Shown here: positions 1-64,000 of the stretch, one piece after another | Numbering within the stretch: the stretch's first letter is position 1 | Layout: the number at the start of each line of letters is the position of its first letter | Origin: Dehalococcoidia bacterium | GTDB lineage: Bacteria; Chloroflexota; Dehalococcoidia; Lucifugimonadales; JADFKI01 | NCBI GenBank assembly: GCA_963422525.1 | Contig: OY730226.1 | Span: 1,368,524-1,432,523 of the forward strand | DNA: 64,000 bases | Direction of reading: 5' to 3' | Made by a program: the position numbers and the translations under genes | Notes under the pieces: model-generated | Database searches by the model: none | Told to the model about the DNA's origin: nothing | Seen by the model: the letters and a program-made list of their open reading frames with translations, nothing else

Positions 1-885
1 GCGAACCGAGAGGCGTACATCGTCTGCGAGGACCTGTTCAAGATATACAAGATTGCGGATCTTGAGGTGGTGGCGCTGCGGGGGCTGGACTTGAATGTGC
101 AGCGCAACGAAGTTGTTGCGGTCGTGGGGGCGAGTGGGAGTGGCAAGAGCACGCTGCTGAACATACTTGCGGGGTACGACAGCCCATCGGCTGGGCGCGT
201 GAGCGTGGGGGATAAGGATCTGCTGCGGATGACGTCCAACGAAGTGGAGCTGTATAGGCGTGATGAGGTGGGGTTCATTTGGCAGCAGACGAGCCGCAAT
301 ATGTTTCCGTATTTGACGGCGGTGGAGAATGTGGCGCTGCCGATGATGCTGACCTTCACTTCGCCCGGGGAACGGCGAAGACGCGCGGAGGAGTTGCTGG
401 GGCTTGTGGGGTTGGGGCGCCGGATGGGGCATACGCCTGAGAAGTTGAGCGGCGGTGAGCAGCAGCGCGTGGCGATTGCGGTCGCGCTCGCGAACCATCC
501 GCCACTGTTGCTTGCGGATGAGCCGACAGGGGAGTTGGACGACGCTACAGCGGCAGAGATACTGGACCTGTTCGGCGAGATCAACCGAGAGCTGAACACG
601 ACGATTATCATCGTTACGCACGATCCGGACATTGCGTATAAGGTCGGGCGCGTGGTGATGATACGCGATGGCAAGATGGCGACTGAGGTACGGCGCAGGA
701 TTACCTATCAGAGGCTGTCCGGCTCTGCGGAGACCGACCAGCCGTTGGAAGAGTTCATATTGGTCGATGGCAGTGGCAGGGTGCAGATACCGCGGGATAT
801 TATAGATAGGCTGAACATTGGGGAGCGGGCGCGCATCGACACATTGGATGGGAAGGTTACGCTTACTCCTGACAATGAGGTTTAG
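1..885 (+). CDS. ABC transporter ATP-binding protein (MacB/LolD-like), 5' end outside window, with C-terminal AbrB/SpoVT-like tail
   Basis: The frame is open from nt 1 (ANREAYIVCEDLFKIYKIADLEVVALRG), so the listed GTG at 67 is internal. Walker A GASGSGKST, signature LSGGEQQR, Walker B LLLADEPT. The last ~45 aa (GRVQIPRDIIDRLNIGERARIDTLDGKVTLTP) resemble a swapped-hairpin AbrB/SpoVT/MazE motif. Confidence 0.85.
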   Translation, partial: ANREAYIVCEDLFKIYKIADLEVVALRGLDLNVQRNEVVAVVGASGSGKSTLLNILAGYDSPSAGRVSVGDKDLLRMTSNEVELYRRDEVGFIWQQTSRNMFPYLTAVENVALPMMLTFTSPGERRRRAEELLGLVGLGRRMGHTPEKLSGGEQQRVAIAVALANHPPLLLADEPTGELDDATAAEILDLFGEINRELNTTIIIVTHDPDIAYKVGRVVMIRDGKMATEVRRRITYQRLSGSAETDQPLEEFILVDGSGRVQIPRDIIDRLNIGERARIDTLDGKVTLTPDNEV

Positions 886-943
886 CGTGTTGGCGTTTTG
901 ATTTGTTGAGGGAGTAGTAGAAAACAGATGAGGAGTGGCGTAG

Positions 944-1657
944 TTGAGCAGGATACAGAGGCTTCTCGCGGCGGTTGATGTGGCGCGAACATACGATTTG
1001 GATTCGGAGGAGGTTCAGGCGCTGCGCGGGGTGAACCTGAACATTTTCCCGGGGCAGTTCATCGCGGTGGTGGGCAGGTCGGGTTCGGGCAAGACATCTT
1101 TGCTGAATATCATGGCTGGGTTGGATAAGCCGAGCGGCGGGCGGGTGCTGTTCGAGGAGCGTGACCTTGCGGAGATGAGCGAGCAGGAGCTGACGGACTT
1201 GCGGCGACACCGTATCGGGTTCATATTCCAGTCGTTTGGGTTGCTGCCGTTGCTTTCGGCGTTCGAGAATGTGGAGTTGCCGCTGCGTATAAGCGGAGTG
1301 AATGCGGGTGAGCGCACTGAGCGAACGCGCGAGGCGCTGGACATCGTGGGGCTGTGGGACCGCTCGCGGCATCGTCCATATGAGCTTTCGGGCGGGGAGC
1401 AGCAGCGTGTTGCGATAGCGCGCGCTATCGTGATACGCCCGTCGCTGATACTGGCGGATGAGCCGACGGGAGAGTTGGACTCCAACAACGCGCATGCGAT
1501 ATTCGGGCTGTTCAAGGATATGGTGATAAAGCAGGGGATCAGCGTGGTATCAGCGACGCATGACTCGACGCTGTTGTCCATGGCGGATGAGGTGAAGGAG
1601 ATACGGGATGGGCAATTGCTGGAGCATGCGGAGCTTGGGCTGCGGTATAGAAATTAG
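944..1657 (+). CDS. ABC transporter ATP-binding protein (MacB/LolD-like), second tandem ATPase
   Basis: Walker A GRSGSGKTS, signature LSGGEQQR, Walker B LILADEPT. Lies 59 nt after the previous ATPase gene on the same strand. Confidence 0.85.
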   Translation: MSRIQRLLAAVDVARTYDLDSEEVQALRGVNLNIFPGQFIAVVGRSGSGKTSLLNIMAGLDKPSGGRVLFEERDLAEMSEQELTDLRRHRIGFIFQSFGLLPLLSAFENVELPLRISGVNAGERTERTREALDIVGLWDRSRHRPYELSGGEQQRVAIARAIVIRPSLILADEPTGELDSNNAHAIFGLFKDMVIKQGISVVSATHDSTLLSMADEVKEIRDGQLLEHAELGLRYRN

Positions 1658-1714
1658 TTGGTCGGTAAGCTGAGCGCTGTCCCGAGCCGAGAATTCGGTT
1701 ATAGGAGGGCGACA

Positions 1715-2131
1715 TTGAGCCAAGAAATCAGATGGCGCTATCGATATGACAATTTTGCGCGTGCCTTTTCGCTCTTGCGCGAGGCGCTGGAAGAGGGCGT
1801 TGAGCCGTTGAGTGAACTGGAGCGCGAGGGGGTTGTTCAGCGGTTTGAGTACACCTTTGAGTTATCGTGGAATGCGCTGAAAGACCGCCTTGAGTATGAC
1901 GGAGTTGTGATGGCGACGGTAACGCCGCGCTCGGTCATACGCGAGGCTTACAAAGCTAAGTTCATTGAGGATTGCGAAGCTTGGATAGATATGCTCACGG
2001 ACCGTAACTTGATGTCGCATACCTACGACTCTGAGAGGTTTGAGGCAGTTGTAAGGAGGGTGCATAGGCGTTATCTGATTATCCTGACTGCCCTTTACCG
2101 GCGATTGCTGTCGGAGGCGCTGGAATCGTGA
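1715..2131 (+). CDS. HEPN-type nucleotidyltransferase substrate-binding protein (HI0074-like), putative toxin
   Basis: Rx4H HEPN motif in LTDRNLMSHTYD, and a family-typical N-terminus (IRWRYRYDNFARAFSLLREALEE). I prefer the TTG at 1715 preceded by AGGAGGG over the track start at 1658, which abuts the ABC stop. Overlaps the next gene by 4 nt. Confidence 0.75.
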   Translation: MSQEIRWRYRYDNFARAFSLLREALEEGVEPLSELEREGVVQRFEYTFELSWNALKDRLEYDGVVMATVTPRSVIREAYKAKFIEDCEAWIDMLTDRNLMSHTYDSERFEAVVRRVHRRYLIILTALYRRLLSEALES

Positions 2132-2439
2132 ATGCTCTCGACCTGCCGGAGGCGACATTGCGGAGGCTCGTCCGTGTCTTTGCGGCATATCCTGAATTGA
2201 CGCAGGTGAGGCTCTTTGGTTCGCGCGCCATCGGCACGGCGACGCCGCGCTCGGACATTGATTTGGCGACGCTGGGAATATTAGATGAGTATCGGCTAGG
2301 CAGGCTTGCTCTCGACCTTGAAGACCTGCCTATACCGCAGAAGTGCGACCTGCAACCTTACGAAAGTGTCCGCTACGCTCCGTTCAAGCGGCATATAGAC
2401 ACCTTTGGGATTGTAATCTATGAAAGGGCGATGATCTGA
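2128..2439 (+). CDS. minimal nucleotidyltransferase (MNT, HI0073-like), putative antitoxin
   Basis: GS-x10-DxD motif in RLFGSRAIGTATPRSDIDLA. 103 aa. GTGA overlap with the upstream HEPN gene. Confidence 0.8.
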   Translation: MNALDLPEATLRRLVRVFAAYPELTQVRLFGSRAIGTATPRSDIDLATLGILDEYRLGRLALDLEDLPIPQKCDLQPYESVRYAPFKRHIDTFGIVIYERAMI

Positions 2440-2554
2440 ATTGGGAACGCTATCGAGGGCAAGTGGGTTGCCCCTATACCTGTGCGCGGGATACACTTGT
2501 GGCGCCGGAGGAAACCCTAGTAGCTAGTAGAAGCATAAGGCAGGAGTCGGCAAC

Positions 2555-3937
2555 ATGGCGACTATCACTGAGAACGAAGCCCTGCGTAGATCTTCGCTCC
2601 AATACTTGTGGATGCACAACCGCGATTGGACGCAGATGGCGGAAGAGGGTGAGCCGCAGATTATAGAGAGCGGGCGGGGCGTGCGCGTTACGGACGCCGA
2701 AGGCAGGTCATGGATTGATGTCAATGGCGGGTATAACTCTGTGAATGTGGGGTATGGACGCACGGAGATTGGTGAAGTCGCGTATGAGCAGATGGTGAAT
2801 CTGCACTACTTTCCGCAAGGGACGACCACCGTTCCGATGGCGAATTTGGCGGCGAAGCTGGCGGAGATTACGCCGGGCAGCCTCTCGCGGGTGTTTCCGG
2901 TCAGCGGCGGTTCGGAGGCGAACGAAACGGCGCTGAAGATCGCCCGCGCCTATCACAAGAGGCGTGGCGAGCCGGGGCGGTATAAGGTTATAAGCCGCAT
3001 CGGTTCGTATCACGGGATGACGGCAGGGGTGATGTGGCTTGGGGGCAGCCCGTATCAGCCGCGCCACGACTATGAGCCGATATATCCGGGTATGGTGCAT
3101 GCGCCGCAGCCGAATCCGTACAGGTGCGCTCAGGGCGGCGAAACGCCATCCGAATGCGCCGTGCGCTGCGCCGAAGCCGTCGAGCGGCTGATTAAGTTTC
3201 ACGGGCCGCAGACGGTTGCTGCCGTAATAGCGGAGCCGGTCGCAATACCGCAGGGCGCAGTCGTGCCGGGCGCTGAGTACTTTCCGATGCTGCGGCAGAT
3301 TTGCGACAAGTACGGCGTTCTGCTCATTGCCGACGAGGTGATATGCGGCTTCGGGCGCACCGGCAGGATGTTCGCTTCTGAGCATTGGGATGTCGTGCCC
3401 GACATGATGACCGTGGCGAAGGGGATAGTCAGCAGCTATCTGCCTATGGCGGCGGCGATAGTGAAGCAGGAGGTCGCCGATGCGTTCGCAGGCGAGCGTA
3501 ACTTGTTGCGGCATGTGTTCACTACCGCGGGGCATCCTGTCGCGGCAGCCGCGTCGCTTAAGAACATAGAGATAATTGAGAATGAAGACCTCGTGGCTAA
3601 CTCTGCGCAGGTGGGGGCTTACTTTAAGGAGCAGCTCGAGGGTTTGGCGATAGACCATCCGCTCGTCGGCGATGTGCGCGGGTTGGGGTTGCTGCTGGCG
3701 GTGGAGCTTGTGAGCGACCGCGATACGAAGGCGGGCTTCGCTGCCGACGCCAAAGCGCCGGAGCGTTTGAACGAGAAGTTCAAGCGGCATGGCCTAATCT
3801 TCCGGATCAACAGCAATATCCTCAATATAGGGCCGCCGCTGTGCATCACGCGCGACGAAGTAGATGAAATCGTGCACGCCATAGACTTGTCGCTCTGGGA
3901 ACTCGAAGGCGAAATGGGCATCTCCCGAATGACCTAG
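2555..3937 (+). CDS. class-III (omega) aminotransferase
   Basis: 460 aa with family-typical blocks SGGSEANETALKIAR, LIADEVICGFGRTG and the PLP-lysine context MTVAKGI. Confidence 0.9.
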   Translation: MATITENEALRRSSLQYLWMHNRDWTQMAEEGEPQIIESGRGVRVTDAEGRSWIDVNGGYNSVNVGYGRTEIGEVAYEQMVNLHYFPQGTTTVPMANLAAKLAEITPGSLSRVFPVSGGSEANETALKIARAYHKRRGEPGRYKVISRIGSYHGMTAGVMWLGGSPYQPRHDYEPIYPGMVHAPQPNPYRCAQGGETPSECAVRCAEAVERLIKFHGPQTVAAVIAEPVAIPQGAVVPGAEYFPMLRQICDKYGVLLIADEVICGFGRTGRMFASEHWDVVPDMMTVAKGIVSSYLPMAAAIVKQEVADAFAGERNLLRHVFTTAGHPVAAAASLKNIEIIENEDLVANSAQVGAYFKEQLEGLAIDHPLVGDVRGLGLLLAVELVSDRDTKAGFAADAKAPERLNEKFKRHGLIFRINSNILNIGPPLCITRDEVDEIVHAIDLSLWELEGEMGISRMT

Positions 3938-4008
3938 CCGGCGGGGGCGGGCGCTGAACTAAAACCGTCCTGCGCATCCTTTCAGATTGCAGAATAACGG
4001 AGAACGAC

Positions 4009-5388
4009 ATGGCGACTATCGTGGAAGATAATGCGGCCGGGGATGCCGGCGCAGCTAGGCAGGCGGCGCTTGATCATCTGTGGATGCACAACGCCGACTG
4101 GGTAACGATGGCGGAGGAGGGTGGTCCAACCATCATGCGCAAGGGTGATGGCGTGCGGGTTACCGATGCGGAGGGCGAGACCTGGATTGACGCGCACGGC
4201 GGTTATGCATCGGTGAATGCCGGTTACGGCCGAACTGAGATTGCCGATGCAATGCTGGAGCAGATGCGGAAGCTGACCTACTTCCCGCAGGGGACGACTA
4301 CCGTTCCGCTTATTCGGCTTGTCGAGAAGGTGGGTGAACTTGCGCCGGGCAACCTGGAGCGTGTATGGCCTGTGAGCGGCGGTTCGGAGGCGAACGAAAC
4401 TGCGGTGAAGGTTGCTAGGGCGTATCACAAGCGGCGCGGCGATAACGGGCGCTACAAGATAATCAGCAGGCGTGGGTCGTATCATGGTGCGACGGCGGGC
4501 GTTATGTGGATGGGCGCAAGCTCCGGGATGAGCGATTACGAACCGGCGATGCCCGGCATGTTGTACGCGCCGCAGCCGAACCTTTACCGCTGCGAGTTCA
4601 ATAGCCGCACGCCTGAAGAGTGCGCCGAGCGGTCGGCGAAGGCAATCGAAGATTTGATTTTGCTGCATCATCCGGACACGGTGGCGGCAGTCATCGGTGA
4701 GCCGGTAGCGTCGGGATTGGCGCCCCCTGCCGTTGAATACTGGCAGATGGTACGGGACATTTGCGACCGTTACGGAGCGCTGCTCATCGCCGACGAGGTT
4801 GTTACGGGTTTTGGGCGCACGGGTAGGATGTTTGCTGTGGAGCATTACGGCGTTGTGCCTGACATTATGAGCGTCGCCAAGGGGATAACCAGCAGCTACC
4901 TGCCGCTTGCCGCCACGATTGTGGCGACTGATGTTGCTGACGCCTTCGCCGGCGAGGATAACATCTTCCGTCAGGCGCTGACTTTTGGCGGGCATCCGGT
5001 TACCGCTGCAGTCGCCATCAAGAATATCGAGATTATCGAGCGAGAGGGGTTGGTGGACAATGCTGCGCGCATGGGGGCGTACTTTCTGGAGCGGCTGCAT
5101 GAGTTGAAGGCGCAGCATCCTTCGATTGGCGATGTGCGCGGCATCGGCTTGCTGCTCGGCGTCGAGTTAGTTAGCGATCGCAAGACCAAAGCACCCTTCG
5201 ATGAAAATCTCCAGGTCAGCAATCGGCTGACCCGCAAAATGCACGATCGCGGCATCATCATGCGCTTCGGCGCTGATAAGGTTACGCTCGGCCCGCCGCT
5301 CTGTATAACGGCGGACGACATAGACCAAATCGTAGGCGCAATGGACAGCGCCATCGGCGAGCTGGAAGCTGAGCTGGCGCTTGTGTGA
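4009..5388 (+). CDS. class-III (omega) aminotransferase, tandem paralogue
   Basis: 459 aa, collinear with and highly similar to the preceding gene along its full length (SGGSEANETAVKVAR, LIADEVVTGFGRTG, MSVAKGI). Confidence 0.9.
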   Translation: MATIVEDNAAGDAGAARQAALDHLWMHNADWVTMAEEGGPTIMRKGDGVRVTDAEGETWIDAHGGYASVNAGYGRTEIADAMLEQMRKLTYFPQGTTTVPLIRLVEKVGELAPGNLERVWPVSGGSEANETAVKVARAYHKRRGDNGRYKIISRRGSYHGATAGVMWMGASSGMSDYEPAMPGMLYAPQPNLYRCEFNSRTPEECAERSAKAIEDLILLHHPDTVAAVIGEPVASGLAPPAVEYWQMVRDICDRYGALLIADEVVTGFGRTGRMFAVEHYGVVPDIMSVAKGITSSYLPLAATIVATDVADAFAGEDNIFRQALTFGGHPVTAAVAIKNIEIIEREGLVDNAARMGAYFLERLHELKAQHPSIGDVRGIGLLLGVELVSDRKTKAPFDENLQVSNRLTRKMHDRGIIMRFGADKVTLGPPLCITADDIDQIVGAMDSAIGELEAELALV

Positions 5389-5459
5389 TCAGATGGCGGT
5401 TGTGAAGGGGCGGAACGACCACCTCGCAAGTGTGACCGCCGGCGCGGCTGCTCTGTCTA

Positions 5460-5789
5460 TCGAGCGTTGCGAATGGGCAGTTTAGCGCTTCTGCCCAGTG
5501 CGACATGCCATGCGGGGCTGTTCAGAATGCGTCGAATCTGCCACACTCGTTTGGCGCAAGGCGCTAAGGGGAGCAGATCTATGTCGAGTTGCGGCCTGTT
5601 GGCGTGAGCGGCGGTTGCTTTTACAGGCGATATGTTGCCGTCGAGTTTTAGGCGGCGCGGAATGTTGGAGGCGTTCGCTGAAGCAAGTTTCGCGCTGACG
5701 AGGAAGTGCTCGGCGATGACGGACTTTGCCGACCTGCCGTCGTTGCTTGAATCGAGCAGCGCGGCAATGAGAGTGGATGCGTTGATTAC
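5460..5789 (-). pseudogene. possible decayed PIN-domain (VapC-like) toxin relic
   Basis: A 110-codon stop-free frame with no ATG/GTG/TTG anywhere, so it is absent from the ORF track. The translation VINASTLIAALLDSSNDG...LVSAKL...NISPVKATAA...LDIDLLPLAP...SPAWHVALGRSAKLPI follows the usual VapC block order. The expected acidic residues read N, A and P instead. Confidence 0.3.
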
Positions 5790-6046
5790 CGTGGTTGAAT
5801 GGCGATTTTATCTCAGTCCTAGCCTTTCCGTGTTAAAGGGATGGGACTTTAGCATCCAAAAGGGAACGCTATCTGTAGAGAACAATCACTTTCGCATCTG
5901 CGCCTCGTCTGCTATACTCATTCGGCTTGGGTCTGCGGAATATGCGACAGTCTTGGCGCGTCAGGCGGCTTGGTCCGGCGTCGCCAAATGAATGGCGGCA
6001 TTGCCATTTGAGCGGCTCGAGTGTACTTCAAATTGATGTGATATGA

Positions 6047-7357
<1,311 letters not shown>

Positions 7358-7400
7358 CGGCTCTGCCTAGTCTCGATTGGCGCGCCGGCGTCGTGCGATG

Positions 7401-7934
7401 TTATTTTTTATCGAGTTGGCTTGCCTCGTAGTCCAGCACCGTAAAGAAGACGCTTAGGTTCAGCCGGCTCGACTTATCTTTGTCCCGCATGCCTTCTGTG
7501 CACCTGGCGCAGTACCAGCCCGGCGGCAGAGGTGGGGAGTCAACCCAGTACATATTGTCCGCTTCGCTATACCTGTATCCCACACAGGCATCGTTTCCGC
7601 AGGTGTATTTTGCCGTTGGTATTTCTTGCGCCTCTTTGGTTTCGAACAGATTCACGCCGTCGTATTGATTTGCCACCGCGGCTGCTGCCGCCAGCCTGCG
7701 CCTTTCGCGGATTCTTTCGAAGATACCCAGTTGCATGATCTTCTCCTTGAAGATAACGAAAATCAGAATTATCAAAGCAGCGGCTATGGATGCTCTGGTG
7801 AACCATATATGCCCAAGCTCGGAACCTGACGCCGATAGAGTGCGCGCCTGCAATATCTCGCCAGTAAAGCCCACCATGAACAGGAAGTATATTATGATAA
7901 TGACATAGATCTGTCCGAATCTGAATGACTTCAT
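7401..7934 (-). CDS. hypothetical 2-TM membrane protein with C-terminal four-Cys (zinc-ribbon-like) domain
   Basis: Two hydrophobic helices (IYVIIIIYFLFMVGFTG, ASIAAALIILIFVIF), a basic juxtamembrane IMQLGIFERIRERRR, then CGNDAC...CARC. Visibly AT-richer than its flanks. I recognised no family. Confidence 0.5.
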   Translation of the reverse strand: MKSFRFGQIYVIIIIYFLFMVGFTGEILQARTLSASGSELGHIWFTRASIAAALIILIFVIFKEKIMQLGIFERIRERRRLAAAAAVANQYDGVNLFETKEAQEIPTAKYTCGNDACVGYRYSEADNMYWVDSPPLPPGWYCARCTEGMRDKDKSSRLNLSVFFTVLDYEASQLDKK

Positions 7935-8082
7935 AATCGATCCTGTAAGGTTTGATTACGGTTCTGATGCCTGGATATTCTGTGAAAATCCTGTCCGTTG
8001 ATGTATTTCTTTATCTATACGCATTGGCTATGCACAATAGGGGCGGAGCTGATGATATGAAATGTCGGTGATTTGAGCGGCT

Positions 8083-8991
8083 CTAATCGTCGCTTGCCAC
8101 GGCGACGGGCAGGTCGATGCTGTAGCGGGATACTACTGCATCTATTGATGCGGCTGTGTCTTCGTCGGGCGGTATGAGTGGGAGGCGCGGCTGCCCCACG
8201 CTGAAGCCTGCCTTGCCGACGCAATACTTGACAGGGATGGGGTTGGATACGATGAAGAGTATTTTGAAGATGTCGAACAGGCGCAGATGTTCGGCGGCTG
8301 CGCTTTCGATGTCGCCTTCGAGTATCATGCCAATCATAGCCTTGATTTGGCTGCCGACTAGATGTGATGCGACGCTCACGATGCCGTAGCCGCCGGCGCA
8401 CATGATGGGGAAGGTCTCATCGTCGTTGCCGCTCCACACTTTGAAATCGTCGTTGGCGTCGCGGATTATCTTCGTAATTTGCACGGGGTCACTGCTTGCC
8501 TCTTTGGTGCCCACGATGTTGTCTATATCGCTGAGGCGGAGGGTCGTTTCGGCGGTCATGTTGAGGCTGGTGCGGCTGGGGACGTTGTAGAGCACACAGG
8601 GTAGGCTGACGCTGCCTGCGATGGTCTTGAAGTGCTGGTAGAGGCCTTCTTGCGGCGGCTTGTTGTAAGACGGGACGGTCATCAGGATGCCGTCGACGCC
8701 GATTGCTTCGGCTTCCTTGCTCAGCGCCACGCCGTCGGCGGTGTTGTAGCCGGTTGTGCCGGCGATAATCGCTGCCCTGTCACCCACCGCGTTCTTCGTT
8801 GCTTCGTACATGCCGAGCTTCTCGTCGAATGAGAGCGTCGGGGTCTCGCCCGTCGTGCCGGTAACGACAAGCCCGTCGCTGCCTGAGTCCACAAGCGCAG
8901 TGGCGAGGCGTCCCGCCTCATCGTAGTCCACCGCGCCGTCTTCGTTAAAGGGAGTAATCATAGCGGTGATGAGTCTGCCTAGTTCGGCCAT
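8083..8991 (-). CDS. dapA: 4-hydroxy-tetrahydrodipicolinate synthase
   Basis: 302 aa. VVTGTTGETPTLS block and typical DapA length and order. Adjacent to asd and dapB. Confidence 0.95.
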   Translation of the reverse strand: MAELGRLITAMITPFNEDGAVDYDEAGRLATALVDSGSDGLVVTGTTGETPTLSFDEKLGMYEATKNAVGDRAAIIAGTTGYNTADGVALSKEAEAIGVDGILMTVPSYNKPPQEGLYQHFKTIAGSVSLPCVLYNVPSRTSLNMTAETTLRLSDIDNIVGTKEASSDPVQITKIIRDANDDFKVWSGNDDETFPIMCAGGYGIVSVASHLVGSQIKAMIGMILEGDIESAAAEHLRLFDIFKILFIVSNPIPVKYCVGKAGFSVGQPRLPLIPPDEDTAASIDAVVSRYSIDLPVAVASDD

Positions 8992-9184
8992 TGTTGAGCC
9001 TCCTTACTTAGGGCTTCACTGCGAGAGTTTTAAGTGTAAGGCAATAATCTGCGCCTTGCTTGGCGGTTGGCAGCGTGTGCGGTATCTTCGATACACACAG
9101 GAACGACATACGGATTTAGTTCTTCTGCCCTTCCTCTACTGGGGGGGAAGGTTGGGATGAGGGGACGGAACGCCGACGCCCTGT

Positions 9185-10237
9185 TTAGCCGCTCATCACT
9201 ACTTGCCTAGTCAGCAGGTTGCGCGCCAGCGCTTCTTCGGCAATTTGCAGGGCGTTTGTCGCGGCGCCTTTGCGCAGATTGTCGGTAACGACCCACATCG
9301 CTATGCCGTTGGGATGGGACACATCCTGCCGAATGCGTCCGACGAACACTTCGTCGCGTCCTGCGGCGTCGATGGGCATAGGATACACATTTTGTTGCGG
9401 GTCGTCCACCACATTCACGCCCGGGAACTCGCTGAGGATGTCGCGTACTTCCGAGGGGCTGATGGGATTATCGAATTCGATATGCAGCGCCTCGCTGTGG
9501 CTGAGCATCACCGGCACGCGCACGCATGTGGCCGACACGGCGATGTCGGGGTCATGGAGTATCTTTCGCGTCTCGTTGAGCATCTTCATCTCTTCGTTGG
9601 TGTAGCCGTTGTCTAGGAATGGCTCGATGTGTGGCAGGGCGTTGAACGCGATTGGATGCGGATAGGCGTCGTGCGTAAGGTCGCTGTGCGTAAGGTCTGC
9701 GTTGTTGGTCAGGCGTTTGGATTGCGTGCGCAGTTCCTCGACAGCTGCTGCGCCTGTGCCGGATACAGACTGGTATGTGTCGGCGATGACGCGCCTTACC
9801 GGATTGACCTCCATCAGCGGCTTGAGCACCATGACAAGGGGCGTGGTGGAGCAGTTGGGGATGGATACGATGCCGCTGTGGTCTTCGATGTCTGCGCCGT
9901 TGACCTCCGGCACGACCAGCGGCACATCGGCGTCCATGCGAAACGCAGAGCTGTCGTCGATGACGACTGCGCCTTGCCGTGCTGCTATGGGTGCGAGCGT
10001 GCGGCTGACATCGCCGCTCGCGGAGATGAATACGAAGTCGACCTCGCTGAAGAGCTGTGGCGTTGCCATCTCGACGGCAATTTCCTCGCCCATGCACTTG
10101 AGTTTCTTGCCGACAGAGCGCTCTGATGCGCACAGACGAATATCGGATACACGAAAGTTGCGCTCCTCAAGCACATCCAAGAACACGCGCCCGACTGCGC
10201 CCGTCGCGCCAACTACCGCAATGCTACAAGCGTCCAC
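9185..10237 (-). CDS. asd: aspartate-semialdehyde dehydrogenase
   Basis: Rossmann N-terminus VVGATGAVG and active-site Cys context IPNCSTTPLV. 350 aa. Confidence 0.95.
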   Translation of the reverse strand: MDACSIAVVGATGAVGRVFLDVLEERNFRVSDIRLCASERSVGKKLKCMGEEIAVEMATPQLFSEVDFVFISASGDVSRTLAPIAARQGAVVIDDSSAFRMDADVPLVVPEVNGADIEDHSGIVSIPNCSTTPLVMVLKPLMEVNPVRRVIADTYQSVSGTGAAAVEELRTQSKRLTNNADLTHSDLTHDAYPHPIAFNALPHIEPFLDNGYTNEEMKMLNETRKILHDPDIAVSATCVRVPVMLSHSEALHIEFDNPISPSEVRDILSEFPGVNVVDDPQQNVYPMPIDAAGRDEVFVGRIRQDVSHPNGIAMWVVTDNLRKGAATNALQIAEEALARNLLTRQVVMSG

Positions 10238-10610
10238 TATGACCTTGACCTCCGAAGAAAGGGTTTGTTGTTCACCCTTGTAATGATAACGCTTTCAGCT
10301 GATCAAATCCAGATAAACGACGCTAATCAAAGTCTTTCGGTTCTCAGTCTGAATGCAGTGAAGGATCAAAAATGTTCGTAGTGGCTGTAGTGGCTAATGT
10401 TATTTTACTCGACGCTTTTAGATTCCTCACTCTGCTCTTCTGTGAGGGCGGCGGTGAAGAGGCGGTAGGGCCGATTACCACTTTTATCTTCTATTCGAAG
10501 TGATAAAGGGCGGATGCTTCACCTTCCGAAGCAACGCTGATTGAGTATGTGATGTTGTGGAACTTATCGAATTGATTGTCTATGCGGACAGCCGTCTCGC
10601 CTTGACACTA

Positions 10611-11060
10611 CAAGACGGTGAAGGTTTTATTCAATTCTTTAATGTTGTATATGGCTACAATTCCAAGTTCAAAGGACGGAAGCATAAGCATAAGATGTGT
10701 ATCTGTTCTTGGCGCGCTGAAATTGCGTTTGTGAATTAGATTTGCGCAAGTGTATATAGCAATAGGTGATACTGATGATGGCATCAATGTTGGGGCCGGT
10801 TGGGGCGTTGGAGCCGGGGAGGGTGTATTAGGCTGTACAGGACTTGGCGCAGGAATAGGTGTACTGGTAGGTGGCGCTGATGGTTGAGGCGTTGCAGTTA
10901 CTAGCGCGGTAACAACTTCCCGATCAGGTGAGGAACAGGCGAAGAGGAAAAAATAGAAGAGTAAAAGCGACGGTGAGTATAATGATGCGGTTATCCGAGT
11001 TCGCCGCGCTTGCCGGAACCGTTCTTTGGCAGCTGAGCCGGCTTGCCTTTGGCGGCGTCC
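10611..11060 (-). pseudogene. lipoprotein-like open frame lacking any canonical start codon
   Basis: Manual translation of the third minus frame gives ...SLLLFYFFLFAC|SSPDREVVTALVTATPQPSAPPTSTPIPAPSPVQPNTPSPAPTPQPAPTLMPSS...TFTVL*. That is a lipobox-like LFAC followed by a Pro/Thr/Ser linker. There is no ATG/GTG/TTG between the upstream stop (11061-11063) and the lipobox. The 5' part runs into duplicated copy A. Confidence 0.25.
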
Positions 11061-11191
11061 TCATATCCCATTGAGTAGCCTTCCTGCCGTCCTTCTTGCC
11101 GCCCTTCATGTCGTCCTTCGTCGCGCGCCTGCTGGATGAGCAGTCGTCTGTTTCTCTCGGTGCGCTCCCTAATCCAGTCTGCAATTGCCAT
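10991..11191 (-). CDS. 66-aa ORF created by the duplication (copy of the C-terminal tail of the 159-aa protein)
   Basis: MAIADWIRERTERNRRLLIQQARDEGRHEGRQEGRQEGYSMGYEDAAKGKP... The ATG is preceded by AAAGGAG-ctcata, where the substitution relative to copy B (aaaggaT) improves the Shine-Dalgarno match. Expression is unproven. Confidence 0.3.
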   Translation of the reverse strand: MAIADWIRERTERNRRLLIQQARDEGRHEGRQEGRQEGYSMGYEDAAKGKPAQLPKNGSGKRGELG

Positions 11192-11239
11192 TATGAGCTC
11201 CTTTGCTTGCAGATCAGTTCCGCCCGCCCAAGTATGCGG

Positions 11240-11719
11240 TTATCTGAGGTCGTCGCGGGTGCCGGAACCGTTCTTTGGCGGCTGAGGCGGCTTGCCTTTG
11301 GCGGCGTCCTCATATCCCATTGAGTAGCCTTCCTGCCGTCCTTCCTGCCGTCCTTCCTGCCGTCCTTCCTGCCGTCCTTCGTCGCGCCCCTGCTGGATGA
11401 GCAGTCGTCTGTTTCTCTCGGTGCGCTCCCTAATCCAGTCTGCAATTGCCATTATGAGATCCTTTGCTTGCAGAATGCTCCAAGCGATAAAGCCTGCTGC
11501 TACGAAGCCGGTTCCGATGCTTATAACGATGTTTTGCGCCACAGCGTTCGGGGTAGTTTCGGTCGAGCGGTAAATGAGTTCCAAAGCCGTTAATGTGATC
11601 GAGATGCCTGCGCCGCCCGCGAGCGTCAGCAGTTGAAACCAGATGCGGTCTTTGCGGTCTATGCCCCAAATGCTTTCGCGCTCTTCTCTTTCATCTATCA
11701 TAGCATGTTGGCTATGCAT
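11240..11719 (-). CDS. hypothetical 2-TM membrane protein with Arg/Glu-rich and (GRQE)4 tail
   Basis: 159 aa. Two hydrophobic segments, then IMAIADWIRERTERNRRLLIQQGRDEGRQEGRQEGRQEGRQEG. Its ATG overlaps the dapB stop (TAATG), which suggests translational coupling. Confidence 0.6.
   Translation of the reverse strand: MHSQHAMIDEREERESIWGIDRKDRIWFQLLTLAGGAGISITLTALELIYRSTETTPNAVAQNIVISIGTGFVAAGFIAWSILQAKDLIMAIADWIRERTERNRRLLIQQGRDEGRQEGRQEGRQEGRQEGYSMGYEDAAKGKPPQPPKNGSGTRDDLR
11328..11375. repeat. 12-nt microsatellite (ccttcctgccgt) x4, encoding (GRQE)n on the minus strand
   Basis: Four perfect head-to-tail units at 11328-11375. The paralogous site in copy A (about 11078-11113) has one perfect and two degenerate units. 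Confidence 0.95.
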
Positions 11720-12531
11720 TACAGCCCCATAATCTTGTCTAGCCCAACGGTCAGGCCTTTGCGGTTGACGACTTCGTTGATGGCGAGTGTGACGCCGGGC
11801 ATGAAGCTTTCGCGGTTGACGGAATCGTGTCGAATGGTGAGCGTCTGTCCGAGCGCGCCGAATACAAGTTCGTGATGAGCAACGCGTCCCGGCATACGCG
11901 CGCTGTGGACGCTGACGCCTTCAAATGTTGCGCCGCGCGCGCCTTCTATCAGCTCCCGTTCCGACTGCGGCGCGATGAAGCTCCCTGCCTTGCCTTCGAT
12001 CGCGGCGTTGGCGATTGCGAGCGCAGTGCCGGACGGCGAGTCTATCTTGGCTTCGTGGTGCATCTCTGTTAGGTCGGCGTAGTCGAAGAAGCGCGCCGCC
12101 TGCCGTGCGAGCGCAATCATCAGTACTGCTCCCATCGCAAAGTTCGGCGCGATGATGATGCCCACATCGTGTTCATTGGCGAGGCTCTTCGCTTCCTGGT
12201 ATATAGGGTCAGTGATGCCTGTTGAGCCGATGACGACGTTCACCTTGCGCGGAGCCGCCGCGCGCAGCACGGACGCTGCGCCCTCCGCGCTCGTGAAGTC
12301 AACGACCACATCGGCGTCTGTGGCGTCCAGCACATCGGGCAGCGAGCCGGAGATAGGTATCTGCCCCTGTCCGTTAGGGAGGGCGATAGCGCCCGCGTTC
12401 GCGGTGATGTCAGCCGCCCCAACGGGCTGCATACCCGGAGCGCCTGCGACGGTTTCTAGCACCTGCTGCCCCATCTTGCCCATAACGCCATGTACGACAA
12501 TCTTGATAGTCATTATGCGAACTCCATTCAT
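11719..12531 (-). CDS. dapB: 4-hydroxy-tetrahydrodipicolinate reductase
   Basis: N-terminal dinucleotide-binding VVHGVMGKMG and central EMHHEAKIDSPSGTA block. 270 aa. Confidence 0.95.
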   Translation of the reverse strand: MNGVRIMTIKIVVHGVMGKMGQQVLETVAGAPGMQPVGAADITANAGAIALPNGQGQIPISGSLPDVLDATDADVVVDFTSAEGAASVLRAAAPRKVNVVIGSTGITDPIYQEAKSLANEHDVGIIIAPNFAMGAVLMIALARQAARFFDYADLTEMHHEAKIDSPSGTALAIANAAIEGKAGSFIAPQSERELIEGARGATFEGVSVHSARMPGRVAHHELVFGALGQTLTIRHDSVNRESFMPGVTLAINEVVNRKGLTVGLDKIMGL

Positions 12532-12629
12532 TTACAGGATTGCATCAATTTATCACAAATGCGGCGAATAGAGTAAACGCACCCGTCCCAACTTCGATAA
12601 CTCTGATATATCGCTGTCAGACGCCGACA

Positions 12630-13916
12630 TCATGCGCGGCGGAGCGGCTGCCCTTTGCGATATGTCGCAACTCGCCAGAGCCATTCGGCGGGGCCGAATA
12701 GAAATCGGCGTAACCAAGTCTGCGACCACCACAATTGCAGCGCCCACACTGCGAAGACGAACAGCAGGATTGCAGCGCGGTTCACGCCTGCGTCGCCAAG
12801 CAGCGTGGTAAGTACGAGAACGCCCGAGATAGTCTGCGTTAAGTAGTTGGTCAGGGCCATTCTGCCGGCGGCGCGCAGTCGTCGCTTGAGCCAATTATCT
12901 GCGCGGTTGTTCCAGATGATGATGAGACTCATGTATCCAAGCGAGGCGGGAATAGTACCCAGAGTGTTCGGGATATGCCCAATGAATGCTACTTCTCTTG
13001 AGTAGTCGTTCATCGCTATTACGATGACGCCGAGTGTTGCGAGTGGCAGTCCCACGGCAAGCCCTATTATTGCCATAGTGCGATATGTCCTTGCGGGCAT
13101 GCCGCCGCTCATGAAGCCGGCGCGATACATACCGGCGCCAATGAGAATCAATCCTAGCCCGCGCAGGAAATAGGCGAGTACGAGGGGAATGCCTATACTA
13201 TCTTCAGTGTCAATCTCTCCCGGTGTCCAGATGCCGGAGAGGGAAGTTCCGGTGTTATCGGCGATGTACTGGGCGAGGATCGCGCAAGCAACGGATAGCG
13301 CAAAGATGCTTACGCCAACGGAGATAAGAGCTGTATTAGGTAGCTTTCTCAGGGGAATTAGAAATACTGACGATATTGCGTATAGCATCAGTACATCGCC
13401 ATCCCACAGCATGAAATGCAGGACACCGATTAGCAGCAGCAGCGCGTTGCGCCAGAGGTTCAGCCATACGGCGCGCTTGCCCCTTGCGGCGGCGCGATCG
13501 ATGAATAGTATCATCCCGGCGCCGAAGAGGAGGGAGAACATTCCCATGAACTTCTGGTCGATGAAAATCTCGCCGAATATGCCTACCGCCCAGTCGAGCC
13601 ATGTCTCCGAGCCTCCCGCGCTCAAGTTCAGGTAGGGCGCGGCGCCTAACTTGAACGAAACTGCGTTCATCAGCAGAATGCCCAGCACGGCTACTCCGCG
13701 TATTAGGTCGAGGCTGGTTATCCGCGCTCTCTCCGATATGGGGTGGAAATCGCCGGTTGGCTGTGCGGTGGACATGTCGGAACTCACTCCTTGCGATTCG
13801 TCGTTGCGCGCAGAACGCAAGAAAGCCGAGTAATCCAACGTGTCGATTACTCGGCGCCTGCTGTAAGACCGTATGAAGTGCGGCGAACTCTTTGTGGTGA
13901 AAGCGGCGTTCGCCAA
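12630..13916 (-). CDS. DUF418/YeiB-like polytopic membrane protein
   Basis: SLDLIRGVAVLGILLMN start of the conserved core, multiple TM segments, C-terminal GPAEWLWR motif. The true start may be the internal ATG at 13775 (MSTAQPTG...). Confidence 0.75.
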   Translation of the reverse strand: MANAAFTTKSSPHFIRSYSRRRVIDTLDYSAFLRSARNDESQGVSSDMSTAQPTGDFHPISERARITSLDLIRGVAVLGILLMNAVSFKLGAAPYLNLSAGGSETWLDWAVGIFGEIFIDQKFMGMFSLLFGAGMILFIDRAAARGKRAVWLNLWRNALLLLIGVLHFMLWDGDVLMLYAISSVFLIPLRKLPNTALISVGVSIFALSVACAILAQYIADNTGTSLSGIWTPGEIDTEDSIGIPLVLAYFLRGLGLILIGAGMYRAGFMSGGMPARTYRTMAIIGLAVGLPLATLGVIVIAMNDYSREVAFIGHIPNTLGTIPASLGYMSLIIIWNNRADNWLKRRLRAAGRMALTNYLTQTISGVLVLTTLLGDAGVNRAAILLFVFAVWALQLWWSQTWLRRFLFGPAEWLWRVATYRKGQPLRRA

Positions 13917-13928
13917 AAGTGGAGTTAG

Positions 13929-16196
13929 TTAGCGGCGATAGCCACCCCGACCGCCGCGGTCGTCTCTGCCGCCGCGCTCTCTATCGCTGCCGCCGCGGAA
14001 ACCGCCCCTGTCCCTGCCGCCACGATCGTTGCGCCCTCGACCGCCGTCGCGTCGATAGCCGCCTGTGCGCGCGGGACGGCCACCGCCGATAGGTTCCCTG
14101 CCTGCCGGGTCAATTTCTTCGTCGGTGAGGAGCGCGCGCCTCGATAGGTTAACGCGTCCGAGGTCGTCAATCTGTATGACGGCAACGGTCAGCTCTTGAC
14201 CGATTTCGACGGTTTCGCCGACGGACGGAACGCGCTCGTCGGACAGTTCGCTGATATGGACGAGGCCATCCTTGCCTGGCAGGATGGCGACGAATGCGCC
14301 GAAGTCCATGATGCGGCTAACTTTGCCGGTGAAGATGTCGCCGACCTTGACTTCGCGAGTAAGGTCGTCCACCATCTGCACCGCCTTTTGCGCTGCGGCG
14401 CCGTCGGCTGAGCCGATGATGACCGTGCCGTCCTCTTGTATGTCGATGGTTGCTCCCGTCTCTTCGGTGATGCCCCGTATGGTCTTGCCGCCTGGCCCAA
14501 TCACTGTGCCTATCTTGTCCACGGGGACGTTGATTTGCAGCATTCGGGGCGCGAACGGGCTGAGTTCTTTGCGTGCGTCGCTGATTGTATCCCTCATTTG
14601 GTCGAGGATGAATAGGCGCGCTTCCTTCGCCTGCTTCAAGGCGTCGCGCACCACATCGAAGCTGATGCTGTTCACCTTGATGTCGAGCTGAATTGCGGTG
14701 ATGCCTTCGCGCGTGCCGGCGACCTTGAAGTCCATGTCGCCAATGTGGTCTTCCATCCCTTGAATGTCGGTGATGGTGGCGTACTCGCCGTCCTCGCCGT
14801 CAATGAGACCGATGGATATTCCGGCGACAGGCGATTTTATTGGCACGCCTGCATCCATGAGCGCCAGTGTGCCTGCGCATACGCTCGCCATCGAGGTGCT
14901 GCCGTTGGACCCGAGCGCTTCGCAAACGATTCGCAGTGTATAAGGGAACTCTTCTTGGCTGGGCAGCACAGGCGCAAGCGCGCGTTCGGCGAGCGCTCCG
15001 TGCCCGACTTCGCGCCGTCCCGGAGAACCGATGCGGCGAACTTCGCCGACCGAATATGGCGGGAAGTTGTAGTGCAGCATGAAGCGCTTGGTTTCTTCGG
15101 GCGTGAGCGTGTCTAGGCGCTGGGCGTCGCCGACTGAGCCGAGCGTCGCCACGCCAAGAATTTGGGTCTCCCCGCGATTGAATAGTCCGCTGCCGTGTGC
15201 GCGGGGCAGCAGTCCGACTGTGCTGGATATGGGGCGAATCTCGTGTCTGTCTCGTCCATCCGGGCGCTTGCCGCCCTCCAGCACATTGCGCTTGAAGGCG
15301 TGCTCAAGCTGTATTTCGAATGCGTCGCGCAGATGGTTGGCTTCGTAGTTCTCGCCAAGTTCTGCCGCGACATTCGCGCGCATCTCGTCCAATCGCTCGT
15401 AGAGGTCAACCTTGCCGGTTGATGATGCGAATGCATCCGTCAGCCTGCTGCCGAGAATTGCTGCGAGCTTGTCATCGAGTTCCGCAGGATAGGCGAAGGA
15501 GTCGTATGCCTCCGATTTGGGCTTGCCGATGGCGTCGACCATCCGGTCTTGGAAGTCTATGAATCCTAGATTGACTTCATGGGCGCGCTTGATGGCGTCG
15601 AAGACTACCTCTTCGGGAAGCTCGTTCGCGCCCGCCTCCATCATTGTTACGCCCTCGCGCGAGCTTGACACCACGAGGTCCAGTTCGCTCTCTTCCAGCT
15701 GGGCGTATGACGGATTTACGATCAGCTCGCCGTCGATGTAGCCGATGCGCGTGGCGGCGATAGGTCCTGCGAATGGAATGTCGGATATGGACAGCGCCGC
15801 CGATGCCGCCGTCATTACGAGCGTCTCGAAGGGCGTCTCCATGTCTATGGACAGCGGTGTGGCGACAATCTGCACTTCGTTGCGGAAGTCGTTGGGGAAT
15901 AGAGGGCGGAGCTGCCTGTCTGTCAGCCGCGCCATCAGGATGCCGTGTGTGCTCGGACGGCCTTCGCGGCGGAAGAAGCTGCCCGGTATCTTGCCTCTGG
16001 AGTAGAGGCGCTCTTCCACGTCGATGGTGAGGGGGAAGAAATCGATGCCTGCGCGCGGTTTGGACATCGTGGCGGTAACGAGCAGTGCGCAATCGCCCTG
16101 CTTGACCAGCACTGATCCGTTGGCTTGCAGCGCTAATTGGCCGCTCTCCATGATGAGAGCGCCTGCTTCATAGGTGTGTTCAAACGAGTTCAGCAT
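13929..16196 (-). CDS. pnp: polyribonucleotide nucleotidyltransferase (PNPase) with Arg/Gly-rich C-terminal tail
   Basis: Two RNase PH-like halves, a KH region (INVPVDKIGTVIGPGGKTIRGI), an S1 region (GKVSRIMDFGAFV), then a ~60-aa RGG-type tail. Lies immediately downstream of rpsO. Confidence 0.97.
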   Translation of the reverse strand: MLNSFEHTYEAGALIMESGQLALQANGSVLVKQGDCALLVTATMSKPRAGIDFFPLTIDVEERLYSRGKIPGSFFRREGRPSTHGILMARLTDRQLRPLFPNDFRNEVQIVATPLSIDMETPFETLVMTAASAALSISDIPFAGPIAATRIGYIDGELIVNPSYAQLEESELDLVVSSSREGVTMMEAGANELPEEVVFDAIKRAHEVNLGFIDFQDRMVDAIGKPKSEAYDSFAYPAELDDKLAAILGSRLTDAFASSTGKVDLYERLDEMRANVAAELGENYEANHLRDAFEIQLEHAFKRNVLEGGKRPDGRDRHEIRPISSTVGLLPRAHGSGLFNRGETQILGVATLGSVGDAQRLDTLTPEETKRFMLHYNFPPYSVGEVRRIGSPGRREVGHGALAERALAPVLPSQEEFPYTLRIVCEALGSNGSTSMASVCAGTLALMDAGVPIKSPVAGISIGLIDGEDGEYATITDIQGMEDHIGDMDFKVAGTREGITAIQLDIKVNSISFDVVRDALKQAKEARLFILDQMRDTISDARKELSPFAPRMLQINVPVDKIGTVIGPGGKTIRGITEETGATIDIQEDGTVIIGSADGAAAQKAVQMVDDLTREVKVGDIFTGKVSRIMDFGAFVAILPGKDGLVHISELSDERVPSVGETVEIGQELTVAVIQIDDLGRVNLSRRALLTDEEIDPAGREPIGGGRPARTGGYRRDGGRGRNDRGGRDRGGFRGGSDRERGGRDDRGGRGGYRR

Positions 16197-16267
16197 GAGA
16201 TAAACAATCCTCCACGGGGAACGTGAGAAAAAAGAAAGGTAGCCCTACAAAACCTTTGTAGAGAGAT

Positions 16268-16531
16268 CTACCTTCTCAGACCGAGCTTGGCGATAAGAGC
16301 CCTATAGCGGCCTACGTCTTCCCTGTTGAGGTATCGGAGTAATCTTCGGCGGCGGCCGACCATCTTCAAGAGGCCGCGGCGTGTGGACTCGTCGTGTTTA
16401 TGGATTCTGAGGTGTTGCGTGAGTTGGAGTATGCGAGTCGTGAGTACTGCTACCTGTAATTCGGTAGAGCCTGAGTCGTTCTCGTGGGTGCGATGCTCTG
16501 CGATGACGGCTTGCTTTTCAGCCTTGTTCAA
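16268..16531 (-). CDS. rpsO: 30S ribosomal protein S15
   Basis: 87 aa. [48 protein letters not shown] is a typical S15 sequence. Confidence 0.97.
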
Positions 16532-16698
16532 TCCCTTCTCCCGGGAGTTCCCCTGTCTTTACTTTATTATGATGTTCCTTTTTTCTCATCAGTCAGTGTA
16601 GCATAGGGCGATTGCTCGGCGCAACGAATTCGCTTATGTTGGGATTTTCGCCGCAACCCTATGGTTGCCGCAGCGCACGACGATGTCAGCCCTCATCG

Positions 16699-17619
16699 TT
16701 AGGTTGTCAGTGATGCTAGAAAATCGGTGACGGCGTTCTGGAAGCCGGCCGGACTATCGCCCATGACGAGATGGCCTGCGCCTTCTATGGTTGCTAGGCG
16801 GCTGTTGGGGATTGCGTCGTGCATCTTGTCGGCGGTGTCCATTGCGATGATGTCGCTTGCGCCGCCGCGCACCAGCAGGGTGGGGCATTGCAGCGATTCC
16901 AGATAGCCCCAGAGCCGCTTCTCGGTTTCGGCGTCGCTGCCCATCCGACGCCCGGGCGTGCGCAGCGCGCGGTCGTACTTCCAGGTCCACTTGCCGTTGG
17001 GCAATTCCTTGAGGTTGTGCATGATGCTGCCACGGACCTGCTGAGGATCGCGGCGCGGGTTGTACTTCAGCACGCGCTCGACGAAGGCGTCAATCGAGTC
17101 CAGCTCATCGTCCTGCTGCACGAAGCTGCGGATATTCTGCGTGCCTTGCTGCATGTTCTGCGGCGCGGCGTCAACGATGACCAGCGCTTTGACGCTGTTC
17201 GGGTTGTTCGCTGCGTATGTGAATGAGTTCCTGCCGCCCATCGAAAGTCCCATCAGGACGAAGTCGTTCAGCCCCAATTGCTGCACAACGCCTGAAATGT
17301 CTTGCTGCTGCGTTTCGGGCGAATAATCGCCGTCAGCGGCCCAGTCGCTGTCGCCGTGCCCGCGCTGGTCGAGCACGATGACGCGATATTCGTCGCTGAA
17401 CCCGAGCGCTACGAAGTCCCAGGAGTGGCATGTCTGGGCGAATCCGTGCAGCAGCAGCATAGGGGGATTGTCCGACTTGCCCCATTCGAGGTAATGGAAG
17501 CGCATTCCATTGGCATTGACGAATCTGTCTTGCGGCGCATTCTCATTGGCGAATTTGACGCCCATAGCTCGCGCCGCGTCGTATAGCGATAGCCCTTGCT
17601 GAACTGCCTGTGAACTCAA
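16699..17619 (-). CDS. alpha/beta-fold hydrolase
   Basis: LLLHGFAQTCHSWD oxyanion region and nucleophile elbow GLSMGG. C-terminal GAGHLV histidine context. Confidence 0.85.
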   Translation of the reverse strand: MSSQAVQQGLSLYDAARAMGVKFANENAPQDRFVNANGMRFHYLEWGKSDNPPMLLLHGFAQTCHSWDFVALGFSDEYRVIVLDQRGHGDSDWAADGDYSPETQQQDISGVVQQLGLNDFVLMGLSMGGRNSFTYAANNPNSVKALVIVDAAPQNMQQGTQNIRSFVQQDDELDSIDAFVERVLKYNPRRDPQQVRGSIMHNLKELPNGKWTWKYDRALRTPGRRMGSDAETEKRLWGYLESLQCPTLLVRGGASDIIAMDTADKMHDAIPNSRLATIEGAGHLVMGDSPAGFQNAVTDFLASLTT

Positions 17620-17770
17620 CAGCCTACTCCTACGCTTGCTTGATACCGATTATCTGATAGTCCGAACCGACGCGCCAAATCATACACTACCACCCCTTAT
17701 CCTATCCATCCCTGTTTGACCTAGCTTCGTTTGTCCTGATCCTGTCGGAGGGCGCTTCGAAAACTTTCCC

Positions 17771-19183
17771 TTACATCGCCGGTCGCCGCGTATGCCATTC
17801 CGTCGCTTGTTCATAGGCGTAGGCGACTTGGAGCGCGACCGCATCCTCGAACGCGCGCGCCGCGATCTGCATTCCGATTGGCAAGCCTTCCGAAGTGAAG
17901 CCGCACGGCACGGATACCGTAGGGATGCCGCATATGTTGTGCGGACGCGTCAGGCGCGGCATAATCGCCAGTTTCGCCTCGCTGACGCCGCTGACCTCCA
18001 CCATGCTGTCGCCAATCTTCGGAGCGCCAATCGCGGTGGTGGGCGCAAGCAGGATGTCGTAGGTTCGCATCGCCCTTGCTATTTCGCGATTGAACGAGGC
18101 GCGCGCGCGCTGCGCCGCGATGTAGGTGACCGCAGGCGTCATTGCGCCTTCTTCCAGCCGCCTGCGTACATCGGCGTCGAGATCGTCGGCGTGTTCGCGC
18201 AGGTTGTCCAGGTGTATCTCTGCCGCTTCTGTGAGCAGGATTGTGCCGGATATGCTTACAGAGTCGTTGAGCGCAGGAATGGAGCACTCTTCCACATGCG
18301 CGCCCAATCCTTCCAGTATCAGCGCCGCCTGCTGAACCGCGGCGCTTACTTCGTCGTCTATGACATCGTAGAAGTATTCTTGCGGCAGCCCGACGCGCAT
18401 GCCGGATATGTCCTGTCCGAGCAGGCGCGTGAAATCTTCGTCGGGGCGGTTGGCTGACGACGCATCGCGCTTGTCGCAGCCCGCGATAGCGTTCATTACG
18501 ATAGCCGCGTCCCTGACGGTGCGTGTCATAGGGCCAACCGTGTCGAGGCTGTTCGCCAATGGGAACACGCCGTGTCTGCTCACTCTGCCGAATGTTGGTT
18601 TCAGCCCTACGATGCCGCAGGCTGATGCGGGAATGCGAACGGAGCCGCCGGTATCGCTGCCGAGCGCTGCCATGCACTGCCCGGCGGCGACCGCCGAGCC
18701 GGAGCCGCCGCTCGAACCGCCGGTGATGCGCGTAATGTCCCAGGGGTTGTGCGCTGGGCCGTAGTGCGGGTTCTCGCTGGTCGCGCCGAGCGCAAACTCA
18801 TGCATTTGCAGCTTGCCTATCAGCGTGGCGCCGGCATTCCGGAAGCGTTCGGTAACGGCGGCGTCATAGTCGGGCACGAAGTCCTGCATAATCTTTGAGC
18901 CGACCGTGGTGCGAATGCCCTTCGTGTAGTATAGGTCTTTCAGTCCGATGGGTATGCCGTGCAGCGCCCCACGATATTCGCCCCGCTGAATAGCGCCTTC
19001 AGCCTCGGCTGCCGCCTCGACTGCTTCATCTGCCAGCAGTGTGATGAATGAGTTCAGCCTATCGTCGGTCTGCGCGATGCGATTGAGGTGCGCGGTGACG
19101 AGTTCGACGGGGGAGAGGCACTTAGATTCGATTAGGCGGGCGGCGTCAGCGATGGTGAGGTAGTGCGGGTCGTTGGTTTGCAT
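17771..19183 (-). CDS. amidase-signature family amidase
   Basis: AS signature GGSSGGSGSAVA and conserved KD(L/N) lysine block GLKDLY. 470 aa. Confidence 0.9.
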   Translation of the reverse strand: MQTNDPHYLTIADAARLIESKCLSPVELVTAHLNRIAQTDDRLNSFITLLADEAVEAAAEAEGAIQRGEYRGALHGIPIGLKDLYYTKGIRTTVGSKIMQDFVPDYDAAVTERFRNAGATLIGKLQMHEFALGATSENPHYGPAHNPWDITRITGGSSGGSGSAVAAGQCMAALGSDTGGSVRIPASACGIVGLKPTFGRVSRHGVFPLANSLDTVGPMTRTVRDAAIVMNAIAGCDKRDASSANRPDEDFTRLLGQDISGMRVGLPQEYFYDVIDDEVSAAVQQAALILEGLGAHVEECSIPALNDSVSISGTILLTEAAEIHLDNLREHADDLDADVRRRLEEGAMTPAVTYIAAQRARASFNREIARAMRTYDILLAPTTAIGAPKIGDSMVEVSGVSEAKLAIMPRLTRPHNICGIPTVSVPCGFTSEGLPIGMQIAARAFEDAVALQVAYAYEQATEWHTRRPAM

Positions 19184-19233
19184 GTGTGTCTCCGATGATT
19201 ATTTTCGCAACATTTTACTTTTGGTATGTGGAT

Positions 19234-20088
19234 CTAATTCACGGTGCGCCGATAATGCCCTCTCTTGATGAACTCGACAAGCCCTAATTCGCGCAGTTTT
19301 TGGAGTTGTTCGCTTAATTTCTGGCGAACATATCGGTTGTTTGGGTATTCCGCGGTCGCCATTGGGCTGCATACATCATACAACTCTTGAATGTCGAACT
19401 CGCTTTCCCTCATTTCCAGAACTCCACGCAATGTAAGCCTGAGCCAACCTTTGAAGCCTGACAATAAACCACTCTCACTAGATATTGAGAATGTTACATC
19501 GTTCATTGAGGTGTCTTCATCCTTATTTATAGCGTTGTCGCCTCTTTGTGGAGGCTTGGGCGTAGATACTCTGATAGCATCTAATGGAACTCGCAAGGCT
19601 TCCAACTCGTTCCTTCCGACTTTGCAGGGTGGCTTTCTCGCACCTAACCCTCGCAATAAGGAATGAGCGAGCCTTTGTATTAACTGCTTGTCCCTGATGC
19701 CTATGCCACATTCCAGATTGCGATACATGCCGCCGTAAGTGGCGTTTGCCGATGTAACTAGCGCGGAATCGTCATCAAAGACATATATTTTGGCGTGTAA
19801 GTTAGATAGGCTGCGGATGTTCACGCCGTCTTTTGCCAGAGCGCATAGGCTGTTGAGATCTGATGAGCCCATGGCGAAGTCTCGTAAATCTGTCTTCGTA
19901 ATGAGTGTGCGCGATGCTTCATTTGAGACGTCTTTGCTCAAATTCAAAATCGCATTGTTGACATATGGGCATCCAATCAGCAGGCGGGAATGGCAAGTCT
20001 TTGCGCGTCCGACAAGCCAATTGAAGGTTGGCGTAGTAACAATTTCTAATGCATTGTTGTTCATGTCCATCAAGCAATTCACAGACAA
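19234..20088 (-). CDS. single-HKD phospholipase-D-family nuclease with C-terminal winged-helix-like domain
   Basis: One HxK-x4-D-x6-(T)SxN motif: HAKIYVFDDDSALVTSAN (nt about 19741-19806). C-terminal EYPNNRYVRQKLSEQLQKLRELGLVEFIKRGHYR. The gene is clearly AT-richer than both neighbours. The start is uncertain: TTG at 20088, or ATG at 20070 or 20064. Confidence 0.75.
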   Translation of the reverse strand: MSVNCLMDMNNNALEIVTTPTFNWLVGRAKTCHSRLLIGCPYVNNAILNLSKDVSNEASRTLITKTDLRDFAMGSSDLNSLCALAKDGVNIRSLSNLHAKIYVFDDDSALVTSANATYGGMYRNLECGIGIRDKQLIQRLAHSLLRGLGARKPPCKVGRNELEALRVPLDAIRVSTPKPPQRGDNAINKDEDTSMNDVTFSISSESGLLSGFKGWLRLTLRGVLEMRESEFDIQELYDVCSPMATAEYPNNRYVRQKLSEQLQKLRELGLVEFIKRGHYRRTVN

Positions 20089-21492
20089 TTAATCCCCCAT
20101 GCCGGCTTGTTGACGCGCTTGCTGGCGGCTGGCGGCTATGACCTGCTCCACTTGGTGAAGCAGCGTGCCTATGTTGCGGACCTGTTGATTCAGCATCGCA
20201 GGTCCTACGGCGAAGCTTATTACGGCAAGTCCGCCTATCATGACGGCGTTTGCCGCGCCGAGGTAGTAGGCTATCGAGCCGGCCTGCATTCCGCCGAGCG
20301 GCATGATGCTCCAGGTCATGCCGTAGAAGCCCATTACTCGCCCGCGCATCCTGTCCGGCACCATCATTTGCAGGGAACTCATTATGGAGATCATGTAGAT
20401 TGAGTTGAAGATGCCGATGAAGACCATTATTGCCATTACTAGGTAGTAGGATGGGTATATCTGCGTAGTCAGCCCGAAGAGAAAGAGCGCCGTTCCGAAT
20501 GCGACCGCTCCGCCGATAAGCATAAGCCCTTTTTGCCGGAAGTTGCCTATCGAACCTAGCAGCATGGTTGTGATTAGCGCGCCTACTCCGCTGACGCCCA
20601 TGAGCATGCCTTGTCCGTCCGCGCCGACCTTCAGGATGTCCACTGCGAAGATTGGCATCATGAATATGTAAGCCATGCCGAAGAAGCTGTTGAAGAAGGT
20701 CATTCCGATGAGGAAGGAGAACACGGAGTTGCCTTTGATGAACTTTATGCCGTCGAGCATGTCGCGCGCGGCGTTGCCGCTGCCGCCGCGCTGAATCTTC
20801 GGCAGCCTTATGGCGGCAATGACGACTGCCATCGTAACGAAGCCGGCGCATGAGATGAAGAAGGAGGTGGATGTGCCGAGCTGCGCTATGATGAAGCCGG
20901 CAAATGCAGGGGCTACTATGCGGGTGCCTTGCCAGATGGCGGCGTTAAGCGACACGGCGCTCATCATAGCTGAACGCTCGATGAGGTGGGGATACAGCGC
21001 TTGGCGCGCCGGCTGGTCGAAGGCGTTCACTGCGCCGGCGAGGAAGGCTATTAGCAAGATGTAGTAGATGTGCAGCACGTCGAACAGCGTCATCAGCGCC
21101 AGGATGAAGATGAGCGACGCCGTTGTGAGCTGGCAGGCGATGATGAGGCGGCGCTTGTCGAACATGTCGGCGAACACCCCGCCGAAAAGGTTCAGCGCAA
21201 TCGCGGGCAGCGCGTTTACCGCGCCGACATAGCCCAGAAAGAGCGGCGACTTGGTGATGTCGAAAGTTACCCAGAGCAAGCCGAAGGTGAGCATCTGGAA
21301 GCCGCTGACCGATGCCAGTGTGCCGAACCAGTAGGCGCGGTACGCCGGATAGCGCAGCGCCGGTGGCGCGGTGAAAATGCGGCGTGGCGCATCACTGTTG
21401 AGCGACTGCTGTGTCAAATCTGCCTCTGCCCCGCCTGCCTCAGTCTTTGAGCGGTATCCTGCCCCAAGTAACTGAGTCAGGGCGTTGGGCAA
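20089..21492 (-). CDS. MFS transporter
   Basis: 12-14 predicted hydrophobic segments and typical MFS loop composition. An alternative TTG start at 21417 (after GAGG) would remove the overlap with the upstream small ORF. Confidence 0.85.
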   Translation of the reverse strand: MPNALTQLLGAGYRSKTEAGGAEADLTQQSLNSDAPRRIFTAPPALRYPAYRAYWFGTLASVSGFQMLTFGLLWVTFDITKSPLFLGYVGAVNALPAIALNLFGGVFADMFDKRRLIIACQLTTASLIFILALMTLFDVLHIYYILLIAFLAGAVNAFDQPARQALYPHLIERSAMMSAVSLNAAIWQGTRIVAPAFAGFIIAQLGTSTSFFISCAGFVTMAVVIAAIRLPKIQRGGSGNAARDMLDGIKFIKGNSVFSFLIGMTFFNSFFGMAYIFMMPIFAVDILKVGADGQGMLMGVSGVGALITTMLLGSIGNFRQKGLMLIGGAVAFGTALFLFGLTTQIYPSYYLVMAIMVFIGIFNSIYMISIMSSLQMMVPDRMRGRVMGFYGMTWSIMPLGGMQAGSIAYYLGAANAVMIGGLAVISFAVGPAMLNQQVRNIGTLLHQVEQVIAASRQQARQQAGMGD

Positions 21493-21661
21493 GTTCTCTG
21501 TCGCGGATTAGCTGCCGAATGTTTAGCAGCGTTTCGTTGACCTCGCCGGTTACATAGACCCAGTCGGGTTCCTCCGGGAACCAGTAAGGGGATGTTATGC
21601 GTACCACCTTGTGTTCGCTAGGGTTCAGGTAGATGCCGAATTTGGATATGTGCGGTAACAT
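21440..21661 (-). CDS. hypothetical 73-aa protein
   Basis: The only sizeable ORF in the glmS-MFS gap, same strand as its neighbours, non-repetitive sequence. I recognised no family. Confidence 0.35.
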   Translation of the reverse strand: MLPHISKFGIYLNPSEHKVVRITSPYWFPEEPDWVYVTGEVNETLLNIRQLIRDRELAQRPDSVTWGRIPLKD

Positions 21662-21778
21662 TTGCCACCTCTGCCGCCTCTGATTGTTAGCGCTAAATTA
21701 ACACACGCTTGCGCTATCTTCAACGGAGCGCTTACCGCCAAGTCGATAACCAGATAGATTGTCCATCCTGTCAGCCGA

Positions 21779-23623
21779 CTATTCGACGGTGACCGATTTG
21801 GCGAGATTGCGGGGCTGGTCAACATCGCATCCTCGCCGCACAGCGATGTGATATGCGAGAAGTTGCATGGGTATGGCGGCGAGGATGGGCGTAATGTTGG
21901 CGGATGCTTTGGGGATGTAGATTGCGTGGTCGACGGTGTCGCGGATATGCTCATCGCCCTCTGTGGCGACGGCGATGACCGCGCTGCCCCGCGCCTTGAC
22001 TTCGTGCACATTGCTGAGCATTTTGTCGTACAAGTTATCCTGTGGGATGAGCGCCACGACGGGCATCTTTTCGTCGATGAGGGATATGGGTCCGTGTTTC
22101 ATTTCGCCCGCAGGGTAGCCCTCTGCGTGTATGTAGCTTATCTCTTTGAGTTTTAGCGCGCCTTCCATTGCCAGCGGGTAGTTTTTGCCCCGTCCTAGAA
22201 AAAGGAAGTTATCGCTCTGCGCGTACTGGCGCGCCAGCTCCTTATACTGCGACTGGTCCGATGTGAGTTGCCCAATCATCTCCGGCAGGCGCGTCATCTC
22301 TTGCACGATTTGCAGCAGCGCTTTGTGGTTTATCGTGCCGCGCTTGACGCCGAGATAGAGCGCAAGCGCGTATAGCGTTGCGAGGGAGCAGGTGAACGTC
22401 TTTGTGCCGGCGACGCTAATTTCCAGGCCGGCGCGAATGGGCAGCACGCCGTCGGCGACGCGCGTAGATTGAGCGCCGTCGTAGTTGCATAGCGTCAGCT
22501 GCCGGGCGCCGAGCCGCTTCGCTTCGTCCATGGCGCCGAGCGTGTCGGCAGTCTCACCCGACTGTGATATGGAGATAACGAGTGTGTGTTCGTCCAGGAT
22601 CGCGTCGCGGTAGCGAAATTCTGAGGAGTTTTCCACTTCGCAGGCTAAGCGCGCCAGCGTCTCTATCCACATGCGACCGACCATTCCGGCATGCATGCTG
22701 GTGCCCATTCCGATGATGACTGCCTTGCTGAATTGCCGCACCTCATCGTCGGAGAAGGCGAAATCGGGCAGGGTAATGCCGGGAGGGTCGAATTGCACTC
22801 GGCCGCGCAGTGTATCCAGAACGGCGTCGGACTGCTCATGGATTTCTTTGAGCATGAAGTGCTTGTACTCGCCTTTGGAGGCTGTCAGGGCGTCGTATGG
22901 CAGGTGCGATGTGGTCTTGGCAACGGGGGCGCCATCTATGCGCGTGTATTCGGCGCGCTCACGCGTGACGGTAGCCATCTCATTGACGGCAAGATACGCT
23001 ACATTGCGCGCATGCGGCAGGAGCGCCGAGATGTCGCTGGCAAGCAGCATTTCTTGCTTGCCGTAGCCGATGACGATACCGCCGGCGTTCCCTAGCTTGA
23101 AAGACACTATCTTGTCGGGCTCTTTGCGGGAGAGCGCCACTACCGCATTCGCTCCGCTAATGCGTTGCGCGGCGGCGCGCGCTGCGTCTTCAAGTGAGCG
23201 GCCGTCTTGCATGTACGACTCGATGAGGTGCGGAATGCACTCGGCGTCCGTCTGCGAGTTGAACACATGCCCGTTGTCGGTGAGTTCCCGCTTCAGCTCT
23301 TGGTAGTTCTCGATGATGCCGTTGTGCACGACCATCACATCGCCGGCGCAGTCGGTGTGAGGGTGAGCGTTGAAGTCGGTCGGCCCGCCGTGTGTAGCCC
23401 AGCGCGTATGCCCGACGCCGCTGTTGCCCTCAGGTAGCCTGTTGCCTATAACGCTCTTCAGCCTTGAGAGCTTGCCTGCAGACTTGTAGAGTTGCGACGT
23501 GCTTTCGCCGTCCAGCACCACGATGCCTGCGCTGTCGTAGCCTCGATATTCGAGGCTGGTCAGCCCTTCCAAGATTATCGGCGCAGCGGTTCTGTCGCCT
23601 ATGTAGCCAATGATTCCGCACAC
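21779..23623 (-). CDS. glmS: glutamine--fructose-6-phosphate aminotransferase (isomerising)
   Basis: Catalytic N-terminal Cys context (V)CGIIGYIG, so the start is most likely the GTG at 23623 rather than the track ATG at 23641. Two SIS domains and a C-terminal KSVTVE. Confidence 0.95.
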   Translation of the reverse strand: MCGIIGYIGDRTAAPIILEGLTSLEYRGYDSAGIVVLDGESTSQLYKSAGKLSRLKSVIGNRLPEGNSGVGHTRWATHGGPTDFNAHPHTDCAGDVMVVHNGIIENYQELKRELTDNGHVFNSQTDAECIPHLIESYMQDGRSLEDAARAAAQRISGANAVVALSRKEPDKIVSFKLGNAGGIVIGYGKQEMLLASDISALLPHARNVAYLAVNEMATVTRERAEYTRIDGAPVAKTTSHLPYDALTASKGEYKHFMLKEIHEQSDAVLDTLRGRVQFDPPGITLPDFAFSDDEVRQFSKAVIIGMGTSMHAGMVGRMWIETLARLACEVENSSEFRYRDAILDEHTLVISISQSGETADTLGAMDEAKRLGARQLTLCNYDGAQSTRVADGVLPIRAGLEISVAGTKTFTCSLATLYALALYLGVKRGTINHKALLQIVQEMTRLPEMIGQLTSDQSQYKELARQYAQSDNFLFLGRGKNYPLAMEGALKLKEISYIHAEGYPAGEMKHGPISLIDEKMPVVALIPQDNLYDKMLSNVHEVKARGSAVIAVATEGDEHIRDTVDHAIYIPKASANITPILAAIPMQLLAYHIAVRRGCDVDQPRNLAKSVTVE

Positions 23624-23627
23624 GATC

Positions 23628-24305
23628 TCACCTGATATCAATCCGTTCGGCTTCTTGCGCAGTCTTGTCTTTCCCGTACACGCCGCGAATGTCTTCGGGC
23701 AGTTGCATTGCCACGCGCTCCATTATCATATCCGATATGGATTCCAGAAGCTCTTTGCTTGGTCTGCCCTCTATGGGCGGGACTGAGAATACTTGGCCGA
23801 TATTGACGGTAATCTTGCCGGTGGGGTTGAACACGCGCGTCCAAGCGCCAAGCCGATGCGTGCCGACGATGCCGACGGGCAGGATGGAGGCCTGGGATTG
23901 CAGCGCAATTTGCGCGATGCCGGGTTTAGCTCTGCTCATTCCGTCGCGTGAGCGTTTGCCTTCCGGGAAGAGGACGACCGGCTTACCTGCTCTGAGGCTG
24001 CTGATAACCCAGCGATATGCGCTGATGTCGCCGCCTTCCCGATTGACCGGATATGCGCCGTATGAGTTCAGGAACCATGTTACGGCATGCCCTATGAACA
24101 GCCCCGACTTGGCGAGGAAATATATTCGCCGCGGGATGCTGGCGCTCAGCAGGGGCGGGTCGAAGTTGCTCTGGTGGTTGGCGATGACGATGAGCGAACC
24201 CATAGGCGGCACATTTTCTAATCCGTTGACTTTCCAGTCGGCGAACAGGCGCAGCGCCAACCGCTGCAATGGGACACAGATATGATATGCCCAGTCGTTC
24301 AGCAT
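23628..24305 (-). CDS. plsC: 1-acyl-sn-glycerol-3-phosphate acyltransferase
   Basis: HX4D acyltransferase motif NHQSNFDP and FPEGKRS block. Confidence 0.85.
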   Translation of the reverse strand: MLNDWAYHICVPLQRLALRLFADWKVNGLENVPPMGSLIVIANHQSNFDPPLLSASIPRRIYFLAKSGLFIGHAVTWFLNSYGAYPVNREGGDISAYRWVISSLRAGKPVVLFPEGKRSRDGMSRAKPGIAQIALQSQASILPVGIVGTHRLGAWTRVFNPTGKITVNIGQVFSVPPIEGRPSKELLESISDMIMERVAMQLPEDIRGVYGKDKTAQEAERIDIR

Positions 24306-24994
24306 TGGCGCGCCATCGCGAGTATCTTGAGCGTGACTTCATTAATTGTCATTTGGTCGGTGCAAATCATTACGGCGTCTTCGGCGCGGCGCAGCGGTGA
24401 ATCGTCGCGCTTGCTGTCTATGCGGTCTCTGCGGAGCAAGCCGGCGAGTGTCTCCGTATAGTTAGGCTTCCCTTGCCCTTGCTTCATATCAGCGCTGCGC
24501 CGTGCGGCGCGCACCTCAGCCGATGCGGTGAGGAAGACCTTGACGCCGGCATTCGGCAGCACCACCGTGCCGATGTCGCGTCCTGACATGACGATTGCTC
24601 CTTGGCATGCGATGGCGCGCTGCTGCGCCACAAGCGCCCTTCGCACGCCGCTCACTTCAGAGATCTGAGAGACGATTTGATCCACTTCCGGCAGCCTGAG
24701 ATTGTCGGTGATGTCCTCGCCTTCGAGCAGCAGCCTGTCGCCGTTCGCATCGGCCTCGAGCCGAATATCCGCGGACTCCGCCAATTCGGTCAGCGCGTCT
24801 GCGTCCGTCGGGTTGACCTGACGCCGGATAGTGGCCCAAGCAACTGCGCGGTACATCGTGCCCGTATCTAAGAAGCGAACGCCTAGCCGATGCGCCACCT
24901 CGCTGCCTACGACGCTCTTGCCGGACGCGGCGGGTCCGTCAATCGCCATGCTGAAGGGAAGGCTGCGTTCTGCGTTTAATTGGATTCCTTCCAT
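24299..24994 (-). CDS. cmk: cytidylate kinase
   Basis: P-loop IDGPAASGKS, LDTGTMYR block. 231 aa. Confidence 0.93.
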   Translation of the reverse strand: MEGIQLNAERSLPFSMAIDGPAASGKSVVGSEVAHRLGVRFLDTGTMYRAVAWATIRRQVNPTDADALTELAESADIRLEADANGDRLLLEGEDITDNLRLPEVDQIVSQISEVSGVRRALVAQQRAIACQGAIVMSGRDIGTVVLPNAGVKVFLTASAEVRAARRSADMKQGQGKPNYTETLAGLLRRDRIDSKRDDSPLRRAEDAVMICTDQMTINEVTLKILAMARQC

Positions 24995-25119
24995 GCCAAA
25001 TTCTCACCATGCCAAATTCTCGGTTAAGCCCCTATGTAAATTATAAGTCTATAGACAGCGATTATAGATTGAATTGCAGGCGTCGTGCAATCATCGAGGA
25101 GCGAAAATTCATCCCTGGC

Positions 25120-25250
25120 AGCGTTTCCGTTCGGGGACGATTTTTATTCGTCATTCCCGCGAGGCAGGTCCCTGCGAAGGTAGGGGCATTGCGCAAAGAT
25201 CTGCGTTTGGGGACGCATAGAAGGCATGTCCCTGCGAAGGTAGGGAGCAA
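25120..25250. repeat. two tandem copies of a short structured motif (gcgttt..ggggacg..(c/t)(a/t)GTCCCTGCGAAGGTAGGG)
   Basis: GTCCCTGCGAAGGTAGGG occurs twice about 60 nt apart, each preceded by gcgttt(ccgtt c)ggggacg. The first copy also carries tcattcccgcgaggcagg, which belongs to a dispersed motif family also seen at about 47352. Confidence 0.5.
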
Positions 25251-25347
25251 GAATCCGCACGGCATAACGACAGAGCCGCTTAGCTCAAAAGAAAACGCTT
25301 TCTCATTCTCTTCATCCTGACCATTCATATTTAGCATACAAAATTCA

Positions 25348-25377
25348 TTGACAGCAGAAATCGCGCTTTGATAGCAT
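25348..25377 (+). promoter_or_regulatory. putative sigma-70-type promoter of the 5S rRNA gene
   Basis: Perfect -35 TTGACA (25348-25353), an 18-nt spacer, a -10-like TAGCAT (25372-25377) and an A/T-rich stretch upstream. About 15 nt before the 5S 5' end. Confidence 0.4.
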
Positions 25378-25392
25378 TGTCATTGAATTAAG

Positions 25393-25514
25393 TCCTTTGG
25401 TGGTTCTGGCTAGATGGCCCCACCCGTTCCCATCCCGAACACGGAAGTGAAACATCTCAGCGCCGACGATACTGCACCCGCAAGGTTGTGGGAAAATAGG
25501 TCACTGCCAAGGGG
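25393..25514 (+). rRNA. rrf: 5S ribosomal RNA, not linked to 23S/16S in this window
   Basis: Universal 5S blocks CCCACCCGTTCCCATCCCGAACACGGAAGTGAAAC and AGCGCCGA.GATACT, and a terminal helix pairing CCTTTGGTGG with CACTGCCAAGGG. Ends are accurate to about 3 nt. Followed by CTTTTTC. Confidence 0.9.
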
Positions 25515-25662
25515 CTTTTTCTTTGCGTATGACGGTTATTTGGGAATGCGGTCCGCCGTCCTCTAACCTTCTTTGCAGCAATATGTCGCAATTCTCGAGC
25601 GATTGACCTTACACGACACGCGATTTTAATTAAGGCATTATAGAAAGAGAGAGAAAAATTAA

Positions 25663-26757
25663 ATGAGCCTTCGCGGAAGTTTGTTAATTATGTTGATAGT
25701 CGTAGGTATTCTATCGCTCGTCGCCTGCCAGCAGCAGGCGTCAGAAGATGCCGCGTCGGAAGAAGAGGCTGTGTCGGACAGCCAGTCCACCAGCCGATTA
25801 GAGATGGTAAAGGAACGCGGCAATCTGATTTGCGCGAGCAACAACAGCCTCGCCGGTTTCGGCACTCTTGATGCCAACCAAAACACCGTCGGCTTCGACA
25901 TAGATCTGTGCCGCGCGGTGGCAGCCGCGGTTTTGGGCAACGCCGATGCCGTAGAGTTCAGCCCCACCGTCGCCGCAGAGCGCGGTCCCAAGATGCAGTC
26001 GGGCGAAGTTGACATTATGTCGCGCAATACCACATGGACAAGCAGCAGAAACGCGCAATGGGGCAACTTCGCGCCTACCATGTTCTACGATGGGCAGGGC
26101 TTCATGGTTCCAAAGTCGCTCGGCGTTTCCAGCATGATGGAGCTTCAGGGCGCGAAGATATGCGTTCAGCAAGGCACGACTACCGAGCTGAATGTTCAGG
26201 ACTTCGATAACCAGAACGGCATGAACTTCGAGTATGTGGTAGTGCCTGACAATATATCGGCGAACGCAGCCTACCTCGCAGGTCAGTGCGATTCGCTCAC
26301 CACTGACCGCTCAGGACTGGTGAGCACCCGCGTGGGCTTCGATAACCCCGACGATCATATTATCCTCGCCGGCACTATCTCCGAAGAGCCGCTTGGTCCG
26401 GTCGTGCCGCACGGCGATGAACAGTGGTATGACATCGTGTCGGCGGTTATGGCGATTCTCATCTACGCAGAAGCGTATGGCGTAACTTCTTCTACTGTTC
26501 CGACAGCCGCGACCGGCGAAACCGCCGTTGACCGCCTGTTCGGTTTGGGAGGCGTATTCGGTCAGGAAACTATGGGGCTGAGCGAGACTGTGGCGCAGGA
26601 TGTGATTCGCGCCGTCGGCAACTACGGCGAAATCTATGACCGCCACCTGACGCCCCTAGGACTGCAGCGAGAAGGTAGCCGCAACGCTCTTTGGAGCGCC
26701 GCGCCCTGCACCGACTGCCCTAAGGGAGGCCAGATTTACGCAGCGCCCTTGCGGTAA
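25663..26757 (+). CDS. amino-acid ABC transporter substrate-binding protein (general L-amino-acid AapJ-like)
   Basis: Signal peptide with lipobox-like LSLVAC, family-3 SBP blocks (GFDIDLCRAVAAAV, MSRNTTWT). Followed by two AapQ/M-type permeases and an ATPase. Confidence 0.85.
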   Translation: MSLRGSLLIMLIVVGILSLVACQQQASEDAASEEEAVSDSQSTSRLEMVKERGNLICASNNSLAGFGTLDANQNTVGFDIDLCRAVAAAVLGNADAVEFSPTVAAERGPKMQSGEVDIMSRNTTWTSSRNAQWGNFAPTMFYDGQGFMVPKSLGVSSMMELQGAKICVQQGTTTELNVQDFDNQNGMNFEYVVVPDNISANAAYLAGQCDSLTTDRSGLVSTRVGFDNPDDHIILAGTISEEPLGPVVPHGDEQWYDIVSAVMAILIYAEAYGVTSSTVPTAATGETAVDRLFGLGGVFGQETMGLSETVAQDVIRAVGNYGEIYDRHLTPLGLQREGSRNALWSAAPCTDCPKGGQIYAAPLR

Positions 26758-26813
26758 CAACTCTGCGCTTGCCATTAGACCAACAGGAAGAACATCGTAA
26801 ATTAAATTTAGAG

Positions 26814-26843
26814 AGCGTCCGGCATTCCACCGGACGCTTTTTA
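26814..26843 (+). terminator. rho-independent terminator/attenuator after the SBP gene
   Basis: A perfect 9-bp stem, agcgtccgg (26814-26822) with ccggacgct (26830-26838), a 7-nt loop, then TTTTT. Confidence 0.6.
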
Positions 26844-27028
26844 TGTTCTCTATGATATTCCTTGATATCCCTTCTCTATTCACCTCCTTATCACCTCCCT
26901 AACTCCTTACCTTGCTAGACCTTGCTAGCGCCGTCTTTGCGGGCAATGTGCAAAACGGAAGCATTATGCTAAAATCGGGCGCATGGCGGTCTTCCCAACA
27001 TTAAGCAACTCTGGCCACAGGCTTATTT

Positions 27029-28237
27029 ATGGTTGCTGATATAAAAAGCCTCACCTACCAGGGCGTTCCTGTCTGGCGTCACGCCCAGATTATCCGGTGG
27101 GTGGTTCAGATTGTGTCCGGCGTGCTGGTGGTCGCCTTGGTCGTCTGGTTCTTCGCCAATGTCACAAACGCCGTACAGGACAGAGACATTCCGCACGGCT
27201 TCAGCTTCCTGTCGCGTGAATACCAGACGCCCATTGGCGAGCATTTCATTCCCTACGAGTCGTCTGACACATTCTTGTATGCGATTGTAGTCGCTATTAC
27301 GAACACGCTGATAGTCTCTATTGCCGGTGTCATACTGGCGACGCTCTTAGGCATATTCATTGGCGTCGCGCGTCTGTCCGGCAACTGGCTCGTATCAAGG
27401 CTGGCGCTTGTCTATATTGAGTTTTTCCGTAATGTGCCGCTGCTCGTGCAGCTGCTCTTTTGGTTTTTCATCATACTTGCCTTGCCTGTGGAGAGCGACG
27501 CCTACAACATCTTTGCGGGCAATGCCTACATCAGCAACAGCGGCGTGTCCATGGCATGGCTAAGCCCAACGAACACTGCCGCTTCTACCGCCTGGATTAC
27601 GCTTGTGGTGGTGGCAATCGTTGCAGGCTTCATCGTCAATCGACGGTTAAATCGTCGCGAGATGCAGACTGGACAGGCATCATACCCGTTTATGGCAGGC
27701 TGGGCGACGGTGATAGTCATTGGCGTAGCGTCGTGGATAGTTGTCGGAATGATAGCAGGGGGATCTCCCTTCGCCGTTTCGTCTCCCGAACCGCAGGGGC
27801 AGTTCATGCGGATTTCGGGTGGCTTCACTTTGCGCGCGGGTTTGCTTGTAGTGCTGCTCGGGCTGGTGATGTACACAGCCGCTTTCATCGCTGAAATTGT
27901 GCGCGCCGGCATACAGTCGGTTAGCCGTGGTCAGACTGAGGCTGCGCGCGCGCTTGGACTGTCTCCGATGGAAACGCTTCGCAGCGTTACCTTTCCGCAG
28001 GCGCTGCGCGTCATAATACCCCCGTTAATCAGCCAGTGCCTGAACCTGACTAAGAACAGCAGCCTGGGGGGGGCAGTGGGCTACAGCGACTTGACCAGCG
28101 TGGCTCTAACGATGACGCAAACCGCGCCCGCGGTGTCAATCTTCTTGATAATCATGGCTTCTTACCTTGCTATGAGCCTCACATGGTCGTTGATTGGCAA
28201 CTTGTACAACCGTCGCGCCGGCTTCATCGGAGGATAG
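27029..28237 (+). CDS. amino-acid ABC transporter permease (AapQ-like)
   Basis: Polytopic, with the EAA-type loop QTEAARALGLSPMETLRSVTFPQA. Confidence 0.85.
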   Translation: MVADIKSLTYQGVPVWRHAQIIRWVVQIVSGVLVVALVVWFFANVTNAVQDRDIPHGFSFLSREYQTPIGEHFIPYESSDTFLYAIVVAITNTLIVSIAGVILATLLGIFIGVARLSGNWLVSRLALVYIEFFRNVPLLVQLLFWFFIILALPVESDAYNIFAGNAYISNSGVSMAWLSPTNTAASTAWITLVVVAIVAGFIVNRRLNRREMQTGQASYPFMAGWATVIVIGVASWIVVGMIAGGSPFAVSSPEPQGQFMRISGGFTLRAGLLVVLLGLVMYTAAFIAEIVRAGIQSVSRGQTEAARALGLSPMETLRSVTFPQALRVIIPPLISQCLNLTKNSSLGGAVGYSDLTSVALTMTQTAPAVSIFLIIMASYLAMSLTWSLIGNLYNRRAGFIGG

Positions 28238-28240
28238 GCT

Positions 28241-29479
28241 ATGGAAGCCAACCCCACAGCGCCATTGCTCCCTCCCCGATCGGAGGTTGGTATAGCCGGC
28301 TGGGCGCAGCGCAACTTGTTCGCCAACTGGCACAACAGCATTCTTACGCTTGTGTCTGCCATTCTGGTTGCGCTTGCCCTGTGGTTCGGACTAAAGTGGG
28401 TCATTGTTCAAGCTGACTGGACAGTGATTGTAAAGCTCGGCGGGGGCTTCATAATAGGGCAGTACAATACTGAAGCGGCGTGTTCGGGGCAGAACTGCTT
28501 CTGGCGGCCTCAGGTATCGCTGTTGATGGTAACCACCCTGACGGGCATGGCATGGGGCGTCGCGGGCGGCGGCGTTGCCCGCATCGTTGCGCTCTCTGTG
28601 GGCATAGTCGCGGCGGCATTCGCTCTGCTGCCGTACTCTATGGAAACGATGGGTATGGATGTGCGTCTGCTGCTTGCCGCCAACCTTCCTGCGCTGCTGA
28701 TTGGATGGGCGCTGGCGCGATACACGCCGCTGGGCAGTGCGCGATGGCTCTCTATTATGGGCGTACTGGCGTTCCTGCTGACACTGGTCTTGCTGCGCGG
28801 GCTGCAAGGAGTACCCGGACTCCAGCCTGTATCCGTCATTTACTGGGGCGGCTTAATGGTCAACCTGCTGCTTGCGGTAGGGGGCATTACCATCAGTCTG
28901 CCTATCGGGATTGCGCTTGCGCTGGGACGTCGTAGTGGCTTGCCGGTGGTCAAGACGTTGTGCGTCTTCTTCATCGAAGTGTTTCGCGGAGTGCCGTTGA
29001 TAACGCTGCTGTTCATGTCGCAGACTTTGGTGCCGCTGGCATTTCCCGAGGACTTCCCTCAAAATCAGCTCTTCCGCGCGGCAGTGGTAATTACGCTGTT
29101 TAGCGCCGCATACATGGCAGAGAACATTCGCGGCGGACTTCAGGCGCTGCATCCTGGACAGGCGGAGGCTGCGCGCGCGCTGGGGCTTGCCGGCTGGCAG
29201 ACTACCCTGCTCATCGAACTGCCGCAGGCTATACGCAATGTTATCCCCGCCATTGTGGGTCAGTTCATTGGGCTGTTCAAGGATACGAGCCTCGTCTATA
29301 TCATCGGCATGCTGGATATTGTAGAAGTCGGCAGAGCGTTCATACTGGGCACGCCCGAATACCGCGGCAGTTCGCGTGAACTTTTCGTCTTTGTGGCGCT
29401 GGTATTCTGGGTGTTCACCTATGGAATGTCTTATGTGAGCAGGCGGGTGGAACGGCATTTGGGCGTAGGTCTGCGATAG
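28241..29479 (+). CDS. amino-acid ABC transporter permease (AapM-like)
   Basis: Polytopic, with the EAA-type loop QAEAARALGLAGWQTTLLIELPQA. Confidence 0.85.
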   Translation: MEANPTAPLLPPRSEVGIAGWAQRNLFANWHNSILTLVSAILVALALWFGLKWVIVQADWTVIVKLGGGFIIGQYNTEAACSGQNCFWRPQVSLLMVTTLTGMAWGVAGGGVARIVALSVGIVAAAFALLPYSMETMGMDVRLLLAANLPALLIGWALARYTPLGSARWLSIMGVLAFLLTLVLLRGLQGVPGLQPVSVIYWGGLMVNLLLAVGGITISLPIGIALALGRRSGLPVVKTLCVFFIEVFRGVPLITLLFMSQTLVPLAFPEDFPQNQLFRAAVVITLFSAAYMAENIRGGLQALHPGQAEAARALGLAGWQTTLLIELPQAIRNVIPAIVGQFIGLFKDTSLVYIIGMLDIVEVGRAFILGTPEYRGSSRELFVFVALVFWVFTYGMSYVSRRVERHLGVGLR

Positions 29480-29608
29480 GTGGGTGGCGCGACTAGGCGG
29501 TCGCCGGCACAGTGGGCGGCATCCGGGGCGCGCGGCGGCGAATGCGAATGCTCTGCGGTCGTAGGGAATGCGCGTCGACAGTCTGGTAGAATAAAGGCGG
29601 AAGGTTTG

Positions 29609-29965
29609 ATGATGGCGATTAGGGGTTTTGGGGAGCGGCTGTCATCATTGGCTTTCTATATCGGGTTGGATCTGATAGTAGGGATGATGGCATATGTGGC
29701 GAGTCAAGGTGAGGCTGATTTGAGCGCGGGACAATTGATGATACGCGTAATGACGGCGGTGATACTGGCAAACGGCATAGTGGGAGGGCCGGACGCAATG
29801 CTTTTTTGGAGAGAGGCCGGACGGCGAGTTGAGGCTGAGGCCAAGCTAGACGAAGAGATGAAAGAGCATAAGAAAGCCCGAAGGGAGCGCAATGAAGCCC
29901 GCGCCAAAATTCGCGAGCTGGAAGAGGAGTTAGGGCGGCGAGATCGCCGTAATGGTGGTAAGTAG
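29609..29965 (+). CDS. hypothetical 2-TM membrane protein with Arg/Glu/Lys-rich coiled-coil tail, inserted in the aap operon
   Basis: ATG at 29609 preceded by aaggcggaagg. MMAIRGFGERLSSLAFYIGLDLIVGMMAYVA...LMIRVMTAVILANGIVGG, then RRVEAEAKLDEEMKEHKKARRERNEARAKIRELEEELGRRDRR. The 43 codons upstream in the track ORF look non-coding. Confidence 0.45.
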   Translation: MMAIRGFGERLSSLAFYIGLDLIVGMMAYVASQGEADLSAGQLMIRVMTAVILANGIVGGPDAMLFWREAGRRVEAEAKLDEEMKEHKKARRERNEARAKIRELEEELGRRDRRNGGK

Positions 29966-30004
29966 TTCGATGCGGTTCGTCTTGCATGCGGAGGGTTTGT
30001 GCCT

Positions 30005-30760
30005 ATGAACGAGGTTTCTGAGATAGTCGAGGACATAATCATCTGCCGCGATGTGAACAAGTGGTATGGAACTTTTCACGCGCTCAAAGATGTCAATGCA
30101 ACCGTGAAGCAGGGTGAAAAAATCGTGATAGTGGGGCCGTCCGGCTCCGGCAAGTCCACATTCATCCGCACAATCAACCGCCTCGAGGAGCATCAGAGCG
30201 GTGATATTGTCGTCGACGGGATTGAGCTTACTGAGGATGTTCGCAATATTGACGCGATCCGCAGCGAAGTGGGTATGGTGTTCCAGCAGTTTAACCTGTT
30301 CCCGCACCTCACTGTGATGGACAACATCACGCTTGCGCCCATCAAAGTCAGAAAGTGGCCACGAGCTCAGGCTGACCGGGTGGCAGGCGAGCTTTTGGAA
30401 CGGGTGGGCATATTCGACCAGGCTGACAAGTATCCGGCAGAGCTATCGGGCGGGCAGCAGCAACGAGTCGCCATTGCGCGCGCTCTTGCTATGCAGCCCA
30501 GGATAATGCTGTTCGATGAGCCTACATCGGCGCTTGACCCGGAGATGATCAACGAAGTGCTGGATGTTATGCGGGAGCTGGCTAACTCGGGGATGACCAT
30601 GCTGATTGTAACGCACGAGATCGGCTTTGCGCGAGAGGTCGCTGACCGTATCGTGATGTTCGACGAGGGGCGCATCGTCGAAGAAAACACAGCCGACGAG
30701 TTCTTCGACAATCCGAAGAGCGAACGCACCAAGTTATTTCTGTCGCAGATATTATCTTGA
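30005..30760 (+). CDS. amino-acid ABC transporter ATP-binding protein (AapP/GlnQ-like)
   Basis: Walker A GPSGSGKST, signature LSGGQQQR, Walker B IMLFDEPTSALD. The ATG at 30005 has better spacing from GGAGGG than the GTG at 29999. Confidence 0.9.
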   Translation: MNEVSEIVEDIIICRDVNKWYGTFHALKDVNATVKQGEKIVIVGPSGSGKSTFIRTINRLEEHQSGDIVVDGIELTEDVRNIDAIRSEVGMVFQQFNLFPHLTVMDNITLAPIKVRKWPRAQADRVAGELLERVGIFDQADKYPAELSGGQQQRVAIARALAMQPRIMLFDEPTSALDPEMINEVLDVMRELANSGMTMLIVTHEIGFAREVADRIVMFDEGRIVEENTADEFFDNPKSERTKLFLSQILS

Positions 30761-30782
30761 TTTAATCGAAACCGCTCACATC

Positions 30783-30811
30783 TTTACACTTTCAGATGTT
30801 GGGCATATAAT
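30783..30811 (+). promoter_or_regulatory. putative sigma-70-type promoter upstream of rpsA
   Basis: -35 TTTACA (30783-30788), 17-nt spacer, consensus -10 TATAAT (30806-30811). Confidence 0.45.
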
Positions 30812-30851
30812 ACGAATGTAGCCAAATAATAAGAAAGGCCTGAAAAGAGCC

Positions 30852-32423
30852 GTGACAACCCAATCTTCCTCCGACGAACCCGTCATCATACCCGACTCCG
30901 CGAGCGCCCAGGACGCCGATGCCCCACGCGGCACGACTACTGAGCCGCCACCCCCGCCTGCGTCGATTTCCGATGCGGATATAGCTTCTGAAACCGCGCC
31001 AGCCGATGTTTCACCGCAGCTATCGCAACCCCCGCCCGAACCTGTCGAAGACAGTGAATCCGCGTCGTCATCGCCCTCCTCGGTCGGCCTGCAGCAGGAT
31101 GCTGTGCCTGCGCCTGTCGCGGCGACTCAGCCGGCTGCGACAGCCGCGCCGATTGAATCCGAAGATGCGTCGATGGCTGATGAAGCCTCCTTGGAAGACG
31201 AAATGATGTATGAAGACGATATGTCCGACCTGTCCTTTGAGGACGAAGACGATGAAGACGGTTCTGATCGTGAAGGATCGTCTGGAATGCAGGACATGGG
31301 GCAGCTTCTGGACTCCATGGATCCTATTAAGCCTCTCCGTCGCGGCGATGTAGTCGAAGGCGTGGTGATGCGGATTGACGGCGACGGCATCCTGGTCAAC
31401 ATCGGCCACAAGTCAGAGGGCATTGTTCAGCAGCGCGAGATGAGAACGCTGAGCCATGAAGATGCGCAAGGCATTAAGCTGGGCGATGAGATTGTCACCT
31501 ACGTGCTTCGACCTGAATCTGCCGACAATGCCGCAATTCTGTCCATAGACCGCGCGCTTGGCGAGACAGGCTGGCGGGAGCTCGAAAAGTGCCTTGAGGA
31601 CAACGAGACTGTCGAAGGCAGCATCATAGGGTTCAATAAGGGCGGCGCTATCGTCGATGTTCGTAAGGTGCAGGGCTTCGTCCCCATGTCCCAGCTGGTG
31701 AGCGTTCCAAGGGACATATTTAGGGACAGGTCGGAAGCTGAAGAGGACCCTGATGCGGAGGCCCGGCGCGGCCAGCGCCAGTCGGAAGAGACGGGGAAGA
31801 CGCTTCAGCTTAAGATTCTTGAGATTAATCGCAGCCGTAACCGCGCCATCTTTTCGGAGCGTCAAGCAGTACAGGAGTGGCGCGACGCCCAGAAGGCTCG
31901 CCTAGTGCAGGAGCTTCAGGTCGGTGAAGTGCGCGACGGCACCGTTACGGGCATCAGCAACTTCGGCGCTTTCGTTGATCTTGGCGGCGCTGATGGGCTG
32001 GTGCATATCTCCGAAATGTCCTGGGGGCCTGTCGCAAGGCCCGAGGATGTGGTCTCAATCGGCGACAAGATCAAGGTGTATGTCCTGAGGGTGGATGTCG
32101 AAAACAGGAAGATTGCCCTTAGTTTGCGACGGCTCGAGCCGGAACCATGGGAGACTATCCACGAGCGATTGCATGTTGACGACATAGTTGACGCACAGAT
32201 TACGAAGTTGACGAACTTCGGCGCATTCGCCCGAGTAGAGGGCAACATCGAAGGTTTGATACATATCTCTGAGCTCTCCGACCGCGTAATCGGGCATCCG
32301 CGAGAGATCGTGCAAGAAGGCCAAGACGTGCGGTTGAAGGTTCTGCGAATCGAACCCGAACGCCGAAGGCTTGGCTTGAGCCTTAAGCAGACAATGGCGA
32401 ATCCGTTTATGAATTACCAGTAG
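30852..32423 (+). CDS. rpsA: 30S ribosomal protein S1-like (four S1 domains), possibly with a ~145-aa acidic/Pro-rich N-terminal extension
   Basis: Four S1 repeats (GDVVEGVVMRIDGDGILVNIG, VEGSIIGFNKGGAIVDV, RDGTVTGISNFGAFVDLG, VDAQITKLTNFGAFARVEG). The frame is open from the GTG at 30852. An alternative start is the ATG at 31287 (MQDMGQLLDS) after GAAGGA. Confidence 0.85.
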   Translation: MTTQSSSDEPVIIPDSASAQDADAPRGTTTEPPPPPASISDADIASETAPADVSPQLSQPPPEPVEDSESASSSPSSVGLQQDAVPAPVAATQPAATAAPIESEDASMADEASLEDEMMYEDDMSDLSFEDEDDEDGSDREGSSGMQDMGQLLDSMDPIKPLRRGDVVEGVVMRIDGDGILVNIGHKSEGIVQQREMRTLSHEDAQGIKLGDEIVTYVLRPESADNAAILSIDRALGETGWRELEKCLEDNETVEGSIIGFNKGGAIVDVRKVQGFVPMSQLVSVPRDIFRDRSEAEEDPDAEARRGQRQSEETGKTLQLKILEINRSRNRAIFSERQAVQEWRDAQKARLVQELQVGEVRDGTVTGISNFGAFVDLGGADGLVHISEMSWGPVARPEDVVSIGDKIKVYVLRVDVENRKIALSLRRLEPEPWETIHERLHVDDIVDAQITKLTNFGAFARVEGNIEGLIHISELSDRVIGHPREIVQEGQDVRLKVLRIEPERRRLGLSLKQTMANPFMNYQ

Positions 32424-32471
32424 GCGACACTGAAACTTAAGGCTATCCAAACTCCGTTTAGGAGACGTGAA

Positions 32472-34946
32472 ATGGCAAGCAGGTTTGAGAAATTTACTGA
32501 GAGAGCGCGTAGAGTGTTGTCGCTGGCACAAGAGGAAGCGCAGCGCTTCAATCACAACTACATTGGGACGGAGCATATCCTGCTGGGGCTTGTCCGAGAG
32601 ACGGACGGCGTAGCCGCAAGAGTGCTTTCGAACCTCGGAGTCGAGCTGCACAAAGTGCGCTCCGCGGTGGAGTTCATCATCGGAAGGGGCGAACGCTCCA
32701 CTCCGGGCGAAATCGGCCTTACGCCTCGCGCCAAGAAGGTCATCGAGTTGGCGGTTGACGAAGCCCGGCGACTTAACCATCACTACATTGGCACAGAGCA
32801 TCTCCTGATAGGGCTGATGCGTGAAGGCGAAGGCGTCGCTGCCGGCGTTCTGGAAAGCCTGGGCATCAATTTGGATAAGATACGGGGTGAAACGAGCCGT
32901 ATATTGTCGCAGTCTTCGCAAAGCCCCCAGGGCAGTGGCAGGCGCGGCAAGAACACTAGCAAAACCCCGATGCTGGACGAATTGGGGGTTGATCTTACCA
33001 AGCAGGCACGCGAAGGCAAGCTCGACCCGATGGTGGGTAGGAGCAACGAAATCCAGCGCGTAACCCAGATTCTCAGCCGGCGCACGAAGAACAACCCGGT
33101 TCTGGTGGGCGAACCGGGCGTCGGCAAAACCGCCATCGTGGAAGGTTTAGCGCAGCGCATCGCCAAGAATGAAGTGCCTTCAACGTTGCAAGGCAAGAGA
33201 CTGGTAACACTGGATATGGGGTCGCTTGTAGCCGGCACTAAGTATCGCGGCGAGTTCGAGGAACGCCTCAAGAAGGTCGTCAAGGAGATAACCGAGTCCG
33301 GCAAGTGTATCCTGTTCATAGACGAAGTGCATACGATGGTCGGCGCAGGCGCTGCCGAAGGCGCAGTCGATGCCGCCAACATCTTGAAACCATCCCTCGC
33401 CAGAGGTGATTTGCAGACGATAGGCGCGACAACACCCGACGAGTATCGCAAGTATCTGGAACGCGACACCGCGCTTGAACGAAGATTTCAGCCTGTGCAT
33501 GTGAGTGAGCCTTCGGTTGATGAGGCATTAGAGATACTCGAAGGTGTCAAAGGCGAATACGAAGATCATCACAAGCTTGAAATCTCTTATGACGCCCTGA
33601 AAGCGGCGGCGAGTATGGCCGCTCGCTTCATTTCAGACCGCTCTCTTCCTGACAAGGCAATCGACTTAATAGACGAAGCCGCCTCAAGAGTTCGCATAAA
33701 CAGCTCCGAGCAGCCACTGTCGCTGACCGAAGTAACGAATATGCTGGAGCGCGTTCGCAAGGAGAAGGATGAAGCAATCTCAACGCGCCAGTACGAGCAG
33801 GCTGCCGAACTGCGCGAGCGCGAGATGAACCTTGAAGAGAAGATGGGAGTTCTCCAGTCCGATTGGGAGAGCGAACGCGGCAACCAAAGCCCAATCGTCA
33901 CTGAGGATGACATCGCTGAAGTGGTGAACATGTGGACGGGCATTCCCGTCGCGCGGCTGGCATCCACCGAGTCTGAGCGCCTGGCGCGCATGGAGGAGAC
34001 CCTCCACAACCAGGTATCGGGCCAGGATGAGGCGATAACGACAATATCCAAAGCCGTGCGCCGCGCAAGAGCAGGGCTCAAGAACCCCAAGCGGCCGACG
34101 GGTGTGTTCCTGTTCCTTGGTCCCACCGGCGTGGGCAAAACTTACCTTGTTCAGAAGCTCGCCGAGTTCATGTTCGGCAGTGAGGACTCTATGATTCGGA
34201 TCGATATGTCCGAGTTCATGGACAGGCACACAGTTGCGCGGCTTGTTGGCGCGCCTCCGGGCTATATCGGCTACGACGAGGGCGGACAGCTTACCGAAGC
34301 CGTGCGCCGCCGCTCTTATAGCGTCATCCTGCTTGACGAGATTGAAAAGGCGCACCCTGAGGTGTTCAACATCTTGCTCCAGATATTCGACGACGGTCAT
34401 CTGACCGATGCCAAAGGGCGCAAGGTCGATTTCCGCAACACCGTCATTGCTATGACCAGCAACATCGGTTCCAACCTTATTCAGCAGGATCGCTCCATCG
34501 GTTTCTCCGCTAGGGGCGAGTCAGGCAGGACGGACGAGCAGGCGTATCAGCGCATGAAGAACAATGTGCTCGATGAGGTTAAGCGCTTCTTCCGCCCCGA
34601 GTTCCTGAACAGGATTGATGGCCAGGTCGTGTTCCACGCGCTGAGCCGCGAACATATGCGGGAGATAGTGAAGCTGCAGTTGAGCGATGTCTCCGGCGAA
34701 CTCATCGAACAAGGCATAATGATGGAGGTCTCCGATGCGGCGCGAGACTGGCTCTCAGAGAAGGGGTACGATCCGCAGTTCGGCGCAAGGCCGATGCGAC
34801 GCCTTATTCAAGACCACCTTGAAGACAAGCTTTCCGACGCCATTATCGCCGGGGAGCTAAGCCCGGGCGACACCGCACTTGTGGACCTCAACGATGACGA
34901 GGACGGCATGGTCGTTCACGCCAAAGAGGCAGTGCCTATCGCATAG
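32472..34946 (+). CDS. clpC: ATP-dependent Clp protease ATP-binding subunit ClpC
   Basis: Double Clp_N repeat ([11 protein letters not shown] / [11 protein letters not shown]), two AAA+ modules ([16 protein letters not shown]), a middle coiled-coil, and a C-terminal GARPMRR sensor. Confidence 0.95.
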
Positions 34947-34978
34947 AGCAGCCTACGCACATCATCGATTCGTTAGCG

Positions 34979-35012
34979 GAAGCCCGGTCCGATATTATGT
35001 CAGCCGGGCTTC
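34979..35012. terminator. hairpin between convergent clpC and the DMT transporter gene
   Basis: gaagcccgg (about 34980-34987) pairs with ccgggcttc (35004-35012) around a 16-nt loop. The T-tract is weak, so this is a tentative bidirectional terminator. Confidence 0.35.
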
Positions 35013-35032
35013 TCGCATGCAGCAGCCACCAT

Positions 35033-35941
35033 TCACTTGATTGTTACCGCAACCACGCCGCCCACGGTCATCACAATCGCCGCGAGCTTCACCGCAAGTA
35101 TCTTGCCTTGAAGCGGCTCATCCAGTACTTTCGATGCTCCTAGGCTCAACCCTATTCCCAATATGAACACGAACAGCGGCCGTATCGCCATAACCGTAAC
35201 TACCAGCGACACTGGGCCGGAGTAGATTGCCGAAAGCTGCAATATGATTGCCAGCAGTACCAGAAAGCCTTCGGTGAACACGGTCAGCCCCATCGCCGCC
35301 GGGTTGCGAATGGTGCGCACTAGGTCGGGGAGCGTCTCTCTTCTTATCATCAAGCCGATGCACGCGCTCGCCATGCCGAAGCCGCGCCACACGAACAGAG
35401 ACCAAATGTCTATGTCGTTTGCCACAACCTTGCTAAGATATTGGCTCAGACCGAACGATAGGCTCGACACCGTAAGCAGTAAGAAAGGCAACAGCCGGCT
35501 TTCGCTGCGCCGGTGTGGGTAGGTGGTGGGGCCAAATGACATCAGCGCCGCGCCGCTCATCGTAACGACTATGCCTACCCACGCGAGTGCGCCTATGCTT
35601 TCGCCCAGGAACATCTGAGCCAGAATCGCCACGAATATCGTGTGCGTGGAGGTAACGGGCACGACCCTGGACACATCCTGCTTGCTCATTACCCAGAACA
35701 TAAGGAGCAGGTAGATGCCTGCCAGGAGCCCCGATCCGTAGGATATGAGGGTAGTCTCTATTCCGTAACCGCCGAATTTGGCAAGCGGAAGCGCCAGCAA
35801 CGCCAGCCCAAGCTGGCAAACGCCCGCCAGAATAATAAACACTCTTGGCGTTGGCATGAACCTTTGAATCAGCGCCTTGTCCAGTGCGGACACGACCGCG
35901 AATGCCATTGCGCTGCCAAGAGATAGCGTTACCCAGTTCAT
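35033..35941 (-). CDS. EamA/DMT-family transporter
   Basis: 302 aa, about 10 hydrophobic segments in two EamA-like halves. ATGA overlap with the upstream gene. Confidence 0.8.
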   Translation of the reverse strand: MNWVTLSLGSAMAFAVVSALDKALIQRFMPTPRVFIILAGVCQLGLALLALPLAKFGGYGIETTLISYGSGLLAGIYLLLMFWVMSKQDVSRVVPVTSTHTIFVAILAQMFLGESIGALAWVGIVVTMSGAALMSFGPTTYPHRRSESRLLPFLLLTVSSLSFGLSQYLSKVVANDIDIWSLFVWRGFGMASACIGLMIRRETLPDLVRTIRNPAAMGLTVFTEGFLVLLAIILQLSAIYSGPVSLVVTVMAIRPLFVFILGIGLSLGASKVLDEPLQGKILAVKLAAIVMTVGGVVAVTIK

Positions 35942-37392
35942 TCGTGGCGGCGCAGGCGCGGCGAGTCGTCGATCATCCTGTTCAGCACATTAGCCGTTAT
36001 CGTTTGCGCCATCGGGTTGACGCCGAAGGTTCCGGGGCTGCTGCCGACGCTGACGGAGTTGATAGCCAGGCGCGCGGGGATGTGCCCCGGCGGGCATGAC
36101 AACCCTTCAGGCCACCATATAGAGCCGGCGTTGAACACCCAGTTGCCGGGTTCGCACGGATAGACTATCGCAGAATGGGCCGGCTCCTTCGGCGTTTTGC
36201 CGCCCTGAAAGAGCTCACTGCTTGCTACGACTTCCAAGCCCGGAATATCCGCCGGGCTGCCGTGATACTCCCAGCCCACGATTGCGGGAATGCTGTCGCC
36301 CTGCCGCAGCCCCATGCCCTCGAATATCCAGTGGTTTGGGTTCGTCACCGTCCAGTCGCCGTAGCCGGGTCCGTAGCTTTTCACGCCCATCAGCCTGTCT
36401 TCGTCTTCGAAGAGCCGCTTGCGCGAAAACACGCGGCAGGGCGCATCCGTAATGTCGCTTTCGTGAAACTCTATTTCCCAATAGACGGAGTTGCCGGACA
36501 AGAATGCGATGCTCATCCCGTCGTCCCTCGCCTTCATCACTTCGTCGAACATCTTCCGCGACCAGTACTCGTCGTGCCCCACCGAGATGAAGACTTTGCA
36601 GTTGTCGAGCGCCGATGGGTCGAGGTGCAGGTCTAGGTTGGAGCAGTAAGTGACATCATATCCCTGCTGTTCCAGCCAGAATGCCATAGGATGTTCCCAG
36701 AGCAGGAACTCGCCTGAGCCTAACGAGAGTGGCGCATCCATTATCTGGCAGTATTTGGCGTATGGCCGGTCGAAGCTTGCCCTCACTTCCGTTCCTTGAT
36801 ACCACACATTCGGCGTCCCGTCTGTGTAAATGGAATCGTTGCCGGGCCATTTGTTGTAAGCCTGCCATGTTATGTCGCTCGCTTGGCACAGGATGTCGGC
36901 TGTGCGTCTTGACTTGACGACAAAGGTGGCGTAGCTCTGAACGCCATAAGGCTTGTTGCGGGACAGCTTCGCCAGATAGACGCCGCTATGCCAGTCGTCG
37001 GGGATTTTCAGCGTGGCGCTCGTTTCCCATATGCATTCGCGCAGCCGCTGGACGGACATCATCGGCACCGGCTGGGCGTTGCCGCGATATGGACCAGTCC
37101 TGCCCATGTGCCTGCCGCCCAACCCGTCGTACCATCCCAGCCGGTAGAAGTCTATCGTGAACTCGCCCTCCGGCTCCATGCTCACCTTAATGTCAAGCGA
37201 TTCGCCCGGATATGCGCTCGTCTTGGATACATAGCCCTCTATCGCTGATGACCTCAGATGCCTCACCAGTGGAAAGGAGGCGAGCGTAACAGGGTCGTCG
37301 AATCTCACATTGCGAAGCTGCCATTCGAGCGTACCTTGCTTTCGGTTCTCTTCCATCGTGGGATTGTCGCGCGTACTGATACTATCTTTCAT
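35938..37392 (-). CDS. N,N-dimethylformamidase large-subunit-like (DUF6605-type) protein
   Basis: The blocks GYVSKTSAYPGESLDIKVS, ITWQAYNKWPG and VGHDEYWS match my recollection of this family. The assignment is from memory only. ATGA overlaps on both sides. Confidence 0.5.
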   Translation of the reverse strand: MKDSISTRDNPTMEENRKQGTLEWQLRNVRFDDPVTLASFPLVRHLRSSAIEGYVSKTSAYPGESLDIKVSMEPEGEFTIDFYRLGWYDGLGGRHMGRTGPYRGNAQPVPMMSVQRLRECIWETSATLKIPDDWHSGVYLAKLSRNKPYGVQSYATFVVKSRRTADILCQASDITWQAYNKWPGNDSIYTDGTPNVWYQGTEVRASFDRPYAKYCQIMDAPLSLGSGEFLLWEHPMAFWLEQQGYDVTYCSNLDLHLDPSALDNCKVFISVGHDEYWSRKMFDEVMKARDDGMSIAFLSGNSVYWEIEFHESDITDAPCRVFSRKRLFEDEDRLMGVKSYGPGYGDWTVTNPNHWIFEGMGLRQGDSIPAIVGWEYHGSPADIPGLEVVASSELFQGGKTPKEPAHSAIVYPCEPGNWVFNAGSIWWPEGLSCPPGHIPARLAINSVSVGSSPGTFGVNPMAQTITANVLNRMIDDSPRLRRHE

Positions 37393-38441
37393 TTCAGCTC
37401 CGACATGACTGCATCCGCGAAAAGTTGCATGGATGTTTTAACCTCATCATTTGTCAGACGACCGCGTCGGTTGAACTCGAGGATGCACTGCGCCATTCCG
37501 GGAAGCGAGGCGCCGAGATTTCTGAGCTGCTCGGCGCACCCGTCGGGATCGTCGTAGATGGAATACTTTAGCGCTTCCTGGAAGTTCCATGTAGCCCAAC
37601 CCCCAACGCCGCTGGTGAAGCTGTGGCGCGCGGATCCGACTGCCGACGCTGTCGCGTCCGGAGCCGTGTTGGCCACATCGTTGTCGCGCCAGTTCCGCGC
37701 CATAAGGCTGTGAGCCTTCTCTCTGCTTTCAGCCACAAAGAACGATATGTTCACATGGAAGGGCTGCGAATGGTCGGCTCCATCATTAGGCTTCGCCTCC
37801 TGGAACGCTCGAAGCCGATCTATCATGCGCGGCATAGGCTGGCTGAGAGTAGTGCCGATTACGCCGAGCCCAAGTTTGGCGGCGTATGGAAAGGTTTCAT
37901 CGCTGTTTGCGGCGAGCAGCAAGGGCGGATATGGTTGCTGCTGCGGCTTGGGCATTACCAGCAGGTCGTTCATCCCCCAGTACTTGCCCTCGAAGGTGGC
38001 GCGCTCCTGAGTCCAGGCGGCTTTTAGCAGTCGGATGCCTTCGGCGACGCGCGCGCGGCTCTCTTCGCTGCTAGTGTCCGATGCGTGCCCGAAAGCTTGG
38101 CCGGCAGGCGAGCCCCAGCGTCCGCCGAGGCAGAGGTCGAGCCTTCCATTGGTCAGTATGTCGCAGGTGGCGGCTTGCGTTGCCATGTGGATGGGGTGGT
38201 GCAGCGGGAACTGCGCCGCCAGCGTTCCGAACCGAATTTGCGGCGCATGCTGAGCCGCTGCGGACGCCACCATCAGCGGATTGGACAGCGGGCGTCCCGG
38301 AAAGAAGACCGACTCGGCGAGCCATGCCGTCTCGAATCCGAGTTTGTCGGCTAACGCTATCTGCTCGATAGTTTCCCAGTGGCGGCGCTGCACGGAAGAA
38401 CCTACGAACCCCGGCACCTGCCAAAACGCTCCAAATCGCAC
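37389..38441 (-). CDS. LLM-class (luciferase-like) flavin-dependent oxidoreductase
   Basis: MRFGAFW...LGFETAWLAESVFFPGRP N-terminus and overall TIM-barrel LLM pattern. 350 aa. Confidence 0.85.
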   Translation of the reverse strand: MRFGAFWQVPGFVGSSVQRRHWETIEQIALADKLGFETAWLAESVFFPGRPLSNPLMVASAAAQHAPQIRFGTLAAQFPLHHPIHMATQAATCDILTNGRLDLCLGGRWGSPAGQAFGHASDTSSEESRARVAEGIRLLKAAWTQERATFEGKYWGMNDLLVMPKPQQQPYPPLLLAANSDETFPYAAKLGLGVIGTTLSQPMPRMIDRLRAFQEAKPNDGADHSQPFHVNISFFVAESREKAHSLMARNWRDNDVANTAPDATASAVGSARHSFTSGVGGWATWNFQEALKYSIYDDPDGCAEQLRNLGASLPGMAQCILEFNRRGRLTNDEVKTSMQLFADAVMSELK

Positions 38442-38500
38442 TTAGTCAGCTCCTTCTAGTCCTCAATCCTTTGCCGTATGTGGCAAACGGCGCGCCGTCG

Positions 38501-38947
38501 CTACGGCAGTCTGATACTCAGGCAATCCTCGAGCAGCACGCCGGTTACGACCTCCATACGGTCGCGCCAGTCTGCCAATTCCAAAAGCCCTTCGAGCGTA
38601 TAGTTGCCCCACCGCGTTTCTTGCGGAGTAGGCCTGCCGCCCATCACTAGCGCCGCTATGTTCGCGTTCATCAACGCGCCGCAGCACATTGGACACGGCT
38701 CGAATGTCGTGTACAGCGTCGAACCCGACATGTCGTCGGCGCCCAGAATAGGCGCCGCCTTCCGGAGCGCCACCGTTTCGGCGTGCGCCGTAGGGTCGTG
38801 CGTGGTAAGCGCTAGATTGCGTCCGCGAGCCACCAACTCCCCATCCTTGACAATCACAGAGCCAACGCCGACATTTCCTTCGGCGGCGGCTCGACGCGCT
38901 TCCTCGAGCGCCATTCTCATGAACCCTTCATGTTCCTTCGAACTCAT
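38501..38947 (-). CDS. CMP/dCMP-type zinc deaminase (TadA/guanine-deaminase-like)
   Basis: HAE...PCPMCCGAL zinc-binding signature (HAETVALRKA, EPCPMCCGAL). I prefer the ATG at 38947 (MSSKEHEGFMRMALEEA). Confidence 0.8.
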   Translation of the reverse strand: MSSKEHEGFMRMALEEARRAAAEGNVGVGSVIVKDGELVARGRNLALTTHDPTAHAETVALRKAAPILGADDMSGSTLYTTFEPCPMCCGALMNANIAALVMGGRPTPQETRWGNYTLEGLLELADWRDRMEVVTGVLLEDCLSIRLP

Positions 38948-39139
38948 ACTTGCCCTCCTCTGCGTACAGCGTCGCCCGAACAACTTTTATCTTGTGTCGG
39001 GTTGAACCTGAAATCTTAGCAGCGTCAGCCCGGCAGCGCGTCGGTTCGCTGCCATCAATGTCGTTCGTTGTCGCATACTATCATATTCGGCACGCCGTAT
39101 CTGTGATTACGGCGCTTCAAATGTGAGATGCAATGCTTG

Positions 39140-39168
39140 TTGACTTGCGTTCTAATATGTTCTAATAT
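39140..39168 (+). promoter_or_regulatory. putative radA promoter overlapping a perfect tandem direct repeat
   Basis: -35 TTGACT (39140-39145), 17-nt spacer, -10 TAATAT (39163-39168). GTTCTAATAT occurs twice back-to-back (about 39150-39169) across the spacer and -10. Confidence 0.45.
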
Positions 39169-39240
39169 ATGCGGCATGAAATAAGAACGTTCGTAGCGGC
39201 AATGAATATGCTGTATTGGTTCACGAAGGAGATGCGTGCG

Positions 39241-40629
39241 ATGCTGAAAGCTAAGTCAAAGACAGAGTTTGTCTGCACATCTTGCGAGAACGTAAGCCTC
39301 AAGTGGGAAGGGCAGTGCAGGGGCTGCAGCGCATGGAACACCATCATCGAGCGGCATGATGCGGGACGTTACGGCTGGCTGCGCGCCGATACGCAAGCCG
39401 CCGTCCACCTCGTAGATGCTTCTGCCGAAGATCTTCCTCGCATGCCGCTGTCCTCGAATGAAGTCAACCGGGTGCTTGGAGGGGGCGTTGTGCCCGGCTC
39501 ACTTGTGCTTCTTGCCGGCGACCCGGGCATAGGCAAGTCAACGCTGCTGCTTCAACTTGCTGCAGAAGTCGCGGACGAGCGGGCGTCCGTGTACTATGTT
39601 ACCGGTGAGGAGTCCGTCTCACAGGTCAAGATGCGCGCCGACAGGCTTGGCATAAGCGGCCGGAACCTTTATGTCCTGACGCAGACGAACATCGAAGAAA
39701 CATTGACATGTCTGGACCGTCAGCGTCCTGCGCTCGCGGTCATAGACTCTATTCAGACGATGTACGACCCTTCGCTGTCTTCGCAGCCCGGCAATGTAGC
39801 GCAGATTCGCGAGTGCGCGCGCAGGCTGCTTGAATGGGGCAAAGCGAACAATGTGCCGCTGATTCTGACCGGCCATGTAACTAAGGGTGGCGACATAGCG
39901 GGGCCCCGTGTGCTTGAACATATGGTGGATGTCGCGCTTTACATGGAAGGCGACGCCGTAAATTCATGGCGGTTGCTGCGCGGCGTTAAGAACCGCTTCG
40001 GCTCTACAAACGAAGTCGGCGTGCTTGAGATGACCAGCACAGGTTTGCGCGATGTACAAGACCCATCCGAAATCTTCCTGCTCGACAGGCCTAAGCACGC
40101 GGTAGGATCTGTCGTCGTTCCCGTGCTTGAGGGCAACCGCGCGCTTCTTGTGGAAATTCAAGCGCTCACTGCGCCATCCACAATCCCCACACCTCGCCGC
40201 ATCGCTACCGGCTTTGACGCTCACCGCCTGCTGCTAGTCTGCTCGGTGATTATGCGCACCGCCGGCATCCCGCTGTCCAACTTCGATGTGATTGTGAATG
40301 TTACCGGCGGCCTAAAGATTTCTGAGCCTGCCGCCGACCTTGGCGTCGCGCTTGCCATCGCTTCCAGCTTCCGCAATGTCCCCGTCGGCATGGACTTGGC
40401 GGCAGTCGGCGAAGTGGGACTGAGCGGCGAGATTCGCCGTGCGCCACAGATCGAACGGCGTGTCAAGGAGGCATCGCGTTTGGGCTTTCGCAAGTGTCTT
40501 GTGCCCGCCAACACTGACGATAGAGCCTCCGGCCCTGAGACGCTTCACTACGAAAGAGTTGACACACTCGCACAGGCGATTAACATGTGGCTGCCGATGA
40601 CGCGAAGCATCACCGAAGCAGTCGCATGA
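39241..40629 (+). CDS. radA: DNA repair protein RadA/Sms
   Basis: N-terminal zinc finger CTSCENVSLKWEGQCRGCSAW, Walker A GDPGIGKST, KNRFG motif, Lon-like C-terminal domain. The ATG at 39241 follows AAGGAG. Confidence 0.93.
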   Translation: MLKAKSKTEFVCTSCENVSLKWEGQCRGCSAWNTIIERHDAGRYGWLRADTQAAVHLVDASAEDLPRMPLSSNEVNRVLGGGVVPGSLVLLAGDPGIGKSTLLLQLAAEVADERASVYYVTGEESVSQVKMRADRLGISGRNLYVLTQTNIEETLTCLDRQRPALAVIDSIQTMYDPSLSSQPGNVAQIRECARRLLEWGKANNVPLILTGHVTKGGDIAGPRVLEHMVDVALYMEGDAVNSWRLLRGVKNRFGSTNEVGVLEMTSTGLRDVQDPSEIFLLDRPKHAVGSVVVPVLEGNRALLVEIQALTAPSTIPTPRRIATGFDAHRLLLVCSVIMRTAGIPLSNFDVIVNVTGGLKISEPAADLGVALAIASSFRNVPVGMDLAAVGEVGLSGEIRRAPQIERRVKEASRLGFRKCLVPANTDDRASGPETLHYERVDTLAQAINMWLPMTRSITEAVA

Positions 40630-40686
40630 TGGCGCATCATACCTTGAATCGTGTCGAACTTGTTATCTCCCGCTAGGAGGCCCAAT

Positions 40687-41880
40687 TTGACCAGCGCATA
40701 TTTTCAGTGCATAGGCGGCGCGAGCGGCGACATGATACTAGGCGCGCTTCTGGACGCCGGGCTGTCGCCGGACGACCTGCGAGACGCGCTTGCCAAGCTG
40801 GATACGGACGGCTATTCGCTTAGGGCGCAGCGCGCGCAGCGCGGCGGTCTTGAGGGAACGCATCTGGTCGTTGAGCTTGAGGGGCGCGGTCACAGAACTC
40901 ACACCATTCAAAACTTCGTCGATATAGTTCAAGCCTCCGGTCTATCCGACGGCGTCGTGCGCCTATCGAGCGCCGTCTTCAACCGCATTGGTGAAGCGGA
41001 GGCGAGGGTTCACGGCGCTGCTCCGGGCGAAACGCACTTGCACGAGCTCGGCACTTTGGACACCCTCGTCGATGTCGTCGGCGCTGTTGCCGGCTTGGAG
41101 ATGCTCGGTGTCAGGCGTATCTATTGCTCCCCGTTTCCCAGCGGCTCAGGCGTCGTCAGGACGCAGCATGGACTATTGCCAGTGCCTGCGCCCGCCACCG
41201 CTAACCTGTTCGCTATGGCAAATGCGCCGGTTGCCGCACCCCCGAACAATGCTCACAACACGGGCGAGATGGTAACGCCGACCGGAGCTGCGATACTCAC
41301 CACCCTGGCGACATTCGCGCACCCCGAAATCAGTGTTGACCGCATCGGATACGGGTTGGGCACGCGCGATCCTGAGCAGTATCCGAATGCCCTGGCGCTT
41401 TGGCTTGGCAGCGAAACGTCCGCCGCTTACAGCGCGGGCGTAAAGCTTATAGAGACCAATATAGACGACATGAGCGGCGAACTATTGGGATATGTGCAGG
41501 AGCGCCTGTTTGAGATGGGCGCGCGCGATGTTTGGTTCACGCCAATCCAGATGAAGAAGAACCGCCCGGCTTCGATGCTCAGCATCATCGTGTCAGCCGA
41601 CAAAGAAGCCGAAGCGGTGGACATCGTTATGCGGCAGACATCCACGCTTGGCGTGCGTGTGCGTCAGCTGGAGCGAATCGAAGCCGAGCGCCAAGTAGTG
41701 AGTATAGACACTTCGCTCGGCAGCGTCGCCGTCAAGGTGAAACGACTGGACGGCAGCGTCGTAGCCGTGTCCCCGGAGTATGAGGATGCCCGCCGCAGCG
41801 CCATGGAACACAGCATGCCACTGCAAGAGGTGTACAACCTCATACAGCGCGAAGCGGCGCGCCAATTTCTGCTGCCGTAG
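40687..41880 (+). CDS. larC: LarC-family nickel insertion protein (NPN cofactor nickel insertase, DUF111)
   Basis: N-terminal YFQCIGGASGDMILGALLDAG, HGAAPGETHLHELGTLDTLVDVVG, and the C-terminal LarC2-like part in the same frame. I prefer the TTG at 40687 after AGGAGG. Confidence 0.85.
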   Translation: MTSAYFQCIGGASGDMILGALLDAGLSPDDLRDALAKLDTDGYSLRAQRAQRGGLEGTHLVVELEGRGHRTHTIQNFVDIVQASGLSDGVVRLSSAVFNRIGEAEARVHGAAPGETHLHELGTLDTLVDVVGAVAGLEMLGVRRIYCSPFPSGSGVVRTQHGLLPVPAPATANLFAMANAPVAAPPNNAHNTGEMVTPTGAAILTTLATFAHPEISVDRIGYGLGTRDPEQYPNALALWLGSETSAAYSAGVKLIETNIDDMSGELLGYVQERLFEMGARDVWFTPIQMKKNRPASMLSIIVSADKEAEAVDIVMRQTSTLGVRVRQLERIEAERQVVSIDTSLGSVAVKVKRLDGSVVAVSPEYEDARRSAMEHSMPLQEVYNLIQREAARQFLLP

Positions 41881-42000
41881 CCACAGGAGTTTGCTCCTGC
41901 AGGCTGCCTCATCGAGGTAAGCGAATTCCCTCCTTAGTGAGGCTGTTGAACGAAGCGATCCTTTGCATCTTGCAAATTTGATTAACCTCGCCAAAAATTC

Positions 42001-42030
42001 TTGACCGCCATCACACTCTTTGGTTACAAT
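42001..42030 (+). promoter_or_regulatory. putative promoter of the tRNA-tuf operon
   Basis: -35 TTGACC (42001-42006), 18-nt spacer, -10 TACAAT (42025-42030), A-rich tract upstream. About 80 nt before the first tRNA. Confidence 0.5.
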
Positions 42031-42109
42031 GTAGTTTGAACTTGGGTTAGCGCCTGCTGTCAGTCTGCTAACCTGATTTTGTGTTAGGATTGCAATCGTT
42101 CGCAACAGT

Positions 42110-42183
42110 GCCCCAGTGGCGCAACTGGCAGCGCAGCCGACTTGTAATCGGCAGGTTAGTGGGTTCGAGTCCCCTCTGGGGCT
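42110..42183 (+). tRNA. tRNA-Thr (anticodon UGU)
   Basis: Manual cloverleaf: acceptor GCCCCAG/CTGGGGC, D stem GCGC/GCGC, anticodon stem GCCGA/TCGGC with loop CTTGTAA. The T arm GTGGG-TTCGAGT-CCCCT has one mismatch. Confidence 0.85.
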
Positions 42184-42306
42184 TTTCTCTATTACAGCAT
42201 TGCATCGGCTTTCCGCGATGCGAGTTCGGCGTCCGAACAGGGCGCTTTTGCTTGGATTGGGCAGGATGCCTGTGATAGACTGAAAATAGTTGTCCTGTAG
42301 TCTCCT

Positions 42307-42393
42307 GGAGGGATGGGAGAGTGGCTAAATCCACCAGACTGTAAATCTGGCGCCCGACGGGCTACGCAGGTTCGAATCCTGCTCCCTCCACCA
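42307..42393 (+). tRNA. tRNA-Tyr (anticodon GUA), long variable arm, CCA encoded
   Basis: Acceptor GGAGGGA/TCCCTCC, anticodon arm CCAGA-CTGTAAA-TCTGG, T arm GCAGG-TTCGAAT-CCTGC, 3' ACCA. Confidence 0.93.
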
Positions 42394-42442
42394 TCCAAGT
42401 GGTAAGTTCACCGAAAAATCAAGCATCACAAAATCAACATTG

Positions 42443-42515
42443 GCCCACATAGCTCAGTAGGTAGAGCGCGTTCTTGGTAAGAACGAGGTCAGCAGTTCGA
42501 GTCTGCTTGTGGGCT
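42443..42515 (+). tRNA. tRNA-Thr (anticodon GGU)
   Basis: Acceptor GCCCACA/TGTGGGC, TAGCTCAGTAGGTAGAGC D arm, anticodon arm CGTTC-TTGGTAA-GAACG, T arm AGCAG-TTCGAGT-CTGCT. Confidence 0.93.
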
Positions 42516-42541
42516 CCATAATTGGAGGAAAAGAACAGGAA

Positions 42542-43741
42542 ATGGCTAAGCAAAGGTTCGAGCGAACTAAACCGCATATCAATGTTGGCACGATTGGACA
42601 TGTTGACCACGGCAAGACCACGCTCACGGCTGCAATCACGAAAGTGCTGAGTTCCGCCGGGCTCGCTGATTTCAGGGCTTTCGACAGTATCGACAACGCC
42701 CCCGAAGAGAAAGAGCGCGGCGTTACCATCGCCATTCAGCATGTGGAATACGAGACCGATACTCGCCACTACGCCCATGTGGATTGCCCGGGCCACGCCG
42801 ACTACATCAAGAACATGATTACCGGCGCGGCGCAGATGGACGGCGCTATCCTCGTTGTCAGCGCGCCCGACGGCGCTATGCCACAGACGCGCGAGCACAT
42901 CTTGCTCGCACGACAGGTGGAAGTGCCCGCCATGGTTATCGCACTCAACAAGGTTGACGCGATGGATGACGAGGAACTTCTGGAGCTTGTTGAGCTTGAA
43001 CTTCGTGAGCTTCTCACCGAGTACGGCTTCGACGGCGATGAAATCCCCATCATCCGCGTTAGCGCGCTCAACGCCCTTGAAGCCGAAGATACCGGACGCG
43101 ACTCCGAGTGGGGCAAGGGTATCTGGGAGCTTATGGACGCGGTTGACGAATATATCCCGATGCCGGAAAGGCCCAGGGATCAGCCCTTCCTTATGCCCAT
43201 CGAGGACGTGTTCAGCATTAAGGGTCGCGGCACGGTCGTAACCGGGCGCGTCGAGAAGGGGATGGTTAAGGTTGGCGACCAGGTTGAGATTGTCGGCATC
43301 AAGGATACATCCACAACTACCGTTACCGGCGTGGAGATGTTCCACAAGCTGATGGACGAAGCAGAGCCGGGAGATGCCGTTGGCGTGCTCCTGCGTGGCG
43401 TGGACCGCGACGACGTCGAGCGCGGACAGGTACTCGCCGCCCCAGGCAGCATCCTGCCGCACAAGGACTACGAAGCGCAGGTTTATGTGCTTAGTAAGGA
43501 TGAGGGCGGTCGGCACACGCCTTTCTTCAACGGCTACAAGCCGCAGTTCTTCATCCGAACGACCGATGTAACCGGTGAGATTCAGCTGCCCGGTGGCACT
43601 GAGATGGTGATGCCCGGCGACAACATCGAGATGAATGTCAAACTCATCACGCCGGTCGCCGCCGATGAACAGCTTCGCTTCGCAGTGCGCGAGGGCGGGC
43701 GCACCGTCGGCTCCGGCGTCATTACCAGAATTAACGATTAA
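42542..43741 (+). CDS. tuf: elongation factor Tu
   Basis: [27 protein letters not shown]. The ATG at 42542 follows GGAGGA. The track start at 42509 lies inside the tRNA. Confidence 0.97.
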
Positions 43742-43880
43742 GCCAATTGCAATGATTGAGGGGTTGTGGTGGCTCATCACAGCCCTACTTCTTGGAAGGC
43801 AGCCTTGCAATTCAGGTGATTGGAGGAAACAATCCGTTCACCTTTATTAAGGATTAGCCTTTTCATATGGGGACGAAAAG

Positions 43881-44048
43881 ATGGCTCGAAGGGCGGAAAA
43901 CCGCATCATTATCAATCTCGGTTGTGTAGATTGCCGTGAACGCACCTACCACTCGACTAAGAACCGCCGCAACGACCCTCAGCGTGTAGAGCTGAAGAAG
44001 TTCTGTCCCAGGTGCAGGGTGCATACGTTGCATAGGGAAGTCAGGTAG
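43881..44048 (+). CDS. rpmG: 50S ribosomal protein L33 (zinc-ribbon form)
   Basis: Not in the ORF track because it is only 55 aa. Manual translation: [55 protein letters not shown]. CxxC...CxxC motif, and the canonical position between tuf and secE. Confidence 0.9.
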
Positions 44049-44054
44049 GCAAGT

Positions 44055-44291
44055 ATGGCAACGAACCCCGGCGCCCAAAGACGCTTCGGAAACCGCGCAT
44101 CGCGCAGAGTTTCAAGATTCGCTGCTGTTGGCGGAATAATCACTGAACTTCGCGGGGTAACGTGGCCCTCACGCGAAGAGACATTCCGGCTCTCCGTGAT
44201 GGTTATTGCGGTGGCGGCGGCCGTTGGCGTGTTTCTTGGCGTCGTTGACCTCGGATTTTCCAGATTCTTCGACATCATCTTGCGGAAATAG
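44055..44291 (+). CDS. secE: preprotein translocase subunit SecE
   Basis: 78 aa. ELRGVTWPSREET motif followed by a single C-terminal TM helix. Canonical position before nusG. Confidence 0.85.
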   Translation: MATNPGAQRRFGNRASRRVSRFAAVGGIITELRGVTWPSREETFRLSVMVIAVAAAVGVFLGVVDLGFSRFFDIILRK

Positions 44292-44299
44292 CGCATACC

Positions 44300-44863
44300 A
44301 TGAACAAAGTTGACGAAACCGAAGCCCCTCGCTGGTATGTGCTGCACGCATACTCTGGCCACGAGAACCGCGTAAAGCAGAATCTCGAACAGCGCGTCGC
44401 CAACATGGACATGGGCGACCGTATTCTTGAAGTCTTCGTGCCAAAGGAAGACGAAGTTGAGATTCAAGGCGGTCAGCGTAAGACGGTGTCACAGCGCGTC
44501 TTTCCGGGCTATATCTTCGTTCACATGCGCATGGACGACGAAAGCTGGCACATCGTCCGAAACACGCCCGGCGTAACAGGCTTCGTTTCGGCGGAAGACG
44601 ACAGAGAATCCCGCCCCAGGCCCGTGCCGCTGGATGAGCGCGAGGAAGGCGCTATCCTTGCCTTCAAGGACACCGATCAGCCGCGCGTGCGCGTCGGCTT
44701 CACTCAGGGACAGGCTGTGCGCATCACAGACGGACCTTTCGTGGACTTTATGGGCGTTGTGGACGAGGTGCACGCTGACAGGACCAAGCTAAAGGTACTC
44801 GTGTCCTTCTTCGGACGCGAAACTCCGGTCGAGCTGGACTTCCTGCAAGTCGAACGCGCCTAG
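44300..44863 (+). CDS. nusG: transcription termination/antitermination factor NusG
   Basis: [22 protein letters not shown] domain and C-terminal KOW ([21 protein letters not shown]). Confidence 0.95.
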
Positions 44864-44965
44864 CAGAGGAATCTAGAACGAAGCCGTTCTCAGTTCCTAT
44901 ACTGCGGTGTATGTAAAGGCTAAAATTGGGACAGCGCACAACCCCTTTTATCAAAGGACAAAATT

Positions 44966-45391
44966 TTGGCAAAGAAAGTAATGACAGTAATCAAGCTCCA
45001 AATTAACGCTGGCAAAGCGACGCCTGCGCCGCCCGTCGGCCCTGCGCTAGGACAGCACGGCGTCAACATTATGGGCTTCGTAAAGGAGTACAACGAGCGC
45101 ACCGCTTCACAGACAGGAAACATCGTCCCGGTGGAGATAACCGTTTTCGAAGACCGCTCGTTCAACTTCATAACGAAAAGCCCGCCGGCGTCCGACTTGC
45201 TCAGGAAAGCGGCAGGCGTCGAGAAGGGCAGCGGCAATCCTCTTGCGGAAAAAGTCGCCCGCATTCCCAGAGACAGGGTACGCGAAATCGCCGAAATGAA
45301 GATGACTGATCTCAACGCCGCTGACCTCGAAGGCGCTATTCGCATCATCGAGGGCACAGCGCGCAGCATGGGCATCGAAGTGCAGCGTTAG
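44966..45391 (+). CDS. rplK: 50S ribosomal protein L11
   Basis: [33 protein letters not shown] start. Confidence 0.97.
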
Positions 45392-45409
45392 CTCGAATAG
45401 GACATTACA

Positions 45410-46123
45410 ATGCCTAAACATGGAAAGCGGCACATCAACGCCGCAGACGCAATCGAAAAAGACTTCGAATACCAGCCGGAGGAAGCGGTCTCGCTTGCCA
45501 AGACCAACGCCACCGCCAAGTTCGACGAAACGGTCGAGCTGCACCTCCGTACCGGCGCCGACCCACGCCACGCCGACCAGATGATTCGCGGCGTTGCATT
45601 GTTGCCCCACGGCGTCGGCAAAAATGTCCGCGTAACCGTCTTCACGCAGGGCGAAGCGGTCGCAATCGCCGAAGAGGCGGGCGCCGATTTCGTCGGATCT
45701 GACGAACTGATCAAGCGCGTCGAGGACGGATGGGTAGATTTCGACGTGTCTATAGCAACCCCTGACATGATGGGCAGAATCGGCAGGCTAGGCCGCTTCC
45801 TTGGCCGCAGAGGCCTGATGCCCAATCCTCGCACCGGGACTGTCGTGCAACCCGAAGAACTTCCGCGCACCATCCGCGAATCCAAGTTGGGTAGGGTAGA
45901 GTACCGCGTTGACCGCACCTCCCTAATCCACGTTCCCATAGGTAAGGCGAGCTTTGAAGTTGATCAGTTGATGGACAACCTCACCGCGCTGATGGATAAT
46001 ATCGTCAGGGCGCGCCCAAGCGGTGTGAAAGGGCAGTACATCAAGACTGCCTACCTCACTACTACTATGGGTCCTAGCGTTAAGGTTGATGTTGCAAGCG
46101 CAAGCGCGCTTAGAGTAGAATAG
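45410..46123 (+). CDS. rplA: 50S ribosomal protein L1
   Basis: 237 aa, typical L1 blocks (KFDETVELHLRTGADPRHADQMIRG). Confidence 0.97.
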   Translation: MPKHGKRHINAADAIEKDFEYQPEEAVSLAKTNATAKFDETVELHLRTGADPRHADQMIRGVALLPHGVGKNVRVTVFTQGEAVAIAEEAGADFVGSDELIKRVEDGWVDFDVSIATPDMMGRIGRLGRFLGRRGLMPNPRTGTVVQPEELPRTIRESKLGRVEYRVDRTSLIHVPIGKASFEVDQLMDNLTALMDNIVRARPSGVKGQYIKTAYLTTTMGPSVKVDVASASALRVE

Positions 46124-46313
46124 ATTAACTGCCGCAGACTGCGGGCCTCCGATAGTCGGAGATAATATGCCAGCCCGTTTAGGCGCTCGTGAACGGTACA
46201 TCACCTGTCATTCCAGACAGTGTTTATGTGCGATGCCCTGAGTCTGCCGTGTCTCAGGGCTTTTTGCTGCCCTAATAACTTAAGTAAGAAGATCAATGTG
46301 ATTGGGGTAAAAA
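46124..46313 (+). promoter_or_regulatory. rplJ (L10) leader region with terminator/attenuator hairpin
   Basis: A 190-nt structured gap. It holds small hairpins ccgcag-a-ctgcgg and ctccga-tag-tcggag. A strong hairpin, gccctgag (46235-46242) with ctcagggc (46253-46260), is followed by TTTTT (46261-46265). The position matches known L10-leader autoregulatory elements. I did not verify the consensus. Confidence 0.45.
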
Positions 46314-46847
46314 TTGCCGACAGACAGAAAAGTAAAAGCAGTTCAGGACATTCAAGAGTGGCTGAACGGCGCGACCATAGTGATTTCGACCAACTATTCC
46401 GGGTTGCCGGTAACGGACATCACGGCTCTTAGGCGCGCCCTGCGAGAGAAGGATGTCAGCTACAAGGTAGTTAAGAACTCACTCGCATATCTTGCCGCCG
46501 ACGGATCAGGTTTGCCTGAGCTGAAAGAGATAATACAAGGGCCGAGCGCAATCGCCTTTGGCTACGGTGAGCCGACAGACCCGGCCAAGGCGCTCTCCGA
46601 CTTCATCCGCCAGACCAGAGCGCCATTGGAAATACGCGGCGCTGTGCTGGAAGGCAGGGTGTTGGACGCTGCGCAGGTCGAGCAACTCGCCAGCCTGCCC
46701 TCCAAAGATGATCTTGTCGCGTTGCTGCTGGCGCGCATGCAGTCGCCCGTTTCGGGCTTGGTGAATGTGCTCAACGGTCCCATCAGCGGCCTCGCACGCG
46801 TGCTGCAAGGTCACATAGATAATCTTCAAGATCAACCCGCAGAGTAA
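46314..46847 (+). CDS. rplJ: 50S ribosomal protein L10
   Basis: 177 aa, a typical L10 sequence, in the canonical position before rplL. Confidence 0.95.
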
Positions 46848-46870
46848 ACATATACCAGGGAGGTTTTTCA

Positions 46871-47254
46871 ATGACGACCAAAGAAGAGATACTGGACGCA
46901 ATCAAGGGACTATCCGTGTTGGAGTTGTCCGAACTCGTAAAGTCGCTTGAGGACGAATTCGGCGTCAGCGCCGCCGCACCCGTGCAGATGGCGACCGTAC
47001 AAGGCGTAGCCGGTACCGCCGAAGCCGCCGCCGAAGAGGAGCAGACCGAGTTCGACGTGACCATTCAGGAGATTGGCCCGCAAAAAATTCAGGTCATCAA
47101 GGCTGTCCGCGAACTCACTACGCTCGGACTTAAAGAGGCGAAGGAACTCGTAGAGAGCGCTCCTGTGGCGGTCAGGGAAGCCATCAATAAGGACGAAGCC
47201 GAAGAGATTAAGGCAAAGCTCGAAGGCGCCGGCGCGGTGGTAGCGGTCAACTAA
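46871..47254 (+). CDS. rplL: 50S ribosomal protein L7/L12
   Basis: 127 aa. Ala-rich hinge and C-terminal [22 protein letters not shown]. Confidence 0.97.
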
Positions 47255-47460
47255 CAGCCGACGAGCGCTCGCTCGAATGCCGTTTCGAGCGAAAAATCCT
47301 ATATCATCAGAGGGCTATGCCCAGAGTGGCGTTCCGAGCATAATTCGGTGTCATTCCGAGCGCGGCGAGGAATCTGAAACCATCCACATCGCAAGTCTCA
47401 AGGTTTCGGGTTCTTCGCCGCAATGCGTCCGCGCATCCTGCAACCGTCCGGTCTGCGCTG

Positions 47461-48720
47461 TCAGCCCCGCGCGATGTAGGGTATCGTCTGGGGTCCCTCT
47501 GGCAGCGCGCATATCCTTGCATCCGCCCCGCATTCAGCTATTGCGTCCTCTATGCTTTCCACAGGCGTAAGGTGCGCTTCCGCTGTCTGCTGCGCCGTCA
47601 GGAACCTCGACTTGATATAGACTGCAGCCTTCATCTGAATCTGCGCCTGAACCTGCGCCTGCCACTGGTCGTGCCGCTCATAGCCCGGCTCGTTTATCAT
47701 TGCCAGCAGCTCCGACGGGCTGCTGCATGATGCGAGAATTCGCCGATACTGTCCGTGCTCAGGCATGCCCTCCGAGCACTCCGCCGCACAGATAATACGC
47801 CCTCCATCCTTTACGACCTGCGCCGCCGCCGACATCCCCTTTACAGCCTGATATAGGTTCTGGTCGAGAGGATAGCCGCTGTTCGTCGTAATCACCACAT
47901 CGAATGGTTCTTCCACCGGCTGCATCGCTAGCCGCTCGGCGACAGCGCACGCCGCCGCGTGGACGCCGAACAGTTCGCCCGCATACACGCTGGTAATCCG
48001 CTGTTCGCGGTTTATCGTTACATCTACCGAGAAATCCACCCCTGACATCTGAGCAATCTCCCTGATACTGTCGTGTATCGGATTGCCTACGGTAACGCCG
48101 AAGCGAGCATCAGGATGCCCTATCATTGCCGCATCGTGCAGCCGCATTATCGTTCCGAAGCCTGCAAGCCCCGGCGCGACCATCTTCGGCCCCCCGCTGA
48201 AGCCGGCGAAAAAGTGCGGCTCAACGAACCCTGTCGTTATGCGGATGTCGCTCTCCACCCATCTCCGATCTAGGCGAACCTCGATACCTGTCTTCGTGCT
48301 GCCAATACGCTCCAGCGCGCCCTCATCGAAGCCGTCGTGATTGACTATCTTGTACCTGTTGGCTACTTCTTTGCCAAGCATCTGCGCTATCTCTGCGTCA
48401 GTATTGGCGCGGTGGGTGCCCGTTGCGATGAGGATGGTTATGTTTTCGCGCGACACATGCCGAAGCTCGCCCAGCAGTATAGGCAGCAACAGTTTGCTTG
48501 GCATCGGGCGCGTAATGTCGCACACCGATATGGCTACGCTCTGCGTGGGCTTTACCACCTGCCGCAGCGGTGGAGCGCCGATGGGATTGCGCAACGCAGT
48601 CAGGATTGCGCCTTCTGCGTCCGGCAGCCCCGGCACATAGGTCGGCTCTATGACCGTCGTGCGTTCAGCCGGCAGGTCCACTTCCAACCCTTCGCGCCCA
48701 TACGCCAGTCTGACTTTCAT
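47461..48720 (-). CDS. larA: LarA-family nickel-pincer (NPN)-dependent 2-hydroxyacid racemase/epimerase homologue
   Basis: DUF2088-type N-terminus (MKVRLAYGREGLEVDLP), ATGTHRANT block, FSGGPKMVAPG containing the Lys that tethers NPN in characterised LarA. The start lies 3 nt after the stop of the upstream M20 peptidase gene. Confidence 0.8.
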   Translation of the reverse strand: MKVRLAYGREGLEVDLPAERTTVIEPTYVPGLPDAEGAILTALRNPIGAPPLRQVVKPTQSVAISVCDITRPMPSKLLLPILLGELRHVSRENITILIATGTHRANTDAEIAQMLGKEVANRYKIVNHDGFDEGALERIGSTKTGIEVRLDRRWVESDIRITTGFVEPHFFAGFSGGPKMVAPGLAGFGTIMRLHDAAMIGHPDARFGVTVGNPIHDSIREIAQMSGVDFSVDVTINREQRITSVYAGELFGVHAAACAVAERLAMQPVEEPFDVVITTNSGYPLDQNLYQAVKGMSAAAQVVKDGGRIICAAECSEGMPEHGQYRRILASCSSPSELLAMINEPGYERHDQWQAQVQAQIQMKAAVYIKSRFLTAQQTAEAHLTPVESIEDAIAECGADARICALPEGPQTIPYIARG

Positions 48721-48723
48721 ACG

Positions 48724-49806
48724 CTAGTCCTGCCCTCGTATCAGCGCCTCGCACAAATGCGCCGTGTCCACCAACTCCGGTATGACTACATATTCCCTGA
48801 CCGTATGCATGCCATGGTCCGCCATGCCCACCACCACAGCGCTCATCCCTCTCAGCCGGAATACATTGCCGTCGGTGCCTCCGCCCGAAGGTCGAAAGTC
48901 CGGCTCCAGTCCCAACCCGCGCAGCGCGCCGGTAACTCGCGCCGTGGCAGCATCGTCATCGTTCAGTGTGTAAGTCTCAAACTCGGTGTGCAGATGGTCA
49001 TCAAGCTTTGCTTCGGGGAACATCTGCCGCACATCATCCAACGCCTCCGAAATTTGCACGCGGATGTCGTCGAGCGTCTCTATGTTGCGGCTTCGAAACT
49101 CGCCTTGAATGATTGTCGTCTCTGCGACGGTGTTGCGAACCGAACCGCCCTCGATTGTGCCGACATTAAAGGTCGTTTCTTCGTCGAGCCGTCCTTGCGG
49201 CAGCCTCGTTATCAGCTCCGCGGCTATGCGTATCGCCGACAGCCCCTTCTCCGGCTCGACGCCGGCGTGGGCTGATCGCCCGGTAACTTCGATGTTGAAG
49301 CCGATGTATGTCGGGCTTGACGATGTAATCTGCGACACCGGTCCCTCACCGTCAAACACGATGGCTTCCTTAGCTGTGAGCATCGAGAAGTCGAGGTTGC
49401 GGGCGCCCACAAGCCCGATCTCTTCCTCGCGTGTGAACGCGACCTCGATGCCCGTATGCGCCACGCCATCTTCATGCACGGATTCCAGCGCCTCCAGGAT
49501 GGCAGCGACGCCGCACTTGCAGTCGCCGCCGAGTATCGTCGTGCCGTCGGATTCGATGCGGTCGCCCGATACTCTGGGCTGTACGCCGCGTCCCGGCTCC
49601 ACCGTGTCCATGTGCGCCGACAGCAGCAGCGGATCCGCCCCGCCGTCGTTGGCTATCAAGTTGCCATAAGCGTCACGCCGCACGGTAAAGCCCAAATCTT
49701 CAAGACGGCGCGTCAAGTCCTGCGCCATCGTCTCCTCTTCTCCCGAAGGGCTGTCAATCCGCGCAAGTTCTGTGAATGTCCTCACCAATCGGTCCCTGTT
49801 TATCAT
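48724..49806 (-). CDS. M20/M25/M40-family metallopeptidase
   Basis: MINRDRLVRTFTELARIDSPSGEE, AHMDTVEPG metal-ligand block, GGDCKCG. The ATG at 49806 follows TAGGAGAAG; the track start at 49884 is less likely. Confidence 0.85.
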   Translation of the reverse strand: MINRDRLVRTFTELARIDSPSGEEETMAQDLTRRLEDLGFTVRRDAYGNLIANDGGADPLLLSAHMDTVEPGRGVQPRVSGDRIESDGTTILGGDCKCGVAAILEALESVHEDGVAHTGIEVAFTREEEIGLVGARNLDFSMLTAKEAIVFDGEGPVSQITSSSPTYIGFNIEVTGRSAHAGVEPEKGLSAIRIAAELITRLPQGRLDEETTFNVGTIEGGSVRNTVAETTIIQGEFRSRNIETLDDIRVQISEALDDVRQMFPEAKLDDHLHTEFETYTLNDDDAATARVTGALRGLGLEPDFRPSGGGTDGNVFRLRGMSAVVVGMADHGMHTVREYVVIPELVDTAHLCEALIRGQD

Positions 49807-49895
49807 CGCTTCTCCTAAGTATCTCTTGCTCCCGCTCATAGTCTTGCTAGCTTTGCTCGTAAAATCGCCTTTGTCACAAAGCATAAAGCGTAGCC

Positions 49896-52800
49896 CTACT
49901 CTGACAGCGTTAGATGGTTGCCGTCCCGCTTAATCCGCTCATCCTCGAGCATACGGTCTAAAATCTCCCCTAGTTTGTAGTCAATATAACCAGTAACCCT
50001 GCGAAAACCCAGCAGATTAGCGGCATTCCTTATCGCTTCTTCACGGTCAATCCCAAAAGAACGCTCCACAACCATCCGCACGGCTTCGGCGATTTCTTCA
50101 GGTGAGATATACTCAATATTCTTTCGTTCCCGCTCAAGGTTGCTTCTGTCGCGCACGAGCGGCCGTTCCATATCGTTAGCCCATATGAAGTACCCCTTAC
50201 GGATTACCTGTTTGCGGCGCACGGCATCCTCAATTGCCCAGTATATCTTCCCTTGAATCTTTGTGCCGACTCTTGCTACACCTGCTGCGTTAGCGATGCG
50301 TCGGATGACCTCATCATCCTGCACCGGACTTTCTACGCGCACCACCTCAATGACGGGTTCGATTAGCCATTCGACAGGCGCGTCACCAAGTTCATAGGAG
50401 CCGATATGGACATTCGGCTGCGCCAACCGATAAAGAGGAATATCGGGAACAAAGCTTTCTTGCTTGACATCCGCGCGCGAAATAACCGACTCGTTCGGTA
50501 TAGGCTTTGCAGATGATTTGCCAGCGTTCTGCCGCGATGTCAACGCATCTTCTATCGCCGCCGTCGCGCGTTTCAATTCGCGCTCCGGGTTGTTGAACCA
50601 GTCGGTACTCCAGACGCGGTGTATCCGCCATCCCAGCTTCACCAGCGCCTTCTCTCTGATTCTGTCGCGGTCGCGCGCCGACCGCGAACTGTGATAGGTT
50701 GCGCCATCGCACTCGATACCTAAAACATACCTGCCCGGTCGCTTAGGGTCCACTACGCCAATATCAACGAAGTACCTGCTTGAAGCCACCTCATCGTGAA
50801 TTTCGTACCCATGCGAACGCAGTCTGCTGGCAACCTCTATCTGGAATGGCGAATTTACCTCCCGCCCTGACATCATGGGCATATCGGGCATTTCGCCCTG
50901 CTCCGCATACGCTAGAAACTTCTTGAAGGCGCGCAAGCCATGTCCACTATTCACGGTCACCCTGATGTCATCGGCGTGAAGGTTAGTGAACACATGGCAG
51001 CGTCGCTTTGCTCTGCTGATGAGCACATTAAGACGTCTCTCGCCGCCATCCCTGATGAGCGGGCCGAAGTTTTGCAATACACGCCCATCGGCATTGCGCC
51101 CGTATCCCACACTAATGAAGATGACATCGCGCTCGTCGCCCTGCACATTCTCCAGATTCTTTATGAAGAAAGGTTCGTTCGGATGGTCGTCGTTGAAGAA
51201 TTGTTCGAGAGCGTTGTCTTGGCGTCTAAGCGCCTCTAGCGCGTCCTGCACCTCATCCCGTTGGCTGCTGCTGAATGTGGCAACTCCCAGAGACAACTTC
51301 GGATGCTGGCGAGCATGCCTCATAACCGCCTCTGCCACCTGTTGGGCTTCCTCTCGGTTTCTTCCGCTGCCGCCGTACTTGGTATCCAGATAGTGATACT
51401 GCAACCCTAAATCATGCTTTTCTTTGTCCGGGCTGGGAAATACTACCAGACGATTATCGTAGAATTCGCTGTTGGATACCGCAATTAATGACTCATGGCG
51501 GCTGCGATAGTGCCAGCGCAGCATACTTGAGGGAGCCCCCTGTGCGGAGAACAAGCTCAGAATGCTTTCCATATCTGCGGTCGCAGCGTCGTCGCTGTCA
51601 TCATCTTGGTTGACTGCATTGAAGAAGTCGGTGGGAGGTAATTGCTTATCATCGCCCACCACAACCGCCTGTTTGCCGCGAATCAGCGCGCCCAGCGCAT
51701 CCACAGGCTTCACTTGGCTTGCCTCATCGAACACCACTATATCGAACTTGACGCTGCCAAGCTTCAGATATGTCGCTACCGAAAGCGGGCTCATCATAAA
51801 TACAGGCTTGATTGCTTGTACGGCATTTCCTGCTCGTTCCATCAACTGTCGTATGGAAAGATGCCGCCGCCGCTTCGCAATCTCCCTCCTTAGAATACCT
51901 AGCTGCCCTCCACCGCCGTACTTAGGCAGCGACTCCCAATGGACATGACTGACCCTTGTGCGGTTGTTCGCCAGCGCCAACTCATCCATCTCGCGGAACT
52001 TATCAATTATTTGCTGGTGAAAATCGCCGTTGAAGCCTACTAGACAGTCTCTTTCCTTAAGCGCGCGGGACAGTATGGCGCTGTAACGCGCCTTTTCAAA
52101 GCACGCTGATAGATACTCGGACGCTTCTGGCCATTCCCAAGCCAAATCTACAACCTCAGCCATATCCTCATCCACGACATTAGACGCGGCGGCGTTAAAC
52201 CCTGCCATGTCGCGAATTGTGTTGACACCACTTTGCCATTCTGCAATAACACCCTTTTGCCTCATAAATGGCATGGCGTTCAGCCCGTCGGGATTGCCGA
52301 ACTGCTTTGAGTTATCTATTTTCAGCAAGGTTTCAAGATTAGCGATATGCTCTGCATGAGATGCGCGGGCGGATTGCGCCTGCTTCCGAAAATCATTCAC
52401 TTTGCTGGCGTTAATCTTATCGCTCATATCGAAAGCGAGCGTAGAATCGACATTTCCGTTATCAACATCCTCAAGCAGCGCAAGCGCCCACTCAGCGATG
52501 CGCTCTACGGCTTTCCAGTCCGAGCCTTTCCAGCCTGAATATTCGAATTGCCACTTCTGGCCAAAGACTTCTTTTGCGGTTGGCGATAGCTTCGCTACAT
52601 TCCGTCGCGTTTGCTGTTCGTCCAGTATTGCCTCGGCAAGCGCTATCTGTCGTTCGATATTCGTATCGGAGCATTCGATTTTGATGATGGCGCGATAATT
52701 TGACAAAGCGTCGAGTGTCTGAATACGAAGGGTATTTACCCTAGCAGGGTCCCACTCAGCGCTCATATCGAAAGCGAGCGTAGAATCGACGCTTCCGTTG

Positions 52801-55289
52801 TCAACATCTTCAAGCAGCGCAAGCGCCCACTCAGCGATGCGCTCTATGGCTTTCCAGTCCGAGCCTTTCCAGTCTGAATATTCGAATTGCCACTTCTGGC
52901 CAAAAACCTCTTTTGCGGTCGGCGATAGCGTCGCTATATTCTGTCGCGTTTGCTGTTCCGCGAATATTGCCTCGGCAAGCGCTATCTGTCTTTCAACATT
53001 GAAAGCCTGTTCGCCATGACACAAGTCCATCATCTGCTTCCTAGAGTGGCGGTATCCGGAAGAAAAGAGCCTTCCCCAAAAGCTGCGTCCGGTTGTAGAA
53101 AGTATGCGATGCGCTTCGCTCACATCAGCTTCCCAAGCGTCCGGCTTGAGCGCCGCATCGTATTTGGAATGGAGTTGTTCCAGGTGTTCCTGATAGCTCA
53201 GCAATTTCTGTAACTCACGGCGACAGCCGTGTGACTTTAGCGCTCTCAGATTGACGCCTTCGATGTTAGGCGCTTGTGCGGCGCGTTCAGCGAGGGGAAG
53301 TATCGCTTCGACCTGCCTGATGTCCTCGGGCGCGTCCAACCCTAACGCCTCGCTGAGTGCGCGCGCTAGCTCCGCTATAGTATTTAACGCCCCAACATCT
53401 CCTGGTGGAGCATACCAATAAAGAGCTGCTAATTGATTCCTAGCGCAGAGATATTTGGGAGAAATGAGACTTCTCCAAAGAACGCTCTCAGTGTTGGAAA
53501 GTATGCGATGCGCTTCGCTCACATCAGCTTCCCAAGCGTCCGGCTTGAGCGCCGCATCATATTTTTTGGAATGGAGTTGTTCCAGGTGTTCCTGATAGCT
53601 CAGCAATTTCTGTAACTCACGGCGACAGCCGTGTGACTTTAGCGCTCTCAGATTGACGCCCTCGATGTTAGGCGCTTGTGCGGCGCGTTCAGCGAGGGGA
53701 AGTATCGCTTCGACCTGCCTGATGTCCTCGGGCGCGTCCAACCCTAACGCCTCGCTGAGGTGACGAGCGGCATCTTTCAATGTATCAATAGATACTGCGG
53801 CAGCGGTGAGCCCTTCGCGCAAATCTTCCTCTTGTTCGGGCGTTACTAATCGCAGCTGCGAACCCCGAAACATGTGCTCCTTTGGAACACCTACACTGCC
53901 CAAAAGCGTTTGAATCTCGGACACCGCGCCCATTTTCCGCTGAAAGTCTGCGTTCGCCCAAGAAGCGATATTTGGTATCTGCACACGGGGCAGACGTACA
54001 CCATTTTCGTCTGCTTCAATTCTGCTGAGTTCGCCATATGTACGATAGGGGGACACACCCGTGTCTCCCACCGGCGTATTCACCGCTGCCGCATACCTGT
54101 TCAGCCTGTCCCGATGCTCCGTAAGGGTAATGAAATCATCTTCGATACCCTCCATACTCGGCTTACCCAGCTCAAGCGTTTTTCCCAGATCGTCTATAAC
54201 TGCCTTCTTTTGCGTCTTATGGCTGTGCAATTCAAGGCAGGCAACACCAATGCCGATGCCGTCAAGCCTGCGTTTCACCACCTCCAGCGCTGCCATCTTC
54301 TCCGCAACGAAAAGCACGGTCTTTCCTTGCCCGATACTCTCCGCAATGATGTTCGTGATCGTCTGAGATTTGCCTGTGCCAGGCGGCCCCTGAATGACCA
54401 TGTTGCGCCCGCTGTCCACATCGTGTATCGCCTTCGCCTGCGACGAATCGGCATCCACGACGTGGTGCGCATCATCAGGCTTGAGATGATCGTCAAGAAA
54501 GTCGCCTTCGCCAATCTCTGAGGGCGCTTCTTGGAATCCACCCTCTAGCAGGGCGTGAATGATGTGATTTCCCGGCAGACCTCCGTTTTCAGGCCAGGAA
54601 TTAGGGTCCAAGTCTCTGTACATCAGTAGCTTGTTGAACGAAAAGAAGCCTAGAACTACGCTGTTGTAGTCAACAGCCCAGCGTTTCATCCCCTTTATGC
54701 TGCGTGAAACATCAGTGAAGTAGGCATCAATATCTATATCTTCCGCATCAGCCTCCTCTTCATCCGCCAATCCGGGAATCTCAATGCCAAAATCCTGACG
54801 AGCTTTCTGAATGAACGCTATGTTCGCCCCCAATTCTTCACCGGTGTACATAACCTTGAACCCGGCGTTAGCATTATCCCGCTCAAGCCGGACAGGAACC
54901 AAGATGAGTGGCGCTTTACGCTCCTGCTCGCTGGAATCGGACTCATACCAACTCACCATTCCTAGCGCCATGAACAAGGTGTTGACGCCCTGCTCCTGAA
55001 TCAGCGTATTGGCGTCATAGTAGGTTCTGAGAAGACGGCGTCCTAATTGAGCAGAAGTTTCTGCGGTGCGGATGCGGTTATTTCTGCTGGACTTAGACTC
55101 AACATCAAGAAACTGCATCGGTGGATTATTCCGGAGGAGCGTCTCGAAAATCTTGACAGGCTTAGCCCCCACGGCCTCGACGCCCTTAGCCTTTAACAGC
55201 TTGTAATTCAGCAGACGATTCCGAAGGCTCAAGTCTAGCAATTCTGTTCTTGAACGCTCAATCTTCTCTTTGATGGAGTCGGTCGTCAT
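49896..55289 (-). CDS. giant DUF4011-like / Upf1-like SF1 helicase / Vsr(MTES_1575)-like endonuclease / DUF3320-like fusion protein
   Basis: - N-terminus: ELLDLSLRNRLLNY and KAPLILVPVRLER (DUF4011-like).
- Walker A GPPGTGKS (nt 54366-54389).
- About 875 aa of insertion.
- Walker B VVFDEASQ (about 51714-51737), then VVVGDDKQLPP, QGDERDVIFIS and RLNVLISRAKRR.
- Nuclease fold: YVLGIECDGATYHSSRSARDRDRIREKALVKLGWRIHRVWSTDW.
- A ~300-aa tail.
- I prefer the ATG at 55289 (GGAAGGAG 8 nt upstream) over the track start at 55424. Confidence 0.9.
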   Translation of the reverse strand: MTTDSIKEKIERSRTELLDLSLRNRLLNYKLLKAKGVEAVGAKPVKIFETLLRNNPPMQFLDVESKSSRNNRIRTAETSAQLGRRLLRTYYDANTLIQEQGVNTLFMALGMVSWYESDSSEQERKAPLILVPVRLERDNANAGFKVMYTGEELGANIAFIQKARQDFGIEIPGLADEEEADAEDIDIDAYFTDVSRSIKGMKRWAVDYNSVVLGFFSFNKLLMYRDLDPNSWPENGGLPGNHIIHALLEGGFQEAPSEIGEGDFLDDHLKPDDAHHVVDADSSQAKAIHDVDSGRNMVIQGPPGTGKSQTITNIIAESIGQGKTVLFVAEKMAALEVVKRRLDGIGIGVACLELHSHKTQKKAVIDDLGKTLELGKPSMEGIEDDFITLTEHRDRLNRYAAAVNTPVGDTGVSPYRTYGELSRIEADENGVRLPRVQIPNIASWANADFQRKMGAVSEIQTLLGSVGVPKEHMFRGSQLRLVTPEQEEDLREGLTAAAVSIDTLKDAARHLSEALGLDAPEDIRQVEAILPLAERAAQAPNIEGVNLRALKSHGCRRELQKLLSYQEHLEQLHSKKYDAALKPDAWEADVSEAHRILSNTESVLWRSLISPKYLCARNQLAALYWYAPPGDVGALNTIAELARALSEALGLDAPEDIRQVEAILPLAERAAQAPNIEGVNLRALKSHGCRRELQKLLSYQEHLEQLHSKYDAALKPDAWEADVSEAHRILSTTGRSFWGRLFSSGYRHSRKQMMDLCHGEQAFNVERQIALAEAIFAEQQTRQNIATLSPTAKEVFGQKWQFEYSDWKGSDWKAIERIAEWALALLEDVDNGSVDSTLAFDMSAEWDPARVNTLRIQTLDALSNYRAIIKIECSDTNIERQIALAEAILDEQQTRRNVAKLSPTAKEVFGQKWQFEYSGWKGSDWKAVERIAEWALALLEDVDNGNVDSTLAFDMSDKINASKVNDFRKQAQSARASHAEHIANLETLLKIDNSKQFGNPDGLNAMPFMRQKGVIAEWQSGVNTIRDMAGFNAAASNVVDEDMAEVVDLAWEWPEASEYLSACFEKARYSAILSRALKERDCLVGFNGDFHQQIIDKFREMDELALANNRTRVSHVHWESLPKYGGGGQLGILRREIAKRRRHLSIRQLMERAGNAVQAIKPVFMMSPLSVATYLKLGSVKFDIVVFDEASQVKPVDALGALIRGKQAVVVGDDKQLPPTDFFNAVNQDDDSDDAATADMESILSLFSAQGAPSSMLRWHYRSRHESLIAVSNSEFYDNRLVVFPSPDKEKHDLGLQYHYLDTKYGGSGRNREEAQQVAEAVMRHARQHPKLSLGVATFSSSQRDEVQDALEALRRQDNALEQFFNDDHPNEPFFIKNLENVQGDERDVIFISVGYGRNADGRVLQNFGPLIRDGGERRLNVLISRAKRRCHVFTNLHADDIRVTVNSGHGLRAFKKFLAYAEQGEMPDMPMMSGREVNSPFQIEVASRLRSHGYEIHDEVASSRYFVDIGVVDPKRPGRYVLGIECDGATYHSSRSARDRDRIREKALVKLGWRIHRVWSTDWFNNPERELKRATAAIEDALTSRQNAGKSSAKPIPNESVISRADVKQESFVPDIPLYRLAQPNVHIGSYELGDAPVEWLIEPVIEVVRVESPVQDDEVIRRIANAAGVARVGTKIQGKIYWAIEDAVRRKQVIRKGYFIWANDMERPLVRDRSNLERERKNIEYISPEEIAEAVRMVVERSFGIDREEAIRNAANLLGFRRVTGYIDYKLGEILDRMLEDERIKRDGNHLTLSE
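52421..53000. repeat. intragenic tandem duplication B within the helicase gene (two 241-bp cores, ~92% identical)
   Basis: 52421-52661 versus 52760-53000, period 339 nt (113 codons). About 19 mismatches in my manual alignment. Confidence 0.9.
53098..53759. repeat. intragenic tandem duplication A within the helicase gene (two ~260-bp cores, ~99% identical)
   Basis: 53098-53357 versus 53497-53759. My manual alignment finds 2 substitutions and one 3-nt indel. The offsets of 399 and 402 nt are both multiples of 3. Confidence 0.9.
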
Positions 55290-55621
55290 AAGCCCCGCTC
55301 CTTCCATCCTGTCCAATATACGCTCCGGCATGTTCGTTCGTGGTGAGCCTGTTCTGAGCTTGTCAAAAGGGAGCCGTCGAACCTGATAGCATTCCCTTTT
55401 TAGGCGGTAAAGCCGTCCCTCCACCCTTGATAAGGGAAGGCCTGGATTGAGGATGACTTGCTATTCAACCACCCGATTCGCAACCCTATCATCAAATCGC
55501 CCAGTATCATAAATCCTGCCCATCCATGTTAATCTCAGATATTGTATTTTGTACAGACGGCGTGTCAAGGGTTGGAACTTCACGCCGCTACGGGTTAAAC
55601 TACACCCAGCGTAGATGAGGT

Positions 55622-56386
55622 ATGGCAATGACCCTTCAGGCTGAACAACAATACACTACGATGATCCGCGATCTGCCCCAGGACGAGCGACCGCGCGAGC
55701 GTCTCCAGCGATACGGCCCCAACCATCTGAGCAACGCCGAACTTATCGCTATCCTGCTGCGCGTGGGATCGACCGGCGAGAGCGTGCTGAACCTGTCGGC
55801 GCGAGTCCTTGCCACCTATGGCGGTCTTGGCGGCGTGGCGCGCGCCTCACACGGCGAATTATGTGACCTGCATGGCATCAGCGACGCCAAGGCATGCCAA
55901 ATTTTGGCGGCGCTCGAGCTTGGACGGCGTCTCACATCGCTCCAACCCGAAGACAGAGCGGTAATTCGCTCGCCCCAAGATGTATTCAACCTACTCGGCG
56001 CCGAAATGGGCTTCCTCGATCAAGAACATCTTCGCGTGTTGCTGCTGAACACCAAGAACGAAGTGCTGGCAACCCACGAGATTTACAAAGGCAACGTAAA
56101 CTCGGCGGTGGTGCGCGTCGCAGAAGTGATTCGCCCCGCCATCAGAGCGAACTGCCCCAATATCATCGTAGTGCACAATCACCCTTCCGGCGACCCAACT
56201 CCAAGCCCGGAGGACATTCTGGTAACGCGCCAAATTAACACATGCGCCGATATGATGAGCATCAAACTACTCGACCATGTTGTAATAGGCAACCAGCGAT
56301 TTGTCAGCCTCAAGGAAAGAGGGCTAGGATTTAGCGGCGACGCTCCCGCTAACATTGATATTGGCTTGGCAGCAGAAAGAAAGTAG
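55622..56386 (+). CDS. radC: RadC-family JAB/MPN-domain protein
   Basis: UPF0758 N-terminus ([33 protein letters not shown]) and JAMM motif [14 protein letters not shown]. Confidence 0.9.
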
Positions 56387-56395
56387 GCGATTGCT

Positions 56396-56695
56396 ATGTC
56401 TGAAAGAGAAATGGGCGATATAGGCACGGAGTTTCAGTTTGAAGACGCCGACATAAGTGTTTGGGACCTGGCGCTGGAGCCTGGCCAGTCCAGCGCATGG
56501 CACCATCACACTAGGCGCTATGTGTTCATCGTAACGCGCCCCGGCACGCTCAAAACAGAGTACGAAGACGGCTCTACATCGGTGAGTAATCTTAGACTTG
56601 GGCAGGTGGTTAAGGGCAAGAAAGACGCCGTGCATCGCGTAACTAATGTAGGTGAACAGCTGTACAGCAACGCCATCATAGAGTTGCAGGATTGA
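56396..56695 (+). CDS. small cupin-fold protein
   Basis: 99 aa. LEPGQSSAWHHHTRRY...HRVTNVG resembles the two cupin motifs. Confidence 0.6.
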   Translation: MSEREMGDIGTEFQFEDADISVWDLALEPGQSSAWHHHTRRYVFIVTRPGTLKTEYEDGSTSVSNLRLGQVVKGKKDAVHRVTNVGEQLYSNAIIELQD

Positions 56696-56714
56696 AGCAA
56701 AGGCGAGGTGAGCA

Positions 56715-57020
56715 ATGTCCGGAGAAAACAAGCCTCTTGGCGAAATCGCCACTCATGTCTTGTTCGAGAACGACAAGGTGAAGGTCTGGAATCTGATTGT
56801 AGAGCCGGGCGATGCCAGCGATTGGCATATGCACGAGCGCGACTATGTAACCGTAGTGGTCGAAGGCGAAGGGCTGGTTGTAGAGTATGACGACGGCGCC
56901 CAAGAAGACAGCCCGTCTGAAGTCGGCGTATGGCGATTCCATGGCGACCATAGGATTCACCGCGTAGTGAACAACAGGGACACGCGGTACAAGAATGTTC
57001 TGATAGAACTGAAGGCGTGA
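56715..57020 (+). CDS. small cupin-fold protein, tandem paralogue
   Basis: 101 aa, collinear with the previous gene (VEPGDASDWHMHERDY...HRVVNN). Confidence 0.6.
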   Translation: MSGENKPLGEIATHVLFENDKVKVWNLIVEPGDASDWHMHERDYVTVVVEGEGLVVEYDDGAQEDSPSEVGVWRFHGDHRIHRVVNNRDTRYKNVLIELKA

Positions 57021-57090
57021 GCCGCTTGAATGAGTTGGCTTTGTCCGAATTCCAAGCGCTTGCTGAAACTCGCTCACTGGGATGTTAAGC

Positions 57091-58026
57091 ATGAAAATTC
57101 TTATTATGGGCACGGGCGCTATTGGCGGCTGCTATGGCGGCTTGCTGGCGCGTAGTGGCGAAGATGTCGTCTTCATGGCGCGCGGCGACAACCTCAAGGC
57201 AATCCGTGAGCGCGGGCTGCGCGTCCAGTCTGCGACATTCGGCGAGTTTAGCGTGCGTCCCGAAGCCGTGGATGCGCTCGACGGCGCTTGGACTGCCGAC
57301 TTGGCGCTGTTTTGCGTCAAGGGATACCATAATGAGCAGGCTATCGCTGACATGTCGCCTGCGGTCGGAGAAGACACAACTATCCTGACATTGCAGAACG
57401 GCATCGGCGGCGGAGACCGGCTTGGCGAACGATTCGGCATCGGCAGCGTGCTCCTGGGCGCTGCCTACATAGACGCCGAGCGCACGGCGCCGGGCGTCGT
57501 GGCACAGCGCGGCAGCCCGCCCCGTATCGTGCTGGGCGAAGCCCACGGCGAACTGTCCGAGAGAGCGCAAGCGGTCGCCGATGTACTGAACCGCGCCGGC
57601 ATCGAGACCGAGATTTCGTCCAGCATACTCACGGCCCTGTGGAGCAAACTTATCTACATCTGCGCTCTCAGCGGGATGACCTGCATCACCAGAGCGTCGT
57701 TCGCCGAGGTTCTGGAAACCCCCGAAACTCTTGCCATGACGAGACAGGTAATGGATGAAGCTCTGAAAGTAGGGCAGGCAAGCGGCGTCGCGCTTGACGA
57801 CGGCATCACGGATACGGTCATGGCAGGCTTCCACGAGGAGAAGGGCGGCCTCGTCTCCTCTATGTACATCGACCTGACGGCGGGCAACCCGCTTGAAGTC
57901 TCACTCATCAACGGCGCAGTGGCGCGCATCGGAAAGGAAGTCGGCGTCTTCACGCCCGCCAATACATTCATTAACGCCTGCTTATCAATCGCGGATAATC
58001 GGGCGCGGAGCAAAACCAGTTCCTGA
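57091..58026 (+). CDS. panE: 2-dehydropantoate 2-reductase (ketopantoate reductase) family oxidoreductase
   Basis: MKILIMGTGAIGGCYGG Rossmann N-terminus and a typical ApbA/PanE length and C-terminal domain. The physiological substrate is not inferable from sequence. Confidence 0.75.
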   Translation: MKILIMGTGAIGGCYGGLLARSGEDVVFMARGDNLKAIRERGLRVQSATFGEFSVRPEAVDALDGAWTADLALFCVKGYHNEQAIADMSPAVGEDTTILTLQNGIGGGDRLGERFGIGSVLLGAAYIDAERTAPGVVAQRGSPPRIVLGEAHGELSERAQAVADVLNRAGIETEISSSILTALWSKLIYICALSGMTCITRASFAEVLETPETLAMTRQVMDEALKVGQASGVALDDGITDTVMAGFHEEKGGLVSSMYIDLTAGNPLEVSLINGAVARIGKEVGVFTPANTFINACLSIADNRARSKTSS

Positions 58027-58050
58027 CGCAGCGCAGGATTAGGAGGTTAC

Positions 58051-58380
58051 ATGGACTACTTCATCGACCCCTCGCAGGTCAAACGCAGGGAGCTCGCCCC
58101 GGGCGTAACGCTGCGCACGATGTGGGGCGATAAAATCATGATGAGCATGGTTGAGATTGCGCCCAACGCAGTGGTGCCAATGCACACGCACCCCAACGAG
58201 CAGGCTGGTATCGTACTTCAGGGTGAGTTCGAGTTCACCATTGGCGGCGAGGTTAAGACACTCAGGCAGGGCGACGCCTATGTGATACCGGGTGGCATGG
58301 AGCACGGCGTTGTCGGCTCCGACGGCTGGTCGATGGCGCTGGACATATTCAGCCCGCCGCGCGAGGACTATAAGAGCTAA
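58051..58380 (+). CDS. cupin_2-domain protein
   Basis: 109 aa. PNAVVPMHTHPNEQAGIVLQGEFEF...GDAYVIPGGMEHG is a classic two-motif cupin. Confidence 0.8.
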   Translation: MDYFIDPSQVKRRELAPGVTLRTMWGDKIMMSMVEIAPNAVVPMHTHPNEQAGIVLQGEFEFTIGGEVKTLRQGDAYVIPGGMEHGVVGSDGWSMALDIFSPPREDYKS

Positions 58381-58389
58381 TCGCGCAAA

Positions 58390-58420
58390 CCGCAGGAACG
58401 ATTATAAGACGTTCCTGCGG
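58390..58420. terminator. perfect 11-bp hairpin between the convergent cupin and sodN genes
   Basis: ccgcaggaacg (58390-58400), a 9-nt loop, cgttcctgcgg (58410-58420). On the minus strand it is followed by TTTG. Tentative bidirectional terminator. Confidence 0.45.
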
Positions 58421-58568
58421 CTAAGTTGCTCTGGCAAATTCGCCTGCTATTTCGAGCGAAGCGACGAACCATAGCCGAAACCGTGTCTAGTGGCTAGATT
58501 CTTCTTCGCTGCGCTTCTCGCAATGAAAATTGAATGGATTGTGTAAAACTCGATGGTGAACGGATGGA

Positions 58569-59027
58569 TTAGGCGCCGTAGCGCGCTGCGGCTAGAGGAT
58601 CGCTGTACTCGACGCCTTTGGTGGACCAGAAGATGCCGGCAATCTCATCTACTGCCGCAACCAGCGCCTCGGCGTTCTCCATGCTGACCGTCTGCTTGCA
58701 CTGCCCCGCAAGCTTCAGCGCGGCGTTGAACTTGGCTGCGATGTCATTGGCGTCCGTGCCCGGCCAAGTATAGTCCGCCCAGAGGATACGCAGCTCGTGC
58801 TTGCACAGCTCCGCGTGCTCTTCCTTCACCGTAATATAGCGCCCCAGCGTGTTGGCGTGCGCCACATCGCCCGTGTCTTCCAGCGCCTCTATGCGAAGTG
58901 CCATCTTCTGCACCGTCTGCGCCGCAATCTTCGCTGAAATCGGGTCATAGATGCCGCATGGAATATCGCAGTGCGCGCTCGCGTGCCGGACGGACAACAG
59001 ATGCTCGATAGTTGACTTTATGCTCAT
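58569..59027 (-). CDS. sodN: nickel superoxide dismutase precursor
   Basis: Ni-hook HCDIPCGIYDP immediately after an 18-aa pro-peptide (MSIKSTIEHLLSVRHASA). The rest is collinear with Streptomyces-type NiSOD (KEEHAELCKHELRILWADY, IFWSTKG). Confidence 0.92.
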   Translation of the reverse strand: MSIKSTIEHLLSVRHASAHCDIPCGIYDPISAKIAAQTVQKMALRIEALEDTGDVAHANTLGRYITVKEEHAELCKHELRILWADYTWPGTDANDIAAKFNAALKLAGQCKQTVSMENAEALVAAVDEIAGIFWSTKGVEYSDPLAAARYGA

Positions 59028-59259
59028 TTATACCTTCCTTTCGGGGTGTCTAAATCTTGGCTAAAAGATACAATAAACGCGGTTCACACGCAAGTGATTG
59101 CGCTCCTTGGGTGAAATCGGAGACTCGTGTCTTGCCCGCCATCGTCATTCGCGCAATGGCTGAAATCCGCAGCAATGTTCCTTCTAGGCTATTGAAACTG
59201 CGCCTTTGAAATCATATCGGCTCTTACGGCTTCCCATCTGACAAGGAGCGTGCATCCTC

Positions 59260-59727
59260 ATGGCTTCCAATTCTCACCGCAGGGCTTCCAGGTTTTTGCT
59301 GTATGGCGTCAGGGGACAGAGTATGTCGCCATCCCTGCGCCCGGGCGACTATCTGCTGGTCCGGACAGCCGCTACATCTACCCGCACGCCCGCAAGGAGG
59401 GACATCGTTGTCGTCAACGCGCGCGCGGGCGAGGAAAGCGAACTGCTGAAGCGCATCGTAGGGTTGCCCGGCGAACATATCGCCTTCACCGACGGCGCGC
59501 TGCTTATCAACGGCGAAAGGCTGACCGAGCGCTACCTGCGCGGCTTGCCGCCATACTCAGGCTTGGACAGCTCCGACTTCACGGTGGGCGGCGACGAATA
59601 CTTCGTGATGGGCGACAACCGCGCCCATAGCACGGACAGCCGCCACTACGGGCCTGTTCAGCGTTCGCACATAGAGGGCAGGGCAATCTGCCGCATGTGG
59701 CCCCTCCACCGATGGCGCCCGCTATGA
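59260..59727 (+). CDS. sodX: S26-family signal-peptidase-like protease, probable NiSOD maturation protease
   Basis: GQSMSPSLRPGDYLLV (catalytic Ser), LKRIVGLPGE (Lys), YFVMGDNRAHSTDSRHYGPV. No TM anchor. Divergently adjacent to sodN. Confidence 0.8.
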   Translation: MASNSHRRASRFLLYGVRGQSMSPSLRPGDYLLVRTAATSTRTPARRDIVVVNARAGEESELLKRIVGLPGEHIAFTDGALLINGERLTERYLRGLPPYSGLDSSDFTVGGDEYFVMGDNRAHSTDSRHYGPVQRSHIEGRAICRMWPLHRWRPL

Positions 59728-59817
59728 ACGCTTGCCTGTGCTTTCAAGCCCCGTTCGTGATGAGCCTGTCGAACCGCCCTCTATCCCATCCGTCCTGTCC
59801 ATCCATGTCAGTCGCCG

Positions 59818-60792
59818 CTAAGTCAGCCAACGCGCCGCTTCCTTCGCATGGTAACTGATTATCATATCTGCGCCCGCGCGCTTGATGGAAGTGAGAATCT
59901 CCAGCGTGATGCGCTGCCCGTCTATCCACTCGTTCTCTGTCGCCGCCTTGACCATCGCATACTCACCGCTCACATTGTACGCCGCCATCGGATAGCCGAA
60001 CGCCTTGCGCGCCTGCGAAATCACATCCAGATACGACAGCGCGGGTTTCACCATGATGATGTCCGCACCCTCGTCTATGTCCATCTGTATCTCGCGCATC
60101 GCCTCGCGTGAATTCGCTATGTCCATCTGATAGCCTCTGCGGTCGCCGAACTGTGGCGCAGAGTCGGCTGCGACGCGGAATGGCCCATAGAACGATGAAG
60201 CGTATTTCGCTGAGTACGCCATGATGGGCAGATGCTCGAAGCTCGTCGAGTCCAGTCCTGTGCGAATGGCTGCGACTTGCCCGTCCATCATCGCAGAAGG
60301 CGCAACCACATCGGCGCCCGCCTCCGCCTGGCACACCGCCATTCTTGCCAGCAGTTCCAACGTGGCGTCGTTATCCACTCTGCCGTCCCTGATAACGCCG
60401 CAGTGTCCGTGGTCGGTAAACTCGTCCAGGCACACATCCGTAATCACAAGCATGTCCGGAGCGGTCTGCTTGATGACGCGGATAGCCTCCTGCACAATGC
60501 CACTTGGCTCGTATGCTTCCGTGCCCTCGGCGTCCTTGTTGGCTGGCAATCCGAACAGCAGCACCGCGCCGATGCCCAGCGATGACACTTCGCCGACCTC
60601 TGCGATGAGATTGTCCAGCGAGAGCTGATACATGCCCGGCATCGGATCGATTGCATTGCGCACGCCGCGCCCGTAGGTTACGAAGATGGGGTAGATGAAG
60701 TCGCTAACAGATATGCGCGTCTCCTGCGCTAGATTGCGCAGCGCGGACGCTTCCCGCATCCGACGCATCCGAACCTGTGGGAATCTACTCAT
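59818..60792 (-). CDS. hemB: porphobilinogen synthase
   Basis: 324 aa, typical ALAD blocks (RRMR...IYPIFV, VKPALSYLD, AYNVSGEYAM). Confidence 0.95.
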   Translation of the reverse strand: MSRFPQVRMRRMREASALRNLAQETRISVSDFIYPIFVTYGRGVRNAIDPMPGMYQLSLDNLIAEVGEVSSLGIGAVLLFGLPANKDAEGTEAYEPSGIVQEAIRVIKQTAPDMLVITDVCLDEFTDHGHCGVIRDGRVDNDATLELLARMAVCQAEAGADVVAPSAMMDGQVAAIRTGLDSTSFEHLPIMAYSAKYASSFYGPFRVAADSAPQFGDRRGYQMDIANSREAMREIQMDIDEGADIIMVKPALSYLDVISQARKAFGYPMAAYNVSGEYAMVKAATENEWIDGQRITLEILTSIKRAGADMIISYHAKEAARWLT

Positions 60793-62339
60793 TTGGCGTT
60801 CTCCTCTCGAAAGTGGGACTCCACTGCTTCAACCAGGCCCGCAATCGTGTACTCCGATGCCACAATGTCAACCCTGACGCCCAACTCAGCGGCGCGCGCC
60901 GCCGTAATGGGGCCTATGCAAGCAACCGTAGCGTCTTTCAGCGCCTCTGTGTTGCCGTTCAGAATCTCCATGAGGTTGCTGACGGTGGACGAGCTTGTAA
61001 ATGTGGCGACGTCGATGCCGTCCGCGAGCGTTCTCCGCAAGAGCGCCGCCGTATCCTGGGGTGTAACTGTGCGATAGACCGCTATGCCATCCACCAGAGC
61101 GCCAAGAGCCGCAAGTCCGCTCCTGAGCGTATCCCGTGCGATTTCAGCTTGCGGCAGGAGCACGCGTGCGCCTTTCATACGGCGCTCCCTCAGTTCTTCG
61201 ATTACGACTTCGGCGACGAACGATGATGGCACAAAGTCGGCTGCGATACCATGCTCCCGCAGCCTGCGACCTGTCGCAGCGCCGATTGCGCCAATTTGCA
61301 CTCCATGCAGCGCCCTTGCGTCCAGCCCAAGCGACTCTATTCGGCCGAACACGACATCCACCGCATTGGCGCTGCTGAACATCATCCAGTCGTAGCCTCG
61401 CGCGCCTTTAAGCGCATTGTCTAGTTCGTCGTACTCATCGAGCGCCCGAAGTTCTATCGTCGGCAGCTCGATCGCCTGAGCGCCCCTTTGCGTCAGCAAG
61501 TCGGACAGCGCGCTCGCCTGCGTTCGTGTGCGCGTAACCAGCGCCCGTTTGCCAAACAACGGCCTGTTGTCGAACCAGCTGATAGTATCCCGAAGCCGCG
61601 TAACATCGCCGACTATCGTAACTGCGGGAGCGCCTATTCCGGCTGCGACAGCCTTGTCCGCGATGTCTGCCAAAGCGCCTGTCACCGTCCGCTGATATGG
61701 TTCAGTTCCCCATTCTACCAGCGCCGCCGGCGTCTGTGGCGCGCGCCCGTTGTCGAGCAGCGCCTGCGCTATCGCAGGCAGGTTGCTCTGCCCCATCAGC
61801 ACTACCAGCGTGCCGCCGCTCTTCGCCAGCGCCGCCCAGTTGACTGCTGAGTTCGGCTTCGCAGGATCTTCACTGCCCGTAACCACGCTGAACGACGAAG
61901 ATATGCCTCTGTGAGTTAGGGGGATGCCGGCGTATGCCGGCGCTGCGATTGCCGATGTGATGCCCGGCGCCACTCCGAACCGCACGCCGGCGGCTGTCAG
62001 CGCTTCCGCCTCCTCGCCGCCCCTGCCGAACACGAAAGGGTCGCCGCCTTTGAGCCGCACCACTCGCTTGCCTGCCTGCCCAAGCGTAACCAGCAGGCTG
62101 TTGATGTCTTCCTGTCGGTTGATGCGCTTGCCGGGAATCTTGCCCACATCGGTCAGATCCGCATCCGCCCTCGCATGCTGCAGCAGCCGTTTATCCACCA
62201 GCCTGTCATAGACGATGACATCCGCAGCCTGAATTAGGCGCAGCCCCTTGACGCTGATAAGCTCAGGGTCGCCCGGCCCAGCCCCTACCAGCCACACGAT
62301 ACCCTCACTCATCGTCCCTCCCAGGATGTCTTCACTCAT
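60789..62339 (-). CDS. cobA/hemD: uroporphyrinogen-III C-methyltransferase / uroporphyrinogen-III synthase fusion
   Basis: N-terminal SAM-MTase VGAGPGDPELISVKG...RLKGGDPFVFGRGGEE, followed by a HemD-like C-terminal half. 4-nt overlap with hemB. Confidence 0.9.
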   Translation of the reverse strand: MSEDILGGTMSEGIVWLVGAGPGDPELISVKGLRLIQAADVIVYDRLVDKRLLQHARADADLTDVGKIPGKRINRQEDINSLLVTLGQAGKRVVRLKGGDPFVFGRGGEEAEALTAAGVRFGVAPGITSAIAAPAYAGIPLTHRGISSSFSVVTGSEDPAKPNSAVNWAALAKSGGTLVVLMGQSNLPAIAQALLDNGRAPQTPAALVEWGTEPYQRTVTGALADIADKAVAAGIGAPAVTIVGDVTRLRDTISWFDNRPLFGKRALVTRTRTQASALSDLLTQRGAQAIELPTIELRALDEYDELDNALKGARGYDWMMFSSANAVDVVFGRIESLGLDARALHGVQIGAIGAATGRRLREHGIAADFVPSSFVAEVVIEELRERRMKGARVLLPQAEIARDTLRSGLAALGALVDGIAVYRTVTPQDTAALLRRTLADGIDVATFTSSSTVSNLMEILNGNTEALKDATVACIGPITAARAAELGVRVDIVASEYTIAGLVEAVESHFREENAK

Positions 62340-62384
62340 CGCCTATTTGGGATTATTAGGAATCTGCTTCGTCATCGCGCGCAG

Positions 62385-63305
62385 TTACTGTTCCGCCAAG
62401 ACGCGAGAAGCGCCGCTCTCTATCAGCGCGCACGCCGCCGCCTCGCCCGCTCGTATCGGGTTGTCAATGTCGTAATGCGCGGAGAAACGAAAAATCTCGC
62501 TGCCGTCGGGCCGTGCTACCATTGCCATGATAGACAGTCTGTCCCCCTCGATTTGGGCATATGCAGCAGTCGGCAGCGTGCAACCCCCGCCCATCGTCTC
62601 CAAGAACGCTCTCTCCGCGTGAACAGCCGCACTTGTCGGCGCGTGGTCGATTGCCTGCGTCCATTCGAGCAGGTCGGTGTCGGATGCGCGCACTTGAACC
62701 GCCAGAGCGCCCTGCCCGACATCGGGAATGCAGTCCTGCGGAGAAATGTACGCACTAATCTCTGCTTGCCGTCCCAGCCGTATAATGCCCGCCGCCGCCA
62801 GCGCTACGCCATCGTAGTCGGCGCTGCTTGCCTTGCTCATTCGCGTATCCACATTGCCCCGAATTGGCAGCAGTTCCAGGTCGCGCCTCGCCGCCTTGAG
62901 CTGCGCCACGCGGCGCGGGCTGCTCGTGCCGAGCCTTGCGCCCGCCGGCAGTTCGTTCAGGGGCAATCCCCAGCGGTTCACGAGCACATCGCGCGCGTCC
63001 GCCCGCTCCGTGAACGCCGCAATCGCTAGCCCGGTTGGTGTTGTCGCCGGCATGTCTTTTGCGCTGTGGACAGCAATGTCAATCTCCCTGTTTAGCAGCG
63101 CGAACTCTATCTCCTTGACGAACATCCCCCGTTCCATGCTCAGCAGCGGGGCAGCTTTGTTCCTGTCGCCCCGCGTGGATAGGGGAACGATGCGGATGTC
63201 GAGCGAGGGATAGGCTTGCAGCAGTAGTTCTACTACTTCGTTGGTTTGCGCCAGCGACAGGAGGCTTGACCGCGAGCCGACGACGACTCGCCTTGCGGCA
63301 GTCAT
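62385..63305 (-). CDS. hemC: hydroxymethylbilane synthase
   Basis: VVGSRSSLLSLAQT, GTSSPRR and the C-terminal Cys-containing domain. 306 aa. Confidence 0.95.
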   Translation of the reverse strand: MTAARRVVVGSRSSLLSLAQTNEVVELLLQAYPSLDIRIVPLSTRGDRNKAAPLLSMERGMFVKEIEFALLNREIDIAVHSAKDMPATTPTGLAIAAFTERADARDVLVNRWGLPLNELPAGARLGTSSPRRVAQLKAARRDLELLPIRGNVDTRMSKASSADYDGVALAAAGIIRLGRQAEISAYISPQDCIPDVGQGALAVQVRASDTDLLEWTQAIDHAPTSAAVHAERAFLETMGGGCTLPTAAYAQIEGDRLSIMAMVARPDGSEIFRFSAHYDIDNPIRAGEAAACALIESGASRVLAEQ

Positions 63306-63314
63306 AATCGTATA

Positions 63315-64000
63315 TCAGGGAGTCGCGCCCGTGCCGGAGATGGCAAGCGCCTTCTTCTCTTCCCACATCTTACACACACCCGGCTCGCAGTCGCAGCCCA
63401 CGCCAGCATACAGGTTTGCCATGAGCGCTTTCCGCGCTTCGTCGTATTTGCCGGACAGCACAGTCTCAAGCAGGCTGTCCGTGATGCACGCCTGCCAGTG
63501 GTCGGTAACCAGCGTAATGCCCTTGCCGCGAATCTCGGCGCGCGCATCCGCAAGCAACGGCGCGAGTTCGGCGTAGTCCATCACCGCATGCCGCGATTCA
63601 ACCGGGCTTCCGTCGAGCAGCTCCCGGAACTTGCGAGCCAGCGCGGGGCTTGCGCCCCCAGTCGATGCGGCGACCGTAACCTCGCCGCGAATCGCCACGG
63701 ACGGCGCGATGAAGGTGCATAAGTGCGTAACATCCACTACATTCAGCAGTACATTCCGCTCCTCCGCTTCCTTGGCGATGGCGCGGTTCACATCGTTGTC
63801 GTCAGTCGCAGCTATGGCGATGAACGCATCCTGCAAGTCGCCGCTCTGATATTCGCGTTCGCGCCAAACGACGCTATCGTCTCTAGCAAGGCTGCGAACG
63901 CCTTCGTTAACCTCCGGGCTGATGACGACCACGCTGGCGTGGCAATCCAGCAATTTGACGACCTTTTCTTCGCCAATGTTGCCGCCGCCGATAACCACGC
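63315..64000 (-). CDS. sirC: precorrin-2 dehydrogenase / sirohydrochlorin ferrochelatase (SirC/CysG-N-like), N-terminus outside window
   Basis: VIGGGNIGEEKVVKLLDCHASVVVISPE Rossmann region near the window edge. The frame is still open at nt 64000. Confidence 0.8.
   Translation of the reverse strand, partial: VVIGGGNIGEEKVVKLLDCHASVVVISPEVNEGVRSLARDDSVVWREREYQSGDLQDAFIAIAATDDNDVNRAIAKEAEERNVLLNVVDVTHLCTFIAPSVAIRGEVTVAASTGGASPALARKFRELLDGSPVESRHAVMDYAELAPLLADARAEIRGKGITLVTDHWQACITDSLLETVLSGKYDEARKALMANLYAGVGCDCEPGVCKMWEEKKALAISGTGATP

Follow-up and report, generated by a model that had tools for sequence, protein, structure and literature searches.

Proteins in which an N-terminal PLD nuclease is joined to a C-terminal DpnI-like winged helix were described in 2024 as a class, 'PLD-wH', with 27 members and a putative role as Type IV restriction enzymes that depend on m6A (Helbrecht et al., Front Microbiol 2024, PMC11037411). 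The two enzymes that were tested, Aba4572I and CbaI, had been picked by the authors for their DpnI 6mA/GATC recognition motif. CbaI was toxic in Dam+ and not in Dam- E. coli; Aba4572I was toxic whatever the Dam status, and two more PLD-wH genes were too toxic for expression even in Dam- E. coli (PMC11037411). The evidence on the class is limited to toxicity in vivo: no member has been purified, and none has been shown to cleave DNA (PMC11037411). Among nucleases with a winged-helix methyl reader, PLD-wH proteins are the sole class still to be purified or assayed, so that a well-defined and evolutionarily validated member is a useful candidate. Toxicity in vivo could also stem from tight binding instead of cleavage.

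Several other nucleases provide points of comparison. DpnI (Type IIM; structures 4esj and 4kyw) combines a winged helix with a PD-(D/E)XK catalytic domain that itself reads Gm6ATC, and it cuts within its site as a monomer. BfiI (Type IIS; 2c1l) has an N-terminal PLD domain with a single HKD motif and a C-terminal DNA-recognition domain, a B3-like barrel that reads unmodified ACTGGG, together with a companion methyltransferase. As a dimer, it has two DNA-binding domains and a single active site that needs no metal. Nuc (Salmonella pKM101) and NucT (H. pylori) are obligate homodimers of about 155 aa, with a single HKD motif per chain; they cut DNA without specificity, in the periplasm or after secretion, and lack a DNA-reader domain. 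Lastly, the PLD-family nuclease DrmC occurs in DISARM neighbourhoods and has no DpnI_C domain.

The window, i.e. the whole 64-kb stretch of DNA that we analysed, comes from a Dehalococcoidia bacterium and holds a gene whose product matches the described PLD-wH architecture. It adds a member to a barely characterised class, and it leaves the picture of how modification-dependent systems work unchanged. The new details are a clade-specific Ser/Glu swap at the positions of DpnI R231 and Q232, and the finding that the winged helix is the most constrained domain of the protein. We consider it likely, with a probability of roughly 70%, that the protein is a stand-alone restriction endonuclease of the PLD-wH class whose activity depends on DNA modification (Type IV-like). 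Its features are as follows.

19234..20088, minus strand: PLD-wH gene, intact ORF of 284 aa counted from the TTG at 20088
19663..20001, minus strand: Nuc-like PLD nuclease domain (aa 30-142 by Pfam; structured core roughly aa 10-145)
19744..19797, minus strand: single HKD catalytic motif HAKIYVFDDDSALVTSAN (H98, K100, D105, S113, N115)
19453..19662, minus strand: inter-domain region (aa 143-212)
19249..19452, minus strand: C-terminal DpnI-type winged helix, putative modified-DNA reader (aa 213-280)
19300..19323, minus strand: recognition-helix motif QKLSEQLQ (aa 256-263), equivalent to DpnI E228-KIRQQL-Q235

The ORF of 284 aa had been proposed in the original prediction together with two peptides, both of which are present in its translation, the HKD peptide at aa 98-115 and the other at the C-terminus. 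The stop codon is TAG (19234-19236). Homologues carry just 5-8 residues ahead of a conserved LEIVTTPT motif, and the true start is therefore probably an ATG at 20070 (278 aa) or 20064 (276 aa), of which we favour the former.

Pfam profile searches identified a PLDc_2 domain (E=6.6e-12, above the gathering cut-off), with a match to the PLDc active-site motif at aa 97-115, and a DpnI_C domain (PF17726; E=4.2e-15, 56 bits for a cut-off of 23). Judged by these sequence scores, both assignments are far beyond chance. The AlphaFold2 monomer model (pLDDT 90.8, pTM 0.86) has a PLD domain with pLDDT >90 and a disordered linker that spans residues 177-186 in the 276-aa numbering of the model (ORF aa 185-194; pLDDT 53-54). 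The structures closest to it in Foldseek are NucT (6ehi) and Nuc (1byr), with TM-scores of 0.70-0.73 normalised to the target, followed by Zucchini, SauUSI and BfiI; DpnI (4kyw) was matched as well. The window protein shares with Nuc and NucT one HKD motif per chain on a PLD fold, and the proposal of a single-HKD PLD nuclease is thus borne out by both the PLDc_2 match and the model.

Two other identities for the PLD domain were weighed. That it belongs to a phospholipid-metabolising enzyme, such as a cardiolipin or phosphatidylserine synthase, is suggested by weak NCBIfam matches to ClsB and cardiolipin synthase (E=0.002-0.1) and by Pss and PLD structures further down the Foldseek list. However, these profiles score 11-17 bits against cut-offs of 281-290, the protein has one HKD motif instead of two and is fused to a DNA-binding winged helix, and the top structural matches are nucleases. 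We regard the lipid-enzyme identity as effectively refuted; the protein is no lipid PLD, and it carries a tail with a DNA-binding fold. The second possibility is an orphan, DrmC-like part of DISARM or of another multi-gene defence system with partners elsewhere in the genome. DrmC models are indeed the best PADLOC and NCBIfam matches for the PLD domain, around the HKD motif. Nevertheless, the NCBIfam match to DrmC reaches 50.4 bits, well short of its cut-off of 133, and is confined to 51 residues around that motif, DrmC proteins lack a DpnI_C domain, and no drmA, drmB or methyltransferase gene occurs in the 64-kb window or at any homologue locus. Membership of DrmC fails on both score and neighbourhood, which makes this origin very improbable.

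The C-terminal region (residues 212-281) aligns with residues 188-256 of DpnI (4esj), with E=4e-5 over 70 residues, and it matches the PADLOC mREase_II model for methyl-directed REases (E=1e-10). The winged-helix-like tail that had been proposed is therefore specifically the methyl-GATC-binding winged helix of DpnI. The alignment to DpnI is limited to this domain; the PD-(D/E)XK domain of the DpnI family is absent and the N-terminus is PLD instead. A PLD domain with an intact HKD motif and a DpnI-like winged helix are thus found in the same polypeptide, as in Aba4572I and CbaI. The latter also come from Chloroflexota (Anaerolineaceae and 'Chloroflexi bacterium'), are likewise stand-alone and lack a cognate methyltransferase, and have been put forward as m6A-dependent enzymes of Type IV. 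This agreement with the published class (PMC11037411) strengthens the earlier idea of a stand-alone, Type IV-like nuclease.

By analogy with known enzymes, a mechanism can be proposed for the PLD-wH protein. The winged helix would dock in the major groove and read a modified site in duplex DNA with no base flipped out; the site read by DpnI and expected for the family consensus is fully methylated 6mApT within GATC. As each PLD domain has a single HKD motif, two subunits would have to pair to form one metal-independent active site, as in Nuc, NucT and BfiI, and DNA would be cut via a covalent phosphohistidine intermediate. BfiI appears to be the best mechanistic analogue. Like it, the dimer would present two readers and one catalytic centre. 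Since the single-HKD PLD domain has no evident sequence reader, cleavage is expected near the recognised site and not within it, unlike that of DpnI. Incoming modified phage or plasmid DNA would be attacked, and the host DNA would be spared because, as we propose, the host has no cognate methyltransferase. New cutters dependent on m6A or on other modifications would have practical value as epigenetic tools.

The reader helix argues for caution as to the target. In DpnI, the roles of the winged-helix residues have been described, and R231A weakens DNA binding by this domain (PMC3424567). The window protein has Ser259 in place of R231 and Glu260 in place of Q232, and the counterparts of K229, Q233, L234 and Q235 are kept. 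Two of the five DpnI residues that form the methyl pocket and contact the bases are thus missing, which is a point against a modification-dependent enzyme. The family consensus of the helix, xK[IL]RQQLQ, agrees with the EKIRQQLQ of DpnI. The Ser/Glu pair is restricted to the clade of the window protein; it occurs in 11 of the 121 close homologues and in 3 of the 123 diverse representatives. In contrast with Aba4572I and CbaI, the window protein (Q-K-L-S-E-Q-L-Q) therefore lacks the DpnI 6mA/GATC motif, although K229 and Q235 are preserved. However, only about 10% of winged-helix fusions have this motif (PMC11037411), which makes it a criterion for specificity and not for architecture.

Based on these substitutions, the target of the window protein may differ from Gm6ATC. 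It is conceivable, if somewhat doubtful, that its clade, which comprises relatives down to about 61% identity, represents PLD-wH proteins retargeted by the Ser/Glu pair, kept under strong purifying selection. Such proteins could recognize 6mA in another flanking context or another modification exposed in the major groove. That this clade alone differs at the two best-conserved reader residues makes altered specificity a clear and testable prediction; if true, the DpnI-type winged helix would be a re-programmable modification reader.

The PLD-wH family as found here comprises >150 full-length clusters at 50% identity, compared with the 27 members of the published count. The architecture is common to all 120 homologues listed out of 247 matches, with sizes of about 270-280 aa, and the H/K/D/S/N signature of the active site is intact in 120 of 123 diverse members. 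Comparisons with syntenic orthologues showed that the gene is under purifying selection, with a whole-gene dN/dS of 0.12-0.17. The winged helix has the lowest values of the protein (0.06-0.09) and the inter-domain region the highest (0.26). Searches of IMG/VR viral contigs, GenBank phage records and PLSDB plasmids yielded single-domain matches only and no full-length one; carriage of the family by phages or plasmids was thus rejected for these collections. Its absence there is a point against the proposed modification-dependent defence nuclease.

The gene is flanked as follows.

20089..21492, minus strand: MFS transporter gene, upstream flank and left edge of the insertion site
19184..19233, minus strand: AT-rich spacer of 50 nt (GC 0.36) that separates the stop of PLD-wH from the start of the amidase gene
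17771..19183, minus strand: amidase gene, downstream flank and right edge of the insertion site

The span first given for the gene, 19190-20090, contains the ORF and also sweeps in the spacer. As reported, the amidase ATG (at 19183) lies exactly 50 nt past the PLD-wH stop. The MFS ORF, stop included, does end at 20089, but the likely ATG start of PLD-wH leaves a gap of 18-24 nt where the two genes had been described as abutting. No promoter or terminator beyond chance expectation was detected on the strand of the gene in a consensus scan. All flanking genes within 10 kb are housekeeping genes, and PLD-wH is embedded in this co-directional array outside any defence island, a point against a defence role. 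No methyltransferase or conserved partner gene was found nearby or at five homologue loci, in line with what had been noted at the outset. In the 64-kb window, a scan for [DNS]PP[YFW] found no ORF for a DPPY/NPPY-type methyltransferase, its sole match, SPPY, falling in a non-genic ORF of 157 aa (21628..22098, minus strand) that overlaps glmS. Within the window, PLD-wH is thus a stand-alone gene. Small ORFs lie beside the PLD-wH genes at three homologue loci (L083, L084 and L086). They are mutually unrelated and absent from the window, and a conserved small partner such as an antitoxin or a regulator was therefore rejected.

The drop in base composition described for this gene is real, with a GC of 0.469 and a GC3 of 0.519 for PLD-wH versus 0.58-0.62 and 0.72-0.76 for its neighbours. 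Occupation of the site is polymorphic, with the MFS gene directly followed by the amidase gene in three relatives (L002, L004 and L005), and orthologues at the same site in two further lineages (L082 and L083), at 69-74% identity. The latter diverge in step with the flank-gene tree, so that recent horizontal acquisition was rejected. The insertion dates far back and has passed down vertically in the clade. Low GC3 persists despite this long residence, at about 0.52 compared with 0.75 in the flanks. Conserved synteny with normal composition, which would speak against a foreign gene, is therefore only half seen: PLD-wH is syntenic in some relatives and absent from others, but its composition is abnormal in all cases. 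On/off presence at one site among relatives is typical of defence genes. The locus provides a natural presence/absence series among close relatives, and it shows long selective maintenance of a lone gene among housekeeping genes.

The lasting low GC3 could also reflect selection for poor expression, as would suit a toxic effector that serves in abortive infection or addiction. In that case, the PLD domain would be a largely non-specific nuclease restrained by its low expression, with the winged helix as its trigger or regulator. The toxicity of Aba4572I in Dam- cells and the failure to express two other PLD-wH genes in Dam- E. coli are consistent with such a role (PMC11037411). Nevertheless, CbaI toxicity is Dam-dependent (PMC11037411), and there is no conserved antitoxin or partner, the small adjoining ORFs being unrelated to each other and missing from the window. 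We deem an effector of this kind quite unlikely.

Long vertical retention and a position amid housekeeping genes, with which PLD-wH is probably co-transcribed, might instead point to a modification-independent function. The protein would be a sequence-directed nuclease or a DNA-binding protein with a housekeeping role or one in DNA uptake or degradation, like NucT in natural transformation, and its Ser/Glu helix would have lost methyl sensing. The replacement of R231 and Q232 and the top structural matches to NucT and Nuc agree with this possibility. However, a nuclease active on unmodified, host-type DNA would be self-toxic without a protecting methyltransferase, and the reader domain is a bona fide member of DpnI_C. 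Furthermore, the gene is missing from L002 and most relatives and is thus dispensable, and NucT and Nuc carry signal peptides and have no winged helix. A modification-independent function is therefore unlikely, and we retain a modification-dependent PLD-wH nuclease as the preferred reading.

As to how the present distribution arose, the tree favours one gain followed by one loss, in L002. The spacer of L002 is GC-rich (131 nt, GC 0.60), and tblastn detected no PLD-wH remnant in it. This evidence at L002, taken alone, fits a loss and a transfer of the insert between relatives by recombination equally well. The 50-nt spacer of the window is the surviving 3' end of the inserted DNA. Its counterparts are 618 nt long in L001, a strain that is 97-100% identical, and 477 nt long in L083. 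The original prediction had envisaged the acquisition of a single gene. The empty sites in relatives show that there was an insertion, but the L001 and L083 spacers share a homologous stretch that covers a small ORF. The ancestral insert thus probably also bore this small downstream ORF, since lost from the window.

The gene lying between an MFS gene and an amidase gene in the window codes for a new member of the PLD-wH proteins, a recently described and experimentally almost untouched class of putatively modification-dependent nucleases with an N-terminal PLD nuclease and a C-terminal DpnI-type winged helix. Its ORF is intact and contains both peptides quoted in the original prediction of a single-HKD, stand-alone defence nuclease. 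The gene borders reported there, including the 50-nt distance to the amidase gene, were confirmed.

Features of the PLD-wH gene and its borders
19234..20088, minus strand: PLD-wH ORF, intact, 284 aa when TTG is taken as start
Residues 98-115 of the protein, minus strand: HKD motif HAKIYVFDDDSALVTSAN
C-terminus of the protein, minus strand: peptide EYPNNRYVRQKLSEQLQKLRELGLVEFIKRGHYR
Ending at 20089, minus strand: upstream MFS gene, preceding PLD-wH
19183, minus strand: ATG of the amidase gene, exactly 50 nt after the PLD-wH stop

Because PLD-wH homologues have only 5-8 residues ahead of a conserved LEIVTTPT motif, the true start is more likely to be the ATG at 20070 (278 aa) or 20064 (276 aa) than the TTG.

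Domain searches identified PLDc_2 at residues 30-142 (Pfam, E=6.6e-12, over the gathering threshold) and DpnI_C (PF17726) at residues 213-280 (E=4.2e-15, 56 bits vs a cut-off of 23), and the sole significant match in a PDB sequence search was the winged-helix domain of DpnI (4esj residues 188-256, E=4e-5). In PADLOC, DrmC PLD models match near the HKD motif, and the protein matches the C-terminus of the Type II methyl-directed REase model. The AlphaFold2 model, built from a 53-sequence alignment, is of high confidence (pLDDT 90.8, pTM 0.86), with one disordered linker. Foldseek comparisons of this model with the PDB placed the single-HKD nucleases NucT and Nuc at the top (TM 0.70-0.73 normalised to target), followed by Zucchini, SauUSI and BfiI; DpnI (4kyw) was matched via the winged helix. 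Both the single-HKD nuclease and the winged-helix-like tail of the original prediction are thus borne out. A lipid-metabolising PLD is excluded by the nucleases heading the structural matches and by NCBIfam, in which the cardiolipin synthase matches, like those to DrmC, fall far under the respective cut-offs.

The PLD-wH class, with 27 members, came from a screen for DpnI-type winged helices fused to nuclease domains (Helbrecht et al., Front Microbiol 2024; PMC11037411). The authors tested two of these enzymes: CbaI, of a Chloroflexi bacterium, poisoned Dam+ but not Dam- E. coli, and the toxicity of Aba4572I, of an Anaerolineaceae bacterium, was independent of Dam (PMC11037411). Since over-expression or purification was achieved for no PLD-wH protein, cleavage has never been demonstrated (PMC11037411). 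A full-text literature search found no later work on the class. The window protein resembles these enzymes in architecture, source phylum and its stand-alone gene, so the type IV-like reading originally proposed appears essentially right.

Our homologue search yielded 247 matches; among the 120 listed, all are ~270-280 aa long with both domains and annotated only as 'hypothetical'. When 1.84 billion cluster representatives were scanned exhaustively with HMMER, 57 matched at E≤1e-30, rising to 325 at E≤1e-10, and full-length proteins form >150 clusters at 50% identity. This puts the family far above the published count of 27 members, which extends the literature. The catalytic H/K/D/S/N signature is intact in 120/123 diverse members. 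No full-length PLD-wH protein was found on IMG/VR viral contigs, in GenBank phage records or on PLSDB plasmids, which gave only single-domain matches.

The single-HKD PLD nucleases Nuc, NucT and BfiI are the basis of the analogy for a dimeric active site. As in those enzymes, a single active site, independent of metal, would be built from two subunits and act via a phosphohistidine intermediate. The DpnI-like winged-helix reader on each subunit would bring the dimer to modified duplex sites, and the cut would be placed near the modified site, not inside it. No cognate methyltransferase was found in the window or at the homologue loci, in line with the original prediction, and this fits a Type IV logic whereby unmodified self DNA would be spared and modified invaders cut. 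We infer dimerisation, cleavage chemistry, modification dependence and the defence role.

In the DpnI recognition helix, EKIRQQLQ, the methyl pocket and base contacts involve E228, K229, R231, Q232 and Q235, and the R231A substitution weakens binding (PMC3424567). The PLD-wH consensus is DpnI-like, xK[IL]RQQLQ, with Arg at the R231 position in 115/123 and Gln at the Q232 position in 102/123 diverse members. In contrast, the window protein has QKLSEQLQ, with Ser and Glu at these positions. This pair is confined to its clade (11/121 close homologues, and 3/123 diverse representatives, all of this clade). Within the clade, constraint on the protein is strongest in the winged helix (dN/dS 0.06-0.09), followed by the PLD domain (0.10-0.16) and then the linker (0.26). 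Thus, the Ser/Glu change is a maintained state, not decay. That one clade has exchanged both of the most conserved reader residues is new relative to the literature, and the exchange may alter the target.

In its host, a Dehalococcoidia bacterium, the gene belongs to the one-strand array cmk-plsC-glmS-orf73-MFS-[PLD-wH]-amidase-hydrolase-rpsO-pnp. Two other features of the array are worth mentioning. orf73 (21440-21661, minus strand), between glmS and the MFS gene, codes for 73 aa with no Pfam match; its identity of 73-99% in all Dehalococcoidia/Chloroflexota relatives examined exceeds that of several neighbouring enzymes. The PNPase C-terminus (13929-14150, minus strand) is a ~50-residue Arg/Gly-rich, RGG-like tail (…GGRPARTGGYRRDGGRGRNDRGGRDRGGFRGGSDRERGGRDDRGGRGGYRR), which is poorly conserved, since tblastn alignments to relatives end at ~residue 705.

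Presence or absence of the gene among relatives was as follows.

The MFS-amidase junction in relatives
L001 (same species as the window): PLD-wH
L082: PLD-wH, 74% identity
L083: PLD-wH, 69% identity
L002 (PNPase 89% identical): empty, 131-nt spacer
L004: empty, 335-nt spacer
L005: empty, 408-nt spacer
L008: unrelated 3.5-kb insert (L008:1990-5500), FHA/OmpR-like regulator and Ser/Thr kinase

The L008 insert, in a more distant Chloroflexota relative, codes for an FHA-domain/OmpR-type regulator of 229 aa and a Ser/Thr kinase of 787 aa; as the insert differs but the place is the same, genes appear to have been gained repeatedly at this junction. A tree of five concatenated flanking proteins from the window and these seven loci gave (((window, L001), L082), (L083, L002)), L008, (L004, L005), with 100% bootstrap at all nodes, and the order of PLD-wH distances agrees with it. 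This is most simply explained by a single gain in the clade ancestor and a subsequent loss in L002.

The empty sites support the insertion originally proposed; its restriction to a single gene probably does not hold, as the ancestral insert would have comprised PLD-wH and a small downstream ORF, since decayed or deleted. AT-rich DNA separates PLD-wH from the amidase gene over 618 nt in L001 (L001:10856-11473) and 477 nt in L083 (L083:10847-11323), and homology between the two spacers (68% over 192 nt) spans a 73-aa ORF of L083 (MPNKEELSNIERAILEAF...), absent from the window and L082. The spacer is only 50-56 nt long in the latter two (19184-19233 in the window); L001, 97-100% identical to the window, thus has ~570 nt of extra AT-rich DNA. 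The small ORFs adjoining PLD-wH at two further loci, L084 and L086, are unrelated to the L083 ORF, and hence there is no conserved partner gene.

The originally reported drop in base composition was recovered, with GC 0.469 and GC3 0.519 for the gene, vs 0.58-0.62 and 0.72-0.76 for its neighbours. A second low-GC stretch (0.47-0.50), adjoining cmk at ~24950-25850, corresponds to the ~600-nt intergenic region between cmk and a divergent ABC-transporter substrate-binding-protein gene, as in L001. PLD-wH changes faster than its flanks (74% and 69% identity vs 92% and 85.5% for the concatenated flanks) under purifying selection (whole-gene dN/dS 0.12-0.17). In the three lineages of the window, L082 and L083, its GC3 is still 0.51-0.54, vs 0.72-0.79 for the flanks, at near-saturated synonymous divergence (dS 0.9-2.0). 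Thus, even a long period of vertical inheritance has left the AT-rich composition unameliorated, possibly because weak expression is selected for in a toxic nuclease. This insertion and loss history with lasting atypical composition adds to the literature.

Lastly, GATC is strongly depleted in the window (1-64000), with 101 sites observed vs 316 expected (O/E 0.32), and so are ACGT (0.23) and GGCC (0.30); the median GATC O/E over 75 loci from diverse bacteria is 0.91. In the syntenic loci, a small sample of ~20 kb each, GATC ratios are lower in PLD-wH carriers (0.18-0.44; L001 0.35, L082 0.18, L083 0.44) than in non-carriers (0.53-0.93; L002 0.70, L008 0.53, L004 0.93, L005 0.61). One possible cause of the depletion is pressure from restriction directed at GATC, now or in the past.

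Follow-up and report, generated by a model that had tools for sequence, protein, structure and literature searches.

The window, a 64,000-nt stretch of a SAR202 genome, carries on its minus strand a giant gene located between radC and an M20 peptidase gene (Table 1); these flanking genes match SAR202/Dehalococcoidia at 82-86%. An ORF scan of the window returns an unbroken minus-strand frame of 1842 codons when read from a GTG (49896..55424). The true start is the ATG at position 55289, which corresponds to M46 of the longer ORF and opens a protein beginning with MTTDSIKEK. This start was chosen over the GTG because all the close homologues (P0001-P0010) begin at the matching position, because a GGAAGGAG ribosome-binding site precedes the ATG, and because the extra codons overlap a 119-nt indel; the upstream segment 55290..55424 is most likely a 5' UTR and not coding. 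The single ORF of about 1800 aa announced in the preliminary description is thus retained, with coordinates corrected to 49896-55289 and a length of 1797 aa. The start of the M20 gene was likewise moved to the ATG at 49806 instead of 49884, the ATGATAAAC start and its AGGAGA ribosome-binding site being conserved in a related genome (L001). The giant gene is divergent from radC, as had been claimed, and co-oriented with the M20-larA pair. Its local neighbourhood is purely housekeeping and does not form a defence island. The window also contains a Ni-SOD gene, a cobA-hemD fusion and rplL without rpoB, a combination that suggested a marine Synechococcus host; this assignment was rejected on account of the SAR202/Dehalococcoidia matches of the flanking genes.

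Table 1. Features of the giant gene and of its insertion site (window positions).
Feature	Position	Strand	Basis or remark
radC, divergent neighbour	55622..56386	+	Pfam RadC + UPF0758_N
Sigma-70-like promoter TTGACA-16-TACAAT, predicted	55541..55568	-	11/12 consensus matches
Inserted segment of 5.7 kb, single-gene islet between radC and M20 peptidase gene	49817..55537	.	blastn vs L001-L008
119-nt indel in 5' UTR	55372..55490	-	Present in window, absent from 98-99% identical strain L081
Upstream 45 codons of longer ORF	55290..55424	-	Extension in no homologue; overlaps 119-nt indel
Corrected gene, ProA/PDC-S37-type Hhe-like helicase-nuclease (assigned by profile)	49896..55289 (stop included)	-	1797 aa
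DUF4011 N-terminal domain, aa 16-162	54804..55244	-	Pfam PF13195, 127.7 bits, E = 5.3e-37
RecA1, N-terminal part	54249..54449	-	Pfam AAA_11/AAA_19/AAA_30
All-helical insertion in RecA1, aa 424-1082 (~660 aa)	52044..54020	-	DNA and protein repeats, AF2
Module A1	53391-53792	-	Internal repeat of insertion
Module A2	52992-53390	-	Internal repeat of insertion
Module B1	52662-53003	-	Internal repeat of insertion
Module B2	52320-52664	-	Internal repeat of insertion
RecA1, C-terminal part	51630..51791	-	Pfam AAA_11, profile positions 198-253
RecA2 (AAA_12)	50982..51566	-	Pfam PF13087
MTES_1575 / Vsr-like PD-(D/E)xK nuclease	50553..50846	-	Pfam PF18741, 116 bits vs cutoff 38.2
DUF3320 region and C-terminal tail, predicted winged-helix DNA-binding repeats	49899..50375	-	Pfam PF11784, 40.8 bits
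M20 peptidase gene, first of M20-larA pair, downstream of insert	48724..49806	-	Pfam; start corrected

The order DUF4011, helicase, nuclease, DUF3320 proposed earlier was recovered as stated, each module scoring above its Pfam curated cutoff, and all the motifs then quoted were found again (ELLDLSLRNRLLNY, KAPLILVPVRLER, GPPGTGKS, VVFDEASQ, QGDERDVIFIS, RLNVLISRAKRR, IECDGATYH, RDRDR and WRIHRVWSTDW). An alignment of 70 homologues shows little or no variation in any of the helicase and nuclease motifs. The Walker A motif GPPGTGKS (aa 301-308, positions 54366-54389) is invariant in this alignment, as are the columns of the Walker B motif VFDEASQ (51714-51734) and of motif III VVVGDDKQLPPT in the C-terminal part of RecA1. 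RecA2 carries motif V, VQGDERD, and motif VI, RRLNVLISRAKRR. With scores of 65.9 bits for AAA_11, in two parts, and 52.7 bits for AAA_12 against a cutoff of 27, and with motifs I, II, III, V and VI intact, the motor belongs to the Upf1-like SF1B helicases, in agreement with its first description; the nearest relatives of solved structure are IGHMBP2 and Sen1 (PDB sequence matches, E = 1e-7 to 1e-9). The nuclease is likewise of the Vsr/MTES_1575 type. Beyond the score reported in Table 1, it displays the GIECDG (E1526, D1528), ATYH, RDRDR and VWSTDW residues, and the columns E, D, G, Y, H, RDR and WSTDW are conserved among the 70 homologues, E and D being nearly invariant. The DUF3320 family has been reported to overlap two wHTH domains (PMC3710099), and the corresponding C-terminal tail is missing from some close homologues. 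As read from these motifs, the Upf1-like SF1 ATPase/translocase and the Vsr-like PD-(D/E)xK nuclease are both intact and, with the DUF3320 tail, reside in a single protein. The AF2 model of the DUF4011 domain has an alpha/beta topology (pLDDT 75.7), and its comparison with the PDB and BFVD gave no significant fold match.

Walker A and Walker B are separated by 880 aa (counted between residues 301 and 1188 of the 1797-aa protein). The gap of about 875 aa noticed earlier is therefore real, but it is not unusual: an insertion of this type is present in 497 clusters at 50% identity and occupies a constant position among the proteins of the family. The structure prediction suggested for this region was made with AF2 and consists of helices with a pLDDT of about 80-95. 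A Foldseek search of the helicase and insertion model, in which RecA2 is poorly predicted, returned from the PDB only coiled-coil/SMC-like noise with TM values of 0.05-0.09. The insertion is built from internal repeats, 91-97% identical at the DNA level, whose protein counterparts are revealed by a segment-wise search and hidden in a plain self-BLASTP. The protein of the window has the module content 2A2B, and close relatives differ in copy number (0A0B, 1A1B, 2A2B, 3A2B), these states being interleaved with respect to core identity. Sharp-edged tracts of 97% and 91% DNA identity lie within older, diverged repeats. The tandem A and B copies thus carry gene-conversion-like tracts and are homogenised in some lineages, including that of the SAR202 gene. 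An assembly artefact was considered as the origin of the repeats and rejected, since they are common to two independent assemblies and their copies differ by 3-18%.

This protein was initially presented as an uncharacterised architecture with no biochemical function known. That statement has to be withdrawn, because the architecture is that of Hhe and because the PDC-S37 and ProA models already exist. The PADLOC model PDC-S37 (PDLC05009) matches the protein with 1877 bits (E = 0) in three stretches, the best one covering profile positions 640-1544 of 1550. The gene stands alone as this model expects, the insert being without a partner gene, and the agreement is one of model match, distinct from PADLOC's system-calling thresholds. 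The NCBIfam equivalog ProA (NF058533) gives 1484.7 bits, 15 below its curated cutoff of 1500, and 1485.5 bits with the GTG-extended ORF. Its profile of 1903 positions is matched in two stretches (best 961-1903); the N-terminal part is matched, and the alignment is broken by the region of duplicated modules. Among the homologues, the cutoff is exceeded by P0003, which occupies the same genomic site (1513.3 bits), and by P0012 (1521.8), while P0005 (1487.6) and P0004 (1456.8) stay just under it; the relatives that pass are 51-64% identical overall and 61-68% identical in the conserved C-terminal block. Domain order along the full length and the A/B-type helical insertion are shared with ProA and PDC-S37. 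The differences concern the length, 1797 aa where the ProA profile has 1903 positions and that of PDC-S37 1550, and the SAR202 host with its 2A2B modules. A literature search did not recover the source publication behind the names ProA and PDC-S37.

The relationship with Hhe itself is more distant. The NCBIfam Hhe model (NF042953) scores 1020.8 bits against a cutoff of 2000, and the PADLOC Hhe model (PDLC02194) 748.7 bits, well under the PDC-S37 score. Collinear BLASTP blocks nevertheless connect the protein to a Klebsiella plasmid Hhe annotated by PGAP, with 39-41% identity over aa 67-423 and 1083-1667, and the GIECDG motif containing E1526 aligns with GIECDG of this Klebsiella protein. By motif position, as opposed to alignment with the E. 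coli sequence, E1526 is probably the equivalent of E. coli Hhe E1731. Like Hhe, the gene is a single unit encoding DUF4011, a split SF1 helicase and a Vsr-like nuclease in this order within one polypeptide; unlike Hhe, it has an insertion of about 660 aa with no detectable similarity to that of Hhe (BLASTP of aa 424-1082 against Hhe aa 572-1274). Given the score of 1021 against 2000 and the dissimilar insertion, the ProA/PDC-S37-type protein is classified as a sister subfamily of Hhe and not as its orthologue. These profile assignments make the gene a ProA/PDC-S37-type member of an Hhe-like family of single-polypeptide helicase-nucleases directed against phages, with an architecture already catalogued. 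In a passage of 10.1101/2022.06.16.496414 that cites Gao et al. 2020, Hhe is described as a single-gene defence against lambda, T3, T7 and PhiV-1 that the E1731A substitution abolishes. T7 genes of DNA metabolism score as Hhe triggers, and gene g40 of phage Bas63 is toxic only where hhe is present (PMC11482910); an anti-hhe gene of a phage has also been reported (10.1101/2024.04.14.589459). A literature search on HheA did not return a mechanistic or structural study. As the insertions are dissimilar, the trigger and the mode of action of the SAR202 protein may differ from those of Hhe.

The comparison with related genomes reveals how the gene reached its present position. Alignment by blastn with the eight closest genomes (L001-L008) places the two junctions at window positions 55538 (locus ~10002) and 49816 (locus ~10033), so that about 30 nt of the empty genomes stand in place of 5721 nt of the window, with an uncertainty of about 20 nt at the left edge. 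The test of presence or absence suggested earlier was run on 80 related SAR202 loci: none has the giant gene near M20. In 18-19 of these 80 loci radC lies at most ~310 bp from M20, and it adjoins M20 in the eight closest genomes. The composition of the gene deviates in the same direction as previously claimed, with a GC of 0.527 and a GC3 of 0.577 compared with averages of 0.587 +/- 0.027 and 0.700 +/- 0.044 for the 38 other long ORFs of the window, that is, about 2.2 sd (GC) and 2.8 sd (GC3) under the mean. A PLD-DpnI_C nuclease gene, likewise of low GC, is another single-gene candidate in the window. From the absence in 80 loci, the mapped junctions and the low GC and GC3, it is concluded that the giant gene was acquired horizontally as a 5.7-kb single-gene insert. 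No integrase or transposase gene and no antitoxin-like partner or addiction module were found within the insert. No repeat of more than 8 nt, in direct or inverted orientation, is common to the junctions, neither a target-site duplication nor terminal inverted repeats were found there, and analysis of the window sequence gave no inverted repeats.

The insert separates the conserved promoter of M20-larA from the ribosome-binding site of M20. The predicted promoter hexamers are unchanged across seven SAR202 genomes, whether the insert is present or not; this promoter would ancestrally have served M20-larA and now lies upstream of the inserted gene. No terminator-like site was found between the stop codon of the giant gene and the M20 start. 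The 119-nt indel has no second copy in the window or in the compared loci, an Rfam search of the indel and 5' UTR yielded only a sub-threshold sR28 match treated as chance, and folding of the 5' UTR gave no greater stability than for shuffled sequences (z = 0.88).

Homologues of the gene are found in other SAR202 genomes at unrelated loci. Homologues outside the window lie in integrase, restriction, Abi and BREX-like islands: at locus L083 the neighbours are integrase fragments, GmrSD, AbiEi and an Eco57I methylase, at L086 a PglX-like methylase, PLD-SNF2, PIN, Mrr-ResIII and transposases. Viral contigs of IMG/VR provide 35 confirmed loci, including about a dozen relatives 30-46% identical over most of the query, and 552 PLSDB plasmid records, 220 of them conjugative, also contain homologues. 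On the whole, the gene is best explained, with a probability of about 0.7, as an acquired insert encoding a single-polypeptide defence enzyme of the ProA/PDC-S37 type, directed against phages and other mobile elements. The defence role suggested in the preliminary description is thus kept as the best reading, on account of the family scores and of the context of the homologues.

The protein could instead be a housekeeping enzyme of genome maintenance comparable to Dna2, Sen1 or IGHMBP2, acting on R-loops, stalled forks or mismatches and functionally linked to radC. Its nearest solved relatives, the use of the Vsr-type fold in mismatch repair, the adjacency to radC and a housekeeping promoter that would drive the gene all point in this direction. 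A large DUF4011 gene is moreover core in Pseudomonas aeruginosa, where every isolate has it (PMC10250203), so that not every member of the family is accessory cargo. Against this, the gene is missing at the site in all 80 related genomes, the eight closest included, its SAR202 homologues occupy unrelated loci, its composition is deviant and its dN/dS is at least four times that of the flanking genes; viral contigs and islands of the restriction, Abi and BREX-like kinds harbour homologues, and the proximity of radC is a by-product of the insertion site, as radC adjoins M20 in the empty genomes. Genome maintenance is for these reasons quite improbable, and a role in R-loop or replication-conflict processing, initially held to be equally possible, is made unlikely by the pattern of presence and absence and by the locations of the homologues.

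A similarly low likelihood is given to an enzyme aimed mainly at plasmids, mobile elements or other incoming DNA, or to a selfish gene kept through toxicity on loss or activation. The abundance of plasmid homologues, the apparent toxicity of activated Hhe for its host (PMC11482910) and the organisation as a single-gene unit without partners would suit this proposal, which overlaps the best explanation without excluding it; the experimental data on the family, however, come only from anti-phage assays, and the insert contains neither an addiction module nor a partner resembling an antitoxin. Less probable still is a decaying or inert passenger that only its position in an operon leader would preserve. 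Such a fate would be in line with the unstable internal repeats, a ProA score slightly under threshold and a dN/dS of 0.47, calculated against the second strain, where flanking genes have values of 0.03-0.12 (at least 4-fold lower). A ratio of 0.47 is nonetheless well under 1 and indicates purifying selection, the 1797-codon frame is uninterrupted in two strains, a third genome has an intact allele of 1804 aa, 64% identical, at this site, and the catalytic motifs are all kept.

For the preferred reading, a defence enzyme, we infer both the activity in SAR202 and its mechanism, and with them the sensing, substrate and polarity of the protein. The gene would be transcribed constitutively from the captured M20-larA promoter. 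DUF4011 and the helical A/B insertion may form a sensing or autoinhibitory part, which would recognise some aspect of how phage DNA is replicated or processed. The helicase would then move along DNA at the expense of ATP and bring the C-terminal nuclease to cut it, and this cleavage would halt phage replication, perhaps to the detriment of the host itself. A further suggestion, tentative and rather unlikely, is that the helical insertion serves as an evolvable specificity module; it is prompted by the variable A/B copy number, the conversion-like homogenisation and the lack of similarity to the insertion of Hhe. If true, the Hhe/ProA-type family would retune what is sensed through the gain, loss and conversion of modules. 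These labile modules are the region most worth mutating when working out how Hhe/ProA proteins sense infection.

In practical terms, the annotation of such genes should reflect a catalogued anti-phage family and not an unknown architecture. The assignment places the Hhe/ProA family in SAR202, an abundant and uncultured deep-ocean lineage in which phage defence is essentially unstudied. The candidate defence cargo arrived here alone, in an insert of one gene behind a housekeeping promoter, and not as part of a defence island. On the tentative reading of the insertion as a specificity module, promoter-capture insertion into an operon leader would keep single-gene immunity constitutive in genomes devoid of defence islands, such as those of SAR202.

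Several known systems share parts of this organisation. The Upf1-like SF1B helicases IGHMBP2, Sen1/SETX and Dna2 have the same AAA_11/AAA_12 motor with motifs I, II, III, V and VI, and in Dna2 a nuclease is coupled to the SF1B motor. The match with these enzymes is confined to the motor, as they are without DUF4011, the A/B insertion, the C-terminal Vsr-like nuclease and DUF3320. In Nhi and Hna, too, one polypeptide directed against phage DNA has both motor and nuclease, but their domain order and nuclease family differ from those of the giant gene. The parallel with Nhi drawn at the outset stands for this shared logic and fails as a relationship: nine PADLOC families matched the protein at E <= 0.01, and no Nhi or Hna model was among them, which leaves an analogy. 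MTES_1575 of Microbacterium testaceum (Anantharaman et al. 2013, PMC3710099), although it also includes HEPN and transglutaminase domains that are absent here according to Pfam, resembles the SAR202 protein in associating a Vsr-family REase and two wHTH domains overlapping DUF3320 with an SF1 helicase.

The giant gene located between the M20 peptidase gene and radC is real and was well described in the preliminary description. Its GTG-initiated frame of 1842 codons is uninterrupted, and five Pfam families pass their curated cutoffs, following the order of the four modules proposed earlier: DUF4011, AAA_11 (in two pieces carrying the Walker-A and Walker-B parts), AAA_12, MTES_1575 and DUF3320. 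All the motifs quoted at that stage are found in the protein, and the deviant composition is confirmed, with a GC of 0.527 and a GC3 of 0.577 against 0.587 +/- 0.027 and 0.700 +/- 0.044 (means) for the 38 other long ORFs of the window. The start codon, on the other hand, is probably an ATG located 45 codons downstream of the GTG, which gives a protein of 1797 aa. This correction is based on the close homologues, which all begin with MTT(D/E)SI... at the position of this ATG, on the presence of GGAAGGAG directly 5' of it, and on the overlap of the 45 upstream codons with a 119-nt segment of the 5' UTR. This segment is missing from the metagenome contig L081, elsewhere 98-99% identical; it has no second copy in the window or the compared loci and shows neither an Rfam match nor a significant fold.

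Coordinates of the features discussed (in the window unless another locus is named)
Feature	Coordinates	Strand	Locus
Giant gene, corrected	49896-55289	-	window
Frame opened by GTG	49896-55424	-	window
DUF4011 region (aa 1-300)	54390-55289	-	window
A/B units	52320-53792	-	window
119-nt segment	55372-55490		window
Promoter	55568-55541	-	window
Insert junctions	~55538 and ~49816		window
M20 start	49806	-	window
sR28 match	49756-49810	-	window
PLD-DpnI_C ORF	19234-20088	-	window
Extra genes	5178-6018 and 16510-17151		L082
radC-M20 spacer	7720-9995		L041
IS630-like transposase	8484-9708		L041
Three-gene set	3053-7101		L085

The neighbors of the giant gene are housekeeping genes. The M20 peptidase gene and larA lie downstream, with rplA, rplJ and rplL further out, while the divergent radC on the other side is followed by cupins, panE, Ni-SOD, hemB and cobA-hemD. 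The 80 loci recovered from species-representative genomes with the M20 peptidase as query all belong to SAR202/Dehalococcoidia, and the host is therefore a marine SAR202 bacterium. No match to the giant protein was found by TBLASTN in these loci of 21 kb each. In 18-19 of the 80, including the eight closest relatives (M20 82-86% identical), radC and M20 are separated by about 310 bp or less. DNA alignment to the relatives defines an insert of 5.7 kb in the window, where they hold some 30 nt. A sigma-70-like promoter, TTGACA-16-TACAAT (11/12 consensus matches), is kept in 7/7 aligned genomes whether the insert is present or not. The AGGAGA ribosome-binding site of M20 and ATGATAAAC at its true start are conserved likewise. 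These signals on either side place the insert within the M20-larA operon leader. Nothing resembling a terminator was seen 3' of the giant gene, which is presumably transcribed from the captured promoter, and M20-larA would now be read through from the same promoter. The giant gene was horizontally acquired; the insert junctions show no integrase, transposase, target-site duplication or terminal repeats. An Rfam match to sR28, an archaeal C/D-box sRNA, over the M20 start reaches only 26.1 bits for a gathering score of 39 and is regarded as due to chance. At another SAR202 locus, L041, the radC-M20 spacer holds an IS630-like transposase in two frames and a small secreted hypothetical protein, so that this spacer takes insertions repeatedly.

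The giant gene occupies the same place in two metagenome contigs. In L081 the protein is 97% identical and the flanking proteins 97-100%; in L082 these values fall to 64% (P0003, 1804 aa) and 69-93%. The window and L082 are homologous just downstream of the promoter, which points to a common insertion history rather than to independent events. Two candidate scenarios remain, an old insertion followed by losses, or the spread of alleles among relatives by recombination in the flanks; the flanks of the empty genomes are at least as close to the window as those of L082. In the comparison of the window with L081, which is based on small counts, dN/dS is 0.47 for the giant gene and 0.12, 0.03 and 0.12 for M20, hemB and panE: the giant gene is under constraint, yet its protein evolves faster than its neighbors. 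L082 also contains a ParE-toxin gene pair near Ni-SOD, an acetyltransferase gene between M20 and larA, and cobA and hemD as separate, unfused genes. The neighborhood is more plastic than first apparent.

The 880 residues separating Walker A (aa 301-308) from Walker B (aa 1188-1192) in the 1797-aa protein had been considered unusual. They turn out to be a family trait, the insertion of the anti-phage protein Hhe being of similar size. The insertion type of the window protein is present in 497 clusters at 50% identity among 1.84 billion representatives, always in proteins of this family and at a constant position. The structure prediction proposed earlier was carried out with AlphaFold2 (aa 270-1450, mean pLDDT 78) and gives an all-helical insertion (pLDDT about 80-95) with no meaningful structural neighbor in Foldseek. 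In this subfamily the insertion includes repeat units of two kinds, A with a length of about 133 aa and B with one of about 110 aa; the window protein has them in the order A1-A2-B1-B2. Among the 120 best homologues and the window protein, 51 are 1A1B (about 1540-1600 aa), 43 are 2A2B (about 1790-1930 aa) and 2 are 3A2B. These architectures are interleaved when the homologues are ranked by identity in the C-terminal conserved block: P0004 (1A1B) 71%, P0009 (1A1B) and P0002 (3A2B) 69%, P0003 (2A2B) 68%, P0113 (0A0B) 66%. The history of the units is mixed. In P0005, P0008, P0012 and P0013 they cluster according to their position (A1 with other A1, A2 with other A2), which indicates that the duplication is old. 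In the window protein and its SAR202 homologue P0023, by contrast, the two copies are mutually nearest (80% and 75%, versus about 60% to the orthologous units). At the DNA level, the A copies of the window are 90-100% identical across about 270 nt, then 27-67%, and the B copies 80-97% across about 240 nt, then 40-53%. Tracts with such abrupt boundaries, lying inside older and diverged repeats, look like the product of gene conversion or of a partial re-duplication.

The DUF4011 region is modeled by AlphaFold2 (pLDDT 75.7) with an alpha-beta-beta-beta-alpha-alpha-beta layout, for which Foldseek gives no significant match in the PDB. Its strands conserve Pro, Arg and Trp instead of acidic residues, which makes an active PD-(D/E)xK nuclease unlikely. 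DUF3320, described as winged-helix repeats by Anantharaman et al. (PMC3710099), is missing in P0031, P0046, P0056, P0057, P0061, P0066, P0069 and P0113 (about 1260-1365 aa), which are 64-70% identical in the conserved C-terminal block; the tail is thus dispensable in part of the family.

Homologues are frequently, but not universally, associated with defense islands. P0008 (58% identical) is surrounded by integrase fragments, GmrSD, AbiEi, an Eco57I-type methylase, PIN and Uma2, and P0012 is next to a PglX-like methylase, a PLD-SNF2 protein, PIN, Mrr-ResIII and transposases, whereas P0004 (1542 aa) is set among metabolic genes. Caution also comes from P. aeruginosa, in which a large DUF4011 gene belongs to the core genome and flanks the defense hotspot cDHS1 (PMC10250203). 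IMG/VR viral contigs contain 35 confirmed loci, about a dozen being 30-46% identical over most of the query. P0023 (50% identical) resides on L085, at a locus unrelated to the radC-M20 site. About 3 kb upstream of it, and separated from it by two unrelated genes, a DEAD/ResIII helicase, a HATPase_c_3 (MORC-like) ATPase and a PLD nuclease look like a defense system. In the window itself, the ORF with the lowest GC (0.469; GC3 0.519) lies between the genes of an amidase and an MFS transporter. Its 284-aa product joins a PLD-family nuclease domain to a C-terminal domain of the DpnI type that binds methylated DNA; in PADLOC it matches DrmC-like PLD models as well as the C-terminal end of mREase_II. 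This ORF looks like a second isolated single-gene defense insert, a candidate methyl-directed restriction enzyme.

The architecture, previously taken as uncharacterized, belongs to a known single-gene defense family. In PADLOC the giant protein scores 1877 bits with the phage-defense candidate PDC-S37 and 749 bits with Hhe; the Mokosh proteins MkoA and MkoC give helicase-level matches only. With the NCBIfam models ProA (NF058533) and Hhe, whose equivalog cutoffs are 1500 and 2000, it scores 1484.7 and 1020.8, compared with 1513.3 and 1016.2 for P0003, 1521.8 and 1016 for P0012, 1487.6 and 1014.7 for P0005, and 1456.8 and 1010.7 for P0004. The ProA cutoff thus falls inside the score range of this clade. 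The PDC-S37 profile (1550 positions) approximates the length of 1A1B proteins and the ProA profile (1903 positions) that of 2A2B proteins. Homologues were found by TBLASTN in 552 plasmid records, some Klebsiella matches being labeled by PGAP "DUF4011 domain-containing anti-phage protein Hhe". One such Klebsiella Hhe (1911 aa) is 39% identical over aa 67-423 and 41% over aa 1083-1667, both proteins having the GIECDG nuclease motif within the aligned blocks, but nothing aligns over the insertion. By model scores and this comparison, the giant protein is a relative of Hhe in a sister subfamily of the ProA/PDC-S37 type. The best PDB sequence matches, IGHMBP2 and Sen1, cover the motor part only, and this search found no solved structure of a close relative.

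Judging from the motifs, the SF1B-type motor and the Vsr-like nuclease of the protein are both intact, and they are followed by a DUF3320 tail. The functional data concern Hhe only: E. coli carrying it is protected against lambda, T3, T7 and PhiV-1, an activity lost upon an E-to-A change in the nuclease (10.1101/2022.06.16.496414); several genes of T7 DNA metabolism scored as triggers, and the toxicity of a Bas63 gene requires hhe (PMC11482910); and hhe is countered by a phage gene (10.1101/2024.04.14.589459). The captured promoter would give constitutive expression of the giant gene, whose product would be held inactive by DUF4011 together with the helical A/B region until it meets something produced by phage DNA replication or processing. 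The protein would then translocate along DNA at the expense of ATP, and its C-terminal nuclease would cut DNA, with selective degradation of phage DNA or abortive infection as candidate outcomes. Beyond routine annotation, the clean insertion with promoter capture, the A/B modules, labile and prone to conversion, and a DUF4011 region and an insertion devoid of any structural neighbor constitute modestly interesting leads. They do not define a new kind of system: the giant gene extends a known family of single-gene defense enzymes by one member and to a new host lineage.

Follow-up and report, generated by a model that had tools for sequence, protein, structure and literature searches.

In the 64-kb stretch of DNA analyzed here (the window), a helicase-nuclease gene is found on the minus strand at positions 49896..55289. 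The open reading frame list and translation give a 1,797 aa protein starting from the ATG at 55289. The mechanically derived open reading frame extends beyond this ATG to a GTG at 55424; the sequence GGAAGGAG is situated 8 nt upstream of the ATG, and the protein has the same length as its orthologue P0001. The N-terminal DUF4011 domain, amino acid positions 61–207 (54804..55244, minus strand), matches Pfam PF13195 with E = 5e-37. The Walker A motif GPPGTGKS, positions 346–353 (54366..54389, minus strand), was located by motif search and read in the sequence. The Walker B region VVFDEASQ, positions 1230–1237 (51714..51737, minus strand), is indicated by motif search and by the AAA_11 C-terminal match at positions 1212–1265, and it closes an insertion of 884 aa. 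The second RecA-like helicase domain, AAA_12, follows at positions 1287–1481 (50982..51566, minus strand; Pfam PF13087, with IGHMBP2 and Sen1 as PDB sequence relatives). Next are an MTES_1575/DUF559 (Vsr-like) restriction-endonuclease-fold domain at positions 1527–1624 (50553..50846, minus strand; Pfam PF18741, E = 8e-34) and DUF3320 at positions 1684–1724 (50253..50375, minus strand; Pfam PF11784). All five Pfam families (DUF4011, AAA_11, AAA_12, MTES_1575 and DUF3320) score above the gathering score and both Walker motifs are present. The gene thus encodes an Upf1-like SF1 helicase together with DUF4011, DUF3320 and a nuclease of the MTES_1575/Vsr-like kind.

Between the two Walker motifs, the first RecA-like domain is interrupted by the 884 aa insertion. 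This insertion is all-helical and carries repeat modules of two types, A and B, in the order A1-A2-B1-B2. The A module is ~133 aa long and all-helical. Module A1, positions 539–672 (53409..53810, minus strand), consists of a position-specific head, a converted core at 53497–53759 and a position-specific tail. Module A2, positions 673–806 (53007..53408, minus strand), has the same arrangement, with its converted core at 53098–53357. Module B1, positions 807–919 (52668..53006, minus strand), contains a core at 52755–53000, and module B2, positions 920–1039 (52308..52667, minus strand), a core at 52416–52661; the two B cores share a 91% nt identity. Neither A nor B matches a Pfam family, even with E-values up to 10 admitted. 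An earlier reading of this DNA from its letters alone (the sequence-only reading) mentioned neither the minus-strand orientation of the gene nor the second tandem pair, B, directly downstream in the protein.

That reading had described the A cores as near-identical, and direct global alignment gives the same picture: segments 53098–53357 (260 nt) and 53497–53759 (263 nt) differ by two substitutions (G/A and T/C) and one 3-nt indel. MAFFT and a repeat search concur. As it had also stated, the segment spacings of 399 and 402 nt are multiples of three, and the A repeats (positions 545–801) are situated between Walker A (position 346) and Walker B (position 1230). The peptides that it quoted for the diverged tails are found in the minus-strand open reading frame. 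The edges of the A core are sharp, 30-nt windows just outside being identical at only 9–21 of 30 positions. One 38-mer taken from the core is found at exactly two places in the window, with a match in 0 of 100 shuffles. Tandem Repeats Finder reported neither the A nor the B pair between 51.5 and 54.5 kb, as the arrays hold fewer than two copies and have diverged flanks. Self-BLASTP of the whole protein yielded the identity match alone, and the modules were mapped instead by masked segment searches.

The best PADLOC model for the protein is PDC-S37 (1,877 bits, E = 0), found in three stretches and scored as a full-length match. The best stretch aligns amino acids 922–1838 with profile positions 640–1544 of 1,550. 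The 1,550-position profile fits one A and one B, whereas the window protein has two of each and is ~250 aa longer; the extra A and B modules account for the fragmentation of the match. NCBIfam NF058533 (anti-phage protein ProA, equivalog) gives 1,485.5 bits in four stretches and so falls just short of its curated threshold, 1,500 bits. Scores of relatives lie on both sides of this value: 1,513 for the positional orthologue P0003, 1,568 for P0023, 1,496 for P0013 and 1,457 for P0004. On the ProA profile (1,903 positions), single-stretch matches of the relatives begin at about positions 342–354, and the best listed stretch of the window protein covers 961–1903; the first ~350 profile positions are matched by no relative tested. 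PDC-S37/ProA and the window protein share the order DUF4011, AAA_11 interrupted by a long insertion, AAA_12, MTES_1575 nuclease and DUF3320. Scores for Hhe are much lower: 1,020.6 bits for NCBIfam NF042953, whose cut-off is 2,000, and 748.7 bits for PADLOC Hhe against 1,877 for PDC-S37. By sequence, then, the window protein is classed as a PDC-S37/ProA-like (Hhe-related) helicase-nuclease of a putative anti-phage family, in a subfamily that is related to Hhe but distinct from it.

Hhe resembles the window protein in that a single gene joins an SF1 helicase with DUF4011 to a Vsr-like nuclease. E. coli Hhe is reported to be active against lambda, T3, T7 and PhiV-1, and a nuclease-site mutant is inactive. 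In P. aeruginosa, a DUF4011 gene belongs to the core genes. In the literature library searched, no paper on the PDC-S37/ProA subfamily came up for ProA, PDC-S37, DUF3320 or Hhe structure. Proteins of the Hhe/ProA/PDC-S37 type are common across bacteria and are also found in at least one archaeon.

The helicase core, of the Upf1-like SF1B type (IGHMBP2, Sen1, Dna2), is the only part of the window protein with solved relatives. These are 4b3g and 5mzn by sequence and, weakly by fold, Dna2 and IGHMBP2. Among the solved structures found, none covers a full-length member of the family, PDB sequence matches being limited to helicase cores of other families. Helicases of the IGHMBP2, Sen1 and Dna2 type also have insertions in the first RecA domain. 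Unlike these, the window insertion is 884 aa long, all-helical, and built from A and B modules with neither a Pfam family nor a significant PDB fold match. SMC/Rad50/MukB-type ATPases show an analogous topology only, in which a long helical excursion leads from Walker A to Walker B. The window protein differs from them in being an SF1 helicase whose helices of 15–30 residues form bundles rather than continuous coiled coils, and there is no significant similarity in structure or sequence.

Near-identical 260-nt repeats are difficult for short-read assemblers, and the A pair could in principle result from a segment doubled during assembly, or from a repeat that the assembler collapsed or expanded. 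Against this stands L001, an independent ENA assembly. The L001 gene is 98.5% identical to that of the window (82 of 5,394 nt differ) and has the same gene length and A2B2 layout. All three differences that distinguish the A copies are present in L001, together with four private changes. Unique flank sequence separates the cores and the reading frame stays open. Homologues on contigs named as by long-read assemblers, among them P0023 on a 2.5-Mb contig, also display two A and two B modules with a 100% identical core tract of ~190 nt. An assembly artefact is therefore highly improbable, and the near-identity of the A segments appears to be biological, with L001 as the support.

Trees of the A flanks and A cores are discordant. 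The flank tree splits into all A1 and all A2 sequences (90% bootstrap), with homologues 58–64% identical. In the core tree, copies group by genome (100% bootstrap) for the window and P0001 clade, and likewise for P0003. Within one protein, A1 and A2 cores share 100% identity in the window, 98% in P0001, 80% in P0003 and 89% in P0023, and 40–44% in P0005–7 and P0011. A1 and A2 flanks within one protein show 23–50% identity in all proteins compared.

The synonymous sites give the same contrast. A comparison of dN and dS between the repeat units, proposed in the sequence-only reading, yields dS = 0.05 and dN = 0 for the core, and dS = 1.4 and dN = 0.68 for the tail. The A core has about 3 differences in 60 synonymous sites while the flanks are saturated, with dS at least 1.4 (core versus flank, Fisher p = 2e-13). 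Across the family, module A is most strongly conserved in its core, as would be expected if no conversion had occurred and the core were simply under much stronger purifying selection at the protein level than its flanks. However, such selection does not account for synonymous sites that are near-identical in the core and saturated beside it. The core also varies freely between species, with 51–61% aa identity to P0003, and core trees place the paralogues together by genome. Purifying selection in place of conversion is accordingly scarcely credible.

Two origins had been suggested for the mosaic of core and tail, a very recent partial duplication and gene conversion, and only the second agrees with the tree discordance and the synonymous sites. 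A duplication confined to the window lineage, in which a ~260-nt piece was newly copied and the diverged tails have no common origin, would produce the 99% core identity and the in-frame offsets. But the A1 and A2 heads and tails are homologous by position to the flanks of P0003, P0005–7 and P0011. The A1 tails of the window and of P0003 share 66% identity, compared with 37% across positions. In addition, the 40–44% core identities in P0005–7 and P0011 show that the two-copy state is far older than the identity of the cores in the window. A recent duplication is thus very unlikely. The mosaic is very probably an old A duplication whose core has been homogenized by gene conversion, with length changes in relatives arising by recombination. 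Gene conversion is indicated because the flanks are orthologous by position, the cores cluster by genome and the synonymous sites are near-identical.

On this account the A duplication is ancient, with A1 and A2 heads and tails that diverged and were preserved by position. The 260-nt core of one copy was then overwritten by that of the other through intragenic conversion, shortly before the window split from its 98.5% identical relative. Comparison with A1-type and A2-type cores of unconverted lineages singled out neither copy as the donor. The B1/B2 pair underwent the same process at an earlier date. A lineage-specific 5-aa insertion occurs in both B copies. The boundaries of the conversion tract differ among three lineages, and another lineage shows no tract.

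The sequence-only reading had allowed for conversion that is still ongoing. Conversion itself holds, but not its continuation in the window lineage: all three A-copy differences are common to L001, which places the conversion before the split of window and L001. After that split, neither A nor B shows detectable conversion.

That tandem repeats within a gene evolve in concert, through gene conversion and unequal crossing-over, is a general phenomenon. The window case shares with it the clustering of paralogues by genome and of flanks by position, as well as identical synonymous sites; in the relatives, a chimeric extra copy at the crossover and length shifts in whole periods are shared too. 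It differs from the typical case in having two copies each of two modules, in conversion limited to a subdomain-sized core, and in separate repeats, A and B, that change number together. The window case is real but mechanistically ordinary concerted evolution, and it illustrates intragenic gene conversion cleanly and with good controls.

Copy number across orthologues, another comparison that had been suggested, varies in whole modules. The prediction that unequal recombination would add or remove a ~133 aa module in frame is borne out in relatives (P0002/P0003, P0037 and P0032). P0002 and P0003 are syntenic, show ~95% nt identity and differ in length by exactly 399 nt, as a clean indel. The extra (middle) copy is a chimera of an A2-type head and core with an A1-type tail. 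P0002 is on a short metagenomic scaffold, but its duplicated flanks differ at 6–8 positions, which speaks against a simple assembly loop. P0037 and P0032 each have one A and one B and are nested, in a rough neighbor-joining tree, in a clade having two of each. Compared with sisters of ~80% identity, each displays two in-register deletions. Homogenized cores of this kind are substrates for unequal homologous recombination, which in these related lineages has inserted or deleted exactly one module in frame. Length change by recombination is thus seen in relatives, and the window's own lineage lies outside that evidence. The gene shows no length difference between the window and L001. A JGI metagenome scan with the core 38-mer gave no match, hence no population variants were recovered.

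Module strings in the family are AB in 122 proteins, AABB in 31, AAABBB in 2 and unbalanced in 3 (P0002, P0098 and L023). The A and B counts co-vary, with n = 0–3. A search of genome contigs with a single protein showed no close relative; with an alignment it gave 80 distant loci, which were used for organism names and module counts only. The idea that A-A-B-B arose when one A-B unit was tandemly duplicated in a single event was considered and rejected, since this would yield A-B-A-B, an order found 0 times.

The order A1-A2-B1-B2 may well be nested, with an inner unit A2·B1 within an outer unit A1·B2; the module strings speak for this, and the three unbalanced proteins against it. Each A module would pack with its following B module into one compact helical unit, and selection may hold A and B numbers equal. 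In some family members A and B adjoin as one unit at the N terminus, and in variants without detectable modules two distinct gaps mark the missing A core and B core. For the contiguous A2-B1 stretch, AlphaFold2 gives a pLDDT of 93.5 and a pTM of 0.85, from an alignment of proteins with one A and one B that biases the model towards a packed unit. A model of 1,191 aa has a pTM of only 0.44. In Foldseek searches of the PDB neither model gave a significant hit: the best matches were SMC-type proteins for the 1,191 aa model (E about 1e-3, TM < 0.1), and for the A2-B1 unit the best E was 0.087 with TM 0.1–0.2. As a guess, the number of units might determine how large a helical arm or sensor surface on the helicase core is, or how far it reaches.

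An adaptive role can be proposed, in which conversion and copy-number change are real and act as a contingency-type length switch, with module number tuned by phage pressure. The family is annotated as anti-phage, the related Hhe has shown activity, and module gains and losses recur across several lineages. The dN/dS against L001 is fairly high (0.47 overall and 0.65 in the A and B region), but these values are below 1. No length variants were found within populations, window and L001 having equal lengths and the JGI scan being empty. The locus is syntenic, and its neighbors are housekeeping genes and not a defence island. Such a switch is unlikely. A wider proposal is that the insertion, 600–1,100 aa in the family, is a nested A^nB^n stack (n = 0–3). 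Its number would be reset by homologous recombination while conversion keeps the cores recombinable, so that arm length or sensor repertoire could evolve under selection in the conflict with phages, an unpaired A or B being disfavored. This proposal is tentative and rather doubtful.

The large insertion between Walker A and B of Hhe/ProA/PDC-S37 proteins thus proves to consist of two unannotated helical module types whose numbers shift together between 0 and 3 by recombination. The variants offer structural and defence biology a ready-made series of deletions and expansions in which to probe the role of the insertion, and the exact domain boundaries can be used for constructs. The family length classes of ~1,350, 1,550, 1,800 and 1,900 aa represent copy-number states and not distinct families.

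All of the repeats lie in a single open reading frame on the minus strand (49896–55424, with a mechanical start at GTG 55424). The start codon is likely ATG 55289, which carries a Shine-Dalgarno sequence (GGAAGGAG) 8 nt upstream and gives a 1,797 aa protein, the same length as the orthologue P0001. Pfam domains of the protein are DUF4011 (aa 61–207), a split AAA_11, AAA_12, an MTES_1575 restriction-endonuclease fold (aa 1527–1624) and DUF3320. An 884-aa insertion separates Walker A (aa 346) from Walker B (aa 1230). The best PADLOC model is PDC-S37 (1,877 bits; Hhe, 749 bits), and the NCBIfam scores for ProA (1,485.5 bits, cut-off 1,500) and Hhe (1,020 bits, cut-off 2,000) are both below cut-off. 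Solved sequence relatives, IGHMBP2 and Sen1, cover the helicase core only. For E. coli Hhe, restriction of lambda, T3, T7 and PhiV-1 that depends on the nuclease site has been reported. In P. aeruginosa a DUF4011 gene belongs to the core genome. A literature search for ProA or PDC-S37 yielded no paper. The gene is a member of a known but poorly studied family.

The near-identical in-frame pair described from the sequence alone is present as claimed: in a global alignment, 53098–53357 and 53497–53759 differ by 2 substitutions and one 3-nt indel. A repeat search of 52–54.6 kb places two direct-repeat families there, one of 207 nt (97% identity, spacing 402) and one of 131 nt (82%, spacing 399). 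Within the window, a 38-mer from the core has two occurrences, against a match in 0 of 100 shuffles. Identity falls to 9–21 of 30 in the adjoining 30-nt windows. The two segments are the central 87–88 codons, or core, of two longer copies of a module, A1 (aa 545–668) and A2 (aa 679–801), delimited by masked segment BLASTP. The same searches show a second pair on the minus strand, B1 (aa 809–919) and B2 (aa 922–1039), giving the order A1-A2-B1-B2. The B pair adjoins the A pair and is also an in-frame tandem repeat (52416–52661 and 52755–53000; 246 nt, 91% nt identity, spacing 339).

The top database match of the window protein, P0001, comes from a separate ENA assembly (102-kb contig, locus L001), where the helicase gene has the same neighbours. 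The two genes are equal in length and differ at 82 of 5,394 nt and 47 aa, and L001 also has two A and two B. In a four-way nt alignment, all three differences between the A1 and A2 cores (GAG/GAA, an AAA codon, TAT/TAC) are common to both genomes; L001 has four private changes and the window none. The shared layout and shared differences in an independent assembly show that the repeat is real and rule out an assembly artefact. They also place homogenisation of the core before the split of the two genomes. Whole-gene dN/dS between them is 0.47, rising to 0.64–0.65 for both the A+B region and the C-terminal third, which is high for a helicase. Eleven of the 82 differences, most of them amino-acid changing, cluster in 150 nt at about 50340–50489 (aa 1646–1695, in the segment that links the nuclease to DUF3320). 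Possible explanations are hypervariability of this patch or a short tract of recombination.

The core and its flanks (heads and tails) have different histories. In unit alignments heads and tails are position-specific across homologues: the A1 flanks of the window resemble the A1 flanks of P0003 (a 64% identical protein), P0005–7 and P0011, and the A2 flanks likewise. A flank tree splits all A1 from all A2 (bootstrap 90%), while in the core tree the copies of the window and P0001 group together, as do those of P0003 (bootstrap 100% each); the P0005–7 copies still split by position. Core identity within a protein is 100% in the window, 98% in P0001, 80% in P0003 and 89% in P0023, but 40–44% in P0005–7 and P0011; flank identity is 23–50% in all proteins compared. 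At the nt level the conversion tracts differ by lineage: about 260 nt in the window, about 180 nt in P0003 and about 190 nt at 100% in P0023, whose gene sits on a 2.5-Mb contig; P0005 shows no tract. By the Nei-Gojobori method the A cores have dS 0.05 and dN 0 versus dS 1.4 and dN 0.68 for the tails, thus the cores are alike at synonymous sites too (Fisher p = 2e-13). Of the two origins offered by the sequence-only reading, gene conversion is therefore borne out, and a recent duplication is wrong, as the flanks keep their position across distant homologues while the cores group by genome.

The window and L001 orthologues have a dS of 0.026, and the conversion of the A core is slightly older than that split. 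Neither A nor B shows any conversion after the split, so that the process cannot be called ongoing in the window lineage. The B cores have dS 0.26. In both genomes B1 and B2 have a common 5-aa insertion (FEYS[D/G]WKG), absent from all other homologues examined, which is another mark of conversion.

Repeat copy number differs between relatives. P0002 (locus L003) and P0003 (L002) are encoded by genes that are about 94–95% identical and separated by one clean 399-nt gap. P0002 has three A copies, the middle one with an A2-type head and core and an A1-type tail; the switch falls inside the shared core. This chimeric copy is the product expected from unequal crossing-over. The duplicated flanks differ at 6–8 positions, thus a trivial assembly loop is not the source. 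P0037 (about 82% identical to P0020 and P0015) and P0032 (78% identical to P0025) each show an A deletion and a B deletion, both in register, relative to their two-A/two-B sisters. A rough neighbour-joining tree built from the C-terminal 790 aa interleaves one-A/one-B with two-A/two-B proteins. The in-frame length change proposed for the repeat thus occurs in relatives, but is not documented in this organism.

Conversion and copy-number processes such as those at the A/B repeats are already well known; the added value here is an A^nB^n module rule for the insertion domain. Improved unit HMMs, applied to about 200 proteins and genome loci, give the module order AB in 122 sequences, AABB in 31 and AAABBB in two, and ABAB was never found in this set. 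AAABB (L003/P0002 and P0098) and AABBB (locus L023) break the otherwise strict pattern; these unbalanced proteins could be transient intermediates or, on short scaffolds, assembly problems. Five sequences (P0052, P0053, P0060, P0113, L007) have no detected module and an insertion of only about 492 aa, in which the A core (about 87 aa) and B core (about 56 aa) are missing as two separate gaps with heads and tails kept. They amount to a natural "zero-unit" variant. The remaining sequences show only one A, only one B or no module in insertions mostly of AB length (about 620–660 aa), and we read most as distant homologues missed by the HMMs. A clade of about 1,800-aa homologues (P0055, P0063, P0064, P0068, P0072–P0076, P0078, P0079, P0082, P0085, P0091) has, besides the insertion unit, a further contiguous A-B unit that lies ahead of DUF4011 at the very N terminus.

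The insertion is all-helical, with helices of 15–30 residues, in an AlphaFold2 model spanning aa 310–1500 (mean pLDDT 78, pTM 0.44). A PDB fold search with this model found nothing significant (SMC-type proteins top, E ~1e-3, TM < 0.1). The contiguous A2-B1 stretch (aa 673–921) is modelled at pLDDT 93.5 and pTM 0.85, and has no significant PDB or Pfam match. We infer that an A and the next B fold into one compact unit, so that A1-A2-B1-B2 would be nested.

The neighbours of the helicase gene are housekeeping genes. A divergent RadC-like gene and then two cupin-like open reading frames of about 100 aa (55622–57020, plus strand) lie on one side with ApbA, and an M20 peptidase and LarA (47461–49884, minus strand) lie downstream. 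The order RadC, helicase gene, M20 peptidase is kept in three related assemblies (L001–L003), thus the locus looks vertically inherited and not part of a defence island. L002 and L003 also keep the two small open reading frames. In the window and L001 the peptidase is followed by LarA; in L002 LarA lies past an inserted acetyltransferase gene, and L003 is a short scaffold ending before that point. The nearest genome relatives of the gene are Chloroflexota, SAR202, Dehalococcoidia and Poribacteria MAGs, and the family, over 80 genome loci, spans many bacterial phyla and one archaeon (L075, the Methanimicrococcus hongohii chromosome). Elsewhere in the 64-kb window there is a 5S rRNA gene (25396–25512), which may be unlinked since no 16S or 23S rRNA is reported there, and three tRNA genes are clustered at 42110–42515.
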